Positions 1-64,000 of a DNA stretch of 64,000 nt are shown here, in pieces. This stretch comes from Strigamia acuminata. Lineage: Eukaryota. Positions within the stretch are counted from its first letter, which is position 1. Each line of letters begins with the position of its first letter. A program made the translations under genes and the position numbers. The DNA lies in contig OX442314.1 in the NCBI GenBank assembly GCA_949358305.1, positions 22,072,001 through 22,136,000 on the forward strand, in the 5' to 3' direction. Below the pieces are notes generated by a model, which saw nothing but the letters and a program-made list of their open reading frames with translations, searched no databases and had not been told where the DNA came from.

Positions 1-594
1 GAAAAGTTTGAGGGTTTGGGATTGGAAATAGGGCGGCTTATGGTGATATCGGGCATTGTGTTTGAAGATGTTATTATACGGGAAAAAATGGTGTGGGATT
101 TAGAAATGCGGTGATTCAGTGGATGTTGATTCATTTCAATTTCCATGTTGTAGGAAGTTGGGATTTTATATTTTTTTATATTTGGGGTTATATTTTTAGG
201 GTTTTGGGTTTGTTAAGGATCTGTTGAATGTTTAATGGGTTTCTATGATTTCTGATGGATGTGAAGAATTGGGTTTGTGCGGTATCTGATGGGTTCGAAG
301 AATATTTAATGGTTTTTTTTATTTTTTTATGTGTTTGTCAAATATTTAGTGGTTTCGTATATGATTTCTTATGGATTCGTGGATTATTTAAGGGCTAAAC
401 ACGATTTTGTAGAATATTTAATAAGAGACTTTGTGCTTGGTTATTATATCATTTATAATTTATAAATAAAAATATAATAAGTTTTCAAATTTTGTGAAAT
501 AAAATTATCCCAATTTTTGCTGCACTAGGGAAAATTCCAACTTTTATGATACAGTATTTATTTTAAAATGTACAGTTGGACTCTTGTTTGCTAT

Positions 595-719
595 ACAAGT
601 ATTAATCAAGTATTATCATCTGTTGATGTCTGGTGTTTCACCTAGTGGCAAAATAAAAATTACTCACGATTTTAATTGTCAGCATAGAGTGAGGGTCCAG
701 TTTTTTGAACGCGACTGTA
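595..719. mobile_element. Tc1/mariner-like terminal fragment, copy 1 (copy 2 at ~8354-8461)
   Basis: gttgatgtctggtgttt.acctagtgg...agagtgagggtccagtttttt.gaac is shared with 8354-8461. It ends ...gactg|TA, i.e. a CAGT-type TIR with TA site. Confidence 0.6.
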
Positions 720-2889
720 CATTTATGGCAAGTGCGTAAGTAATGAATTTACGCAATTTCGACAAAGTGTGGTATGGATAATGAATCAACAAAACGTTTT
801 ATGAATTAAGTGAAATCAAATAAAATCTGTTTAATTATTTAACAAATAATTTTTTTTAATCAAAATATAATTCTTAAACGAAAAAAAAAAACAATTTTAT
901 TTGAGTCTTACTTTTTATTTATATTTCATATCTCTGAAGGTATACGTGTACACGCAGGGCAACTGTGCGATAGCACTTATCAGTGGCTGTCACTAGGTGC
1001 GTTGAAAATTGAAAAGGAGATGTGAATAGCCCTTATTTGCCTTTTGAAAAAGTGACTTCTCATTGAATATGCCTCAACTGACTTGAAAAACAGTTTATTT
1101 TGAGGGATTTTAAGTTTTAGAATAGGTAAACCTATTCAAACGAACAATTAAAAGACTTGATTTTTACAATGGAAGATGTTTTAATCAGTGATGAATACAC
1201 GATACAATCAGGTTATTAATTTTCTCTTGAAACGTCGGAGTAATTTTTCAAAAATATTTGAATAAATCTTAATCTTAGTTTTGTTTACGCACAATCAAAA
1301 TGATTTATTAAAAACTTCATACTTTTACAGACATAAAAGAAGGAAGTCTCTCTCTTTTTCTTTTTCTTTGGGTTGGGAGTGAAATTCTTACATTTTTTGT
1401 TAACACTTGAGTGCTAACACTAAAGACTGAGAGAAATGTTTTGAGTTCTGTCAAGTGGAAGACATCTACTTGTTGACAAAACTTGAGTTTCATATTTTGC
1501 TTTTTGCATTTATTTTTGGGATTGTTGATTATCATAAAGAAGGAATTTTTTTTTCATACGTTAGTATGGTGGTTGGTTGGCCTGTTTTATATATGGCATA
1601 AATGGATGGTACACTTTGCTTTTCTCGTGTGTTTTTGGGCTGATTTATTGAAGTTAAATGGATGAAGGTACAAAGATGGTAGTTTGGTTGCTTGGAAGAT
1701 TCATGAGGAGGTGAAGACTTGAATTGAAATCTTGTGATTTTGTTTTAACCGTAGGGATGGTTTTTATCAAAAGTTTTATGGTTTTTCTTCTTTTTTTGTC
1801 TTTATTGGACTTTGTACTAAATGGGTGGGCATTTTTTCAAAATGAAATAAATTGTCTTTGTAATGGAAATGGGGGTGCACGTTTATAGATGTGTTGCTTG
1901 GTTTAATCAATATTTTTTAATGTTGTATGCATTTTTCATGATTTTTTTTTTAATAAACATCTGGAAGCAGTTTGTTTAAATTAAGAATCATGGTTCGAGG
2001 GAAGAATGGGAATGAGAATTATTGTAAAAAACAAAATTAAATTTATTATTATTATTATTTATTTTTTAAATATTTTATTGAAGAAGGGTATGGGAATTTT
2101 TGAATTTGAGTTTGTTTTGTTTTGATTTGAAATTATTCCATTTGGTTTGACGTTTTCGTAAAAGATTTACTTAAATCTATGAATTGTTCATGAATGGATT
2201 TATTGAAAGAGTAATTTAATCTCTTGTGGAATATTTTTTTTTTCTTTTGCTGAAAAACACACAAGTTTATTTTGTGATACAGTTTCTGTTTCATTGTCAT
2301 AAATTTACAATTCAAGATAAGAAATAATGGATGGAATGTAGAGTTTTTGAAAAATAGAGCTACTTTCTATGTATATATATATATATACATTCAAGAATAA
2401 TCAATATAAATTTAAACATCATTTCTTGGAAATTGTGCAAGAAAAACATGGATGTCACAGGAAAGAGAAAAATCCATTTGAAACCATTAGACGTTCTGCA
2501 AAACAGAAACCCAAGAAAAATATGGTCTTGTGATGTTAATTATGGTTTAGAAATTAATTAAAATCTGAAGTTTCTGTGAAACAGAATGTTATTTTAATTG
2601 TAACACGATAGAGATAATAAATCTTCTATGAATTCATCTCCAGTTTGACTATACAGTTGCGGCTAAATTTAGATTTAAACTTGTTTGGTGGTCATTTGCT
2701 GTTTTTAAGCAGTGTTTTGGCAGATTAGGTGATTGTTAAGCTCATTAAGTAAGCTGACATTTCAATCAGCTTGCCCATTGCCTAACTGCTCGTAAGTGGC
2801 TTAAACATTAAGCATTTTCAATAAAGAATTAACACAATTTGAGATAGCACATTCATTAACAAAGCGTGTACAAAAATCATCTATATCTA

Positions 2890-3200
2890 GGAAAATATCT
2901 ATGAAAATTCGTAGTTTTTATGTTTCGCCTCCCAAATTTCCGATTTAAAAAACGAAAAGGCTCGGACTCAGAGTAGTTCTGAGCCGGAACGTGAAGTGAA
3001 GTTAGGTTGTTTGAACATGTCGGTTTGGTTGAACAAAAGCATATCGGTTTGTGATTCTGTTGGGAGTTCCGGGTAGCTTAACCGTGCAGCAAATGGGGGA
3101 TTTGGGTTCGACTACTCAGAGTCCGAGACGTTTCATTTTTTCAATGTGAAATTTGAAGGCGGGCCGCAAAGATCATGAATTTTCTGGATATATTACCAGA
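2890..3200. mobile_element. Old degenerate MITE with long imperfect inverted repeats
   Basis: ctcggactcagagtagt (~2961-2977) mirrors the sequence at ~3110-3127. Inverted similarity extends outward (aaatttc..aaaaaa.gaaa; gaaaattc.t). Boundaries are approximate. Confidence 0.55.
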
Positions 3201-6200
3201 AAGTTCCGGCATTGAAAAAATCTAATACAAAAATCACTTGTTAACACGACAAAACTCGTTTCATGACTCTTTAATGCCTAGTTCACACTTGAACCACTTA
3301 TGTAGAAGTTGCGACTTTTAGAAAGTGAATGATTCCTCCAAAGGTTATACTTTTTATCATGTCATCATGAGGGTGAGGGTCAACATGGGATTTTGCACGA
3401 AGTAATGCGACGGTGTTATGCTTAATTTCATTGAATGCACAGAGGTGACATCGCAAAACCAAATTTTACATTGGGTTTGTAGTATTCTTCCAAGATGAGA
3501 ATGGCAGAATTTACTTTTGTAAGGAATTTTGTAATATTGTTGCAGTACAGAGTATGTGCAAAAATATTTAATTAATTTGAGTTTATTAACACTTTACAAG
3601 AAACATTACATGAGTAAAAATCTCAGGGCTTGCAATTTCACAGCTAGTGAAGTGTGTGATAACACTAGGGTGTGTGACCTCATGTTAGGCATAGTTGGGA
3701 AGCAGATGGAAAGGAAAATTACATGCTATTGATTTGTACTTTAGTCTCACTAGATAAAAGCAAGCACTCTTTCAGTGTGTTGAAAAAAACCTTTAATTGA
3801 TCCCTAAGAATCCAAGTCACAGCTATTTGGAAATGTGCTGTGAAATCAATTGGGAATTGACACTATTAAGCGGATTAAATAAGCTTTTACATATGTCGAG
3901 ACGTAAAAAAGAAAGTGGTTACTTTACTATCTGTTAGTGCTGTGTCATCAAGCAGTGACCTTTGACACTGCAAACGAATTAATGTCCAACTATTTCCATC
4001 AGACTGATTACTGCAGCTGCAATAAATCATTTATTTTTTTTCCTTTTATTTCTTTTGGAGTTTGCCCTTTCTCCTCTTGTCTTTTCTTCTTGGTGAAATC
4101 AATTTGTGCTGTTGATTCTTCTGCATGCCTTGACTCCACTTCCTGGAGGAGCCGAAATTCCATGGAGAAAATTGTGGGTAAAAGCATTTAAGATTTTTTT
4201 TTTGTCTTAGGGTTTCTTGTCTTTCTCTCTCTTTTTTTCTCTCATCAGTTGTTGGTTGTCTTTTGGCCCATGAAAAGAGAGGTCTTTATGTTGTTGGAAA
4301 GCAAAGTGCCCAAGAGTTCAAAGTTGAAGACAAGCTGAAAGCATTTAGAGGCTTTTCTCAAGGGGGTCAGGACTGGTGAAGGGCTTTTCATTTAGTAAAA
4401 AGGGAGGACAAGTTAAGTAAAAAGGATTAGGCGGTTCGGTGTGAGTGAATAGTTAAAATGTTGCAGGGAGGGTTTTCGAGGTTTTTGTACAGGAAGGGAC
4501 ATAAAAAAGTGTTTAAAGCTGTAAAAGAGGCAATGAAAATAGTTTGCATAATTTAGAAATGGGTTTTAAGTTGAGTGAGTTGCCAAGAAATTGTTTTAAA
4601 GCTTCCTTATCGTTTGAATTTCAATGTTATGGCACTCATTTTATAGTATGTTGGGGGAATTATTAGAAAATTAACTACACTGGGAGGCCTTTCAACAAGC
4701 TTTTGCTGCTCGAATTACTAAGAGAAGGCAATTACTTAGAAGTTTTCTTGTTGTTGGCTAACATTAGTGTCATAGTTTTATATTTTTTTCTCTTTTTAAT
4801 CACCAGGCGCTTCTGGATGAGGTTTTATAAATGTTTAGACAATTGATCAAAGTGGATGGTCACTGGGTTTGGACTCTTGTGGTCAGCATTTTATTGTTTT
4901 TTCTATTGGTTTTTTTTTTTTTGAGTGATGGGAAAGTGAATTATATTTGTTTATAACGATTTTTGTATTTTTGTAATTTTTATTTTTTTGGGTTATTTAT
5001 TTTCTTTTATAGGTTTGATAATAAAATAAATCTTAATCCAATTTGGCTTGACAAATGTGAGTTGAATGGAAAATTGAGGAGCAAGTGGGGTTTAATTAAA
5101 AACTCGGATCTTCTGATTTTTTTTTTACCCACTCTTTTTTTTTCTTTCTTTATGGGGTTTAAAGGGGGAGGAAATTGGATTAAATTATTCATTTTGACTT
5201 TAGAGAATAAAAAAATTGAGAAAATATTTTTTTTTGTATTTATTTATTAATTATTTATTTTTAGTTTATTATTTCTAATTTTTTTTTATCTTTATTTATT
5301 AGTTATTTATTTTTTAAATTATTTTTTTTTATCTAACATATCTGCTTTTCGAACTTGGTTGCCATGACCATGTGTTGACATGGAGCCAAAGGACTTTAGA
5401 ATAGAGTGGCAACATAAAAGCCAAATCTATGGGCTAGGTCGAATAAATCTTGGCTGAAGTTAGATACCACCGCAAGGCCTATTGACCGGCCACCACAGCT
5501 TGACTACTGGTTACAGGAGTCAGATTGACAACTTTGACATGTTTATCAAAATTTCTGTGACCAGTTTGTGATAGTGTGTATATTTTTTTTTTTACTTTAA
5601 TTGAGAATGGACACTAAAAATAGCCATAAACCATTATCAAAAACTGCAAAAACAGAAACCACAACTAGAATTGTTTTTTCTCAAGCGGTTTGTGCCTGGT
5701 TTTAGTTTTTACAACCAAATTCAAAATGGCTCCCACACGAGTTAGGTCAGGGAGTCGAACTTCCAATTGTCAAAATGCTTGTAGGTGAAGCAGCTATCAC
5801 CAAGCAGAATTGTGTTGGAAGAAGTGGACCATAATTCGTTGATTGGGTGAAAATGAAGGGATTTTAATTGCCATTTACTTGTAAAACTCAACAACTAAAT
5901 AAACAGACACGAAAACGAAATTATCTCGCACATATTCGTTGTTCGGGTTCTTTTGTCTGTTGTTTGTGTGATTTGATTTATTAAACCATACGCAGACAGA
6001 CATTAATGTGATGTCTGGCTCGACTGGTTGTTACTGGTGGAAACCCCACCTCAGTAATAAATGAGATTTAAAAGTGCCGTTACTACCGAGTACCGAACAT
6101 TTTCTTAATTGGCACGAGACCTCCAACACAACAAGTGTGAATGCAGAAATTTAGAGGTTTGTTCGCATTAAGTAATGTAAACGTTGCCCAAAGCTGTAGT

Positions 6201-8353
6201 CGATTTTTATTTAGATAATGTTTACTTGTGAACAAACCAGAAATTCAATAATCTGTTGAAACAGTTAAATAATAAGTGTCAGATGGTGATGTCAATGACA
6301 CCATGAAAATTAACCTTTGGCCTTGCAAAGGGATGAAAAAATGGCAATTACAAAGTTGCACGGTTTGTTTTGTATGAAATAGTTGCTTTTTCTAGATTTT
6401 AACTATTTGTAATAACAGCAGAGATATTGAATGATGTTTAACAATTTGTTTTATTTCTGTAGTCATTGCCTTCTGAAAGAGTGATGTTAAACTGCATTAC
6501 ATTTTATCTTTAATTTCAGCCGACAAATAAAGTTAAAATCTGATAAAAGGAATTTTTCTATAGCAAACAAACCGTATGCTCTTTGTAATTGAACATTTTC
6601 TCATATCTCTAACAGTTTAAAAGTTACAAAAAGGTGGTTGACCATGATTCCAAAGTCAAGGGTCAATTTTCTTAGTTCCATTGAAATCACCACCCAACAT
6701 TTCCTATTTAACTGTTTGAACAGATTTTTGAATTTCTGGTTTGTTCTTCCGTAATTCGCTGGAACACTTTAAAGTCAACACTTTAAAGTACACCACAGTT
6801 TTTCACTAAAAAAAACTGAGCCCTTTGAATCTGTTGTAGAATTTAAATAAGTAAATTACGTGTAGAAGCGATGGAAGAGTCTTTTTTTCAAATTTGCACT
6901 GCAGCAAATGTTTTTAATGGTGAAAATGGAAGGCGTAGTCCTGATATAATAACAGCAGCCGTGGCCGGAATATGAATTAATCCAATATTCCGAGAGCAAC
7001 GAGTTGACTGCATGCCTCGTTTCATATTAACATTGGGCAGAAGAGCGGTTGGTTTTACTGTCGCAGAATGGCAATGCAATTGGTGCATTAGGAGATGAAG
7101 TTGGACTGTGTAGTTTAGTCATCTTCGGATCACCAATTGCGGCGTTTATTGCCGTTTTTAATATTTAGAAAGTCAAGAATGAAATATTACCGACCACGCC
7201 CGATTAGCATGCACCGCTGGCCTGCACCGCTGGCCTGCACCATACTTCTTTTCACCTTGACCGGAATTAAGAATCGGTTTGATGGAGCAGAAGGAAGATG
7301 GTCGTGCACAGGAATCAGCTTGCTGCAATAATTCTCGCGCCGCACATCTTCCATCTCTTTCACCAAGATCGTAATTTCCTTTCAGATGACCGTCATCCAT
7401 CAACATAGTGGACACTGGATGCCAGTAATGGCGCCGACGGACGCGGGGGAATTATAAAAGGAGTTTTTTGTTTAATACTTTGATGAAAAAAAGTTTTTTT
7501 TGATGCCATTTTAATGGGTGAAAGAGGAGGAAATGAGGAATGGAGAATCCCCTATGGATTTTGCTAGCAGGACTTTGGAAAGTCAAGTGGCAATTGATTT
7601 ATTTTTTTTCTCTCGTAATGGTAAGAATGAAATATAAGTTTTCCTCCCGTCTATATTTTCTTTTCTGGTGCACATGGTCAGCCATGCAGGGATAAAATAG
7701 ACTTGCATGAATAATAAATGCGGTAGAAAATGGAAAATGGGGGTTTGACAAATTCCTTCTTTAAAAAAGTGTTTGGTGTCGAATTTTTTTTCTTTTCTTT
7801 TCTTTTTGGGTGGGGACGCGTGGGGAATATTTTATTTGATGGTCTTGGAGTAAGAGTTGGGGTATGGCGGAGTATTACTTAGAAATCCAACTAAATGTAA
7901 ATACCGGTAAGATTCACTGAAGTGTGACAGTCATGGTATGGTAGCATTCTGCATTGTGGTGTTTCTGTAAACAGCAAACACAGAAGAGAAAATGGATGTG
8001 GGCGTGATTATTTTGGTTGAGTTTTTGTGAGTTTTACAAGATAACGGCAATTGAAATTCCTTCATTGTACGAATTACGGTCCACATCGTCTTCATTGAAT
8101 ACAATTCTGCTGGAACTCACGTTTTTTGGTAGTGGGTGCTTCACTTGGAAACATTATAACAATTGGAAGTTCGAGCTGAAGCCGGATCTAACTTGTGTGT
8201 CAGCCATTTTGAATTTGCAAACTCCACTCCTGCTGAGGCTTCTGTTTTTTTGCAGATTTTGGTGATGGTTTCCTTTATGTAACTTAGCCAACATTTCATC
8301 TATTATTAATAAATAATTTGAGATCTAACTCGTGCACTCTCGTGTATACGGAA

Positions 8354-8461
8354 TACAAGTAATATCACCCGTTGATGTCTGGTGTTTAACCTAGTGGTGA
8401 AACACAAAATTACTTACAATTTCAATTACCAGCCTAGAGTGAGGGTCCAGTTTTTTTGAAC
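8354..8461. mobile_element. Tc1/mariner-like terminal fragment, copy 2
   Basis: Diverged direct copy of 595-712; similarity stops just before the 8487 MITE. Confidence 0.55.
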
Positions 8462-8486
8462 TGGGTTGCCTAGCATTGCCTAGGCC

Positions 8487-8767
8487 GGTTATAGTCATTT
8501 TAGCGACGCTCATTTTAGCGATTTTTACCAAAAAAGTCACATTTTAGCGAACATGTCATTTTAGCGACACAAAAACCTAGGTTTTAGCGACAAGCCGGCT
8601 CAAAAAAGTAGTTTTCATCAAAAAACCAGTAAGGTTAGGTTCGCGGGGGGTCAAGGGGGGGGGGCGCAGCCCCCCCTTGTTAGCCCTTCTTAGGAATTAA
8701 ACCTAGGTTTTTGTGTCGCTAAAATGACATGTTCGCTAAAATGAAATCGCTAAAATGATGTACATCC
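8487..8767. mobile_element. Foldback-type MITE with long TIRs built of cattttagcga subrepeats
   Basis: cattttagcgaacatgtcattttagcgacacaaaaacctaggttt (~8540-8584) is mirrored at ~8699-8743. GG...CC termini; central G/C hairpin gggggggcgcagccccccc. Confidence 0.85.
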
Positions 8768-9867
8768 GCCTGCAACCTTTTAATTCTTTCGCTAATAAAA
8801 TACTTCAGTTAACTCCAAAATCCCAAGCAAGCAACGCGCTTGACAAACAATATGGATGTCTTCCCCGATGGGAAGACATATTAGTTTGTGACTGTTTTTG
8901 GTGTCCCATTCTGTTGGTAGAAATACTAAAGACTGGTAAAAACAAAGTAAAAACAAAGATTCTTTGTTTTGTTTTGTTTACAAGTGAGTAAAACCTGATT
9001 GTGCACGATGGTGAGTATATTGGCATGTTTCCAAGGGTCCATTGGTCGAAGTGTTGTCAGGTTATTGTGGTTGTTGCTTTTCATTTCTCCCCCGTAGGGG
9101 AATCCGTGACCATAATGAGCTATTGATTAAGATTGAATGAGTAAAGTTGGTGGGAAATGCGTGCACAGCAGAAAGCAAAGGTGGATCTTCAATAAAAGTG
9201 TAAAATAGAATTGATGGGGCCATTTTGATGGTGTCTTACGAGGATGTGTTGTTGGTGGAGTGAAAGAGGGAATGCAATTAAGTATTTGCCGTATTTCATC
9301 CTCCTTGTAAAACTTTGGGTGTGTAATTAAATTTTCAAAGTGCTTTCTACTAAGTCGTCTTCGCTCAACCTCTGGTTCGAGACAAGTGACAAATAGTTGC
9401 TTTCTGCTTTGCCAATTGAGTGGGTTTGAGATTAGTTCCGTTCCGTCGTTTTTCATTGATTTTTTTTTTTTTTTTTTTCTTATACACATAATTTATTCTT
9501 TTGTCTTAATTTCGAGTTAAACTGGGAGAAAGTCTATTGGAATCCAAAACAAATTATACTTTCTTTTTCTTTTTTTCTGGGGTAAATTTATTTTGTTGAT
9601 GTTGTTGGCACTAGTAATTGGCAAAAGTCAATGCTTGCTAATTGGCTTTTAGTTCGTAATTTAAGGAAAAAGTGAGAAATGTAATTAAAGAAATTTGATC
9701 GATATTTAGTTGGAGGATAGCGCCATCAGGCGACTGCCATTTACACGTAGAAATGTGAGAAATGTCCTCGTTATGAGGATTCCGCCGGGTTTAAAGGCTT
9801 AAATTGCTTAAAATGCTAATTTGAATGGGTGTAGATACTTAAAAATTGTATTTTATTTTTTTGGTAG

Positions 9868-12800
9868 GTTACGATGGCCCGTTGCAGTATTCGATGACCG
9901 GCGGAAACCCAGATGCCATGACAACAGTTCAAGTGATGCCTGCAGCGCCTGCGATGATCCAGTCACCCGTAAGTGGTGATTCGGAGGTGACATCTCAGGA
10001 GAAGAAAATGTCAGGTGGGTATTTGTGGTTTACCATTTCACTCAAGATTTCAATCAAGTTTAGGTTTAGTAAGTGCAGAGTTTGGTTTTTGTTGGCAAAA
10101 TTGATTCGTGTCAGGTTTGAAGTGAATGACTTCTTATTTATATGCAACGATTCGGGGCACGTTCTTGGCAACGCCGTCAACGGACAGATAGCAAGGGAAC
10201 TTGGGATTTTCTCGGTCATATCTTACACTCAAGATCACTTGTGCCAGTGTCTTGAATTTTTTTTTTTTTTGGGAATGGGGTTGCTTGGTTGGATGGGTGG
10301 GGAAGGGGGGGGTTGTGTTGCTCGTTTTCCTTTCCAAGTTAGGATTTACAGTTGTGTGAAGATGGTAGATGGACGTTGTTGCGGCTTTGAAGTTTCTATT
10401 TGTGGCTTTTTCTTGTCAATAATCGAACTTTTTGCAGGTTGAGTTGTAATGGGAAAAGGTAGGACTTCATCTCGCAACTGTCATGTCATTTTTCTGCGAT
10501 ATTTGTTCGGACATAAAATGATTTTTTTTTTATTTTTTTTTTATTTTAAAATTAAATTGTGGCGAAATTGAAAAATTGATTGTTTAGTGGTTTTAAAAAT
10601 GAGTATTTCGAGTTAAAAATGAAGTTAGGATTTTTGTTTTAAATTTATAAATCGTTTCAAAATTTTATTTTGGCTTTTCATGATTTGAAGTCCGAGACAA
10701 ATTGTATTGCTTAATTTAATTTGTATCCGCTCATTTTTTTTTTTGTTTTGAGTGTGGAAAAATAAAACAATCAGTTTTAGTTATTGTTAGGGGGAATAAC
10801 AAATAAATCCACTATTTCTGCCTGTTCCGCCAGACTCAGGTAGTCAATCATCACGAAGTGGAGCTCAGCACCCGATATTGAAACGTTAGCTACAGGTTTT
10901 TCCATTTTTTAAATTTGTTTTTCCTTTTTTTTTTTCGGAGAAAAAAAATGAAGGTCAATACTCGGTAACATCAGTGGATTTAACAGGTACTAACAGATGG
11001 TGAAGGGGGAAAAAATCAACTTCATAGCCGTGTTTGGTCGACCATATGGGTTGCTTGCGTGATGAAGACGAGCTGTGCTGTTGTCAAGGCAACGCATCAT
11101 TTCGGATGTGTTGTTACGGTAAACCGTGACAAACTCACGAATAATGAATGTGACAAATTGCATTTAATTGACGGAAAGTGTAAATTTGCATGGATTGGCA
11201 AAATTGTTTTAATTTAAAAAAAAATTGTGATTGATTGATGGTGGTAAGTTGATGGATGGCGAAGCGAAGCAACAGCTGCGTGGAATATTTGGCGCATTTG
11301 GGTTTGGTTATTGAAGAATTTGTATTTTTTTTTTATTTATTATAATAAGGTGACGTATTGATATCGGAATGGAGTTTTTAATATATTTGCCATTTTTGAC
11401 ATAATTATATTGACATTTTGCGCAATTTTTCAAAAACCGAGGTGCAAAATTGATATCGTGCCATTGGATAAATTCGTCCTTTACCTGACTGCAGTTAAAT
11501 GGAAAATTGTACGCATTCACGATTTTGTGGAGAATGAAATGAACTGACATTGATCATGTGCTTTGAAAGCAAAATCATGTCTTGTACTATCGGGCCAATT
11601 ATTCATTCCGCATTGAGTGCCAACCTCGAAAAGAAAATTCTTTCATCCGCGAGAAGATTCGTTGAATTGTTGACCTTTTTTCCTAACCAATCATTCACCA
11701 CTTTAAATACACTAAACTCATCGTTTCTTCCGAGTTCCGACGACAACAAACAGTCTTATTTCACCACTTGTTCGGCTTCACTGCAACGTTCCCAACAAAA
11801 TTAACCTAAAAGAATGATTTTATGGCAATCTAGGGTTTAGATTTCGATTAAAAACGACATTTTTGGTGTTTTAAAAGTGGACAACGGGATTCCACAACAG
11901 CTCAGCTCGTTTTAAAACCTTGTTAGGTTTTAATTTTAATTTTTAGTAATTTATTACGTACTGCACTAACGATATTTTTTTTTTTTTTTTTTTTTTTAAT
12001 ATGAATTAGAAACGGAACGACGAATGCAACAGTTAAACTTATCGGCGCGCATCGACTTCGACGAACTCGAAAGCCACATCTTACCAATTGAAAGGGACAA
12101 CTCGACGCATAGCTCGCCGGACCTGATCGACTCACCTGACGTGACTGCATCAAGCAAGAACCGCTTCACATCCACTTCACCGAACTCCGACAAATCGAAA
12201 CGGCCGTCTAGCAGCGTAAGGGGGGCTGAGTTTTCCTCTCCTTCATTCCACTTCCCCAAAACGATAAAGTCTAACTGTTCAGCCCTGTCCATTAATTCCA
12301 TCCACCTTCCCTACGCACTACTTCTGCCACAAAGCAAGAAAGATGAATTCGAATACCCCTCGTTTTACACAAACGCGTTCCCGCAAGTCAAAGAGCGAGA
12401 ATTTCCTGCCGCTTATTCCTCGCGCGTGTTCTCCGTGCCCTTACCTTCGTTCACCTCCGACACATTCTCGGTGACCCCCAACTGCCCTTCTAACGAACGC
12501 ACATACACAGTAATCGAGCCTCCTCCGTCCATCCTTTCGAACGCACCTTCAATCGACGGCTCGTCCGATTATAGCCCGCCAAACTGGCCCACCGTACCCT
12601 CGGAAATTTCCCAAGTCCCGTCGACCGATCATTGCTCGAGTCCTTCGTATTACCCCAGCGTGCTGACGATTGAAAAACTTATTCATCAGGAAAGCATTTT
12701 TCCTTTCGTTTCCTCCGCTGACATGGAATTCCTCTCCTGCCGCTCTTCTAGCCGGTCAAAATCATACGATTCCCACCACAAAATTACGCCCAAAGAAACT

Positions 12801-15800
12801 AAATCGTACAATTCGGTCGAGGCTAAATGGAGTGTTTCGAGCAGTAACTCAACGCATTCGCAGACCATTGTCTCGGAGCGCGACAGACGCAAACACAGGC
12901 CAGACTCCTCCTTGTCCAATTGCAGTTCGAATTCGAAATTGTTAGCTCGTTATAAGGTGTACAATCCCGAAACGAAACAGTCGAACGTCCACTCCGAGCC
13001 CGTTTCGCGCATAGAAGTGGATCCGGTAGTTAATAGCAAGACCACCGGGTGTTCGAGTGCCCCTTCTAATTACGATGTGAAAGAGGATCCGCCCTCACTG
13101 TTACCCCGGTTGAGAAAAACGACTTCTAGGTGTGCGAAAATCGTTTTGAGCCCGCAATTGAAGCCCAAATATACCCCGTCTCGGTCGAAAATTGTGACAA
13201 AATTAATGCTCAATGCCAAGAAGAATTCGAGAATTCGATTATCCCAAAAAGCCGTACCGAAACCCACATTTTCGCGCTTGAAATACCCAACTTGCGGCCC
13301 AAAGTCCACTTGTTTGCACCCACAAAAACAGATTTTGCCGCCTTCCGGCTCGAAATCACCTTGTGCACCATTAAAATGTCCGGCCAAGAGTCCCGGCGGT
13401 CCCGGTGCCAAGGGTTTAAAGATAAAAGCTCAAACCAAGACCCCCACAGCTAATAATACACTTTTGAATTCGAAAAAAAAATTCGAACCGCTTCGCTCCA
13501 CGGTGCCACTCACGGTGGACAGTTGTGGCGTGTCGCCAGAATTAATCAAATGTTGCACGCCACGGGTGTGTAAGGAAACGTGCAAGTTAGAACGCGAGGT
13601 TTCTCCGGAATTAATCAAATGTTGCACGCCACGGGTCTGTAAAGAAACGTGCAAGTTAGAACGCGAGGTTTCTCCGGAATTAATCAAATGTTGTACGCCA
13701 CGGGTCTGTAAGGAAATATGCAAGTTAGAACGCGGTGTTTCTCCAGAATTAATCAAAAGCTCTACGCCACGGGTCTATAAGGAAACGAGCAAGTTAGAAC
13801 GCGGTGTTTCCCCAGAATTAATCAAAAGCTTTACGCCACGGGTCTGTAAGGAAACGAGCAAGTTAGAACGCGGTTTTTCCCCAGAATTAATCAAAAGCTT
13901 TACGCCACGGGTCTGTAAGGAAACGAGCAAGTTAGAACGCGGTGTTTCCCCAGAATTAATCAAAAGCTTTACGCCACGGGTCTGTAAAGAAACGAGCAAG
14001 TTAGAACGCGATGTTTCCCTAGAATTAATCAAATGTTCTACGCCACGGGTCTGTAAGGAAACGAGCAAGTTAGAAAGTGGTGTTTCCCCGGAATTAAAAA
14101 AAAGGAGTACGCCACGGTCCGGTAAGAAGACCAGTAAGTCAGAACGTGGTGTTTCCTCAGAATTAAAGAAAAGCTGTACGCCACGGGCCGCTAAGAAGAC
14201 CAATAAGTCAGTTTGTGGTTCCTCATACGCTCGGAAGGGGATTTTTAACCGACAATCCTCGGACTCGAGCGCTACCGGTAGCACTAATTTCGTCGGTCGA
14301 CTTTTCCGTGACGCATCGGAGTCAACACTGGACTTGACGTTAAATGAAAGCCGAAAATCGTCGCAAACGACCGTTTCCACTCCGTTTGCGGGAAAATTTG
14401 AACGCAGCTCGTCACCAACGACTCAGACCGCACCGATCGCGACTTACGTGAATATGTTTAAACAAACGACGAATTGCAGCGACGGTTTTAACCGGTCCCA
14501 AAACGAAATAAATTCGCCGCGCAGTTCCGGGTTCGTGAGAGTCAAGTCCAGTTTTGGTGTCCCGAACTCGGACCAATCCAGGCAAAGCAGTCCGCGGACT
14601 TCGACCGAATGCTCGGAACACGAAACAACGGATAGAAGCGGCATTCCGTCGAGACACGGCTCGAAACGACACAAAAAATCGCACGACTCCGTTGTTACAA
14701 CTTCGACGCTGGATTGTTTCAGTAACCCAACTTTGGCAACCGACACAACATTTGGACAGCCCAAGGAAGTTGTCGGTTTCTCAAGCGATTCGAATTCCCG
14801 GCCAACTGAAACGCAAGCTGGGAAAAACTTGCGCAGACCGTGCGGCGCACCGCAGAAACGGTCAGCAATTCCACGACTGATTAAAGCGCATTTTAATTTT
14901 TCAAAAACACTCCCCACTTGTGTAAAGGGGGATCAAAATGATAATACATTTGTTCACAATAGCGTTGAAGTGGCTTCGAATTATTCTGGCGTGACTTCGA
15001 ATCATTCCGGCGCGACTTCGAATCATTCCGGCGCGACTTCGAATCGTTCCGGCGCGATTTCGAATCATTACGGCGCGATTTCGAATCATTACGGCGCGAT
15101 TTCGAATCATTACGGCGCGATTTCGAATCATTCCTGTGCGACTTCGAATCATTCTTCTGGCTCTGAGTATTGTACTTGTGTTTCCACTTGCTCTTCCTCG
15201 CTTTCCTATCACACCTGCAGTATGACTGAGTGTTATAGTATGTTTTATTTGGTTTGATTTAATTGAATTAGTTTGTTTGTAATGACTGTAAAACTATTTA
15301 TTTATTTTATTTATTTTTTTTTTATTATTTAATAATTTGGAAGTTGAATAAATGAAGTTTACAATTTTATTTTTGTGTTTTTATTTTAGAGTTCGATGGA
15401 AGAAGGTGGTGATGCAAGTAAAAGTAACAGCAGCAATGTGATTCCAGGTGATAAGTTGGAGAATTTGTCCAGTTTCGTGGTGGAACCAGCTCCACAAGGA
15501 TCGCTCCTTAAGTGTCGTATCACGCGTGATCGTAAAGGAATGGATCGAGGTCTTTTCCCAACTTATTATCTTCATTTGGAGAAGGAGGATGGCAAAAGGG
15601 TATTTCGACAAAATGTACAATTGCGTTCAATTGTTTTGCTCACGATTTGTTGTTCTACAATAGGTGTTTCTTTTGGCTGCTCGAAAACGGAAGAAAAGCA
15701 CTACGTCGAATTACTTAATATCAACTGATCCGACGGATTTGAGTCGAAGTGGGGACTCGTTTATGGGGAAGTTGAGGTAAAATAGAATAAAAATGTTTTT

Positions 15801-16697
15801 GGTTTTTAAAAATATTAATTTTGTGATTTAAATTCTAGGTCGAATTTAATCGGAACTCAATTTACGCTTTTCGACGGTGGTGCGAATCCTAGAAAAGGCC
15901 TGGCTGCTAGCGACAGAAACAATGCTCGTCAGGAACTAGCTGCTGTGATCTATGTATGTCTATAAGTAGCATTGCAATGGAGAGGAGAAAAGTGTGTAAC
16001 AAAACGAATTTTTTTTTTTGCAGGAAACCAATGTGTTGGGTTTTAAAGGACCAAGAAAGATGACTATTGTTTTACCAGGAATGACTGTTGATAATCACAG
16101 GGTTGATATGCAAATTAATGTGGTTAGAATCATTTATTAGTGTTGTTCTAGTTTGGAAGATTTGTTAATATTTGTTATTTGTTTTTATAGGACGGTGATG
16201 GACTTCTAGAGAGGTGGAAAGTTAATAATATGGATAACTTAATCCAACTTCATAATAAAACACCAGTATGGAACGAAGGTAACATCTACAGCTTGTGTAA
16301 TGAAATAATTTGATTAATTTATTTTGTTTGTAGAAACACAATCGTATGTTTTGAATTTTGGAGGGCGAGTGACGCATGCATCGGTGAAAAACTTTCAAGT
16401 TGTTCACGACAACGATGGTATACATTATTTATTTAAACCATTTAAACGAGTAAAAATTAGTTTACACTCTTGTAAATGAATTACACGCGTTTATACTCGT
16501 TTAAAGGACAGTTATGTTTGTTTTATATATTTTTTTAATTTTGAACTTTAAATTTATTTCCAGTTGACTACATAGTAATGCAGTTTGGCCGAGTAGCCGA
16601 AGATGTATTTACTATGGACTTTCGTTTTCCAATGTGTGCTCTTCAGGCTTTTGGAATTGCTTTGAGCAGTTTTGATAGCAAGTTAGCATGCGAGTGA
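9868..16697 (+). CDS. ktub: Tubby-family protein (king tubby/TULP), multi-exon, 5'-incomplete
   Basis: Phase-consistent GT-AG exons 9868-10014, 12010-12215, 15390-15599, 15664-15776, 15839-15953, 16024-16122, 16191-16278, 16334-16417, 16564-16697. The translation gives [29 protein letters not shown] and the complete tubby domain ([142 protein letters not shown]). The basic/Gln-rich N-terminal exon(s) typical of tubby were not found in the window. Confidence 0.96.
11046..11118 (+). CDS. Candidate alternative first coding exon of tubby ([24 protein letters not shown])
   Basis: ATG at 11046, 24 codons plus G, donor gtaaac at 11119. Phase 1 matches the 12010 acceptor (G+AA = Glu). Confidence 0.45.
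12010..15257 (+). CDS. Extended/alternative exon of the tubby locus: ~1014 extra Ser/Pro/Lys/Cys-rich residues with tandem repeats
   Basis: ORF 12024-15257 begins inside tubby exon 12010-12215 and reads in frame through its donor (AGC|gtaagg, 12216) with no stop for ~3 kb. It is markedly more GC/CpG-rich than the flanking intron DNA. AATAAA at 15347-15352. Confidence 0.7.
13527..14216 (+). repeat. Coding minisatellite, 10 x 69 bp ([23 protein letters not shown])
   Basis: Directly visible in both DNA and translation. Confidence 0.95.
14976..15164 (+). repeat. Coding minisatellite, 9 x 21 bp ([14 protein letters not shown])
   Basis: Repeated ttcgaatcattccggcgcga(c/t) units. Confidence 0.95.
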
Positions 16698-18156
16698 ACT
16701 TAGGAACAACAACTAAAGTAATTAAAAAGGTGTTTTCGAGAACTAATACCCACTATGTCAATTTTTATGCAATGCAACCAAAAACAAAATGAATTTCATG
16801 CAAAGTGAAATCGTGCACTTGTGTTGTCACCACAGACCGATATATGCGTGTCTCCAAGTACAACTTTAAATCCTTTTGTACATTAAGTGGATTGTTTACT
16901 GTGTTTTTCAGCATTTGAAGATGAATGACGCTTTTTTTCTTCTTTATTTTTGTTTGTTTGTGTGTCTCTTATTTTATTTTAATTTTTTTTTAATTTTTTT
17001 TAATTTTTTTTTTATTTTTATTTATTTATTTTTCTTTTTTGAATTAATCGTTTACTGATTCAGTTTGGAATTTCTTTGCTCGCAGACATTTTGTGTCTGA
17101 ATTTTATGGATGATAATCCTTTTGGAGATACTATAAAATTGTCATAATTTGTAAACTGAACGAGTCAGATGGAAAATTTTCTCTATTTTTCTAAGAAAAA
17201 CTTTTAATTCAGATGACACCCACCATGTAAATTTATTGCAGTTACTTAATGCAACAATTTTTGTGCACTATGTACATTTATTGCAATTTTTGTTAGATGA
17301 TTATTGTGTTTAGAAAAAAAAAATGTTGTTTACAGTTTAGAAAAATTTTTATGTTATTTATACATAGAAATGTATGTAACATCATGAGAAACAAGATTTT
17401 TGTTACAATTTCCGTTCGTTCAAGGTTGTAACTTTGCGTTTCCAAATTGGTTTGTACCATGCTTTCTCTCGCAATGATTTTACTCTCTTACGTGTATTGT
17501 TGATTGATTAAAATATTTTTGGATTTTACGTCCAACCCGGAATTAACTAAAGTATTCAAACATTTTTTGAGGTGAGTTTTGTACTTAAATATATCTTGGT
17601 TGTGGTATTTTAGAGGAAAAAAACGGGTCTCTGTCACCGACAGCTAAGTTTTCAGTGAAAGGCAGGTGGTAGATGCTTTTACGGTTAAAAATCCATTTTC
17701 TTACACATGGGAGATAAAATAAAGTTGTAAAATGAAAAAATATCATTCAAACAGTAAATTTTGCTTCAAATTCACACTCATCTCGCTGTGTTTTGCAGTG
17801 AAGCGATTTTGCGTGAGAGAATTCAGTTTGCTACACTTTGATTACCATTAAAAGGTTGCAACTATTTCAAAAACCGATTAGCATAAATTCTAGAAAATTC
17901 AATTTTTTATTTTTTACAGTTGCATTAATAAATTCGGACATTAAAATTTTTAAAAACTTACTACAGAAAATAATAAACGTTACATACATCAAGGTTAAAT
18001 AAAATATTAAAAAATGATTTAAAACGAGAGTTCATATAATGAAGCGTTGCAATTCAACCTTATTTAACCGAATCACGATGTTTAGGGTTGTGAATGTGGA
18101 GTAAAAGTTGATTCCGAACTGTTGTCAAAAACAACAGGTATACCGGTATTGCCTTC

Positions 18157-19117
18157 TTAGTATCTACACGGACAAGCTGGACAACATTTACAGCAATCGC
18201 ATGGCACAGGCTTTCTTCCACTATTAGGGCTTCCGCAATTACAACATTGGTAGGTTTTGTCACCTGTTTTGCATTGCTCACAACATTGGCAACCTCCATC
18301 GGCGAGTCCGCATTCACATTCTACATCACCGTTCTCTTCCACTTCTAAGTAAAAAGTTACGTTAAACTCTTGATAAAATTAAAGTTTAAGTGTTATATAG
18401 CATACCTTCATCATTTTCTTCAAGAACACCGGCAACTCCAATCATAATGACAATACCACCACCGACAAATCCCATATGGGCAGCAGCTCCATTAGGTTCA
18501 GGAGGATTTAAATCATCCGGTTCAGGAAAATTAAATTCATTCGGTTCAGGAGGATTAAATTCATTCGGTTCAGGAGGATTTAATTCATCCGGTTCAGGAA
18601 AATTAAATTCATTCGGTTCAGGAGGATTAAATTCATCCGGTTCAGGAAAATTAAATTCATTCGGTTCAGGAGGATTTAATTCATTCGGTTCAGGAAGATT
18701 AAAATCATTCGGTTCAGGATTTAAATCATTCGGCTCAGGAAGATTAAAATCATTCGGTTCAGGAGGAATTAAATCATTAGGTTCAGGAGGAATTAAATCG
18801 TTAGGTTCAGGAGGAATTAAATCGTTAGGTTCAGGAGGAATTAAATCGTTAGGTTCAGGAGGAATTACTTCGTTAGGTTCAGGCGGAATTAAATTGTCAG
18901 GTTCATGGAGATTTAAATCATCCATGGCGAATTGCAGTTCCTCGACGTCCGGGTCAGCAGGCTGGTCAGCTAAATCTGCAAGAGCAGCAACAGCTGGGTG
19001 CACAAGTCCATTGGGTTCTGGGTTGTCGACATTGTGTATAATAGCTTCGGCGACTGCAATTAATTCCTCATTGTTTATAATAGCTTCAGGGACTGGAACT
19101 AAATCATCTTGATCCAT
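18157..19117 (-). CDS. Cys-cluster gene A: acidic PEPN-repeat protein with C-terminal 16-Cys domain (299 aa)
   Basis: Exon 19117-18406, 61-bp phase-1 intron (G|gtatgc...ttacttag), exon 18344-18157; 900 nt in frame. C-terminus is DVECECGLADGGCQCCEQCKTGDKTYQCCNCGSPNSGRKPVPCDCCKCCPACPCRY. An Inr-like TCAGTT lies ~57 nt upstream of the ATG. Confidence 0.8.
18490..18905 (-). repeat. Coding minisatellite, ~17 x 24 bp (PEPN[DE]xxP)
   Basis: Repeated ggttcaggaggaattaaatc.. units on +; one unit is 21 bp. Confidence 0.95.
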
Positions 19118-19780
19118 TTTTTCAGTTGATGCTCCTTCTCGAGTTGTTGTTCTGAAGAAATCCCTTTTCGAACTGACATACTGTCACCAAACTCCGACCA
19201 AGAAAACTATTTTGCGATTGTATAATAATTTGCATAAAATATGAAAATAATGTTATTGCAGATTAATTTGAATATTTTAAAGTAAAAAATAAAAAATTAC
19301 TTAAATTCATAGCCGTATGGATATATATATTTAAAATAAAGTTATTATAATCGATAATTTTTAATGTTATCTTGTAAATACTAGAAATCATCATTTGACA
19401 TTTTTTTTATTTTCGAGATTTTATTATTACACAACACAGACAAACGAGTCACTTTCAATTTAAAATTTAAATTAATACTTGAGCGATGTACGGTAATAAA
19501 TTTAAAAAATCATACGTAGATTTACATTTTCTATATACTTTTGTGCTTACGCTTTGTATCGAACCAATATCCAATAAAAAATTTATAAACAAAAAATTAT
19601 TTCTATGCGCTTTTGCTAACTGAAACATGTTTTAAATTAAACAATTTTATTTTTGTTAAAACTGAAGTTGGTAAATTACATTATACAAAAATAACACATG
19701 CAACAATTTCGAATAAATTAATGAACAAAAATTCTTCTAGATCAGTTGAGTTAGTTTGCACTTAATTGGAGGAAATGAAC

Positions 19781-19863
19781 GCATTGAAGCCGACTTTGGA
19801 TAAAGCTGAACCGGGGCGTCCACGTTCCGTATCGGTACACCCAATTCCTCCTCTTGCTCAAGC
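19781..19863 (+). repeat. Inverted copy of 21483-21565 (gene C exon 1), 79/83 nt identical
   Basis: Manual alignment of gcattgaagccgactttggataaagctg...cttgctcaagc against the reverse complement of 21483-21565 gives 4 mismatches and no gaps. Confidence 0.95.
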
Positions 19864-19886
19864 TCTTATACGTATAACTCGCTTCT

Positions 19887-20412
19887 TCACTTGGCACGCT
19901 TTTCGCTTTCATCTTTCGACTCGTTTTTGCATTGACAAGCCACACAGCATTCGCATTTTTCATCCATGTAGCTTACGGTACAAGTGGCAATATTAGAAAG
20001 ATCTTTCATTCCTCCTGGACAGTGCATGCAACAAGAACATGCAGTACATTTGCATTCAACGTCATCGGAACCAGAAGTTTGGTCTGCAATTAAATAATAA
20101 AAAATAAACAGAGTAAATAAAACTCAAATTTCAATTGCCAAATAAATACTTACTCGAATCAATAACAGGAACAACTGCAATGCCAGCAGTAGCTTCACGA
20201 TCAGGAGACAATGATGAAATACGAGCTCGAAGAGGTGTGTTCATTAACGAACTAAAAGGACTACTAAACCTCGGTACACGTGGTGTTACGGGAGGTAAAT
20301 TTGGCATTGGCGACGCAGGAGGCGTTCTAAATTCTTCCTGTTCAAGCGATGTTGGTTCTGTTGGTTTTGATAGTTCATAAAAAGTTTTATTAAGATCTTC
20401 GCTAGGATCCAT
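19887..20412 (-). CDS. Cys-cluster gene B: Pro/Ser-rich protein with C-terminal 12-Cys domain (151 aa)
   Basis: Exon 20412-20154, 70-bp phase-1 intron (A|gtaagt...attgcag), exon 20083-19887; 456 nt in frame. C-terminus is NQTSGSDDVECKCTACSCCMHCPGGMKDLSNIATCTVSYMDEKCECCVACQCKNESKDESEKRAK. Exon 2 does not appear in the supplied ORF track. Confidence 0.8.
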
Positions 20413-21048
20413 GGTTTTGCTTTGTTTAATGCTGCTGCACTAACGTAGATAGCAGATTTCAGCTTATTTGTACTGTTTTCGACAGGGAAATCAATTTCCA
20501 TAGCAGACGAATATTAATTTGAATAGGACACATGATTGGATAAAAAAAACGACGTTAATGAATTTGTTTATTTTATTCTTCACTATTCTTTATTTTTGAT
20601 AGTTTGTCTTTTAAATTAATTGTAATTTCTTGCTTTTTTCTTCATTAAATTGTTATTTTTTACCTTTTTCTTTATTAAATTATCATTTTTTTCATCAATT
20701 TTTTGTTTACTTTTTTAATTTATACTTCATTATTTTTCATTTAAATTATAATTTAACTTACTATGTTAGGATCGCTAAATTATTAAAAAAAAAAAACCGT
20801 ACACCGTAGATTTATATGGTACACCACCTACGAATAAAAACGCATTAAGTTAGTTTTATGAATAAATTTTATTTTTTTATTCCGCACACAAAAATAATAT
20901 AACGAATTAGCAGAACTAGCAAAACGGAACAATTTTTAACAATAAACTTAGCAAGGAAGAAAAATACATTTAAATTTTAAACAAATCAATTTCAACGAGA
21001 CAAAAAACCAATTATTCGGAAACTTTGAATACCATACAATAAATCAAG

Positions 21049-21604
21049 TTAAACGAGAATAGGTTGAAGCAGCGGAGGTGGTGGATCTGGAATAACTTCG
21101 GGTTCGGGCTTCAAAACGGTCAGACATTTGCAAGCAGCGCAGCAAGCACACTCGGTCGGAAGATTTGCGTCGCGAGGCGTACAGTCGCAACGACGAATAA
21201 CAGCGCTGTTTCCCTGCCTACAATAATCGCAGCAGGTACACAGTTGGCAGAGACATTCTCCGTGACTGGTACCATTACCTAAATATAAATCCCAAAGAGT
21301 TAATAAAAAAAATAGCGATTTTTAGTAATAACTAACCAAATGTAACGGAAATAGTGGTATGCCAAGTTACATGTAACTTACCCTGGTTATTATTCCCATC
21401 TTCGGGGGCCACTGCAATTACATGACCAGGATCCGCTCCGATGTTCGGAGCGTTTGGATCGAGAATGGGTTCTCCACCAAGTGCTTGAGCAAGAGGAGGA
21501 ATTGGGTTGACCGATACGGGACGTGGACGCCCCTGTTCAGCTTTATCCAAAGTCGGCTTCAATGCTTTCGGGCTTGCTTCGGTTGTCCTGCCTTTGGTAT
21601 CCAT
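21049..21604 (-). CDS. Cys-cluster gene C: Pro-rich protein with C-terminal 13-Cys domain (150 aa)
   Basis: Exon 21604-21382, 103-bp phase-1 intron (G|gtaagt...atatttag), exon 21278-21049; 453 nt in frame. C-terminus is GNGTSHGECLCQLCTCCDYCRQGNSAVIRRCDCTPRDANLPTECACCAACKCLTVLKPEPEVIPDPPPPLLQPILV. Confidence 0.8.
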
Positions 21605-21986
21605 GTTTGTTAAGTTTGGCGTGCTGCGTAAATCTGTCTGACAAGGAATTTAAATTTCCCGCGAGCTTTATACACAATTTTTTTCGGTGTCGTGCGCAAA
21701 ATAAATTTGCATCAACGTCAAAACACATGACGGACGAATCAGCCAATCAATCATTCCAATTTGAATTACTGGTAGAGACAAATATGGAAATTATTTGACG
21801 TATTTCACGTTACGTAATTTAAAAAATTTCGATGTTATTTGTCTTATCAGTTTCGATATTTAAAAAAATAAATAAATAAAAATACTAAGAATTTGATAAT
21901 TTTAACGTAACATTTTATTCTTATAAAAATACAAACAAAACTCTAAATAAATAAAATAAAACAAAAACTTTAGGCAGTAGCAATGA

Positions 21987-22624
21987 TTATGACTGAGACT
22001 GATTAATTAATTCATTTTGCCTTCCTTCTGGTTCTGAGCTAGAACTAGAAAAAAAGTCAATAACTTCAAACGAAGTAGTAACAACGGGCGCCGTGACTGT
22101 TGGCGGAGACACTTTCGTACTCAACCCAACAAAGTTGGACGTAGATTTCAAATTAAGAGGTCCTAGAATTCTCTTTGCAGGTTCCTGAGTCGAAATCCTA
22201 ATTGATCTCAACGACGAAGGCTTAGGCGGCGTCGATTCCGGTTCACTCGACGCCTAAACGGACAAATCGGTCGGAAAATTCATCAAACTGGAAGACGTCG
22301 TTTCCACCGGTTCGCTTTTAACCGACAGATCCAACGTTGACCTATTATTGATGACATGGAATTTGAAAGATATCAAATTCTGTGTTGTCGAGTTCTCTAA
22401 TTTTGTTTTTTCTTTTTTCTAAATACTGTTACAGCATAGTTATTACTATTAGCAATAGATGGCGCTCCGAAATTGGGCATAGTAGATGATTGTTTAACCC
22501 GATGCCGAGTGCGCAGTCTAGTGTATTCAGGTCTGTGGTTGAACCTAAGGTTTAACATACTTTTCGATTTCAACGTTGCTGAACTGTTAAAAATTCTAAG
22601 AATTGTGAAGTACACAGGAACCAT
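21987..22624 (-). pseudogene. Disrupted coding sequence of a low-complexity Ser/Thr/Pro-rich protein with PxDLS-like and SUMO-type motifs
   Basis: The frame KLENSTT..STLDLSVKSEPVETT..FPTDLSV*ASSEPES..PLNLKST..FEVIDFFSSSSSE continues across an in-frame TAG (22254-22256). There is an apparent frameshift at the A-tract near 22405 from ORF 22624-22397. Confidence 0.45.
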
Positions 22625-22750
22625 AAGTCCTCCAACAGCCTTAAAATTTGACTAATAAGCCCAAAATTTTATTTTCTAGTCCAAAATCAGCCACTGGAGG
22701 ACTGGAGTTCTGATTTGAAAAAGCTCCCTGAATGTAAGTGCCTTTCGATT

Positions 22751-23074
22751 CCCACATGGTTAATAAATAAATTGAAATTATATTGCAATGTATTTTGAAA
22801 TGCATTGGATTTCATGAGAATGCATTTTGTAATGCATTTTTACATGCTTTTGGTCTGCAAATGAATACATTTTGTAAAATGTATTACAAAATGATTCCCA
22901 ATATAATTATTTGTCAAATATGAATGTATTTTCAAATTGAATTTCTTCAGTTGTATTACGAAATGCATTATTTAATTTACAAATAATGCACTTAATTCAG
23001 TGAGATGCTGTACATTTTGGAATGCATTAAGTGAAAAGCAATTTATTGTCAAATATATTATTTAACCATCTGGG
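22751..23074. mobile_element. MITE / non-autonomous TIR element with CCC...GGG termini
   Basis: Left end cccacatggttaa; right end reverse-complements to cccagatggttaa. Interior rich in atgcattt repeats. Possible 2-bp TT duplication (weak). Confidence 0.6.
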
Positions 23075-23169
23075 TTGTTCAAGAAAAAAAAAAGTGTGTT
23101 TTTAAATTATATTTACATAAAAATTAAAATTGATTAATGAAAAGTAAGAAAGCAATCAGTTTGATTTGT

Positions 23170-24542
23170 TTTTATTTACATTCCTCAATACAATACAATG
23201 AAATCAGACATGATGGTATACTATACTCATTAACACAATGATGCAAACATTTTCCATTTCCCTTTTAATATATATATATTTATATTCATTTATTCTCAAG
23301 AAAAAATAAACATTTTCTATACGTATTGAAAGCCAAGATGGGATTTAAAAATAGCAATGAAACCACAATAAAAAATAAAATTGAATATGACATGTAATCA
23401 GTTTGCCAGTAAAGAGTAACTTCACCAGGTTAGACTAGATGTAAATAAAAGTAACTTGGGGATAAACTCGGGTGATTAATAAGTGGCAAGGTTTAAGCAA
23501 TGAATTGGTTCAATATTCCATATTGATTTGATTAGCAGCATTAGTAGAAATAAAAATACTAAAACAAATGGATATTTTTCAATCACCATGGAGGACACTC
23601 TAAACAGATCTAAAATAAAACATCAACTTGTAAATAACTTGTTATTGATGATTTGCAATGTTTGCAAGATGGTACAACAATGATAATAAAAAATAATAAT
23701 AATGTCTACATTCGGAATTCAGTATATTATAGAATACTGGCAGTGATGCCTTGAGCCTAGTACAATTAAGCACTACAATGGAACATCATTGTCTGTATCA
23801 GCATGTTTATATTCACAGAAATACTTGTACTTTAATACTATTTTCCGTGATAATGAAAGATAAAACAATGACTGATTTACAGTAATAGCTTGTTGGTGTT
23901 TATATCACTTTTATGTCAGTTTTTTTAATTTATTTTTTTTAATTTTTTAAAAGAATGCAGTGATTATTCTTATAGAATGTAAAGAATCAATTGTGATACA
24001 GACAGACAGTTTACAGGAAATACCCAAACCTTGTTATAGCAAATTAAGAACCTGTATAAGGATCAGTTCTCACTCTTATCAGTCGAGAATGAGAAGACCT
24101 TTACCAAAAACAGCGATGAGATCATATTGAAAACATTTGGTTACATTTTTCTTATATCGGTGATTAATCTTTTTCTAAGTGCAAATTAAATAATGAAGAG
24201 CAATGATTTTATAACCGTAAAATATATATATATTTACATTATTTACATTTACTTAAAATACAAAGGTGGGACAAATAATGTTGTTGCAACTAAAAAATAA
24301 ATTGTGGATATCTCTTTCTCTCTTTTTTAAAATTAAAAAAAAAATTAAAAAAAAAAAAATTTGAAAGCATTGAAATAAATAAGAACAATTTCTATTATAC
24401 CAATAGTTTTATAAAGACATGTATATACAAGATGGGTGATTGATTTTTTTTTCTTCTGGTTTTCTTTACTGTAGTTTGTACTGTTGTCACATCACAAGAA
24501 AGAATGGTCTTGATTGACGGCTAGGCCTCTTTGGTTAGATAT
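23170..24542 (-). other. Probable non-coding last exon (AU-rich 3' UTR) of the CKI gene
   Basis: Donor CAG|gtaagc at 31661, 18 nt after the stop. Strong acceptor tttttttctgtttgtag at 24543-24544. AU-rich sequence with minus-strand AATAAA near 23171-23176; the 3' end is uncertain. Confidence 0.5.
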
Positions 24543-27500
24543 CTACAAACAGAAAAAAATTCACGTGAGTTAATCGTAACAATTAACACCATTTTTGTTT
24601 TCTATTTTTATAATGAATTGTAAATATTATTTCATGTGTGAATTGAATTGTAAAAAGATTTTTCTGCATCACATTTTGGTTGGGTCACGTAGTCACTGCG
24701 GTTGAATTTGATTGATTTTATGATCAATACAAAGCCAACAAATTACAAAACCACATACATTTATTGCATCACCACATATTTAAAAATAATTACCTAGAAT
24801 CCCCAGAACTTATTATAGATTGCGTATACTCTCTCCATATTTCTAATACTTCCCACCAAAATGATATATGCACCGAGCATTCCCTCAAGAGAACCTGAAA
24901 GGCAGGGGGAAAATCTGCAGGGACATGAGGGTTTTATTAATGAGAGTTGTGCCACCTGACACGCCCATATGTCACCGAGCATATCTGGCACGCAAAACTG
25001 ATGGGCTGCGAGGTGACATTAAGAAACAGCTGATGGCCATTCCCTGCTCTTATTAAGTGCGTGGCAGAAAAGAGATACTTTTGGGGGCGCCACATGTTCC
25101 AAATCGTCAGTAATACTTCACCAACCCTTTTGGCCACATCCCCTACTTTTTTAATGCTAGAAAAAGAGGCGGGAAAAAGGGGTCTCACAGTATCTCTTCT
25201 CTAATGTCTGCATCTTTCCTGAAAGATGAGAAATATTTTACATATGCTTCTTCCTGCTTTTCTTTTTTCACTCATCCCCCTCTTAATTACTGCAGGGTTT
25301 TCCCTCATCTCTCAACTTGTACCCCTCCTGTGTGCCTGGCTTGACAGAGGAAGTATTCCATATGCTATTTCTCTCGCGAGTTTCATCAACTGCCCTTTAT
25401 CTGGCGATCGAACATGGCTACTGTAAGAGAGCTGGAAATCCGGTGAAATGTGTTTGTTTGCTTAGTTGGCAAAAATTCTTGCGGAGAAAGTGATTTTTCT
25501 TAGCCACAAGTGCCACTAAAACGTGCCTTGAATCGAGATTTTAAGCTCTCGGTTATCCATTTGGACAAAAGTCCACTGCTGGCTTTTCAACCTTTTGGCC
25601 ACACGAACAATTGTATCTCATGGTCAAGTTTTCGCCACTGTTTACTCGACGTCTGACTAAGCCCACACTTTTGGGCTAATTCCACTGATGCTCTTATTCT
25701 TAATTCTTCAAAGTTATTTCATATCCTCACTGGTAAATCAGTTGATCCGATGATCTGGACAAACCCTTGGGAGGTCAAAGACTCGGGCCTAACCTTGAGT
25801 TTTTCCATAAAACCAAGGATGTTTGTTAAAAAAAATTATTTGGGATATCTAAGCCTTTGAATTCCTGGGTTTTACGAGTTTAGTGGCCTTGATTTACCCC
25901 TAAAGAAATATTCCGATTTGGATTAACATTTTTTTCTTAGCTATCAGTTTCCATTCTTCATTGTACTACGTGCGGATAAGTTTTTGATATTTGGGAAATA
26001 TTTATTTGTGTTATTTGTGTTGTCTACTAAATGCTTGCTTTATTTATACACCCACTAATCCCCCGTTCCATTTACCGAATTAAATTTGATGCGTTAGATG
26101 GCGCAACTTCTTCATGTTCGATACACTCCATTTCACCAGCGAGAGCAAATTTTAACTGAATCCTTGGTTTGATTGGCTCAATAAGATCACATGGGTGAAG
26201 TGCATAATTTGAATGAGTTTGTAGGTCAATAGCCAATTGAGAAACATTGACTTATGAAGTTGAAAAGGGTTGGAGATAACTTAATATTTGAATTTATAAG
26301 GTGAATTATTTAAATGGAATAATTTCTAATTTTGTTTTGCAAGAGAATTGTTAATTAATTAATTTATTATTATTATTATTTATATTTTATAAATATATAT
26401 TTACGTTCTTCTAATGTAATTGCAAAGTCATTATTTTCGTCTGGGATCGTTAATTGCGGGAATATTTTCTTCTTTTTTTGCCCGTTGCATGTGCTTAATT
26501 TCGTGGACACAGATTTAAAGAACTGTGAAAGGAAACACGGTCGAGTGGTTTAGGCACTTTAAAAAGATACCGTTTGCATTTTCACACTTTGCTGCTTTTT
26601 GCGTCTGTGAAATTTGAAATTTCCTTTCCCTGGACTCGAGTGTGTGTGTGTGTGAACGCGAACGTGCATATTTGTTTGCTAAGGTCGCTGTCCTCACATG
26701 ATTGAAATAAAACGTGCTGGGAATTTGTAATGGAGCGCAGTTTAAGGCACCGGCAATGAATTCCATACAAGGCAAAACAGATAGGGAATGTTAGAACTTG
26801 TCGAGCATGTAAATTAAGCATCATGCCCAAGTAGCATCTCGTATTTCATATTAATTCATAATTTGAACGTGAATTTCCAATTTAATTCAATCTCTAATCG
26901 GGTTTTGTCAAAATATTGATTTTGTTGTATAGAAACTTTCCGCCCCCGAAATTTATTTACCGGTGTTTATTTATTTTGGTTTAATATCAAATTATTTTCT
27001 CTTTTAACTTTGCTCAAGGTTAAGCAACGAGTTGAATGGTCTTACGAGCAACATCATCCAAATACTTGTTTAAACTTGCCCCTTGCAACGTTGTTCGACG
27101 CGGTTTGTGTTCCCAAGCGGCCCAAGGTTAATCTCTAGTGGCTACCAGAAGGAATCTCCGTCCAAACACACACCCAACCAAAAGATAGTAAGTAACATTG
27201 CTAATTGCTATTTGAATTACATTAAAAACTATCCAACAAAAAAAAAATTAATTAAAAAAAAAAAAAAATCTGTTTGTGCAATAAACTTGAGTGGGTTCCT
27301 TAGTAACAGACATTTTCAAGATTGAAATAAGAATTTATCATTTCCAAATCCCAGTTGCACTAATTAAATCAGTTGCAGTCTCAAAGGTGCCCTTGGTATT
27401 AAGTGAAGGCTGGCATAAAAAGCAAGCGAGGGGAAAGCGATAATGGGGAAAAGAGAGAGAGAGAGCAAGGGGAGGGACGGGAGGAGAGGGGGATGACATG

Positions 27501-30500
27501 AACTTATCAGTGGTGAAGCCACGAGACATCTTGGAATCTGCATAATGGTGATGGAGGGGAGGAAAAGAGAAAAATAACAATTCTTTGTCTGCTTTATTGT
27601 TTGCCGGATGATTTTGTGCGAGCACCTTGAGAAATTGTCAATGTCAAGGGGAGGGCATGCATTCTTGCGTTGGGGGGTGACGGTTTTGACGTGCACGTGG
27701 CCAGAGATTCGATTCCCACCCCCGCGCGCTCGGTGCTCGGTCCGGTTGCCCTTTTTGTGTACGATCCACACGTCGATCCAATTGGGAAAAGCTTGTGCTT
27801 TCGGCCGTGGGAAAATGCCTCGCTACGTGCACACCTGGGCTCGAGCGGCTATTGTAGAGAAGGCGAAGGACTCGGCAGTCCCGCCCGCTTTTCCAGCGGG
27901 GGTGGCCGCAGCTTGAAAGAAAAGTCCATCCTTCCTTCCCCTTCTTAAACCGTGTCCATAAAATGGAATGAGATCTCTCGGATTCTTGTTGCAAGTCTTG
28001 TCTGATCTCCAACTACACTCTTTGTTATTGTCACTGACCTTTTATGACCTTGTCATGTGATCTGGAGAGGATAAATTTTTTTTTCCTCGTGTATTTTATG
28101 GTTTACTCCTTGGCTCTCTCAAGTGCTACAATTTTTATACTTGATATTTTGTACAGTCAACTGGAAAATCACTTGACAAAGCAACCACAACGACCCCCGA
28201 TGTTTTCAGGGAAGACGATCGTAAATAAATAAATAAAAATGGACGCCATCTTTGCAAAACGGGTAAATATAAAATGTGAAATAAATGTGGAACATTGAGT
28301 TCAGTCGTGTTGTTCTGCTTCAAACTCGTGGTCAATTTTTTCTCTCGCGATTTTTGTAATTGAAGTGATGGCCGTTCCGGTTCGTGAAATTTTCCATTTC
28401 GAGCCCTGGTTCACGCAACTCCCGCTTAACGCTGATAGCGTGAAGCGAGCATGGGTAATCGGCGCACAAAACTTCGATTTTATAATAGAAACCACTCAAG
28501 CATGACTAAAGCAACGGTCGAAAGGGTTTCAGGATTTTTAATCAAAAAACACGTATTGTATTTGTTATTTAAAAAATTCCAATATAAAAAAAAACACGTA
28601 GGCGCCACATAGGCTCGTTAATGTACAAGTAAAGCCGCAAAGATGAAGTTATTTCGCGCATTTAATGACCTTCAAAATGAGTGTTTCAGTAGGTTTTGAA
28701 TGCATGTCTTGTTTCCCCGAGTACAAGCACTTCTCGCTGCGTCCCTTTGTGCCTCGCACACATTGTACTTGACTAAGAAACGTGCTAGGCGGAGAACTGG
28801 AGAAGAGTATTTCTGGAACCAAAGGCTTGAACCCCCGTTATGAATGGAAGTAGTAGACGTGTGTGAAGTCTCACGGCGAGAGAGGAAGCAGGGTCTGGTC
28901 ATTCAGGACAAGCCGGTCGAGGCTCTGCACCCCACATCCTCTGTCTACCTAGTAAGAAGTCGTAGTAAGATTTCTTCCCACACTCTCCCCGAACCACTCC
29001 CTTCACAACCATTCGTTTCTATGCGTAGTAAATGTGTGGTGTTTGTGTATGTTTCTTTTACTATGCACGGACACATCGGCTCGTCTGGATAAGAGATTCG
29101 CTGGCAGTGGGCCAACCGGGAAATGAGTGGGTCTCAAGAGGGATAGAAAAAGAAGAAGCAAAAGTCGCATATAAAGTGACCTAGTTTGATTACACTTTCA
29201 TCTGTTAGTCGGTTGTAAAAATTAAAATAAAAAATTTTTTTTGGAATGACGTGGGCGTTTGAGAGTCTATTTATAACGAGTTAAGTTTCCCTTTTCCTAT
29301 GTAATACATGTGGGAAATGAGAAGAAGGAGGGAAAAAAAATTGCAGGCAGCAGCTGTCTTTGGTTGCTAAGCAACCAAAACCCCCTCTTGTCTACAAGAC
29401 AACCACCACCCCCTCTTTGTGAATCTACCCCAACTCAACCTGCAAAAGGTGATTACTTTACAGAACAGGTTTGGCACCTGTACATTGGCTAAAGGAACAT
29501 GTGTGCAGCAATTGAAAACACACACGTGTGCAAACATTAAATTTTGCTCGTTTTTTAAAAAAAATAAAAATAAAAAATGAATATTTTTAAACTTTGAATA
29601 ACTTACTGTGATTTTTTTTTTTTATTTTTTTTTTTTATTTTGCCCCTTTCCCTTTCTTTACCCCCCAACCGGAAACCCACGCTTTGAATCCTAGGTTGAG
29701 TGAGAGAGGAAAGGAAATCGTATTAAGCGGAAACTACATTGGCTCCAGTTGGGTGACCATGTGCAAATCAACAAACTTCTTTTTCTTTCATTAGTGCTCT
29801 ACTAGTAAATCCTTCAATCTGGTCCTTCCTCTCAACAACTCACTCTTATCTTTGTTGAATCCCTTTCCTGTATGTTTACAAACCGCAATTCATTAGTCTT
29901 CTGACAACTCCGCAAACTAATTACTAGAACCAAAGACTAAATTAAACACCACAAGTCCCGACCAAAGCCCTAACCTCGGCTAACCTACATTAACTTGCAA
30001 TGATTTCGCACCATAAAGTGCAGAAAGAATAAAAACATCTATCTCAATGCGCACTTTCTTTTTGATAATTTACGCTCTTAAACTTACAAACAATTAACTA
30101 AAACCATCTTCAGTGGTCAAAACGATAATGATACTTACTACGACCCATCCATCTATGGATTTTTGTTTTTTGTTTAATTTTTGCAGCTCTAATTTGAGAA
30201 ATTCTCACATGTGGGTGAAAGAAAGGTGAGAAAGGACGTCCTCTATATCTTTTGTGTCACAGTGGTTGATTTTCGAGTGTGCACTATTGTCGTGTCGAGA
30301 ACAGGAACTCTGCTCTCTGGTCCATGGCATATTAAAAGGAACAGTTGCATGCACTTAAAAAACCTTTTCTCAAGGGCTCTGGCCATCCAGATGAAGATAA
30401 GCGTGGAGTTTGGTGATTCACACGTGTATACGAAACTAGAGCCCCGAGTGAAGTGAGTCACGCATCTGCCTCGCATATACCTTGCGGCACCTTGCTTCGG

Positions 30501-31679
30501 GGCACAGGTGTTGCGAAATAAGTTTGGGACGAAATGTTTTGCTTATGTGATGGCATTTCCCACCTGTTTTCCTGTAATCATTTGAACAATTGATCAATTA
30601 GGATGATCAATGACCAGCCTCTCTTTAGGTGAGGGAATGCAGCCACCACCTGTAGTGTGAGGGAAATGGGGGTTTGGATCAAGACAAGAGGGGTATGGTA
30701 AAGTGGATGAGGACAATAGACAGCACCAGGTGCTGCTTGTAATAATGCACTTGGGACTTGGGACCTAGAGCGAATTCCGATACAGGGAGCGAAGATGAGC
30801 AGCTTTGCGAAAGTGGGTCGCCTTTTTCTTTTAAACAGTTTGGAAAAACTTGGAAATTATACACTTCGCAAAACTCTTAAACCCAACTTTTAAGGCGGTT
30901 TACTAGCTTTTCTCAAGATCATAGCTCGGCAATTACGTTTTTGAATGAAGAACGCTCGTGGAAATTTATATCTTGTGCCGATATTTCTGCTTGCATTCAA
31001 GAAAAAATTATTACCGCTAAGTGGGTGGTCACTAGTTGCTTTTGGGGCTAAATAACAATAACTGTGACTGTATTTCACGGATTAAAAAATACAATTTGTA
31101 CAAATAACACCGGTATAGATCTAAATAACGGTAGCTCTTGGTAATTATGGTAGACCGCTATGCTTGTACGTTATTTTAGTCATTTTACAGTAGTAGGTGA
31201 CATAGTAACCAACTACTGCAGGCCTAATTGCACCACATGGTGTACCCATCAATTACAGCTATTTGAGGCTTTAGACGTGTGCGGAAGAGCCAGACGTCTT
31301 AGCCGGATAAGGCACCAAGGTCCAGTGGACAAAAGAAGCCTTAGTGACTTTTTAAGGGGGTATAAAGCAGGAACTGCGCTCTCTATAACACTATAGGGAA
31401 CTGTGGTGATGCACTCGTGTGGTGTGGCGGTTGGTTGCCCTTTAAGATGACGGCCTTATGACGTCGAACATGAGTTGGCACTAACCCAGCTGTTTTATTA
31501 CTATCAAGAAACTAGTTGTCGTTTTTTCTTCTTCTCTTTCTTTCTTCTTTCTTTTATTGAAAGATCAATGTTTGTGTGGGAGATGATGGTTGTGTAATTA
31601 TGATTATTGTGCGAGTGTTGTGGTTTATGACGTGGTTATTGGTGCACTTTGAAATGCTTACCTGAAATGGTGGTTGGTG

Positions 31680-34600
31680 TTATGAAGCCTTGTTTTTCTT
31701 CGTCGATATTATATTATTCTCCGTCGACAGCCTCTTCCGTTGTCTCATGTAATCTGGTTGAGAAAGAGAAAAAAAAATTGGGAATTAGAGTTTTGTTGAT
31801 GGTTTTGATTTGATTATAATAAAAGTGGAAATAATTTTTCTTTCTGTGCCAGTGAAATCACCCCTCGATTGTGCTCGAGGCTTCGTGTTTGCAGTTCCAC
31901 TGACCCTGTAGTAGAAACGACCTTGGTTTGGTCATTGCCTTGAACTTATTTTATTTTTTAAAAAGATTTAAAATACGACAATTGCGTAATTGTTGTTTAA
32001 TCGCGTTCGGAGAAGGGGAAAAAAGGATAATGATATGATAACATTTTAATTTTCCTCTTTTGATAAACTTAAATAAATGGATATCCATGTTGTTTTTCTT
32101 GTTATTTTCTTGGGATCTTGTTGTATCGAAGTTTCACTTTCCAATGGCAAAAATTGAGGGGAAAATTTTTTTTTTCTAAGATAGTTTTACTCGCATCGTA
32201 TCGTAAATTATATTTCCACACATATTCTATGTGTGGAAATATAATCCGAGTTGCGATAAACGTCACTGATATGGAATAATAGTTTACTCTCGCTTTACGA
32301 TAGAATTGCATAAAGTTCCATCACTTAAGCAATTACTTTTAAAATTTTGTTCTTTTGAAATAAATTTTTCGGATTTATTTTAATTTTAATGTGTTAATTT
32401 ATATAAAAAAAAATATAACAATGTGATCTGATTTTTCCCGCCAAAAAATTGATCTTTTATCTTCATTTCTTAACCTATGGACTCTGAACTGATATTTATT
32501 TTAATGTCTCATCTCACTGCCCAACTAAAAGACAATAACAACATCCAATCATGTTAGAGATTAACAACATTCTTTATATCATAAATATTCTCTATTTGCG
32601 GTTCTATAAACACCAAATAATTTTGTTCTTTTGCTTCAATATATTTTAAATTAAAAAAAAACTCTACAAATGACTCATTCCAAATACCAGAAATGATGAC
32701 TTCACAAATTTGTGAGAAAACCCAACTTTTCCACCCGAGCAATCACGTGATCACAATTTTGGCGCCAAAATTCCTAGCACACTTTGACGTCACACACACA
32801 CACACACACACACACAAAACCCCAAATTTTCCCATTTCCAACAAAACGAAACCAAACCAAAAACCTTTTGCCTCAAAACTCCCAAAAACACCAAAAATAA
32901 CTCCCATTATTGATTTAACTTTTAACACATTAGTGCAAACCATGCCGTAATCATTTTCCAACTTCCTTCAACAAACACTAAAAAACACGAATAAAAACAA
33001 CAAAAGATAAAAATAAAAATAAAAATAAAAATAAAAAAAATAAAAAAATAAAAAATAAAATAAAAAAAACCTGCACCATTATCCTCGAAAAGACCAATTT
33101 AATTTTGTGCAACCTACCCTCAAAATAATCAATCAAAACCCCATTTTATTATTAACCACTTGAAGCTGTAACCTTGGATCATGCTTCTTTCATCTTCCAA
33201 TCTCAACCCGTTCAAATCTCCCCCTCCTTCTCTCTCTCTTTCTCCGGCCATGAACTCGCTTGACCCGTTGCCAAGAGTGAGGTAGTGGTGAGGAGCATTC
33301 CTATTTGCTGCTCCAGGGTCTCGCTGGGCTCGCAGCAGAGGGGGGAGGCAGGTGGAGTAGGGAAGGGAGCAAGAAAGAGAGAGAGAGAGAGAGAGAGAGA
33401 TCCTTCCCGCGTGCGCTCATGCACACCCCACCACATCCATTACGCAAGTTGTTTTCATTGGTGCACCTCCGCCTCCCTTCCAAATGCAGTCGAGCTGCTG
33501 GCAGAGCAATGGCCTTCAGTTGTGCGGTCAACGTGCTTTTTGCAAACGATGCATCTCGGCTTTAATTTCCCCGGCATTTGCCGTCTGACGTCATCGCTGA
33601 TCGCGCAACTGGACGCAAAGATTTACTTTCTATCGATGCACATTGTGCAGCGCTGCTAATCGATGGTTTGCATTGATTTTTCTCTTTTTCTTTTAACCCC
33701 ATCTTCCCGGATGAATCGCTTCCTGTGCAAGGATATGAAAATTCCGAGAGGGTGTGGGGGAACACCTTCGTCATATCCTGCGCACACCTTATAAAACACT
33801 GTCGTGAGTCATGTAAGGAATGAGGCGATTCCAATGAGCTGTTCCGGGGCCATTTCCAAGAAAAAGGCGCGTTTTAAAGCGCAGAGAATAAAATTAATCA
33901 AATCGAACGTTTTCCGTATCGATAACTCGACATTTAAGCCTAAACCCGATTGATTTTCATCTTTTAGTTCGAATATTATCATTTTTTTGTGTGGCTCCAC
34001 CTAGTATTTGTTTGAAAAAGGAAAATAAATATTTTTTTGAAATAAAAAAAATTTAAAAAAAAAAGCGAGATCATTGACATTTGCAATGATGCAAAAATTG
34101 AAACAAGTTTAAACACGGATGCAAAGTTTGAAGTTTGAGCTCAGATTTAGCATCAGTGGTGCGTGCACCAGAAATCCCAGGGGTTTTACCCTTAGGTCCA
34201 CGCTGAGGTAAAACCGGTTCATTCGACGTAAATGGGAAGAGGGAGGGGTCACATGCTGCTAAACATTGACTGTACATGTTTGAGTGTTTATTGCAAAGAG
34301 GAAAAAAAAAGAAAAGAAATGAAATAAGCAAAAAGTAGAGTCACATATCAATTTTTTTTCTTTTCCCTTTCTTGTTTTAAACACTGCAATCACCGGGGGT
34401 GGATAAATAGAAATTAATCTGCATTTCGGTGCGGATTTTCATAGAATAAACGACCCGAGGTTGTCTGTGCTGGTGGTGGACAAGTTTTTGGTTGCATTGC
34501 TCGCAGCGACGGTTGCATGCGATTATTTTTAAATTGGTGCGGAGTTTTAACGGACGAGAAAGTGTAACGAGTGCCGTTACATTCTAAATATTTATTTTTA

Positions 34601-36218
34601 ATCGTTTAATAGAAAGTGGTGCTGGATGCGCGTCTGTTTTGCACTTTCTTCCTTCCCTTGCATGCAGCGTCACCACTCACAAGTGCTCTGGTTTTTTTTT
34701 TTCTGCATTTTTTCTGCATTTTTTTTGCATTTTTTTTGCATTTTTTTTAATTTTAAACTGGAAATTGTTGAAGGTGAGCTTTACAACCAATTAGTTGGGT
34801 GGAGTTGTTGTCTGAGGCAGGTTGTTGAGCAATGATATCATTTAGTGTATGATCCCGTAAAAAAAAAAATGATTTATTTTTTTCAATTTGAAATTATTGT
34901 TAATTAATTGATTGACGTTTGGTTTTTTTTTTTTTTTTTTTTTTTTTTGGTTTTTTTTTTTTTTTTAGGTTTGTGCATAAATGCAAAACTGAGTCGATTG
35001 ATTGATATATAATGTATAAACTGATGTTTAACCTCCGCTCTTTGCATTATGCAAAGCAATATGTTGAATTATTTTGCAATCGTATGCATTAATCAATCTC
35101 ACGGGGTCGTGGAAATGCTTTTTGACTCGTTCAGTATTATTAGTCAGATGTTGGTGTGTATGACCTTTTGTCGCCTGCGCCATTAAACCTAATTTATTTA
35201 CCTAACCCAACCAATCGCGTTAAATTCGCTCCAACCAACGGACAAAATCACCCGAAAATCGTCACAAAAAACATAATTATTTCCACGTAACGGTAAAAAT
35301 TCGTCTTTATCATCCATTACACCCCTGTAACCCAAACTGGAACTTTAAAAACCATGTTTAGGCATATAATAAAAAGCTTATCCAACCAACTACCGAGAAT
35401 TAAATGGGTTGTAAAAAAAAATCAAATCGATTAACAGATTTCATCATCATCAAAAAAAAAAAAAAAGAAAAAGAAACTCCCACTGCATATATTCCACTAA
35501 AAAGAATCGAAAAGCAATTACCCAATCAAGACATAAAAAAAAAACACAATACATTAACATATTCCACACTACGGAACATAAATTCAATTTTTACGACTAC
35601 TTGATAGTCACATTTTCAGTAATTCAAGCTGCTGATGAAATTAGGGGGACTCGTTAAAAGGCCCTGGCAGAGCCACAGCCCAGTTGGCAGCGAGCATGCG
35701 CACTCCATTTTACTCGTATTGTTTACGTTTTGGGCTTTACTCGTGACCCCCGTACAGGAACGAGGCGAGCAACGAACGCAATTAGACGAGAAAAGCACGA
35801 GAATTAATAAAAAAGTAGCGTTGCTATCGACAGAGAATGCTCGGGAGCGAAATCGTAACTTACCGGTGATGGTGGTTTGCGTTTTACTCGCCGTCGACGA
35901 TGCTGAGTTGGGCGAATTTGCAGGCGCGGGAGGAGTCGTTTGCGACGTCGTTTTATCACGAGTGTCCGAAGCTGCAGCATTCACGGGCACCGGGGTCCAC
36001 TCGTACCTTCCGGTCAAGGGTTTTTCCGACTTGAAGTTGAAGTTCCATCTTTTCGTGTCCTGTCTGCTGATGCGTGCCATTTCGCGGTGCAACAAACGAC
36101 GTGTCTGCTCGTGGTCGACCGGACCGAAGAGGTTTCGACGCGCGGTGGTCGGTACGTTTTGCTGGGGTGTGCATGCGCGGCGTTCCTCCATGTGAAAACA
36201 AGCCACGGTCGTGCTCAT
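31680..36218 (-). CDS. dap: Cyclin-dependent kinase inhibitor, Cip/Kip family (dacapo/p27/p21-like), 142 aa
   Basis: Exon 36218-35864 (start context gcaccATG; CDI domain ARRNLFGPVDHEQTRRLL..KRWNFNFKSEKPLTGRYEW), phase-1 intron (G|gtaagt...tcaaccag), exon 31753-31680. Splicing gives QTTITDYMRQRKRLSTENNIISTKKNKAS*, a PIP-degron/NLS tail as in Dacapo/p21. In-frame upstream ATGs exist (36419, ~36317). Confidence 0.93.
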
Positions 36219-39200
36219 GGTGCCGAAGGTGCCCCACCGATGTCCACAAAGCAAGTGAAGAACGTTCGGAGCCCTTGACGCTTGGCTATTTTTGCCTGGC
36301 CAATGAGGGCGCAGCATCCCCGGGAGTGTGGTGACGCGAGCGATCACGAGAGTCGATAGTTGCGCCCATTGGTTGTTTTCAGGGGGCGAGGGAGACCGGC
36401 GCCCGAGGGCATGAATCATTTGAATCGTTGGCGTCTGTTGACGGTTGGAAGTCCGTTAAACCCATCCCTTTCCCCCTCGCTTTTACCTCGACGCCCCCAA
36501 CTTCATCTTCTATCAATTTGGTTTTTTTTTTCCTCGGAAAATGTTCGGTTGGTTTTGGGTTGTTTGTTGGCGGGAGTTTTTTTTTTTTTTATATTTTTGT
36601 TTTTAATTTTTTAATTTTTGAAATTTTTAATTTTTGTTTTGGGAAATTGTTTTTTTGAATTAAATTTTAGTGGAAATGAGAGGGTGGGGGTTTTTTAAGC
36701 TGAGGAAATGGTAGATCTTTGGAGTTGATTATCCCTTCTTGGAATTGGTAATGAAGAAGACCTAAATTTGACATGTCAAGTGCGCATGTTCATAGCGATT
36801 TTTGGGTTTGAAGAAATGATGTTGCGAGGTTTAAATTTTTTTTATTTTATTTCTGGGATTTGTACGATGCGGTAAGATGAGTTTTTATCTTCTAATTTTT
36901 TAATTTTTATATTATTTTTTTAAAATTTAGTGATTTTTGTTATTATTATTTTCTTATTTAATAATTTATTTTAGTTTTTGGATTTTTTTTTAATTTTTTT
37001 TTTTTGATTTTATTTTATTTTTTTTTCCAAAATTTTTCAAATGCGGGATAAGGAAAAAGTCGGTTGGGTCTGCGTTTAAATATTTTGATTGTGATTGATG
37101 AGGTTGGATGGATTTGAAATGCAACAGCGAACTAAATTGAAATACTGTCGATTATGTTTTATCTATTTCTATAAAATATAAATTTAGAATGTGCAATCTT
37201 AGATAAATTGAATCGCATGTTGGGACTGAGATTTGCTTTTGTTGTTTTGATGATGTCACGATGCGTGTGTCTCACCTACCTATTTCCTAGAGTGACGTCA
37301 ATGCAAACAGACAAGCACAAACTTGTTACGCTTTGCTGGAAAACTTAACAACACCTAAAAAACACAAACAAAAATATGCTCATTTCAGAAAACATTAAAA
37401 ATAAATTATTTTTTATTTATAATTTATTAAATACTATAAATACCAATTAAAAATAAATATTAACGTGAAAATCATTTTTGACGGTTTTATTTTGTTTTTA
37501 TTTTTAAAATTCGAGTGTATTTATACTTATTTATGATTTATGTCCGATGAAGTTTATTCAACGGTTTTTGTAAAGTGATCTTTGCCGAGTTTTGTTAGGA
37601 ACGTGCTCGTGCGAACGTGTTGGTTATACTCGCTACACGTCACACGAGATAAAGGATTTGGTTTCAAGGTCGTTAACAAGGACAATGAGTTTTGATTGTG
37701 TTTGAAGTGTCAGGTGGAGAAATAGAAAGACAATTCCAATCTACCTGCAATCGCACCTGGTTTCTCAAGTGGAAAACTTCTGCAACAAGACACCCGATCT
37801 TTAATGCTTCTTAAAAACAAAAATAAAAATAAGAATAAAAATGTTGACTCTATTCATTAACAGTTTTCAAATTAATTACTCGAATTTTCAACCGAAAAAA
37901 AAAAAAACTAATTTATTTTTCTGCCAACTGTTGCACAGTTTCCACACCAGACGTCATGTGTTATAAACCCCCACTCCCAGACTGTCTGGTGGATATAGCT
38001 ATCCATCTGGAAATTTCAACACACTGAAGAATTCGTTCTCGAAATACAAATTCCATTTCCCGCTAATGGAAAATTTTATATCAAGAAATTTACGTGAATA
38101 TTCAATATTCGAAAGAAAAATCGCTTTTTAACTCATAAAAATGCAACCACGACTCATTTTAACCTTGTCAGTTGCCATACATTTCCCAGAATTCCAAAAA
38201 ATCATTAAAAATTCATTAGAAAGTGAAGCTTAAGGTTGTGCTTCGTCCTTGATGTTGTCGCGTGCCCGCCTCGTGGCTCAAACTCGCCCCCGCAAAGAAG
38301 GCATGTGCAGGCAAGCTGAAAACCAGACGCACACCCTGAGGGGGGTATGTGCTACTCGAGGATCCACCTCCCTCCTGATCTCTTCGAGGTCAGGGATTTT
38401 TATGCAAACTCATTTCTAACACTTGATTTATTAAAATAAATAACACTTCGTGTGGAATAACAAATTTAAATCGATTTGTCAAGCAAATTAATGCTCGATC
38501 TGAAAGTAATTCCCAAACCAGAGCCAAAAATCGACATTTTTATATAATTTTATTCAACATTTGTTATTCTACAAATGATAATTCGATAATTTGTTGACGT
38601 GAAATGCAGTGGAAACCCTTTTTAAGTTGTTTCCTTCTGCCATTCTAAAATTAGTTTTTGCCACCGAGCAGAGCTGAAAACATTTTTCATCATCTGCAAC
38701 ACATCTCAAATAACATCATAACACTTTATTTTTATCTCAACTCAATGGGGGTTTTCCTGAATTCCAAACATTTGTTTTTTTTTTACTTTTCTTTGTACGA
38801 AAATATCTTTACAGATCAGATAGTTCAAGCAGAGATTTTTAGAAAAGTAAGGATAATAATATTAGTTGTATATTTGTTTATACAATTTTTATTATATACA
38901 TTTGCAATGAATTTATGTCCGCAAGATGGTTTGTAACTGGACACTCTTGAGTTGATGGTTGAAGTGTGTTTGCTCCCCATCCACTGCCCTCCGCAAAGAA
39001 GGGGAAGAAGTTTGTGGGGTATAATCATCAATCTATATAGATTTCAATTGAAATGTGTTCTTCCGGTTGATGGGGGTATATATCGCCCCCTTTTTCCTTT
39101 AAACGTATATCAATAGTTGATGCAAAAACAATTTTAATCCATTATGTAATCGTTGTAATTCGAACCTCAACACACAACATCCGCGCGCTCTTTGTGTACA

Positions 39201-41123
39201 TGAAATATTAACATATTGTTAAGAATTTGAGTCATTCCGTTAGAAAATACCAAACATGCGCTGAAATCCAATTCTTATCGTCAGTTTACGGTGTATATTC
39301 AAACGATACACTAAATTTAAAACAGGTTAGTGAACATTTCTAAAATCTCGATGAAATTGTTAAATTTTTATACTTATAATTATAATTAAAACATTGTCAA
39401 ATGTCGATTCGCCACTATATGCACTTGTGAGTATTTAGCACAGCTGTGCACCCCTTAGTCCAGAGTCCACCAACAGTTGCTTCTCAACAGACCGCCCTTC
39501 TCTTTTTCGAGTCATAAACCTTTGTCCTTATACCTTCGCATCTGGTGAAGCCAGTGCAGGGCCAATAACTTTTCTTTTTACTTAACACTTCTCAAGAACT
39601 GTACTAGATGTTGTATGTACAGCATAGCACTAGATGGGACATTGCCATGGCTTTCTTTATTATGCTAAATAATATTTAAACGAATGGGTATTTTTTTCCG
39701 TCCATTTTTTTGTCTAGTTCGAGTGGACCATTCATTTTTTATTTTTTAAGTGTGTTGGTTTTATGCTTCCTATATTTTGAATGACTACTCGTAGTGATGT
39801 AACCCTTTATTATAATTAGGTGTTTAATATATGCAGTGTTATTTGATTGTGGGATTCAGTGAATTCAAAAGGGTTTTCAAGATTCATAAGCTTTAGGGTT
39901 AACTTGTATATACATCGATTTATATTTTTTGTGTCTTGTGTCGGCTTTAATTTATCTTACTCTTATGAGTTGTGACTTGACATCAAGCGTTAATTTATCT
40001 AATCTGAACCTCCTACGGTAATTTGTTCACCTGTGTGCATTCACATTAAGATCCAAAAGTTCAAGTAGTAAATTCCTACTAAATTTGATTACCGTGTGTT
40101 AACATTAAATCATAAACACCTGACTGGGGTTTGTCACAATTGTATTCTATTTATCATTTACAGTGTATGTATAAGCTCATATTATTCTAAGAACTATAAA
40201 TGTGCATTCACTTAGGATCCGTAAATTCCTTTTCACACTTTTGTTTACTTTAAATTTTCCTCGATTGTTTCACTGCAGGTGGTCTGTGAAACACGTAAAT
40301 TAAATCAATATTGGTCAAGATTTTGAGGTTTATGAAAAAATTTCAATTTCAATTTTTTTAAATTGTTTTTTCGTGTAATTTTTATGGGAGTGAAGACATT
40401 TTAGACATTCTGGACATTCTGGACGTTCTAGAATGTCCATATTTCCTGATGATAAACACCTGGATAATTACATGAAGATAGTTTGTTACCTGTTTGCATT
40501 CCATTATCAATTTTATCATTTGAATATTTTTTTTTATCCTTTCAACTTTGCGCTCATGTTATTCTATAAGATAGTTAGTATTTCATTTTAAAGAGGCTTT
40601 ATTTTTTTTTTAATCCAGGAAGCCCTTCCCTAAAATGAAACATGGGGTTCATTGAGTAAGGTGTGCCTCATGGCGTCCACAGGAAAAGGAAATACTTGGA
40701 CTAGTTCAGAAATTTATGCGCAAAAAACGAAATGGTTGAAATGCTACGTAAACGAAAGTGAAATTTAATTTTTCTTTCGTTCTTAATTCTTATCTGAATT
40801 CATCTAACAGAGAAAAAAATCAGATTTTGACACTATTTGATCGGTATTTTATTCACTAGGACGTAATTAAGAAAAATAATCGTCTTTGGAACAAAGAATT
40901 TTTTTTTTCCACTTGAACTTTGAATCAAATTTGAATAAACAAAAAATCGACCATTCACAGGATAGAATGAGTAGATAAAGAGTTAACATCTTTCCCTCAT
41001 TGCTCAACGCCACCCATTTTGTAACCTTGCTTTCAACCTCCTTCACTTTCATTGGTCCGACATTACATTCACTTATTATACTTCATTTTCTATACCGAAA
41101 TATTGTTTTATCATTTCCCGCAG

Positions 41124-41364
41124 ATCTATTTATTCATCCTCATGCAACATTTCGGCGACACTCGTCCACTGAGCGTGAAAAAAGAGGAAAATCTCCGATT
41201 TTGTCTCGACGCGATTGAAAATGATGCAAAAATGGTCGAAGCCAGATACAGCTTTAACCCCTTAACGGAAGAGGGTTTGCCCCGAGTACCCTTTTCCAAC
41301 GAAGAAATACCTGAGACATCGCGTAGAAACCAACACCCGAACTTAGATGTAGAACAAATCACAG
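41124..41364 (+). CDS. Divergent Cip/Kip (CDI-domain)-like exon, second CKI paralog or relic
   Basis: Acceptor tttcccgcag at 41123, ATG at 41142, donor ACAG|gtaaat at 41365. VKKEENLRFCLDAIENDAKMVEARYSFNPLTEEGL aligns without gaps to VDHEQTRRLLHREMARISRQDTKRWNFNFKSEKPL of the neighbouring CKI, and the exon ends in IT plus a phase-1 intron exactly as that gene does. Confidence 0.6.
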
Positions 41365-42249
41365 GTAAATTCCTAATTGACTAATCTGTTTAATTCGAAA
41401 GTGGTGAATACGATGGAGGAAATTGTAAAATTGGTTTAGGGTTATATGTAAATAGAACTGCATGTGGTATGTTGCGTATAAGGAAATATACAGATGTTCA
41501 TTTCCGCATCTTCCTGCCCCCCTTTGATGCCTTCTTTGATGTATTGTGGTCGCTTTGTGTGGATAATCCCTTTGCGCACCAAAAACTCATACTGTGACGG
41601 TGTCCAGTAGCAGACAGGTGTCGTGTGCCACAGAATTGACCCTTTTTACCCCAAAAACGTTTCACATATCACATGTACCCCATGCTGGACTGGACAAATT
41701 GACCAGATGGACTCGAACTCCTCCTCCATTTCCTTCTCAATTCTTTCGCTTCATTGAATTTTTCGAGGTTTTTTTTTTTTTTTTTGAGAAAAAAAATATT
41801 ACTTGGTGTCCGGTTTCAAAATTATTATAAACAAACTCTTGAGGGATCTTTAGTTCTTGTTTTTGTTTGGAATAAAAAAATATCAACTGAACTAACAGAC
41901 CGGAAATGAGCTTTTTGGAAGACGAGTTTGCATTTCAATCAGTGAATTCCGTCCAGTCCTTCTTGGGGAATATTTTTTTTGTGAATTTTAAGAAAAAAAG
42001 TGAAAAATATTCCCCAGCTGAGTGAGTAATGTCGTCATTGGATGATGATGAGGTCACTTATCACACTATGGGGTTCTCTTTTGTTTCTCTTGGGGGTGGA
42101 GAACTTATTTTCAACTTGGTTGCCCCCCTTGTAGCAGAATGCAGAAGCATCTGGAAAATCGAAGGGTAACACCTGTCATTTATAGATCAATTTGACAATT
42201 TGTTTAGTTATTTATGGTTGTTGTTTTTTAGATTTTTATTTTATTATTT

Positions 42250-42445
42250 ATTTTTTGTGTTTTTAAATTATTTTTTATTTTGTTTTTATTTGTTGTGTTC
42301 TAAAAATTATTTTTTATTTTCTTTTTCTTTTTTGTGTTCTTAAATTATTTTTTATTTTGTTTATATTTGTTGTGTTCTTAAATTATTTTTTATTTTGTTT
42401 TTATTTTTTGTGTTCTTAAATTATTTTTTATTTTATTTTTATTTT
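42250..42445. repeat. AT-rich minisatellite, ~38 bp units (aaattattttttattttgtt..tgtgttctt)
   Basis: About five imperfect tandem copies. Confidence 0.75.
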
Positions 42446-44397
42446 TTCCTTTTAAAAATATTTGTAAATGATGATTGTTGATTACTCGACAGCTGTTCTG
42501 AATGCATTTAACGCTTAGTGACAAGACAATCTTAAGATGATCATTCATCCACTTGGAGATGAGTTTAGTATAAAAAATTGCTTCGTTTAATCACGTTTAT
42601 TTATTTTTTGTTTCATATTGATGTATTTTGGGCGAGAAAAGCAAATGGCGGCGAAAATAATACAGTTCTGCAAAAAAATATTTGGTTTAGGCAAACAAAG
42701 ATAATTTTTATCGAGAACTTTATTCTGCTTTCTAAAACATCCGAAACTTTGTTATGACGTGCACATTTTCTAAAATAATATAATAACAGAAAATTAATTT
42801 TTCTAATCATTTGTATGCACAAATACTGATTGTGATTTCCAAATGCGTTTCTAGTAGAGGAAATAGAAAAAGTTAAATAAGAAGATTAAGCTTATCTATA
42901 CTTTATTTTTTTTTAAAAGTTAAATGATAACCATAGTATATGCTGAACGGAAATAAGTCTTAGGACTCAAGCCTTTCAGTGTTTTTAATTCCTAGATCGA
43001 GGCCAAGACCCACAGATGCGCTGTAATTAAACAATAATTTTAATAATGCTTTTTAATGATAGAGAAGAAGCTTAGATTCGTTCCAAATTAAAATTAGTTG
43101 CGGTATGCCACATTTTCTTTAAATTTCTTGACAAGCGTGTACGTATAGGCTTGCACAGGGCGCAACAGATGGCAACCACGGTCGTTCATGTCAGAATATT
43201 GAAAACATGGCGAAAAATAATATGATAATCATAATGTGATTTGTATCGATCTTACACGAAATTGACATTTGTTTAGAGCAGCACGCCACTTAATGAAAAT
43301 TAAACGTGAGTTTTTTTTTTTTTCTATCGGTAATCGACTTTATATGTCAAATCATGCCTAATCTGTACACCTAATGATGCGATGCTTATCTTTTCCCTCT
43401 CATCCTTCAAGCAGCTGCCAATTTGCACGTGCTCCGAGACCCGATTTGCATGAAATTGCAAGATATGGTTTTAAAAGATTGCCAGTTAACTAAATTGCAA
43501 TATTTTTTTTTAAATTCAATTTTAAAATTAATTTTAAATGTAATTTTTTGACAAAATGAAATTAAAAGTTGTCATTAATGGTGGTTGAAAGGCAATGTCT
43601 CGTGGTTTGATTTTGATGGAGTTTTGGCTTGCCCCTTGATCTCAGTCCACTTATCTAAACCATCGGCTATTTGACTTTGATTCATGTCTTGTAATTGGAC
43701 ACAATAAGACGCCATAAGGCACCTAATGGCCTCATTTAGCTTGCCATTTTGATCATTTTATGGCACGTTCGCGTCCAGTCTACTTCGCTACCCATCTGTT
43801 TTGCCAGTTGATTTTACAACATGCGTCACTTAGTGCCATTAAACATTACCCAAAAGTGATAGTAAAATTTTTTTGTTTGGAAATTGGTTGTAGGAGGAGA
43901 AAAGGGTGTCTTCTTTTGCAAATCACTCGTAGAATGACTTGCTAAATAGTGGAATCATTAGTGAATGCTCTTGAGCAATGATGAAAAATGATGTGGCTTT
44001 TGTTAGTGGATAAAAAGATAACATTATATAGTTTGTTTTAGACGTTTGGTTATATAAGAATAAAGTCGATTTATTGTAGTATTGTTATTCAATCAAATAA
44101 TAATTTATTTTAATGTTTAACGGTTTTTTTTTGTTATTTAATTTGAGCAGGTTTATTTAGAATTTTGTACGTTGGAAATGTTTGTAAAAAAAATGGCGGA
44201 TACGTAGTCGGAATCGGGTTTGCGAATTATTTTACATTTATACTGGTCAAACATACATGTATAACCATGTGAAAAAAAGCGATTTGATTCGTTTACATGT
44301 TAATCTCAATCGTTTGACAAAAAAAATTAAAATTTTTAGTTGTGAAAAGCCCAAAAGTTCATAAATTGAAATATTGAAAATGTTGAAAATGTTTGAA

Positions 44398-44530
44398 AAT
44401 TAAGACATTTTTAAAAAATAAAACGTTTTAAAAAAAATAAGACATTTTAAAAAAAATACGTCAGTTTAAAAAATAAGACATTTTTAAAAAATGAGACATT
44501 TTAAAAAAATAAAAACATTTTAAAAAAATA
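44398..44530. repeat. Minisatellite, ~19-20 bp units (aataagacattttaaaaa)
   Basis: About six to seven imperfect tandem copies. Confidence 0.8.
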
Positions 44531-45734
44531 TTTTTTTTTTATACATTTAGAATTTAAAAAAAATAAAGTTATAATTAATTTAGAAGTTTTCGAAAATGTA
44601 ATCATATTTCACTTTATTTCATTGCAATCTCATCCTGCACTCAAACTCAAAATCAATTCACAACGGAAACAAAATGTAATCTGAAATTGCATCAATGGAT
44701 CAAACAGTTTGTTATATCGTACATGCAATTTAAGATCTACACGTGTTTATGCTCTCCAAATCCGGCGTCCTTTTTTTTCCATTTAAACTCCCTCACTCCA
44801 GGTGCAATGATGACTTGTATTCTTGCACCAACAATTAATTGTAAATTTTCATCAACTAAAAAAAAAATAGACAGTCGACGCGTGTTTAATGATGTTGCAA
44901 TCACATGGTTAAACTCCACCTTTGTTGTGATATTTTTACCTGAGCGTCCCTTTGTACAACTTTGATTGGATGCCCAACACCTGCCTTTATGCCCCATACC
45001 GGTTCATATTGCAGTTACCCTGCTGAAGGAGCATCAGTTGAGGGTGTGGACACGAGTTGCGGGTGCGCGAGACCAAAAATGCAGCTGTGGATAAGGAGAA
45101 TTAGTCTCTGATGCGGGTTAGGCAGCTGAAGCTTGAAACAAAGATCGGGGCGCCATGTTGGGGGCGCGTGCCGTACTTTGATAGCATCAATGGTATTAAT
45201 ATTTTACAGTACAAGGCGTAAACATGCCATTTAAAACATACGAGCGTCTTGAAATGATTGTGAGAGGCAAATTTCTTTAGAAATATCGGTTCGGGCCTGG
45301 TTTATTTTGGAATGTGGGTAATTTACATGGAGAAGTGAAGTGTTTGGGCTCGAGTGTACGCCACTCAGTCGAGAATTAGATGTGTTATACAAGGATTGTT
45401 ATTGTTGTGTTTGTAGCCAATCATGTTGGTCTGGCCTCAAGCTGGTAGTTGCAGCCCATAAGACCCAACCCAAGCAATCCCGCAATAAAATGTCACGGTG
45501 CGAAGCTCAATTTGGACTGTGAACAATGAATTATATATACGTGGCAAATGTTTGAAAGCCTAAAGGCGGAGTTGCATGGCATCTCGTATTGCATTGATGG
45601 GAAAAATGTCATAATGATGCGGCCTTGTGTGTTGTGTGATCTGCAGCAGCCTCTTCTTTGGTTTTCAATTTGTTTTGAAGTCAAATTTATTTAATTTGTT
45701 TGAAAAGGTTAAATTAGTGAGTTTTAATAAACAT

Positions 45735-45960
45735 GCAGAAAAAAATAGGAAGTTGGACTTAAACAAGAAGAAAAGATAGGAAATTGTGTTTAAATAAGCA
45801 GAAAAAATAGGAGATTGTAATTAAAGAAGAAGAAAAGATAGGAAATTGTACTTAAACAAGCAGAAAAGATAGGAAATTGTACTTAAACAAGCAGAAAAGA
45901 TAGGAAATTGTCCTTAAAGAAGCAGAAAAGATAGGAAATTGTACGTAAACAAGCAGAAAA
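45735..45960. repeat. Minisatellite, ~7 x 31 bp (gcagaaaagataggaaattgtacttaaacaa)
   Basis: Directly visible tandem units. Confidence 0.9.
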
Positions 45961-48900
45961 AACAAATTGTTCTGAGAATAAATTTTTTTTCCTTCTAAAA
46001 TATAAACCTTCGCCAGTCAAATTCGTGCAGGAATCTGAAAATTCATCTCACCAAAAATTTTCTCATGAAGGACAAAATAAAATAGCAAAACACACGAAAA
46101 CAATAGATAAAATCATAAATTTATACACAGGAATGAAATACCATAGGAAAATTGCAATTAGCGGGTTCCAAAATCAGATTACAGCTGTAAAATTATGAGA
46201 ACAATTTTCAGATGTTGTCAGCAGTCAGTAATAAGCAACATTTGCTGAAGCTTAGCGAATCTGAAACACGATAAGCCATCTGCAGATGTTCGCTTTAGGA
46301 GCAATATGGAGGAAAATAATTCATAGTCTCCTATATTGAGTATGAGGGCAATAATCAACTCAGATTTAGTGCGCGCAGCAAAGCTGTCCAAACCCCCTCT
46401 CGACGCGCAGCCTTTTAACATCTGGGCAAAGTCGTAATTTAAGGTTAAAAAAAAATGTTGTGGACCACCTTAAATTTCATGTACCGTATCTTTTTGCAGA
46501 TGTTAACACTAAACGAAGGAAAGAATTCAGTTATTTGTCACAATTTTGACTGACGGGTGTGGTAATGTCACGTTGTTATTTACAATTTACTCCTTTATTG
46601 TGTCATCCTCAGATTGGGTGTAGCAAAAATGAGGCATTCTTTTTATTTTGTTTGACACGTCCTGGGCGGACGCGACAAGTATAGGGTTCGGTGTGTTCAA
46701 AACGGGTAATTTACGCGACCAGGTGGACAACATCTTGTTGAAACTAATTAATGTGTCGTTCAACGGAATCGAAGTTGTGAAAATTGGTTAAAAATTGGTA
46801 AACATGTTTTTATTATTTATTTTTTTTCGGTTTTACAATATATAGTTTAAACAAGTGTAAAATTAGTTTTATTTAAAGTCAGAACTGTGGATTTTTGATT
46901 TATTATTTGTGCAACGATAGGTTTGATGAGGTGATTTCTAAATTTCAATTTATTTTGCTGTCATTTGATAAGATATATTCTTGTATGAAAAGAGCAGATA
47001 ACACAGTGAATTTTACTTTTTTTTAGATGTCAATAACTCAATATATCACGAAATAGTGGCTTTGACTTATGGTATCTTGACATACGAGCTGTTTGTTCCA
47101 TTTGATTTATGTTTACCAAGACAATTTTTTTTTGTCTGTAAGCAGATTAATTTTAGGATATAATTTTCTTCTTCTTTTTTTTCTTTCTTTTAAATTTCTC
47201 TAATAAATATTAAATTAAGTACGTAAAGTGTAAAGTTTATGTGTGTATTTATTAATGAACATTAAATATGACAGATGTTTAATAAAAGAGTGTAAGTTTG
47301 AGGATTACAAAGTAATTTGTAATAATAATTCTGCACAAATTGCAATTTATTACATTCAGATCTTTTTTTTTTGTATTAATTTAGAAAAAATAATTTTATT
47401 TTCGTGATGTTACGGACAACTTTTCAAATGCAATTATTTTAATAACAAGTTGAAAGTGTTGATTTTGTAATTTTATGTTTTCCTCCCCTTATTTAGTTGC
47501 CATAGTTACCAGGCATTAGTTCGAAGGTCACATCCGGCGTTGCCTTCAAAATGCACTTCCTGTCCCCATCAAACCACGAATTTTTCAAATTTCAATAACT
47601 GAAATGGCGTTTATACTAAATTGATACGGTATGTTTTATTGAAACAGCATTGCTGAAATTATTCATTTACATTATCGAGTTTTATTTATTAAACAAAACA
47701 AATCGCATTAAAATAGACACACAAAAATAAAAATACAAGTTGCATTTGATTAGATTTTGATGTAAACTTGTAATTTCAATGTGAAATTTCTCACAACTGT
47801 CACCTCACAAGTGACAATCATTTTTCAAATTCTCAGGTAATGATTTAAATGAATTTTGTTAGTGCTTGGGCTAGTGGCTAGGATATCCTCATTGGGCACA
47901 ACCAGGAAGAAGATTGTCAAACGAGAGATGAAAGAAAACCTTTCTGTTTTGACAACTTAATGCGAACCAAGTTTAATTATTGTTACATTTACAATTACAC
48001 GCGGAAAGATATTTTGACATTTGCCTTCTTTAAGTTCACATACACATGTTTTTCAACGAGTTGGCACTCGGGATTTTTTACGAATATTATTTTAATTAAT
48101 TAATCCGACGGATTCAATGTAAATTCATTTTGGGAAATGACTCACAAAGTGGTTTTATTTAATGTTGTGGTTTTGACATTAGTCATTGTATTGTTTCATC
48201 TCCATTCATGGATATCTTGCAATCAGCATCAGATTAGCTAAACATTTTATTTTTATTCTCTCCTAATTTGGTGGCTTCCTGTTTTCTATCACGTAATTAT
48301 GAATATGAAAAAATTGAGAATTGGATCGGCCCTATTAATTCTGGTCAAAGGGGTTATCACGAGACATTAAGCAGACGATTTAATTTGTTTTTCAGTGTGC
48401 TTCGTTTTTATTTTTAGTTAAAAACAAAAGAAAAATGTGATATCCGATATCTTTGAGTTAAAAATCTGTGTTTACACGAGATTTAGTCGCGGATTTAACT
48501 CCGTTTTCATGCGGATCCAGACTCTGTTCACCGGAGAAGGTTCGCACTCCTGAAAATCTCAGACATTTTAAGTGTGGCGCATTTTCCCGTGGTTTTTCTT
48601 AATGAAATTGAAAATAAATGCGTCTAAAATTGATGCAGTAAATCACGTAGATTGTATATGATAGTTTATAGCTTCTGAGAATCTAGGATTATTTTTATTC
48701 GAATTTGGGGGAGGAAGATTTAAAGTCGTTTACTTTATTCCAAACATGTAGGAGTGAGTTTATAACGTGGAAATAAAACCGTTTGAATCATTATCTCATT
48801 ACTTTTTTCTTCGTTTTATCCCCACTCTTTGTCACGAAAGAACAACTCGGTCATTTAAACTCCAAGGCCAAAGCAAATCTTAGATTCGTTTGCTCGGGTG

Positions 48901-51118
48901 ACTTATTACTCGAGGAACAATCGCGAGAAACCGTTACTTGTCTATTTCAATCTTGGCAGTTAATTTATTTATTTAAAACACGTAGAAAGTTTTTTTTTTT
49001 AAATTTTTTTTATTTTTATTTTTATTTTTTTATGTGCGTTATTTGTGGTGAATGGTGAAGCATAAGACGTTACACAAATTAAAACTTGAATTTTTTTTAT
49101 AATTGAATTTTTTTTTTTAGAGATTTTTCACGGCCGTTGAAAACGACTTAATTATGACTTTTGCTTCAAAAGGTATGTAAATTTCAAATTTTCCACTTAA
49201 ATTTATAATAATATAGTATAGAAACTCAATAGAAAGGCATTTTATATTAGTTTTTGCATGTTTTAATCGAAAAAAGTGAAAAAAGTGAAATTTTAACGGT
49301 AGAAACATTAAACTATGTTCTATTTATAATCCAATTGCGTCTTAATGTTATACGTTTCGGAAATATAAATCAAAACAGGTGAGGGATACACGATTATGAG
49401 TCATATTGTAAGAAGGGGGATAAGGATGTCAAATGGACATCCTAACTGAGTGATTTAATAGATGGAAACACGGAATAAAATAACATTGCTCGTGTCAAAG
49501 GGTTAGACAAACGCCTATTGTGTGTTTCAGTGATAAGAAAGGTTAAAAGAAGACCTTTTGTCATTTGAGGACAATACCAAAAGGGAAACTGCAGTTGATC
49601 AAATGACAAAAACTAGTAGGGTAACGACGCTGACTCAATTGGGTTTCAAGGCAACAGGTGGCTAAGTGCGACTTAAAAAGAATTCCTTCGGTATTTTTTT
49701 TTTATTTTTATCTTTTGGCTCTGTTTTCCACCAAAATTTTTTTCCAAGAATTACTATGTTGCTTTTATTTTTATCACATGGAATTATCTGGACGCAGAGT
49801 TTCCATGGAAAGCATGAATTGCTGCCATACCACATGAAAGAGATTGTGTGATAAGTGGGTGTGTTGTGATATGAAAATGGGGTTTTCTCTTTTTTTTAAA
49901 AAATTATACTTGGTGGTTTTCGAGATAAAACGTTTGTTTACTTTTAGAATTTTTTTTTTAAACTAAAAAAAAAATACATTGTAACAGCTGTTGTGACATG
50001 TAGTATTTTTTTTCTGGGGTCAAAGAGTTGTTTTGAGTAACGAAAACAAAATTCTTGAAAAATAAAATTTAAAAAATGGTGTATTAATGTAAAAATATTA
50101 TATATATCTCTCATATTTTTTTTTCTTCTATCATAAAAGTGTTGTATAAAAAAAACCGGCTAAAACCATAGAAGAAAAAAAATACCTTTAAAAAGTGGCA
50201 TCAAATTTAATTTTATTAAAAACGTGAAACAAAGCAATAAATCTTTAAAACTTAAACTCTCCTGTTCCTCTATTAATATCCCAGTAGTCCACATTACTCC
50301 TCCCTATTAGCTGCCCCTTATTCCCTCTTTTCCCACAATTTTGCCCCAACTTTAACATTGCTTACACAACTATAGATGTGATGGGCAATAGTGAATTATG
50401 AAGCTGCTGTGTTATTAAACGGCTGGCTTCGGATTCCAACCTCAGCCTCCTTAATTGCAGAGGGAAACTGCTTCTGGAGCCCAGCAATTAGGTGCTCAAA
50501 TCTCCAACATGTTGCCCTTTTTATCATAAAAGAAAAACCTCTTTCCCCTCAAGCAAAATGGAAAAAAAAATAAAAAAAATTCGAGGCTCAAAGGCGGACT
50601 GTATGAGTTTTTCCACCCACTGGCGTCTTAAAGACTGAATTTCATGGGAAAAAATAAATGGAAAAAGAAAAACAGGAGGAAAAATGAGTGAACTCAAGGC
50701 AAAACATTACAAGGAAAAAATTTAAAATTCACATTTTTTTTAAAAAAAATAAAAATAAATAAATAAATTCTTTAAATATTTTTGGGGTTTAAAAAATAAT
50801 AAGAGACTTATACAGTTGACTATTACAAAATGGTTGAACTTTAGAGGGTTAGATTTGACATTCCATAGGATTTTTTTGTCGTATCTCTCTTTTGTATAGG
50901 CATGTCGTGATGATCATACTCAAGTAGTGGCAAGATTAACCTTTGCCACCTCTGGCTTTTGACCTGTTACTGGTTGGGGATTGGTGCCCGGGTTCCCACT
51001 ATATGTGGTCCTATTTCAATCATGTGTTATCCAAAACAGTCAGGCTGGAGTGGTATTCATGGAATCACATGATTTGTTAAATAAATAAATATAAAACATG
51101 TATAAAAGTATTTAATTT

Positions 51119-53279
51119 TGTTATTATTATTATTAATATTTTGTTGTATTTACCGTGCTGCCTCGAATAAACGCCGGGTCCAAATAGGCGCCGGGACTCC
51201 TTTAACCGCCGGGGGGGTCAGCGGCGTTTATTGCACAGTGTACCCTGCCAGCACATAAATATGATTCGCGACCAGATACACAGAGATGAAGTACAATTTG
51301 CCAAAGCAAAAGAAGAGAAAAAGCAATTTGGAAAAGAGACAGAATAACAAGACCTGCTACAATTGTCAAAAGACTGCTAGAGCAAAGTCAAATTCTATAA
51401 TTACAATGGATTAGGACACATGGCTGCTGATTGTAAAAAGCCGATAGTTTAATCCAACTCTTGCGGGAGAGGACAAGGTAGACAAAGCGGAAGAGGACAA
51501 GCCGCTAGAGGATGATCTAAACCAGAAGCAGTGTCAACTGTATGGGAACATGAAAATGAAGGTAAATACGCAAGGACATGCAACGAATGGCACGAATGGC
51601 ACGAATGGCAACGATAATGGCAGGGGGAAAAGATGAAGAAAAAGACAAAATAAAAGACGAAGAAAATAAGAAAAGAAGATGAAATTGCAGGAATTTCAAC
51701 ATATTGTGTCGAAGAAACAGAAGCGAACACTGACGAGCTAAAATGGCTGATAGACTCTGGAGCAACGAGTCACATGATGACGGAAAAAGAAAGCTTTTGC
51801 AAATATGAAGAATGTGATGTTGACATTGAATTGGCAAACAAAGATGGAAAAATAAAAGCCTTTGGAAAATGAGACATTATATGGCATCAAGATGAACAAA
51901 ATGAAGAATTGAAATTGAAAGATGTATTGCACATGTTCCTGAGCTGGGATTCAATTTGATGTCAGTGCCCAAGATAGTGGACGATGAAAATATTGTCATT
52001 GAATTCCGCAAAAAGCAAGTTATAGAAACAATGAGATGATGAACATCACTCTGATGACGGTGGAAAGAAAAGGGAACAAGTTTATAGCAAGAGGATGAGC
52101 ATTAAATGCTGAAGAGGCAAATTAGCTGAAAACATGACCAGAAGATGGCGTCAGCGATTATGATAAATAAGTCACGAGACGATTAAACAAATGAAGAAAG
52201 AAGAATTAGTATTAGGTTTAAAAGGAGCCAAGAAGTTAAAAGTGTCTGTGAAGCCTGTGTAAAAGGCAAGATGAAGAGGAAACCACATAAGAGAATTGCA
52301 GTACGCCAAATGAAGAAAATTATGGAATTATTCCACACTGATCTCATTGGACCAATTACGCTGGAATCCTTAGATGATTTTAGTCTATTTCTAATGGTGA
52401 GAACATTAAAGAAGAAAAGCGAAACTTTCGCAGAGTTGACCAGTTTAATAATAAAGATGGAGACACAAACTGGATTAAAACTTAAAAAATTAAGATCCCA
52501 ACAAGAAATATTTGTTGGTTATCCAAGTGGAAGAACGGGATACAGAATTTATGATCCCACAACGAAGAATGTAACAGAAAAAAGATATATTCAATTTGAT
52601 GTAGACCAATTAGGATCAAAATTCATAAATGAAGATGAAAAGAGCTCAAATAAAAGTGAAGAAACAGTGACGGTTAATCTTTTCGAATATGAAGATCAAA
52701 ATGAAGACGTAAGTGAAGAAGGAAGAACAGATGAGGAAGATCAACAAGATAGAATAGACTTCCAAAATCGAAATGAAGAAGCTACAAACAGACCATAAAG
52801 GAATGAAAATTGAAATACTTTGAGAAGAGGGAGGAATAAAGGAGATACAAATGAGATGATAAGTGTATGAATTAAAGAAATATTAGAAGAAAGAGAGAGG
52901 CAATTGCAAACCCAAGGTGTAAGAAGATCAGAACCGATCAAAGAAAAGGCGATAATTACGCAAGAAGTTTTTTAACTAAAGGATTGAATGGAGATATTCT
53001 GGAAGGATTACTTAAACAAGTTATGTTAACTCAATAATATTTCTACTTATCATAAATCCAAGGAGTAGATTTGTTATTATTGTTAATATTTAGTTGTATT
53101 TGTGTCATTGATGTTTTAATCTAGTGTATTATTTTTACACCAGAGTGTGCCACTATGTAATTTATTTTATGACATGTGACAGGATGTGCCATTTCCTGCT
53201 AATTAAAAATTCTGTGTGTTCTTGTGTTTTAGAGGAAATAAGAAATGTTTTTATTTCAAGCCAACTTAGAGAAGATTCA
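51119..53279 (+). mobile_element. Degenerate, internally deleted Ty1/copia LTR retrotransposon
   Basis: Domains in copia order: decayed zinc knuckle (TCYNC; GHMAADC ~51414-51434), protease WLIDSGATSHM (51744-51776), VPELGFNLMSV, CEACVKGK, integrase ELFHTDLIGPI..DDFS..KKKSETF..KKLRS and IFVGYPSGRTGYRIYDP. Many stops and frameshifts; no RT/RNaseH. The 3' LTR starts TG at 53072 after a purine tract, and its first ~30 nt match 51119-51150. Candidate TSD AATTT (51114-51118 / 53280-53284). Confidence 0.88.
51153..51240. mobile_element. Tiny TA-flanked TIR element (Tc1/pogo-type MITE relic) at the break point of the copia 5' LTR
   Basis: aataaacgccg...cggcgtttatt inverted repeat, TA on both sides, GC-rich island in AT-rich DNA. 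Confidence 0.55.
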
Positions 53280-54944
53280 AATTTGTGTTTCAAATTTTGC
53301 ATAAAAATGCAATTATTATTGATGCATCAAAAAATGCATCTAAAATTGGAACTGTCTTGAAAAGAGAACTAAATTTGACATTTTATGCATAACTTATTGG
53401 CAGCTAATGCATTTTTAGCGCAAAAGCATGCAACAGTGTCACATTACAATCACTAGCCCACCCACTGTAGACCTTCTTGTATCTTGTAAAAACAAGTGAT
53501 AAAAACATCAAGTTCTGTTTAGTCCCATACTTTACTGGTTTTAAAAATGATTGAGTGACAAGATAAACAGAGTAAATGAATGGTTTCAGATTTATCTACC
53601 ACAATTTCATGCCTGGTTGGTTTTTTTGTTGACAAAAAAAGTATACAGTAATAATTAAGTGCAAGTAAATATATTTTCTAATTTACTGCCATTTACTTCT
53701 CCTCTTTATTATCTTTTGTGTTCCATATAGCTCAACTGATGTCTGAGAGCACAAATTGCACGAGCTTAAAAAAGTAAACGTTGAACCGGATGCCTTTTGT
53801 GTTTGATGACATCATAGGGTAGTGTCAATTCTTTTACAGTTTGGAATTCATGGCAAAACAGGTCAGGTGAGATTACTGGGATTCTCAAAACTGTTCTTTT
53901 TAGTGCTTGTCACTTGTGAATACCCATAGCATGAGTTTTAGCAGTAGGATTAAGTCGGGTCTGAGCTTTTTTTTCAACGGCGCTCCTCCCCTGCGCTTAG
54001 ACTGGGTTTTCGTGATGAGGATTGGCTGTGTGTATGAAAAGCCACCACTTGAGCTGTGTTTAGGGTTGTGTAACAGGGGTCTAGGGTGTATCTGCTGCCC
54101 TGCTCTTGACTGGTTTCAATATTAGATCTGGTTTACTTGAGTCATTGCATTGGAATGTGTGGTATGCAGAGCATCTCACCTAGGCATTCACATCTTTTGT
54201 CATCTTGTTTAAAAAAAAAAGAGGAAACAGAAGGAGACAGTTTTTTTTTATTGTGCAATTGAATTGAATGAATGAAATGTTGATTGTTCATTATTCAGTA
54301 ATTTTGGTCTAAATTATAGACTGTGAGTACAGTCACTGCACATTGGAGAAACTGCATTGTTTGGGACTTGCTGCAGGTTATAAATAATTTTTTTTTTTAA
54401 ATTTTAATTACAGTTTGAACAAATAAATTTTTTTGGTTGATGGCAATGATAACATTGTTCTAAAATCTTAAAATTGCAACAACAATTGGTTCGATTAAGA
54501 TGCAAATGGCGGTGAATGTTCGTAGAATTTTCATCTTTAAATGCAAATTATTTTGACGCATAAGTGATCAATAAAGGAAGAAAAAGTTAATTTTTGCAAT
54601 GAAACAACAACATAAAAAAGCAATCTTTTATTTTGATTACAATTACATGCAAAAATGAAGAGTAAACATTGAGGTGGAAAACCGAACGAGCTAATATTAG
54701 TGCTGCCATCTATGATTGGATTCTGACAACAATTTGAGCACAAAAATATTTCCAAGTGGCAGAAGCACCTTCCCGTACGCTCATCACAATATCATCATTT
54801 AACAAATAGTTAATACAAACATTAAAATTGTCAACTTGTCTTTCACTATACCGTGCAAAAAAAGACAATTGTATTTTTTTGACATTTTTAGAAATTCTAT
54901 TAATCATTTTTGTTTGACAGTAGTTTGATAGTTCGAGTTTGTAT

Positions 54945-56893
54945 TCATTCGTCTCGTCCGGGTTCGAAATCAGATCTGAGATGCTGTAGAGGGTTGTGTT
55001 GGACGAGCTTGTGTCCATCTGATCGTTGAATTTGTTGAGCTACATCATCATCTGGTTCAGCCGGTTGAAAACAACATTTTGGACTGCAGTAGAGTGCATC
55101 CAAAGCACAACGGCATTCGAGGCATGGGTCAGTTGCAACTCCAACTAATTCGCCAATACGGTATTTCACTCCTAGGATTTCACAGCCCACTAGAAACAAA
55201 GACGACGAAAAAGAAAATTAACAGAAAAAATGGCGACCGATACAGACTGCTTTCAGTCGCAGTGGGCATGCGCACGACATTTTACACATGACTTTATCAA
55301 TGCGTCTAATCGTAAGGGTTAGGTAAACGTGTTTAAATCGAATTTAGAAAAGTTTCGAATGAAATCTGTACACTTAAATCAAATTTTAGTCTTGTTATAT
55401 TTTCTATTTCAATTTATAAATGCCTTAATTTTCAAAAATGGAAAAGAAGAAAGTAAAAGGGAATAAATAATACGTACGCTGTGAAATGTTTTTACTTGCG
55501 GTTAGACTCGTTTCTGGTTTTGTAGGTTTTGTCTTCCTTGGAATTGCTAAATGAAATTTAAATTTCATACATTTAACTTAATTTCCAATCTTTGACATTT
55601 ACTTACGGCATAGATATAGGGAACGTTCGCACACTCCTTCGTACGTTAATTCAACACATCCTTCCGGTGCGGGAGGACAATTTTTCCAATAACAATCAAT
55701 GTAACCATTTCTGCAGAAACAAAAATGGCAAAGATGTTTTCGGCCTATGTTAGCACCCGATTGGTAAACCTTTCCCTCAAAAGCACAGGAACCTTCAGTT
55801 TTATTCACTGAAAATGTGACCATTTGGTTACTTGGGTAATTTGCTAAACTTACGAAACGATCGTACCTGTAATCGGTTCAAGAGCATAGAAGTTTCGTCC
55901 TTCAAGTGGATTTATGTTTGTATCAACTTCGGTCAATAAGTTTTCGTTTTGAGTAGTTGATGATGATATTGTACTGCTTGGTATTAATGGTGAGGATGAC
56001 AATCGACCTCCTTTCAGTCTTCTACTAGGAAAACGTGGTCTTAGGCGTTGACCAAATGAAGGTTGATTTTCCGTTGCAGTGTTGTCAGTTTGCACATCTT
56101 CAATGCCTTTCTGAAGAGGAACTAACAAAGAAGTTATTTTATTACTTTTATATGGGAAATTTGTCAATTATTGGCAAACATCTTGGAAGAAAGTACCGTC
56201 AACATTGTTTTATATTGCAAGGTGCAGAGTTTGCTTTTTTAAATACAAAGTGTAGCATTAGAATTACATTAGTGAAAAAAAAATTAAGAAACGATGTGTG
56301 TTGCAATTTACCGGAAATAAATCACAAACATTGCAAATTAACATTGGCTGAAATTTAGGTTTATTTTGCTATTTAAAATAAATATTTCACATTTGTTGTT
56401 GTTTTTATTTAATGTTGCAATCAGACCCAGAGAGGGGACTCCAGGGCCACTTGGATCAAGCCCCAGCCCAAGGGGGCCCCCAAAGTCCAGCGATTTCGAT
56501 TTAAAAATAAAAAAAAAACTGGATAATTAGTGTTACGTTAACTTGATCTGTAATAAAAATAATAAATGGAAAAAAAAACTCATGCTTTGTGCATTTATGG
56601 GTTTTATTCGTACAGACCCGGGCATTTGTAACTCCCCATGTCGCATCTAAAAGGCCCTGCTTGTAAATGTGTGTTAATAGTTGTGATTTCAACATATCTG
56701 GCAAAATTTAACGTTTTTATTTAGATTGTCGCCATTAAACTCTTTCTGGTGATAAATTTGATCACACAGAGGCTTATTTAACTGAGAAAAATGCATTTTT
56801 TTGATGCTTTCATTTGTACTACTAACCTTGAGATGTATCAGGAACACAGGCTAATAGGAAGAAGAGGATAACACACTTGTTGAATAGCGCCAT
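54945..56893 (-). CDS. Secreted protein with two VWC (von Willebrand factor type C)-like Cys-rich modules
   Basis: Signal-peptide exon 56893-56827 (MALFNKCVILFFLLACVPDTSQ). Further exons ~56110/56106-55867, 55807-55607 (CAFEGKVYQSGANIGRKHLCHFCFCRNGYIDCYWKNCPPAPEGC..GVC..YLC), 55546-55478 and 55189-54945 (GCEILGVKYRIGELVGVATDPCLECRCALDALYCSPKCC). The junction between the first two exons is unresolved (either the 56106 acceptor or a missing small exon). An acceptor at 56904 implies an upstream non-coding exon. Confidence 0.82.
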
Positions 56894-59800
56894 TGGAGTG
56901 CACCTGTAAAGTGAATCAAAGCATGTCCGTGAAGGAAGAGTTAAAAATACAAGTGTCGTTATGATGCAATAGGTAACAGGAAAACCTTAAAGGAATTATT
57001 ACTTATTTTCTTTTCAACTTGTGACATCATTAATTTTTGCATTTACTCTAGCCAAGGGGATATCTGGATTCCTAAAGGGTTCTTGGAATGAAAAAGTTGA
57101 TCAAACTGATTTTAAATGTTCTTAAATAACATTATCAAAGTTCCTTGAAGTCCAATGACCCTTTTTAAGGTTAAAAAAAAATTTGGGAGGAAAAAAAAAT
57201 CAACTTGACAGTTTGCAAGGTTTCTTCCACACCCACTAATAAACAACTTTCTCTCAACATCCCTCAGTTTGGACTCTTCTGGGTCGGTCACTGTTCTTAG
57301 AGGTTACTTTCTGATTTAAACAAACATGTTTAAAGCAAATTTTTAAAATATGATTTTTTTTTTAAACATTTGCAATTATCATTATATCCTTCACTGCTTA
57401 ATTGGAGAAAGTTTAAAAGGACATAAAATAATGAGAAGTTATTTTTTTTTTATTCTTTTAAAGACAATTGATTTAGGGATATTTTAATTGATGTTAATGA
57501 TGAAGAGTTGACCCAGGAAGTGAATTAATGGAAAGATAATTATCAGCAGAGAGTTTATAGACTCTGCAGAAATGGATTTGTATTTCTCAGGGGATTTATT
57601 TTCACAGAGAAAAATGTGAGAAACAAAGAAAGAAAGAAAAAGTAAACAAGTGGCAAGAATAAATTACATATGGAGTTTGTTTTTATTATTTTTTTCATGT
57701 TAAACAACTTTTTTTTGCAATGTTTGGAAAGATTAGAAGATTTAGGTTTTATCCTTGAACTTCCAAGATAGCTTGGAATTTGCTATGAATATGAAGAAAT
57801 GTTGTTGCATGGTTTGCTTTCTTTATACCCATTAACACTATCATTGCAAAAGAAGTTGCAACCTTGAAAAATTGAGGAAAAAGATTCCCATTTGCTTTTT
57901 AAAGTGGTGAGTGAAGGCCAAATGTAAGTTTTGTACACAAAAAAATAACTTTAGAATGAAGAAGTTGATTAATAATGATGGTTTCTAATGTGGAGAGTCA
58001 ATTGGGTTCAAATCAATGATATAATTTGGAATTTGAATAGATTTTGGTGTAATATATTTGTTATTAGACAATAATCTTACCTTTAATATTGGTTTGTGTT
58101 TATTGCTGATTATACTTTTGGCAAGTTCCAATGATTGAGAAATTTATGCAAAAACTCTTTAGCTACTTTTAATGGTAGTTAGCTAGTGTTGCCTGCTGTT
58201 GTACTCTGCTGGTGGTTGAGTTTGCTGTTGCCCCAGGGGGTTTCACATAATCAAAGACATTTTTTTCTTTTCCCACATGCATTTCTCTTTTATTGCATGT
58301 GCTCTCCATACTAAGTAGAGAGGAACAAGCTTTAGAGTTAAAACCCCACCTTGGTGTTGCCTTAGGACTTGGGAGATCTCTTTGTTATTGATAATGAAAT
58401 TGGTGCCATTCATTTATGAAAGAGATTACAAATTTAAATTATTATATATGTTCTGAAAAACTTGTTTTTTCAATTGGGCTTTGAAGATAATTTATTTATT
58501 TTTTATTTTTTATTTTTTATGAAAAATTATAAATTATAAGTGTTTATTTGATTGTTGACAGAGATCAGAGTGGAGGAAAAAAGAACTTGTGTTTGGTGTA
58601 GGTTGTTGATTGTGATAGGTGGGTGGGTTAGTTTTTGAATTTTAAATGTCTGCAGAGTGGTGGCATCTTACGAGAGGTCTGCAAAACTAAAAGTGAGAGT
58701 AATATAATTTTTTAGAGGAGTAGTTTTGGAATGGTTAAGGATAAAATTATTTATAAGTTTTCAAATTAGGAGTTAGGTTTGTTCGTAAATGCGTGTGGTT
58801 TCAATCGTGACTGTTGTAAATTTGAAAAATTTTAAGTGAATTAAAATTAACAAATTTAATAAGCTTACTTTAAAAAAAATTTTAGAGTTTTTTTTTTTAT
58901 TTCTAAGCAAAGGAAATCTGGTAGGAAATTTTTATTTCTGGGTCCGACATGTGCTGCTACTTATTTCTCGTGGTCAAATGCAGAATCTAAAACTTAACTG
59001 TTTCCAAAACCAACAGATGGCAGTGCACATTCTTTCTCTCTTGATATCCGAAGATTATTCTAAAATAGCAAACATATTTTTTATTATTTTATTTTTTTTT
59101 TTTACAATTTTTACAATTTTCATTTACAATTCGTATATTTTTATTTAAAATAAATTTTTATTTCTATAAATTTCTTTTTTTTTTTTAAATCTGAAAATTT
59201 AATAAATAAAAAAATAAAAAAATAAAAAACTTTTTTAGAACTTCTTAACAATAAAAAAAACGCGGTTTTGTGTTGTCTATTTATATCTTAAATGTCCGGA
59301 GTCTAATCAAAGAAATGAAATAAAAAAAAATGAATCAAAGCATTACCGCCCATCGCCCAATCATTCATGAAATTGCACCGAGTACAGAAGTTTGAGTGCG
59401 TAGACTTTTGGAACTTGGTGATATGTCAGTAACAAATTATGAGCTTGTTTTTCACCGAGTAGCTGATAAAAACGTGGAGTGAAAGTGCAAGGACGAACTT
59501 GCGGTTTTATTGAAAAATACAGAAAAAGAAACGGAGGAAAAACCGATCGAGACAGATCGACTCGTTTTATCTCAACTAGATATAAATGGTGCCGAAAAGA
59601 TTATCTTCAAGCACGTGGAGACGGGTTAAATTAAACAATTGTGTAAGTAATAATAAATCATAATAAAAAACAAATGCAAAACAGCAAAAATCAACAAATT
59701 CGACTTGCACCGACCGCACACTTGTTGTCATTTGACGACATTTCAGCAGTTTGTATAGGTGGGCGCTTTCTGTCATCAGACACCCATGGATCTGTCAGGG

Positions 59801-62800
59801 TTTGTGAGATCTTTATTTCTTTCATGGGTACACTTACCTTGACCAGACGCCCTCTCTCCCATAGAAAAATCGGGTTTTCTAGAATGCCCACCCATCTTGC
59901 AGTCTAAGAAAAAAAATTGATTTTTCGTATTAATTTTGTATGTCGAATTTTTGGCTCGCACGCCACTTCACTTTATTATCTGAGTGGATAAAAACAAGTC
60001 GTTGTTAGGCTTAGAATAAGGAAGGAAAAAAGTGAAAGTGGTAAATAATGTTTTTTGGTTTATTTGGTTTAAGATATGGAATGTTTGGATCTAAAAAAAG
60101 AGATCTAGAGGTGAGTCCTTTGAGCCTCTAGGCTGAAATTCCCAGACACAATGAGTAAAAGGCTTGTAGATGGGTGGAGACTGGTAAAAACTTAGCAATG
60201 AAGAAAATCTTAAGTCGGTTGCTTTCACTTGCTTATCTAGAAGGATTGGTATTTGGATAGTATTCCAGATAAATCCCTTCAGGCTCCAGTAGTATTGTTT
60301 CCTGTTTAAACTGTTTGTTGGTTTTTTTCAAATAATAAACATGTTGGAGTGATAAAAACAATAAATGGAAATTGTGACCAAATCAGTGTAGATCCAACAC
60401 CAGTAGTTAGCAACTTAGCATATCAGTTTATGTGATAATTTTTATATAGATGTCACTGATAAAAATCAATAGTTTTATGAATATCGATTTTTTTTTGGTG
60501 TGATTATTGATTTTATAAACAAAATTGTAAGAAATCGAATTTTGAGTAATCGATTTATTGATCAATTTCGCAATTTTGTAGCGAAAAATTCTGGGAATGT
60601 TGATCAATTTATGATTTTCTCATTTGTTTAGTTGAAATAAAAGATGACAGAGATAGAATAAATTTTTGTGAAATGTAGCTCCACCTTGAGATGCCTTTGA
60701 CCACCAAAGGTGATTCCCTAACTAGTGCCTCTCGTCTAGTTCCGGCTCCTTTTTTCTTTTTCTTTTAAGGGGAGGATAGAAGAATGTATGTTATCTTGTC
60801 TTCGAGTTGGTAGGTGATGGAAAGTAGCTATTGTTTTGGTGAAAGTTTTCGCCTTGTACTTGAAACGATTTCAGAGAGATATAAACATTTTTTTTTTCTT
60901 CTTTTATTTGGTTTAGTTTTTCATGTGTAGGTGGATGTATTATTGTGTTTCATTTTATGAGATTTGCTTGAGGTGTGTGCAGACATGTTGGTGATTTTGT
61001 ATAGAATTGAATTGAATTTTTGGTTAAAAATATTAAATTCAAAATTGTGTATAATGATGAATGGTGAATGGGGTTTTGTATGTGGCTGTTAGTCATTAAT
61101 GTTTTAGTTTCTTGTTTATTTTTAAAGAGGTGGTTTGTTTAAATATTTATTTTACTTTTTTTTCTTTCCTTTTTAAATTAAAAACTTATGGTGCGGATTC
61201 ACCAGATGGAAAAATATAGGTTTGAGTGTTTGTTTTGTTTATTGCTGGGGTTTTGGTCCTTGGTATGGTAATTGAGATATATTTACATGATTTTGATTGA
61301 TCTTATTATTGGTTTGTCGGGATATCAAATTGAGGATTGGTGTATTTGTTTACCACACCTAATTTCTGTGGAAAAAAAGTCTTTTGGGATGGATAACAAG
61401 AATGGCCTTGGTACCAAAACTTATTGACTTTCTTCTTTTTAATGATTTATTGTAATCGCTTAAATTACTTCCTTTTCCCTCTTTTTTTACCTTTTTTTTC
61501 TTTTTTTTTATAAATAAAACTAAAAAAAAATATCTGTCAGATCAAAAGAAGCGTTATTTACTGTGATATAATCGATACCTACTGTAGTACATACAAACAA
61601 AAAGCCTTTGCATTGTATCAGCAATTTATCACAACTTTTTTTTTATTCGAAAAAATGTTTGTCTGCAATTTTTTTTTTATCTTTGTCTTCCAAAAAATAC
61701 TGCACAGATTTTTAAACTTAAAATTTAAAATTTTAAAATTTTTTTTTGGGTTTTTATTTCCATTTATTCAGCAATTTTCCATCAGTTATTTGCAGCGCTT
61801 CTTAATTTTCTGTTACGAGCAAACCAACGACAGACGGCGTCCTTTGTAAAACCCGAAAAACAGATAGGATATTTACTGTCCTTAAAACAACACCTAACTT
61901 AAATTTCTTCACCAAAAATCCGTTTTTTGATATTTCCTTTTGCTGAGAACATGAAAATAAAAATTTAGCAATTTAAAAAATAATAATAAAAAAAAAAAAA
62001 TTCAACATCATATTTTGAGTACAATTTCCCTACTTCCTACAATACGATCCCGCTGAAAAAAGCACGTGTAGGTTACTCGACACCACCATCGCACACGTGC
62101 TCTCCACGAGCTCCTTTCGGGCACTGGAAGTACCTGGTGGCGTTTCCTGTCTTTTCTCTGACAGAGCGTGCCACCTCAAAGGGAAGATTCCAGTATGTGG
62201 GTGGATTTGGCCAGATACGGCGCCACGTGCGAGTAGGATTAATGTTTTTTGGTTGGGACTTGCATGTCCGATTGTGTCACAGGTGTGTGGGTATCTATAG
62301 GGGTTCGTTAAGGATTCCGTGAGGCTTTGGACATTTTTCTACAGAGGGATTAAGATAGCCCCACATGTGTGATCATCAAGTATGGACATGACTGGACAAG
62401 AAATGTTTAATAAAGTTGACGTTTTAATTTTTTTTTATTTTTTAAAGATGTGGGTGAGAGATATTGCTATATGCATGTGTTTTGTGATATTATGAGTTAA
62501 TAACTTGTCTGGAGCCCTAATGTCTGATTGCAGTGGGAACATCAAAGGGATTAGTGATTGATATGGGAAGACAGTCCAGCGCCCTGATGGCGTCGAGTTT
62601 AGTACTTATTAGACGTCCTGCAACAACTATTCCTGGACGTGTTACACAATTTGAATAAATGTTTGTAGGGCGAAAAGCTGCGGAGATTGCATCTTGGATG
62701 ATGGCGCCGAAATAAGTGTTAATTAAATAGATTTTGACGAAAGAAAAAATGTACAACGTTACATAAATAATGACGATAAAGTAAATAAAAATTTTTTTTA

Positions 62801-63719
62801 TTGTAGAACTAGATGATGTCAATTTCAAGCTTGTTTTTAAAATGTCAAGGTGATTTGATTTAGCCGGAAAAATGTAACGCAGTTGTTGTGTTTCGTTGTC
62901 TTGGAATGCAGAAATGTGTTTTGGTTTAGCCAGTTTACCGGGTTTACAGGGTTTACCTCACTTCGTTTGTCTTCCGAGTGTAGATAAATCAGATAAATGT
63001 TCTCCGCTCCCATAATTAGCTTGGGAAAAACATTGTTTTCGACTTTAATTAGAATCAGCTTTCAACGCGTTGATTTTCTTGGAAAATCTCGTGGTTAGGG
63101 TTAATCAATTAAATGAAAACAGGTGGGGGGAATAAGGAAGTGTAAACAATAGAAGTGGCCTATTTTCTCCAAAAGTCTCTCGGATTTTTCTTTAGTCTTT
63201 GAAATGATCAACTTGCACATTAACGGCATTAAAAAAGCGAATTATTTCGGTGGTCGCACATTGGGCGTGTGTGAGAAAATACTCGAAGGAAAATTCCTCA
63301 AGTGGACATACCAATTACGAGATAGGGAAAAAAAAAAGTTATGGGTTATTTTTGAAAGCTTTTGTGACCCATATTACTAAAAACACCCCCAAAAGTATTT
63401 CTAGGTTCCCGGGAAAAATAAAAATAAAAAATAAAAAATAAAAAATAATTCACATTTTCATTTATTTAAAAAAAAAAAAAAAAAAAAAAAATAGAAAAAA
63501 AAAAAATAACAAAAGAATTAAATTGTAAATGGAAAAGCTATAATTTAAAAAAAAATTAAATATACGGCAGACATGAGACATATACCACCCTCCCTCCCTC
63601 CCTCCCTCCCCGTTTTCGATTTCCACCCCCAACGCGAAAATTTTTAGTCCCGACCCTCCATTGAAGAAACCACCCAAATCGTAGAAGAGCGACTCCACAC
63701 GCAGCAAACGCATTCTTAA

Positions 63720-63770
63720 AGGCCCACGTGACTGTGTTTGTGCGCACTGCGCATGCGCGCGCTCAAGAAC
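63720..63770. promoter_or_regulatory. NRF-1/Ewg-type motif in a GC-rich, promoter-like island at the window end
   Basis: tgcgcatgcgcg at 63748-63759 matches YGCGCAYGCGCR; cacgtg at ~63725; (cactc)n at ~63881-63905. No associated gene is visible in the window. Confidence 0.4.
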
Positions 63771-64000
63771 CCTGTTGCATGCATTGAAAGAGTACCAGTG
63801 GCTAAGCCGAGCTTGACAAGCGAGGTTGGGTTCGAGCAGACGCCACTGACTGCTCTCCCTTCCTCCAATCTAATCCAGTACACTCCACTCCACTCCACTC
63901 CACTCCTCCACCCCCGTCGAAGTAAGTCGGTGAACCCCCGGTTTCCCTCAAGCTGCAACTCGTGCCAAGTGACAGCCTGAAGACAAGAAGCCCGCACACT

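Follow-up and report, generated by a model that had tools for sequence, protein, structure and literature searches.

Small cysteine-cluster domains are hard to detect by homology, and new ones have tended to mark chromatin, metal or conflict functions. The CXC superfamily, which takes in the CXC domain of MSL2, tesmin/LIN54 and pre-SET, follows the consensus CX[C/H]X2-13CX4-7CXCX5-60CX2-4CX1-2CX2-15CXN, and Zn3Cys9 clusters of about 50 residues are known to bind DNA (PMC3447885). Myriapod MT1 metallothionein domains and the chilopod CRS proteins are defined in PMC12800444, which also places an ordinary MT1S in a Strigamia species; chelicerate D2a and D3 metallothionein patterns are given in PMC13168519. 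Myriapod MT1 proteins are recognised by metal-thiolate complexes at a Cys/M2+ of 2.5-3. The centipede protein LforCRSa is also rich in cysteine and has a motif related to those described below; its recovery with metals was poor and the study judged that it is no metallothionein (PMC12800444), so cysteine richness is no guarantee of metal binding. Cysteine-cluster CxC domains also ride on KDZ transposons (PMC12062965), and in Drosophila young hairpin RNAs suppress drive genes (PMC10317233).

Here we describe three predicted genes, A, B and C, in a 64,000-nucleotide stretch of contig OX442314.1 of the geophilomorph centipede Strigamia acuminata (the window; positions are counted from its first letter). 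We confirmed that this three-gene feature is real and found it to be larger than the first-pass annotation described. None of the published CXC, metallothionein and CRS patterns describes the 12-cysteine skeleton that the genes share, and the domain is compact enough to be studied directly for metal content and by NMR.

Gene models and the shared cysteine domain

All three genes are on the minus strand; they sit downstream of a tubby gene and converge with it. One of the tubby exons matches Strigamia maritima at 96% identity, against 53-81% for the other matches listed, and identity to that species across the tubby exons is 89-98%. Nesting of the three genes within a tubby intron was considered and rejected, as tubby ends at 16697. 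Gene A (299 amino acids, 16 cysteines) has an acidic, Pro-rich exon 1 at 19117-18406 with an 8-residue (24-nt) tandem repeat at about 18490-18921, a predicted intron of 61 nt at 18345-18405, and an exon 2 at 18344-18157 that carries the 16-Cys domain and the stop codon. Gene B (151 amino acids, 12 cysteines) has a Ser/Pro-rich exon 1 at 20412-20154, a predicted intron of 70 nt at 20084-20153, and an exon 2 at 20083-19887 encoding a 12-Cys domain, a basic tail and the stop. Gene C (150 amino acids, 13 cysteines) has a Pro-rich exon 1 at 21604-21382, a predicted intron of 103 nt at 21279-21381, and an exon 2 at 21278-21049 encoding a 13-Cys domain, a Pro-rich tail and the stop. All three introns are GT-AG and phase 1, and their lengths fall within the range of six adjacent tubby introns (55-146 nt). 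Each gene starts with ATG GAT and has an A at -3, an in-frame stop lies 10-23 codons upstream of each ATG, and cysteines are confined to exon 2, with none in any exon 1. The anatomy recovered from the sequence was as first described: the proposal of three two-exon genes on one strand held in its coordinates, its intron positions and phase, and its counts of 16, 12 and 13 cysteines, with splicing predicted. The exon 1 sequences do not align with one another, as had been stated. The absence of signal peptides had also been claimed; by hydropathy, B and C lack a hydrophobic stretch at the N-terminus and A has no signal-peptide-like start, but A does have a hydrophobic patch near its N-terminus and, at residue 214, a hydrophobic stretch of 19 residues.

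Alignment of the three exon 2 peptides gave 15 invariant columns, made up of 12 cysteines together with E, G and A. The pattern EC.C.{2,6}C.CC..C, which was derived from the feature itself and is hence post hoc, matched three times in the window and in none of 200 local shuffles, and no further copy of the domain beyond A, B and C was found in the window. Not one of 2,000 full shuffles scored as high as the observed A-B, A-C or B-C pair. When the cysteines were held fixed, the observed score was reached in 231 (A-B), 77 (A-C) and 20 (B-C) of 2,000 shuffles; the cysteine skeleton therefore carries most of the exon 2 similarity, in agreement with the earlier view that almost nothing else is conserved. 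The 12 shared cysteines are retained without nucleotide similarity beyond short words. The domain had been described as a duplicated CxC..CxCCxxC unit, and repeated lobes are indeed present, but the duplication is imperfect, with a middle motif that is CxC in A and C and a single C in B. The domain spans 42-51 residues and is 29-31% Cys, with spacers of 8-11 residues and 3-8 hydrophobic or aromatic residues, whereas the whole proteins are only 5-9% Cys. It contains 5, 3 and 5 K+R against 5, 4 and 4 D+E in A, B and C, and so is not net basic. Its cysteine spacing may resemble that of HIV Tat and ciliate metallothionein.

Comparison with published patterns placed the domain in none of the families considered. 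The CXC consensus was matched by none of the three proteins, with or without its terminal Asn, which agrees with the mismatch to MSL2 and tesmin first noted. The CxC-repeat patterns of MT1 D1a/D1b, the spider and chelicerate D2a/D3 patterns and the full chilopod CRS unit likewise matched none of the three, and the CRS sub-motif CxCCxCC occurs in A only. Pfam gave no match to the three exon 2 peptides at E up to 10, and NCBIfam and PHROGs gave none to the domain. In a word-indexed set of 5.8 billion proteins, the three-sequence alignment drew 109 candidates among longer proteins (0 at E<=1) and 3 among proteins of near length (0 at E<=10), and HMMER returned 0 of 1.84 billion protein representatives at E<=0.001. 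The two matches among PDB sequences were non-significant (E 1.1 and 5.4). In the ESM Atlas, gene C had no usable match, and gene B had a best score of 0.80 with one Metallothio_5 cluster at 0.77, which is chance level. Metagenome contigs and bacterial and archaeal genomes yielded no relative, exact sequence look-ups found 0 of 5, and the literature covered, which leaves most subscription journals outside, held no description of this cysteine family. AlphaFold2 models had mean pLDDT values of 42.8 and 55.0, too poor to interpret, and a fold search with the latter gave no match, a result that is uninformative at that confidence. Distant relatives can be missed because the profile was built from three sequences only. 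In addition, many repeats are absent from the S. maritima draft, which covers 176 of about 290 Mb (PMC4244043); this may explain missing annotation or relatives. Within the reach of a three-sequence profile, these searches fit the proposal of a lineage-restricted, unrecognised family.

A multi-copy block and its reading frames

The three genes lie in a block of about 5 kb at 17728-22550, with approximate edges at about 17660-17730 on the left and near 22550 on the right. Diverged contigs of two public runs (X1 and X2), which span introns and intergenic DNA, pile up over about 17,700-22,550. Long contigs near-exact to tubby and its introns set the single-copy depth, at about 285-317 for X1 and at 93-98 for X2. 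By comparison, individual contigs over A, the 3' end of B and C reached depths of 1432-1794 (X1) and 415-583 (X2), or 4.3-6.2 times single-copy; depth was taken from single contigs because summed depth is not copy number. A further copy, also diverged and covering A with the DNA downstream of it, was present at single-copy depth. One contig of depth 1642 joins the DNA upstream of A to the A-B spacer, with a side of 45 letters, and the joint between C and a fourth reading frame, D, in other copies has a side of 28 letters only, so that the linkage seen in other copies is that of A with the A-B spacer. The block occurs in at least three sequence types, and from the depths we infer a copy number of roughly 5-10. 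Some of the differences between contigs may be allelic, since at some sites in A the letters of X1 and X2 are not those of the window. The multi-copy state of the block had been missed in the first reading.

Differences among the copies point to maintenance of the reading frames. Among the best-supported rows (best 12 of 63 and best 12 of 122), all five coding indels were multiples of three (net 189, 81, 42, 66 and 3 nt among the rows shown) compared with 1 of 18 non-coding indels (Fisher p 0.0002). At two of the five coding joints the letters between the two sides are unknown, and the 24-nt repeat of A by itself biases the count towards in-frame indels. Excluded from the count were the second of two 19781>19870 joints, every row within the 22751-23074 repeat, and joints that were of another kind or had a side shorter than 30 letters (16027>23267, 17594>20632, 19306>19712, 19514>20688, 21804>22075, 19325>19376 and 20660>20618). 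Exon 1 of A varies in length in frame in other copies, and exon 1 of C has a 3-nt in-frame insertion in others; the intron of C, by comparison, holds three 1-nt deletions of other copies. The 19 coding substitutions in the best-supported rows (best 40 of 317 and best 40 of 420) comprised 8 synonymous and 11 residue-changing changes and no stops, and both displayed substitutions in cysteine codons were silent. In these best-supported rows, the pattern of indels and substitutions, although short of a full dN/dS analysis, favours coding genes.

Short motifs set the tails apart; all of the patterns used (PxDLS, CDK, TPPxS, SUMO and SIM) were picked after the sequences had been seen. Exon 1 of B contains three CDK-type sites (285 of 20,000 shuffles) and one TPPxS motif (567 of 20,000), which we take to be phosphorylation sites and a degron-like element. 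Frame D, at 21987-22418 on the minus strand, has no cysteines, and in this copy an in-frame stop codon (22254-22256) interrupts it. It holds three PxDLS-like motifs (2 of 20,000 shuffles), presumably of the CtBP-binding type, and a SIM-like motif (7 of 20,000), whereas its SUMO-site-like motif is non-significant (2,242 of 20,000). The repeat of A is weakly similar to Cornifin/SPRR in Pfam (26.2 bits, under the family cut-off of 34.8 bits). A match of the same repeat to CsrB in Rfam was sub-threshold and was rejected.

An inverted copy of part of C exon 1 (21479-21569) lies 1.6 kb from its source, at 19777-19867 on the plus strand. It is antisense within the predicted 3' UTR of B, starting 20 nt past the B stop and ahead of the first AATAAA, and is 93% identical to its source, with 6 mismatches over 91 nt and a longest perfect run of 31 nt. 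A transcript of B, as predicted from the sequence, would be antisense to C mRNA over the 91-nt stretch. Other contigs skip this fragment (joints 19754>19870 and 19781>19870), and it is therefore limited to some copies.

Candidate roles of the block

Our best reading is that the locus holds a family of cysteine-cluster proteins not described before, on a cassette present in several copies. As to function, we lean tentatively towards A, B and C being predicted paralogues on an amplified block that act as intracellular regulators, each with a disordered tail and a C-terminal zinc-cluster domain, an account we regard as plausible though somewhat short of probable. We predict that the C-terminal domain is organised around three to four zinc ions; its two CxCCxxC lobes would close on a shared zinc-thiolate cluster. 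By analogy with CXC-type clusters, this cluster may dock on DNA, chromatin or a partner protein; plain DNA binding is weakened as a proposal because the domain is not net basic. The 42-51-residue, 12-Cys cluster would then be a docking module with interchangeable tails that give differing outputs, that of A acidic and activator-like and that of B timed by phosphorylation. Frame D, before its breakage, could have recruited CtBP and SUMO-dependent repressors, and through the antisense insert after the stop of B this copy might lower the level of C-type mRNAs. The block would have been amplified as a unit.

It is also possible, although we consider it somewhat unlikely, that the block is selfish. 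It would then be either a meiotic-drive cassette or a part of some large mobile element or endogenous virus, as its cargo or as a non-autonomous derivative; its zinc-cluster proteins would act on host chromatin or the cell cycle for the benefit of the element, and its antisense insert would be a young suppressor. The joint amplification of compact same-strand genes in at least three sequence types, the density of motifs in disordered proteins and the 91-nt antisense fragment placed within the predicted 3' UTR of an adjacent gene are all consistent with this, as are the precedents of cysteine-cluster domains on KDZ transposons and of hairpin RNAs that restrain Drosophila drive genes. Several diverged genomic copies are found, as for a DNA transposon or Helitron. 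However, around the approximate edges and in the flanks of this copy we found no convincing terminal inverted repeat, target duplication, direct repeat or Helitron end, only two weak inverted matches with no duplication. No transposase or Rep/helicase matched Pfam in the block frames scanned, a result compatible with a non-autonomous element, and those frames gave no viral Pfam match either. Viral contigs and PHROGs, collections poor in animal DNA viruses, gave no viral homology, and no viral hallmark gene lies in or beside the block. The introns, moreover, are ordinary and host-like, and DNA repair can yield a functionless templated insertion. The first-pass annotation had named membership of a high-copy transposon or virus as one outcome that would undo its proposal; the block is indeed repeated, in several diverged copies, but neither in it nor beside it did we find a transposase, a terminal repeat or a gene that is a viral hallmark. 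The most specific form of this account, a transposase-free selfish centipede cassette that spreads as a unit and combines three new-fold zinc-cluster paralogues, a CtBP- and SUMO-recruiting partner and its own antisense brake on gene C, we judge unlikely. Were it true, a myriapod would have a drive or mobile-cargo system that carries a new metal-cluster domain. More generally, a mobile or driving block would offer a testable genetic-conflict system in myriapods; otherwise, the locus would exemplify a gene family concealed in repeats, where annotation may pass it over.

Alternatively, the proteins might be metal buffers or Cys-cross-linked structural proteins (of sperm or cuticle, for example) of a metallothionein- or CRS-like kind, with the tails as spacers, which we think rather unlikely. 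The domain is about 30% Cys, A contains the CxCCxCC of the CRS unit (PMC12800444), and the repeat of A has its faint Cornifin/SPRR resemblance. Against this stand the failure of the MT1, spider D2a/D3 and full CRS patterns to match any of the three proteins, the low cysteine content of the proteins as wholes, and the ordinary MT1S that a Strigamia species already has. In addition, tails of 83-247 residues precede a single domain, as against 2-4 residues in MT1S and 11-18 in CRS proteins with three or more repeats. A decayed or never-expressed repeat, with the gene models as its artefact, we consider very improbable: D is broken in this copy and the protein searches above found no protein on record with these sequences, but three intact frames with canonical introns, 12 shared cysteines and frame-keeping indels (5 of 5, best-supported rows) argue otherwise, and the repeats omitted from the S. 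maritima draft (PMC4244043) can explain the missing annotation. Finally, the least credible reading makes the proteins venom or glue components or other secreted peptides rich in disulfides. Centipedes have many Cys-rich secreted peptide families (PMC4379518), but two CxCCxxC lobes appear in none of the venom frameworks from that source compared by eye, B and C lack a hydrophobic N-terminal stretch, and an in-frame stop precedes each ATG by 10-23 codons.

Comparison with described systems

The Drosophila Nmy/Dox hairpin-RNA and drive systems resemble this locus in that their multi-copy genes are young and that a nearby transcript carries a piece of a family member in inverted orientation. They differ in that here there is one antisense arm, 1.6 kb from its source, and the proteins are unrelated. 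The CxC domains of KDZ transposons share with A, B and C the combination of cysteine clusters with multi-copy, possibly mobile settings, whereas our domain has no Pfam match of any kind at E up to 10 and our block has no transposase.

Chilopod CRS proteins, from Lithobiomorpha, are likewise from centipedes, have no evident signal peptide and are built on CxCC-based motifs (CxCCxCC in A). They carry three or more repeats with short Gly/Lys-rich linkers behind their 11-18-residue N-terminus (PMC12800444), whereas A, B and C have a single domain. The myriapod and chelicerate metallothioneins (MT1S, MT1L, MT2 and MT3) share the local cysteine content of about 30% and the CxC and CC motifs, but A, B and C have long tails and aromatic and hydrophobic residues. 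The N-terminus of MT1 is 2-4 residues in MT1S and up to 37 in MT1L, compared with the 83-247 residues before the first cysteine here; together with the unmatched D1a/D1b patterns, this supports, for the myriapod proteins, the separation from classical metallothioneins that was first drawn.

The CXC superfamily differs in that A, B and C share 12 cysteines with two CC doublets and have no Pfam match. In common with it they have a cysteine cluster of about 50 residues, a CxC opening and low-complexity host proteins, and B ends in CxN. By analogy, the proposed way of working would also be alike, and the family may therefore represent a CXC-like mode of action without CXC membership.

Tubby gene and a large frame in its intron

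A tubby gene with short introns lies on the plus strand at 9868-16697, and its exons share 89-98% identity with the Strigamia maritima protein. Within one tubby intron, on the same strand, we found an open frame of 1085 codons (12000-15257) that contains tandem repeats of 69 nt and 21 nt and has the contig depth of single-copy sequence. Its sole Pfam match was below threshold and was judged spurious. This frame is possibly a giant alternative tubby exon or a nested gene.

In and near the multi-copy block

In contigs from one sequencing run, X1, depth reached 4303 at 22368-22548, above that of the remainder of the block, the multi-copy stretch holding the cysteine-rich genes A, B and C. This stretch may be a separate repeat or the end of the block. 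A small, high-copy, MITE-like repeat with inverted ends lies at 22751-23074; when depth is added up over contigs, it exceeds tubby roughly 200-fold. Inside the block is a small plus-strand frame (19775-19990) in which an ATG is followed, in frame, by the inverted fragment of C exon 1, such that it begins with 29 residues from C; this arrangement probably arose by chance.

Other probable mobile-element traces and coding sequences

Two inverted-repeat pairs, at 6230-6746 (arms of 99 nt, 82% identity) and 8540-8743 (arms of 45 nt, 100% identity), are probably small transposons, and a plus-strand fragment matching a retroviral polymerase SH3-like domain (52187-52798) is probably an LTR retrotransposon relic. 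A short cysteine-containing frame on the minus strand at 54951-55217 returned no Pfam matches at E 0.1; by eye, it resembles a von Willebrand C-type exon. Also on the minus strand, at 35862-36218, is an exon from a gene for a dacapo-like cyclin-dependent kinase inhibitor of the Cip/Kip type (Pfam CDI, E 1.4e-19).

What the first reader, a model, noticed from the sequence alone, without database searches (positions are those of the whole stretch)
19781..21565. Predicted 3' UTR of gene B carries an 83-nt near-perfect antisense copy of gene C's coding exon
Seen: 19781-19863 is the reverse complement of 21483-21565 (79/83 identical). It begins 23 nt after gene B's stop and lies before the first canonical minus-strand AATAAA (19646-19651). 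B mRNA would therefore be complementary to C mRNA, and a C-to-B read-through transcript would fold into an 83-bp stem with a ~1.6-kb loop. The 95% identity contrasts with the deep divergence of the paralogs, so the insertion is recent or maintained. Established: long hairpin and antisense RNAs generate endo-siRNAs that silence young germline genes (Drosophila hpRNAs, Nmy/Dox). Inference: built-in paralog cross-regulation, possibly a suppressor/target pair, although a neutral template-switch duplication is equally possible.
Basis: partly seen in the sequence, partly recalled or inferred. Interest (0 to 1): 0.8.

Follow-up and report, generated by a model that had tools for sequence, protein, structure and literature searches.

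The report
Flipped gene fragment in neighbour's tail
In what is likely a centipede genome, an 82-base piece of one gene sits backwards just behind the stop codon of the neighbouring gene, in only one of several copies of that neighbour, and it is most likely a harmless DNA-repair scar, although it could in principle make antisense RNA against the source gene.

Summary
19781-19863 is the reverse complement of 21483-21565 (79/83), lies 23 nt past gene B's stop and upstream of the first AATAAA. It is not an assembly artefact: short-read contigs from three runs in two studies cross the right junction without a difference.

At least four other B forms lack the insert, and only one carries it. The nearest template is the adjacent C copy. 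Against the closest empty form, 82 nt of C exon 1 replaced 21 nt, with 3-nt and 2-nt junction microhomologies, inside one arm of a 20-bp palindrome. This fits a microhomology-mediated template switch.

At least 2 of 5 mismatches arose on the B side. C has five AATAAA signals before B, so a read-through hairpin is unlikely. An RNA-like run shows an empty-site B transcript crossing the site, so an antisense 3' UTR is plausible, but no small-RNA data could be examined. The flanking tubby gene points to a Strigamia-like centipede. Verdict: real, probably a neutral scar; regulatory role about 18%.

The parts
19784..19865 (+). Net inserted segment, 82 nt: a copy of C exon 1 (21481-21562) in inverted orientation; antisense to C mRNA when read on gene B's strand
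   Evidence: alignment, mismatches at 19812, 19826, 19837, 19838, 19864; an empty-site form leaves the window after 19783 and rejoins at 19866
19781..19783 (+). Left junction microhomology (3 nt; 6 of 7 over 19777-19783), shared by the template and the closest empty-site B form
   Evidence: loose end behind 19783 in X1 and X2; mismatch list; reading by eye
19866..19867 (+). Right junction microhomology (2 nt), shared by the template and the closest empty-site form
   Evidence: loose end before 19866 in X1 and X2
19866..19877 (.). 12-bp perfect palindrome, the remnant of a 20-bp palindrome (through 19881) present in the closest empty-site form; two other empty forms also rejoin inside its left arm, at 19870
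   Evidence: self-complementary core; tables 5, 5c and 7
19887..20412 (-). Gene B: two exons, 70-nt phase-1 intron (20084-20153), 151 aa, Pro/Ser-rich exon 1 and Cys-rich exon 2
   Evidence: multi-copy
19646..19651 (-). First AATAAA downstream of the B stop (236 nt); predicted poly(A) signal
21049..21604 (-). Gene C: two exons, 103-nt phase-1 intron (21279-21381), 150 aa; exon 1 holds the template
   Evidence: two X6 contigs stop at 21279, where a spliced transcript would stop
21479..21565 (-). Template of the insertion, in C exon 1; the nearest of the C-type contigs to the insert (5 differences against 9, 12 and 13)
   Evidence: table 8
20572..20881 (-). Five AATAAA signals between the C stop and the B start (at 20881, 20873, 20676, 20594, 20577, with an overlapping sixth hit at 20572)
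18157..19117 (-). Gene A: third paralog, 299 aa, 61-nt phase-1 intron (18345-18405), octapeptide repeats and the same Cys-rich exon 2
   Evidence: one X6 contig is spliced across this intron

Best explanation
An 82-nt piece of gene C exon 1 lies inverted behind the stop codon of one copy of gene B, most likely copied there once by a microhomology-mediated template switch during DNA repair or replication, and it is probably a neutral scar. Shown: the insert, its single-copy status among several B forms, its closest match to the adjacent C copy, and the short junction identities relative to one empty-site form. Inferred: a broken or stalled 3' end near the palindrome behind B's stop annealed by 3 nt to the C exon 1.6 kb away, copied about 82 nt of the opposite strand, and returned by 2 nt, replacing 21 nt. 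Also inferred: the event became fixed at this locus and the arm has been drifting since. If this B copy is transcribed like its paralog, its mRNA would carry the antisense stretch as a passenger.
For: Empty-site B forms exist in all four runs: joints 19781->19870 (X1 depth 229, X3 19.6), 19754->19870 (X1 289, X3 24), 19781->19886 (X6), and loose ends at 19783/19866 (X1, X2) and 19884 (X1, X2, X3). The insert contig sits at 1.10, 0.96 and 1.33 times flank depth, while the B exon-2 end sums to 9.9, 8.5 and 7.5 times. The site is structurally different in every B form seen, which marks it as rearrangement-prone. The adjacent C is the nearest template (5 differences vs 9-13). The segment is embedded in every C-type contig, which fixes the direction as C to B. 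At 19812 all C-type contigs (3 in X1, 5 in X3) carry the cis-C letter, and at 19826 the listed C contigs carry the cis-C letter or a third letter, so these changes arose on the B arm (table 3). An inverted, nearby template with junction microhomology is the published MMB-TI signature; about 100 such germline events were found per human genome examined (PMC8421209, passages).
Against: The microhomologies are short (3 and 2 nt) and depend on taking one empty form as the pre-insertion state. The 1.6-kb distance exceeds the 100-bp search range of PMC8421209, and 82 nt far exceeds the usual Pol theta tract of 10 bp or less (PMC7165422). The insert is identical over 134 nt in all three deep runs, including X3, whose flanks differ from the window by 0.4-3.3%. 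That is compatible with fixation by drift but also with retention by selection. The site is very probably inside the 3' UTR (X6 record 24), and 16 of 71 21-mers are still perfectly complementary to C. Neutrality itself was not tested. Depth is only a rough guide to copy number.
Confidence: 0.78

Rival explanations
1. The insert arose the same way but was co-opted. The insert-bearing B mRNA would act in trans on C-family mRNAs, either by pairing with them to give a Dicer substrate or by yielding 3' UTR-derived piRNAs antisense to C, and so damp an amplified family.
For: An empty-site B contig in RNA-like X6 covers the site. C-type contigs end at the C splice site in X6. The arms would form a strong duplex (-160 kcal/mol) with perfect runs of 31 and 25 nt. 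C is amplified 4-7 fold. S. maritima has somatic piRNAs, and its siRNA-target TEs show antisense enrichment like species without RdRP (10.1101/185694, passages). The insert is present in 3 of 3 deep runs.
Against: Only one of about 8-10 B copies has it. Other C copies differ from the arm at 9-13 of about 80-91 positions. At least 2 of 5 mismatches are derived on the B arm, and none of the 5 is a G:U pair (expected by chance with P 0.28, so weak). Expression of this particular B copy was not shown.
Confidence: 0.13
2. A C-to-B read-through transcript folds into an 83-87-bp stem with a loop of about 1.4-1.6 kb and acts as a hairpin RNA (hpRNA) against the C family.
For: Both genes lie on one strand, 1611 nt between arms. 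Drosophila hpRNAs can arise from gene-derived inverted repeats in amplifying families (PMC10317233, passages).
Against: Five AATAAA and two ATTAAA lie between the C stop and the B start. Once C mRNA is cleaved, the downstream RNA no longer carries the C arm (established 3'-end processing; own knowledge). B's UTR alone is not a hairpin (z 0.35).
Confidence: 0.05
3. The inversion is an assembly artefact or a library chimera.
For: The left-junction contig was inferred, not listed. X1 or X2 may be the window's own source (0 differences on the flanks).
Against: X3, from another study and with a different flanking haplotype, has the 19782-19915 contig with 0 differences at depth 31.7. The arm differs from its template at 5 positions, which a chimera would not.
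Confidence: 0.02

Closest known systems
Microhomology-mediated templated insertion (MMB-TI / MMBIR-type template switch; PMC8421209)
   Same: Insertion inverted relative to a nearby template, short microhomology or microhomeology at both junctions, return to the original site with replacement, persistence as a germline variant.
   Different: The template is 1.6 kb away, whereas that study searched only within 100 bp. The template is a coding exon of a neighbouring paralog, and the landing site is a predicted 3' UTR.
SD-MMEJ / polymerase theta templated insertions (PMC5728401, PMC7165422)
   Same: Short junction microhomologies and a hairpin-forming sequence at the site. The small variable inserts of the empty B forms look like such scars.
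   Different: Those events use templates within about 30 nt and tracts rarely over 10 bp. This one is 82 nt from 1.6 kb away.
Drosophila hpRNAs (Nmy/Dox, hp-ODox, hp-tHMG; PMC10317233)
   Same: A gene-derived inverted repeat next to members of a young, amplified gene family.
   Different: hpRNA arms lie in one transcript and give Dcr-2-dependent siRNAs. Here the arms are in two genes separated by poly(A) signals, and no small RNA is known.
Mu killer of maize (PMC3440606, start of abstract only)
   Same: A rearranged, inverted piece of a multi-copy element that could silence the family in trans through read-through transcription.
   Different: Mu killer is proposed to make a hairpin RNA of about 4 kb from a transposase gene. 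Here the stem is under 90 bp, and the family is not shown to be a transposon.

Membership tests
MMB-TI (microhomology-mediated templated insertion) | Insertion is an inverted copy of a template in the same region | tested here: met
   the adjacent C is the nearest C-type contig
MMB-TI (microhomology-mediated templated insertion) | An uninserted (reference) state of the site exists | tested here: met
   At least four empty-site B forms; they are paralogs rather than alleles of this locus, judged by depth
MMB-TI (microhomology-mediated templated insertion) | Microhomology at the junctions | tested here: met
   3 nt left (6 of 7 with one mismatch) and 2 nt right against the closest empty form; short, and conditional on that form being the pre-insertion state
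MMB-TI (microhomology-mediated templated insertion) | Template within 100 bp (operational limit of the MMBSearch tool, not of the mechanism) | tested here: not met
   1611 nt between arms; limit from PMC8421209 passages
Polymerase theta TINS / SD-MMEJ | Short tract (rarely over 10 bp) from a template close to the break | tested here: not met
   82 nt, 1.6 kb away; criteria
hpRNA | Both arms of the inverted repeat in one transcript | tested here: inconclusive
   No transcript data join them; five AATAAA lie between the genes; B's UTR alone has z 0.35
hpRNA | Dcr-2-dependent siRNAs from the duplex, and precursor or target up in dcr-2 mutants | not testable with these tools
   No small-RNA or knockdown data available; criterion
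Natural antisense transcript acting in trans (siRNA or piRNA source) | Antisense stretch lies within an expressed transcript | tested here: inconclusive
   A paralogous empty-site B contig crosses the site in RNA-like X6; the insert-bearing copy itself was not seen in X6
Natural antisense transcript acting in trans (siRNA or piRNA source) | Complementarity maintained by selection | tested here: inconclusive
   At least 2 of 5 mismatches derived on the B arm; 0 of 5 G:U, P 0.28; too few changes to decide
Mobile element or endogenous virus carrying genes A-D | Terminal repeats or a recognisable transposase, integrase or viral gene | tested here: not met
   No terminal direct or inverted repeat above shuffle level between 17550-18000 and 22400-23300; no Pfam, viral-contig or viral-fold match

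The most novel reading that the evidence does not exclude
A single repair accident gave one member of an amplifying, lineage-specific centipede gene family an antisense copy of its neighbour's coding exon in its 3' UTR, and this now yields siRNAs or piRNAs that hold the whole C family down. It would be a suppressor caught at birth, with the unmodified ancestral state still present in sister copies.
Probability: 0.15. Interest if true: 0.6.

Novelty: new member of a known kind. Interest (0 to 1): 0.27.

Why it matters
If neutral, it is a clean example of how repair by template switching plants antisense gene fragments in UTRs, the raw material from which hairpin and antisense regulators are thought to arise. 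That is ordinary. If functional, it would extend suppressor-type endogenous small RNAs beyond Drosophila to myriapods, with a built-in control: empty-site sister copies and five arm-specific letters make the test easy. The unannotated Cys-rich A/B/C family around it may deserve more attention than the insert itself.

Tried and rejected
No whole genome is held for this window, so other copies could not be located or read.

Identity of the A/B/C proteins stayed open:
- No Pfam family for 6 of the 7 exon pieces of A-D tested; A exon 1 gave only a sub-threshold Cornifin repeat match.
- No homologue among longer proteins for C exon 2 (12 candidates, none scored) or among near-length proteins for the three-way alignment.
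- No usable Atlas hit, and only hits under 0.8.
- No related locus in viral contigs (70 pattern hits, 0 confirmed) or metagenome contigs (142 hits, 0 confirmed).
- No exact match of a 20-nt arm pattern in metagenome contigs.
- The AlphaFold model was poor (pLDDT 54) and its viral fold search empty, which is uninformative.
- The full HMMER search of 1.84 billion representatives never ran because the queue was full, so distant relatives are not excluded.

Other blanks:
- No Rfam match in 17500-23500.
- No RNA holder was listed on record.
- X6 showed no contig on the arm or on C exon 1, and no cover at 20744-20977. These blanks are not used as evidence.
- No earlier scan finding was returned.

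Considered and rejected:
- The match as paralog homology: B and C do not align as DNA elsewhere.
- Direction B to C: all C-type contigs hold the segment in their own flanks.
- Empty forms as mere alleles or a pooled sample: each form has about the whole flank depth and they sum to 8-10 times it.
- A transposon with terminal repeats around A-D.

Unexplained: a joint 19959->19658 in X1 and X2.

Literature searches for this locus gave nothing on it. In one search none of the 12 listed papers (of 200) contained 'Strigamia'. The library lacks most subscription papers, and no supplements were read.

Full report
Observation. The inverted match is real. 19781-19863 equals the reverse complement of 21483-21565 at 79 of 83 positions, extends to 91 nt at 93%, and is the best inverted match in the window (E 9e-33). 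Three minus-strand genes lie in tandem: A (19117-18157, 299 aa), B (20412-19887, 151 aa) and C (21604-21049, 150 aa). Each has one GT-AG phase-1 intron ahead of a Cys-rich exon, and those exons are 32-36% identical to C's. The B-side arm begins 23 nt after B's stop. The first poly(A)-like hexamer of 12 variants scanned is AATAAA at 19646-19651. The C-side arm is in C exon 1. B and C share no other DNA similarity, so this is a transfer, not paralog homology.

Organism. A flanking tubby exon is 95% identical to Strigamia maritima tubby, the best of 471 hits; the next is 60%. The other exons match at 72-98%. The window is therefore likely from a Strigamia-like centipede, probably not S. maritima itself (inference). 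No genome was available.

Not an artefact. Six runs were listed and three hold the stretch, from two studies. I laid four of the six. A contig over 19782-19915 with no difference crosses the right junction in X1 (depth 313), X2 (91) and X3 (31.7). The left-junction contig was not among the listed pieces (36 were not shown). Solving the depth table gives a contig over 19754-19810 at about 275 in X1, and this reproduces two further bins to 0.1; X2 and X3 give consistent sums. X1 or X2 may be the window's source. X3 is another study, and its flanks differ from the window by 27 letters plus 11 gap letters in about 810 nt on the left and by 4 plus 3 in 900 nt on the right.

The genes are multi-copy and only one B has the insert. 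Against the single flank contig (284, 95 and 24), the insert contig stands at 1.10, 0.96 and 1.33. C-type contigs over the arm sum to 6.9, 4.4 and 4.5, and the end of B exon 2 to 9.9, 8.5 and 7.5. The tool warns that summed depth is no exact copy number, but distinct contigs agree: five C-type arm contigs in X3 and three in X1, and at least four empty-site B forms in X1. The empty forms join 19781 to 19870 with 10 other letters, 19754 to 19870 with 20, about 19781 to 19884-19886, and 19783 to 19866 with 21 (the last two read from loose ends). Among C-type contigs the adjacent C is nearest to the insert: 5 differences against 9, 12 and 13. All C-type contigs keep the segment in C flanks, so the direction was C to B.

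Junctions. The form that leaves at 19783 and rejoins at 19866 shares the sequence up to 19783 with the insert-bearing copy; both contigs start at 19754 in the depth solution. I take it as the pre-insertion state, which is an inference. Against it, 82 nt (19784-19865) replaced 21 nt. Three letters (19781-19783; 6 of 7 from 19777) match both site and template on the left, and two (19866-19867) on the right. That form carries a 20-bp perfect palindrome, of which 12 bp remain in the window (19866-19877). Two other empty forms also rejoin inside its left arm. An inverted nearby template with junction microhomology is the MMB-TI signature, found about 100 times as a germline variant in each of two human genomes (PMC8421209, passages); that study searched only within 100 bp. 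Hairpin-forming sequence near a break steers repair in Drosophila (PMC5728401, passages). Pol theta tracts are rarely over 10 bp (PMC7165422, passages), so an MMBIR-like switch fits better than simple TMEJ.

Expression. No run is on record as RNA, but X6 behaves like a transcriptome (inference). One contig stops at 18346 and resumes for 28 nt in A exon 1, exactly as splicing of the predicted intron requires. Two contigs stop at 21279, the predicted C splice point. This supports the A and C gene models. In X6 an empty-site B contig runs from exon 2 across the site to at least 19764, so the site probably lies in B-family 3' UTRs. Whether the insert-bearing copy is expressed is unknown. Its absence from shallow X6 is not evidence, since C exon 1 was not recovered there either.

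Function. For a regulatory role: the arms would pair strongly (-160 kcal/mol; 16 of 71 21-mers perfect), the insert is in 3 of 3 deep runs, and S. maritima has somatic piRNAs and antisense-linked siRNAs (10.1101/185694, passages). Against it: only one copy has the insert, and the site differs in every B form. Five AATAAA separate C from B, which makes a read-through hairpin unlikely, and B's UTR alone is unstructured (z 0.35). At 19812 and 19826 the B arm carries the derived letter; the other three mismatches could not be polarised. None of the five is a G:U pair, but that is uninformative (P 0.28). hpRNAs are defined by Dcr-2-dependent siRNAs from an inverted repeat in one transcript (PMC10317233, passages), which was not testable here. 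Mu killer (PMC3440606, start of abstract) is a looser analogy.

The family itself is unidentified. Pfam, protein, Atlas, viral, metagenome and fold searches found no relative, the most sensitive search did not run, and no terminal repeats bound the block. Some paralog indels keep the frame: 3 nt behind 21398 and a 66-nt skip in B exon 1 (the letters between not known), and a 27-nt loss in B exon 2 read by eye from loose ends.

Verdict. A real, single, microhomology-flanked inverted insertion of a known kind, probably neutral (0.78). Trans-acting antisense small RNA 0.13, read-through hairpin 0.05, artefact 0.02. Interest 0.27.

Noticed in passing
window 17900-22600: A compact block of three paralogous two-exon genes (A, B, C) sharing a phase-1 intron and a C-terminal exon with 12-14 Cys built on two CxCCxxC units. 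It is multi-copy with gene-specific depth (A and D about 2-3x, C 4-7x, B 8-10x), spliced in an RNA-like run, and has no homologue in any search that ran. It could be a lineage-specific amplifying family or cargo of an unrecognised mobile element.
   Followed up: partly
window 21987-22340 (minus strand): A fourth frame ('D') of 117 codons interrupted by one stop, Ser/Pro-rich, with PTDLS, TLDLS and PLNLK motifs resembling CtBP-binding PxDLS sites (motif recalled, not tested). An X6 contig covers 21997-22347 with 15 differences.
   Followed up: partly
window 22751-23074: Very high-copy (about 200-fold or more flank depth) MITE-like element with 23-nt imperfect terminal inverted repeats, flanked by TT on both sides.
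   Followed up: partly
window 12000-15257 (plus strand): A 1085-codon open frame with 23-aa and 7-aa tandem repeats inside the tubby-like gene region, upstream of the Tub-domain exons (15375-16698). It is not matched by the S. maritima tubby record and may be a large alternative exon.
   Followed up: no
window 19658-19959: X1 and X2 hold a high-depth contig with a joint going back from 19959 to 19658, possibly a rearranged or tandem form of the B 3' end. Unexplained.
   Followed up: no
window 5716-8217, 6230-6746, 8540-8743, 2886-3200: Several older inverted-repeat pairs (69-100% identical) in non-coding DNA, probably nested non-autonomous DNA transposons; 607-710 and 8356-8461 are a dispersed direct repeat.
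   Followed up: no
window 52187-52798: Fragment of a retrotransposon pol gene (retroviral SH3-like domain, E 5e-10).
   Followed up: no
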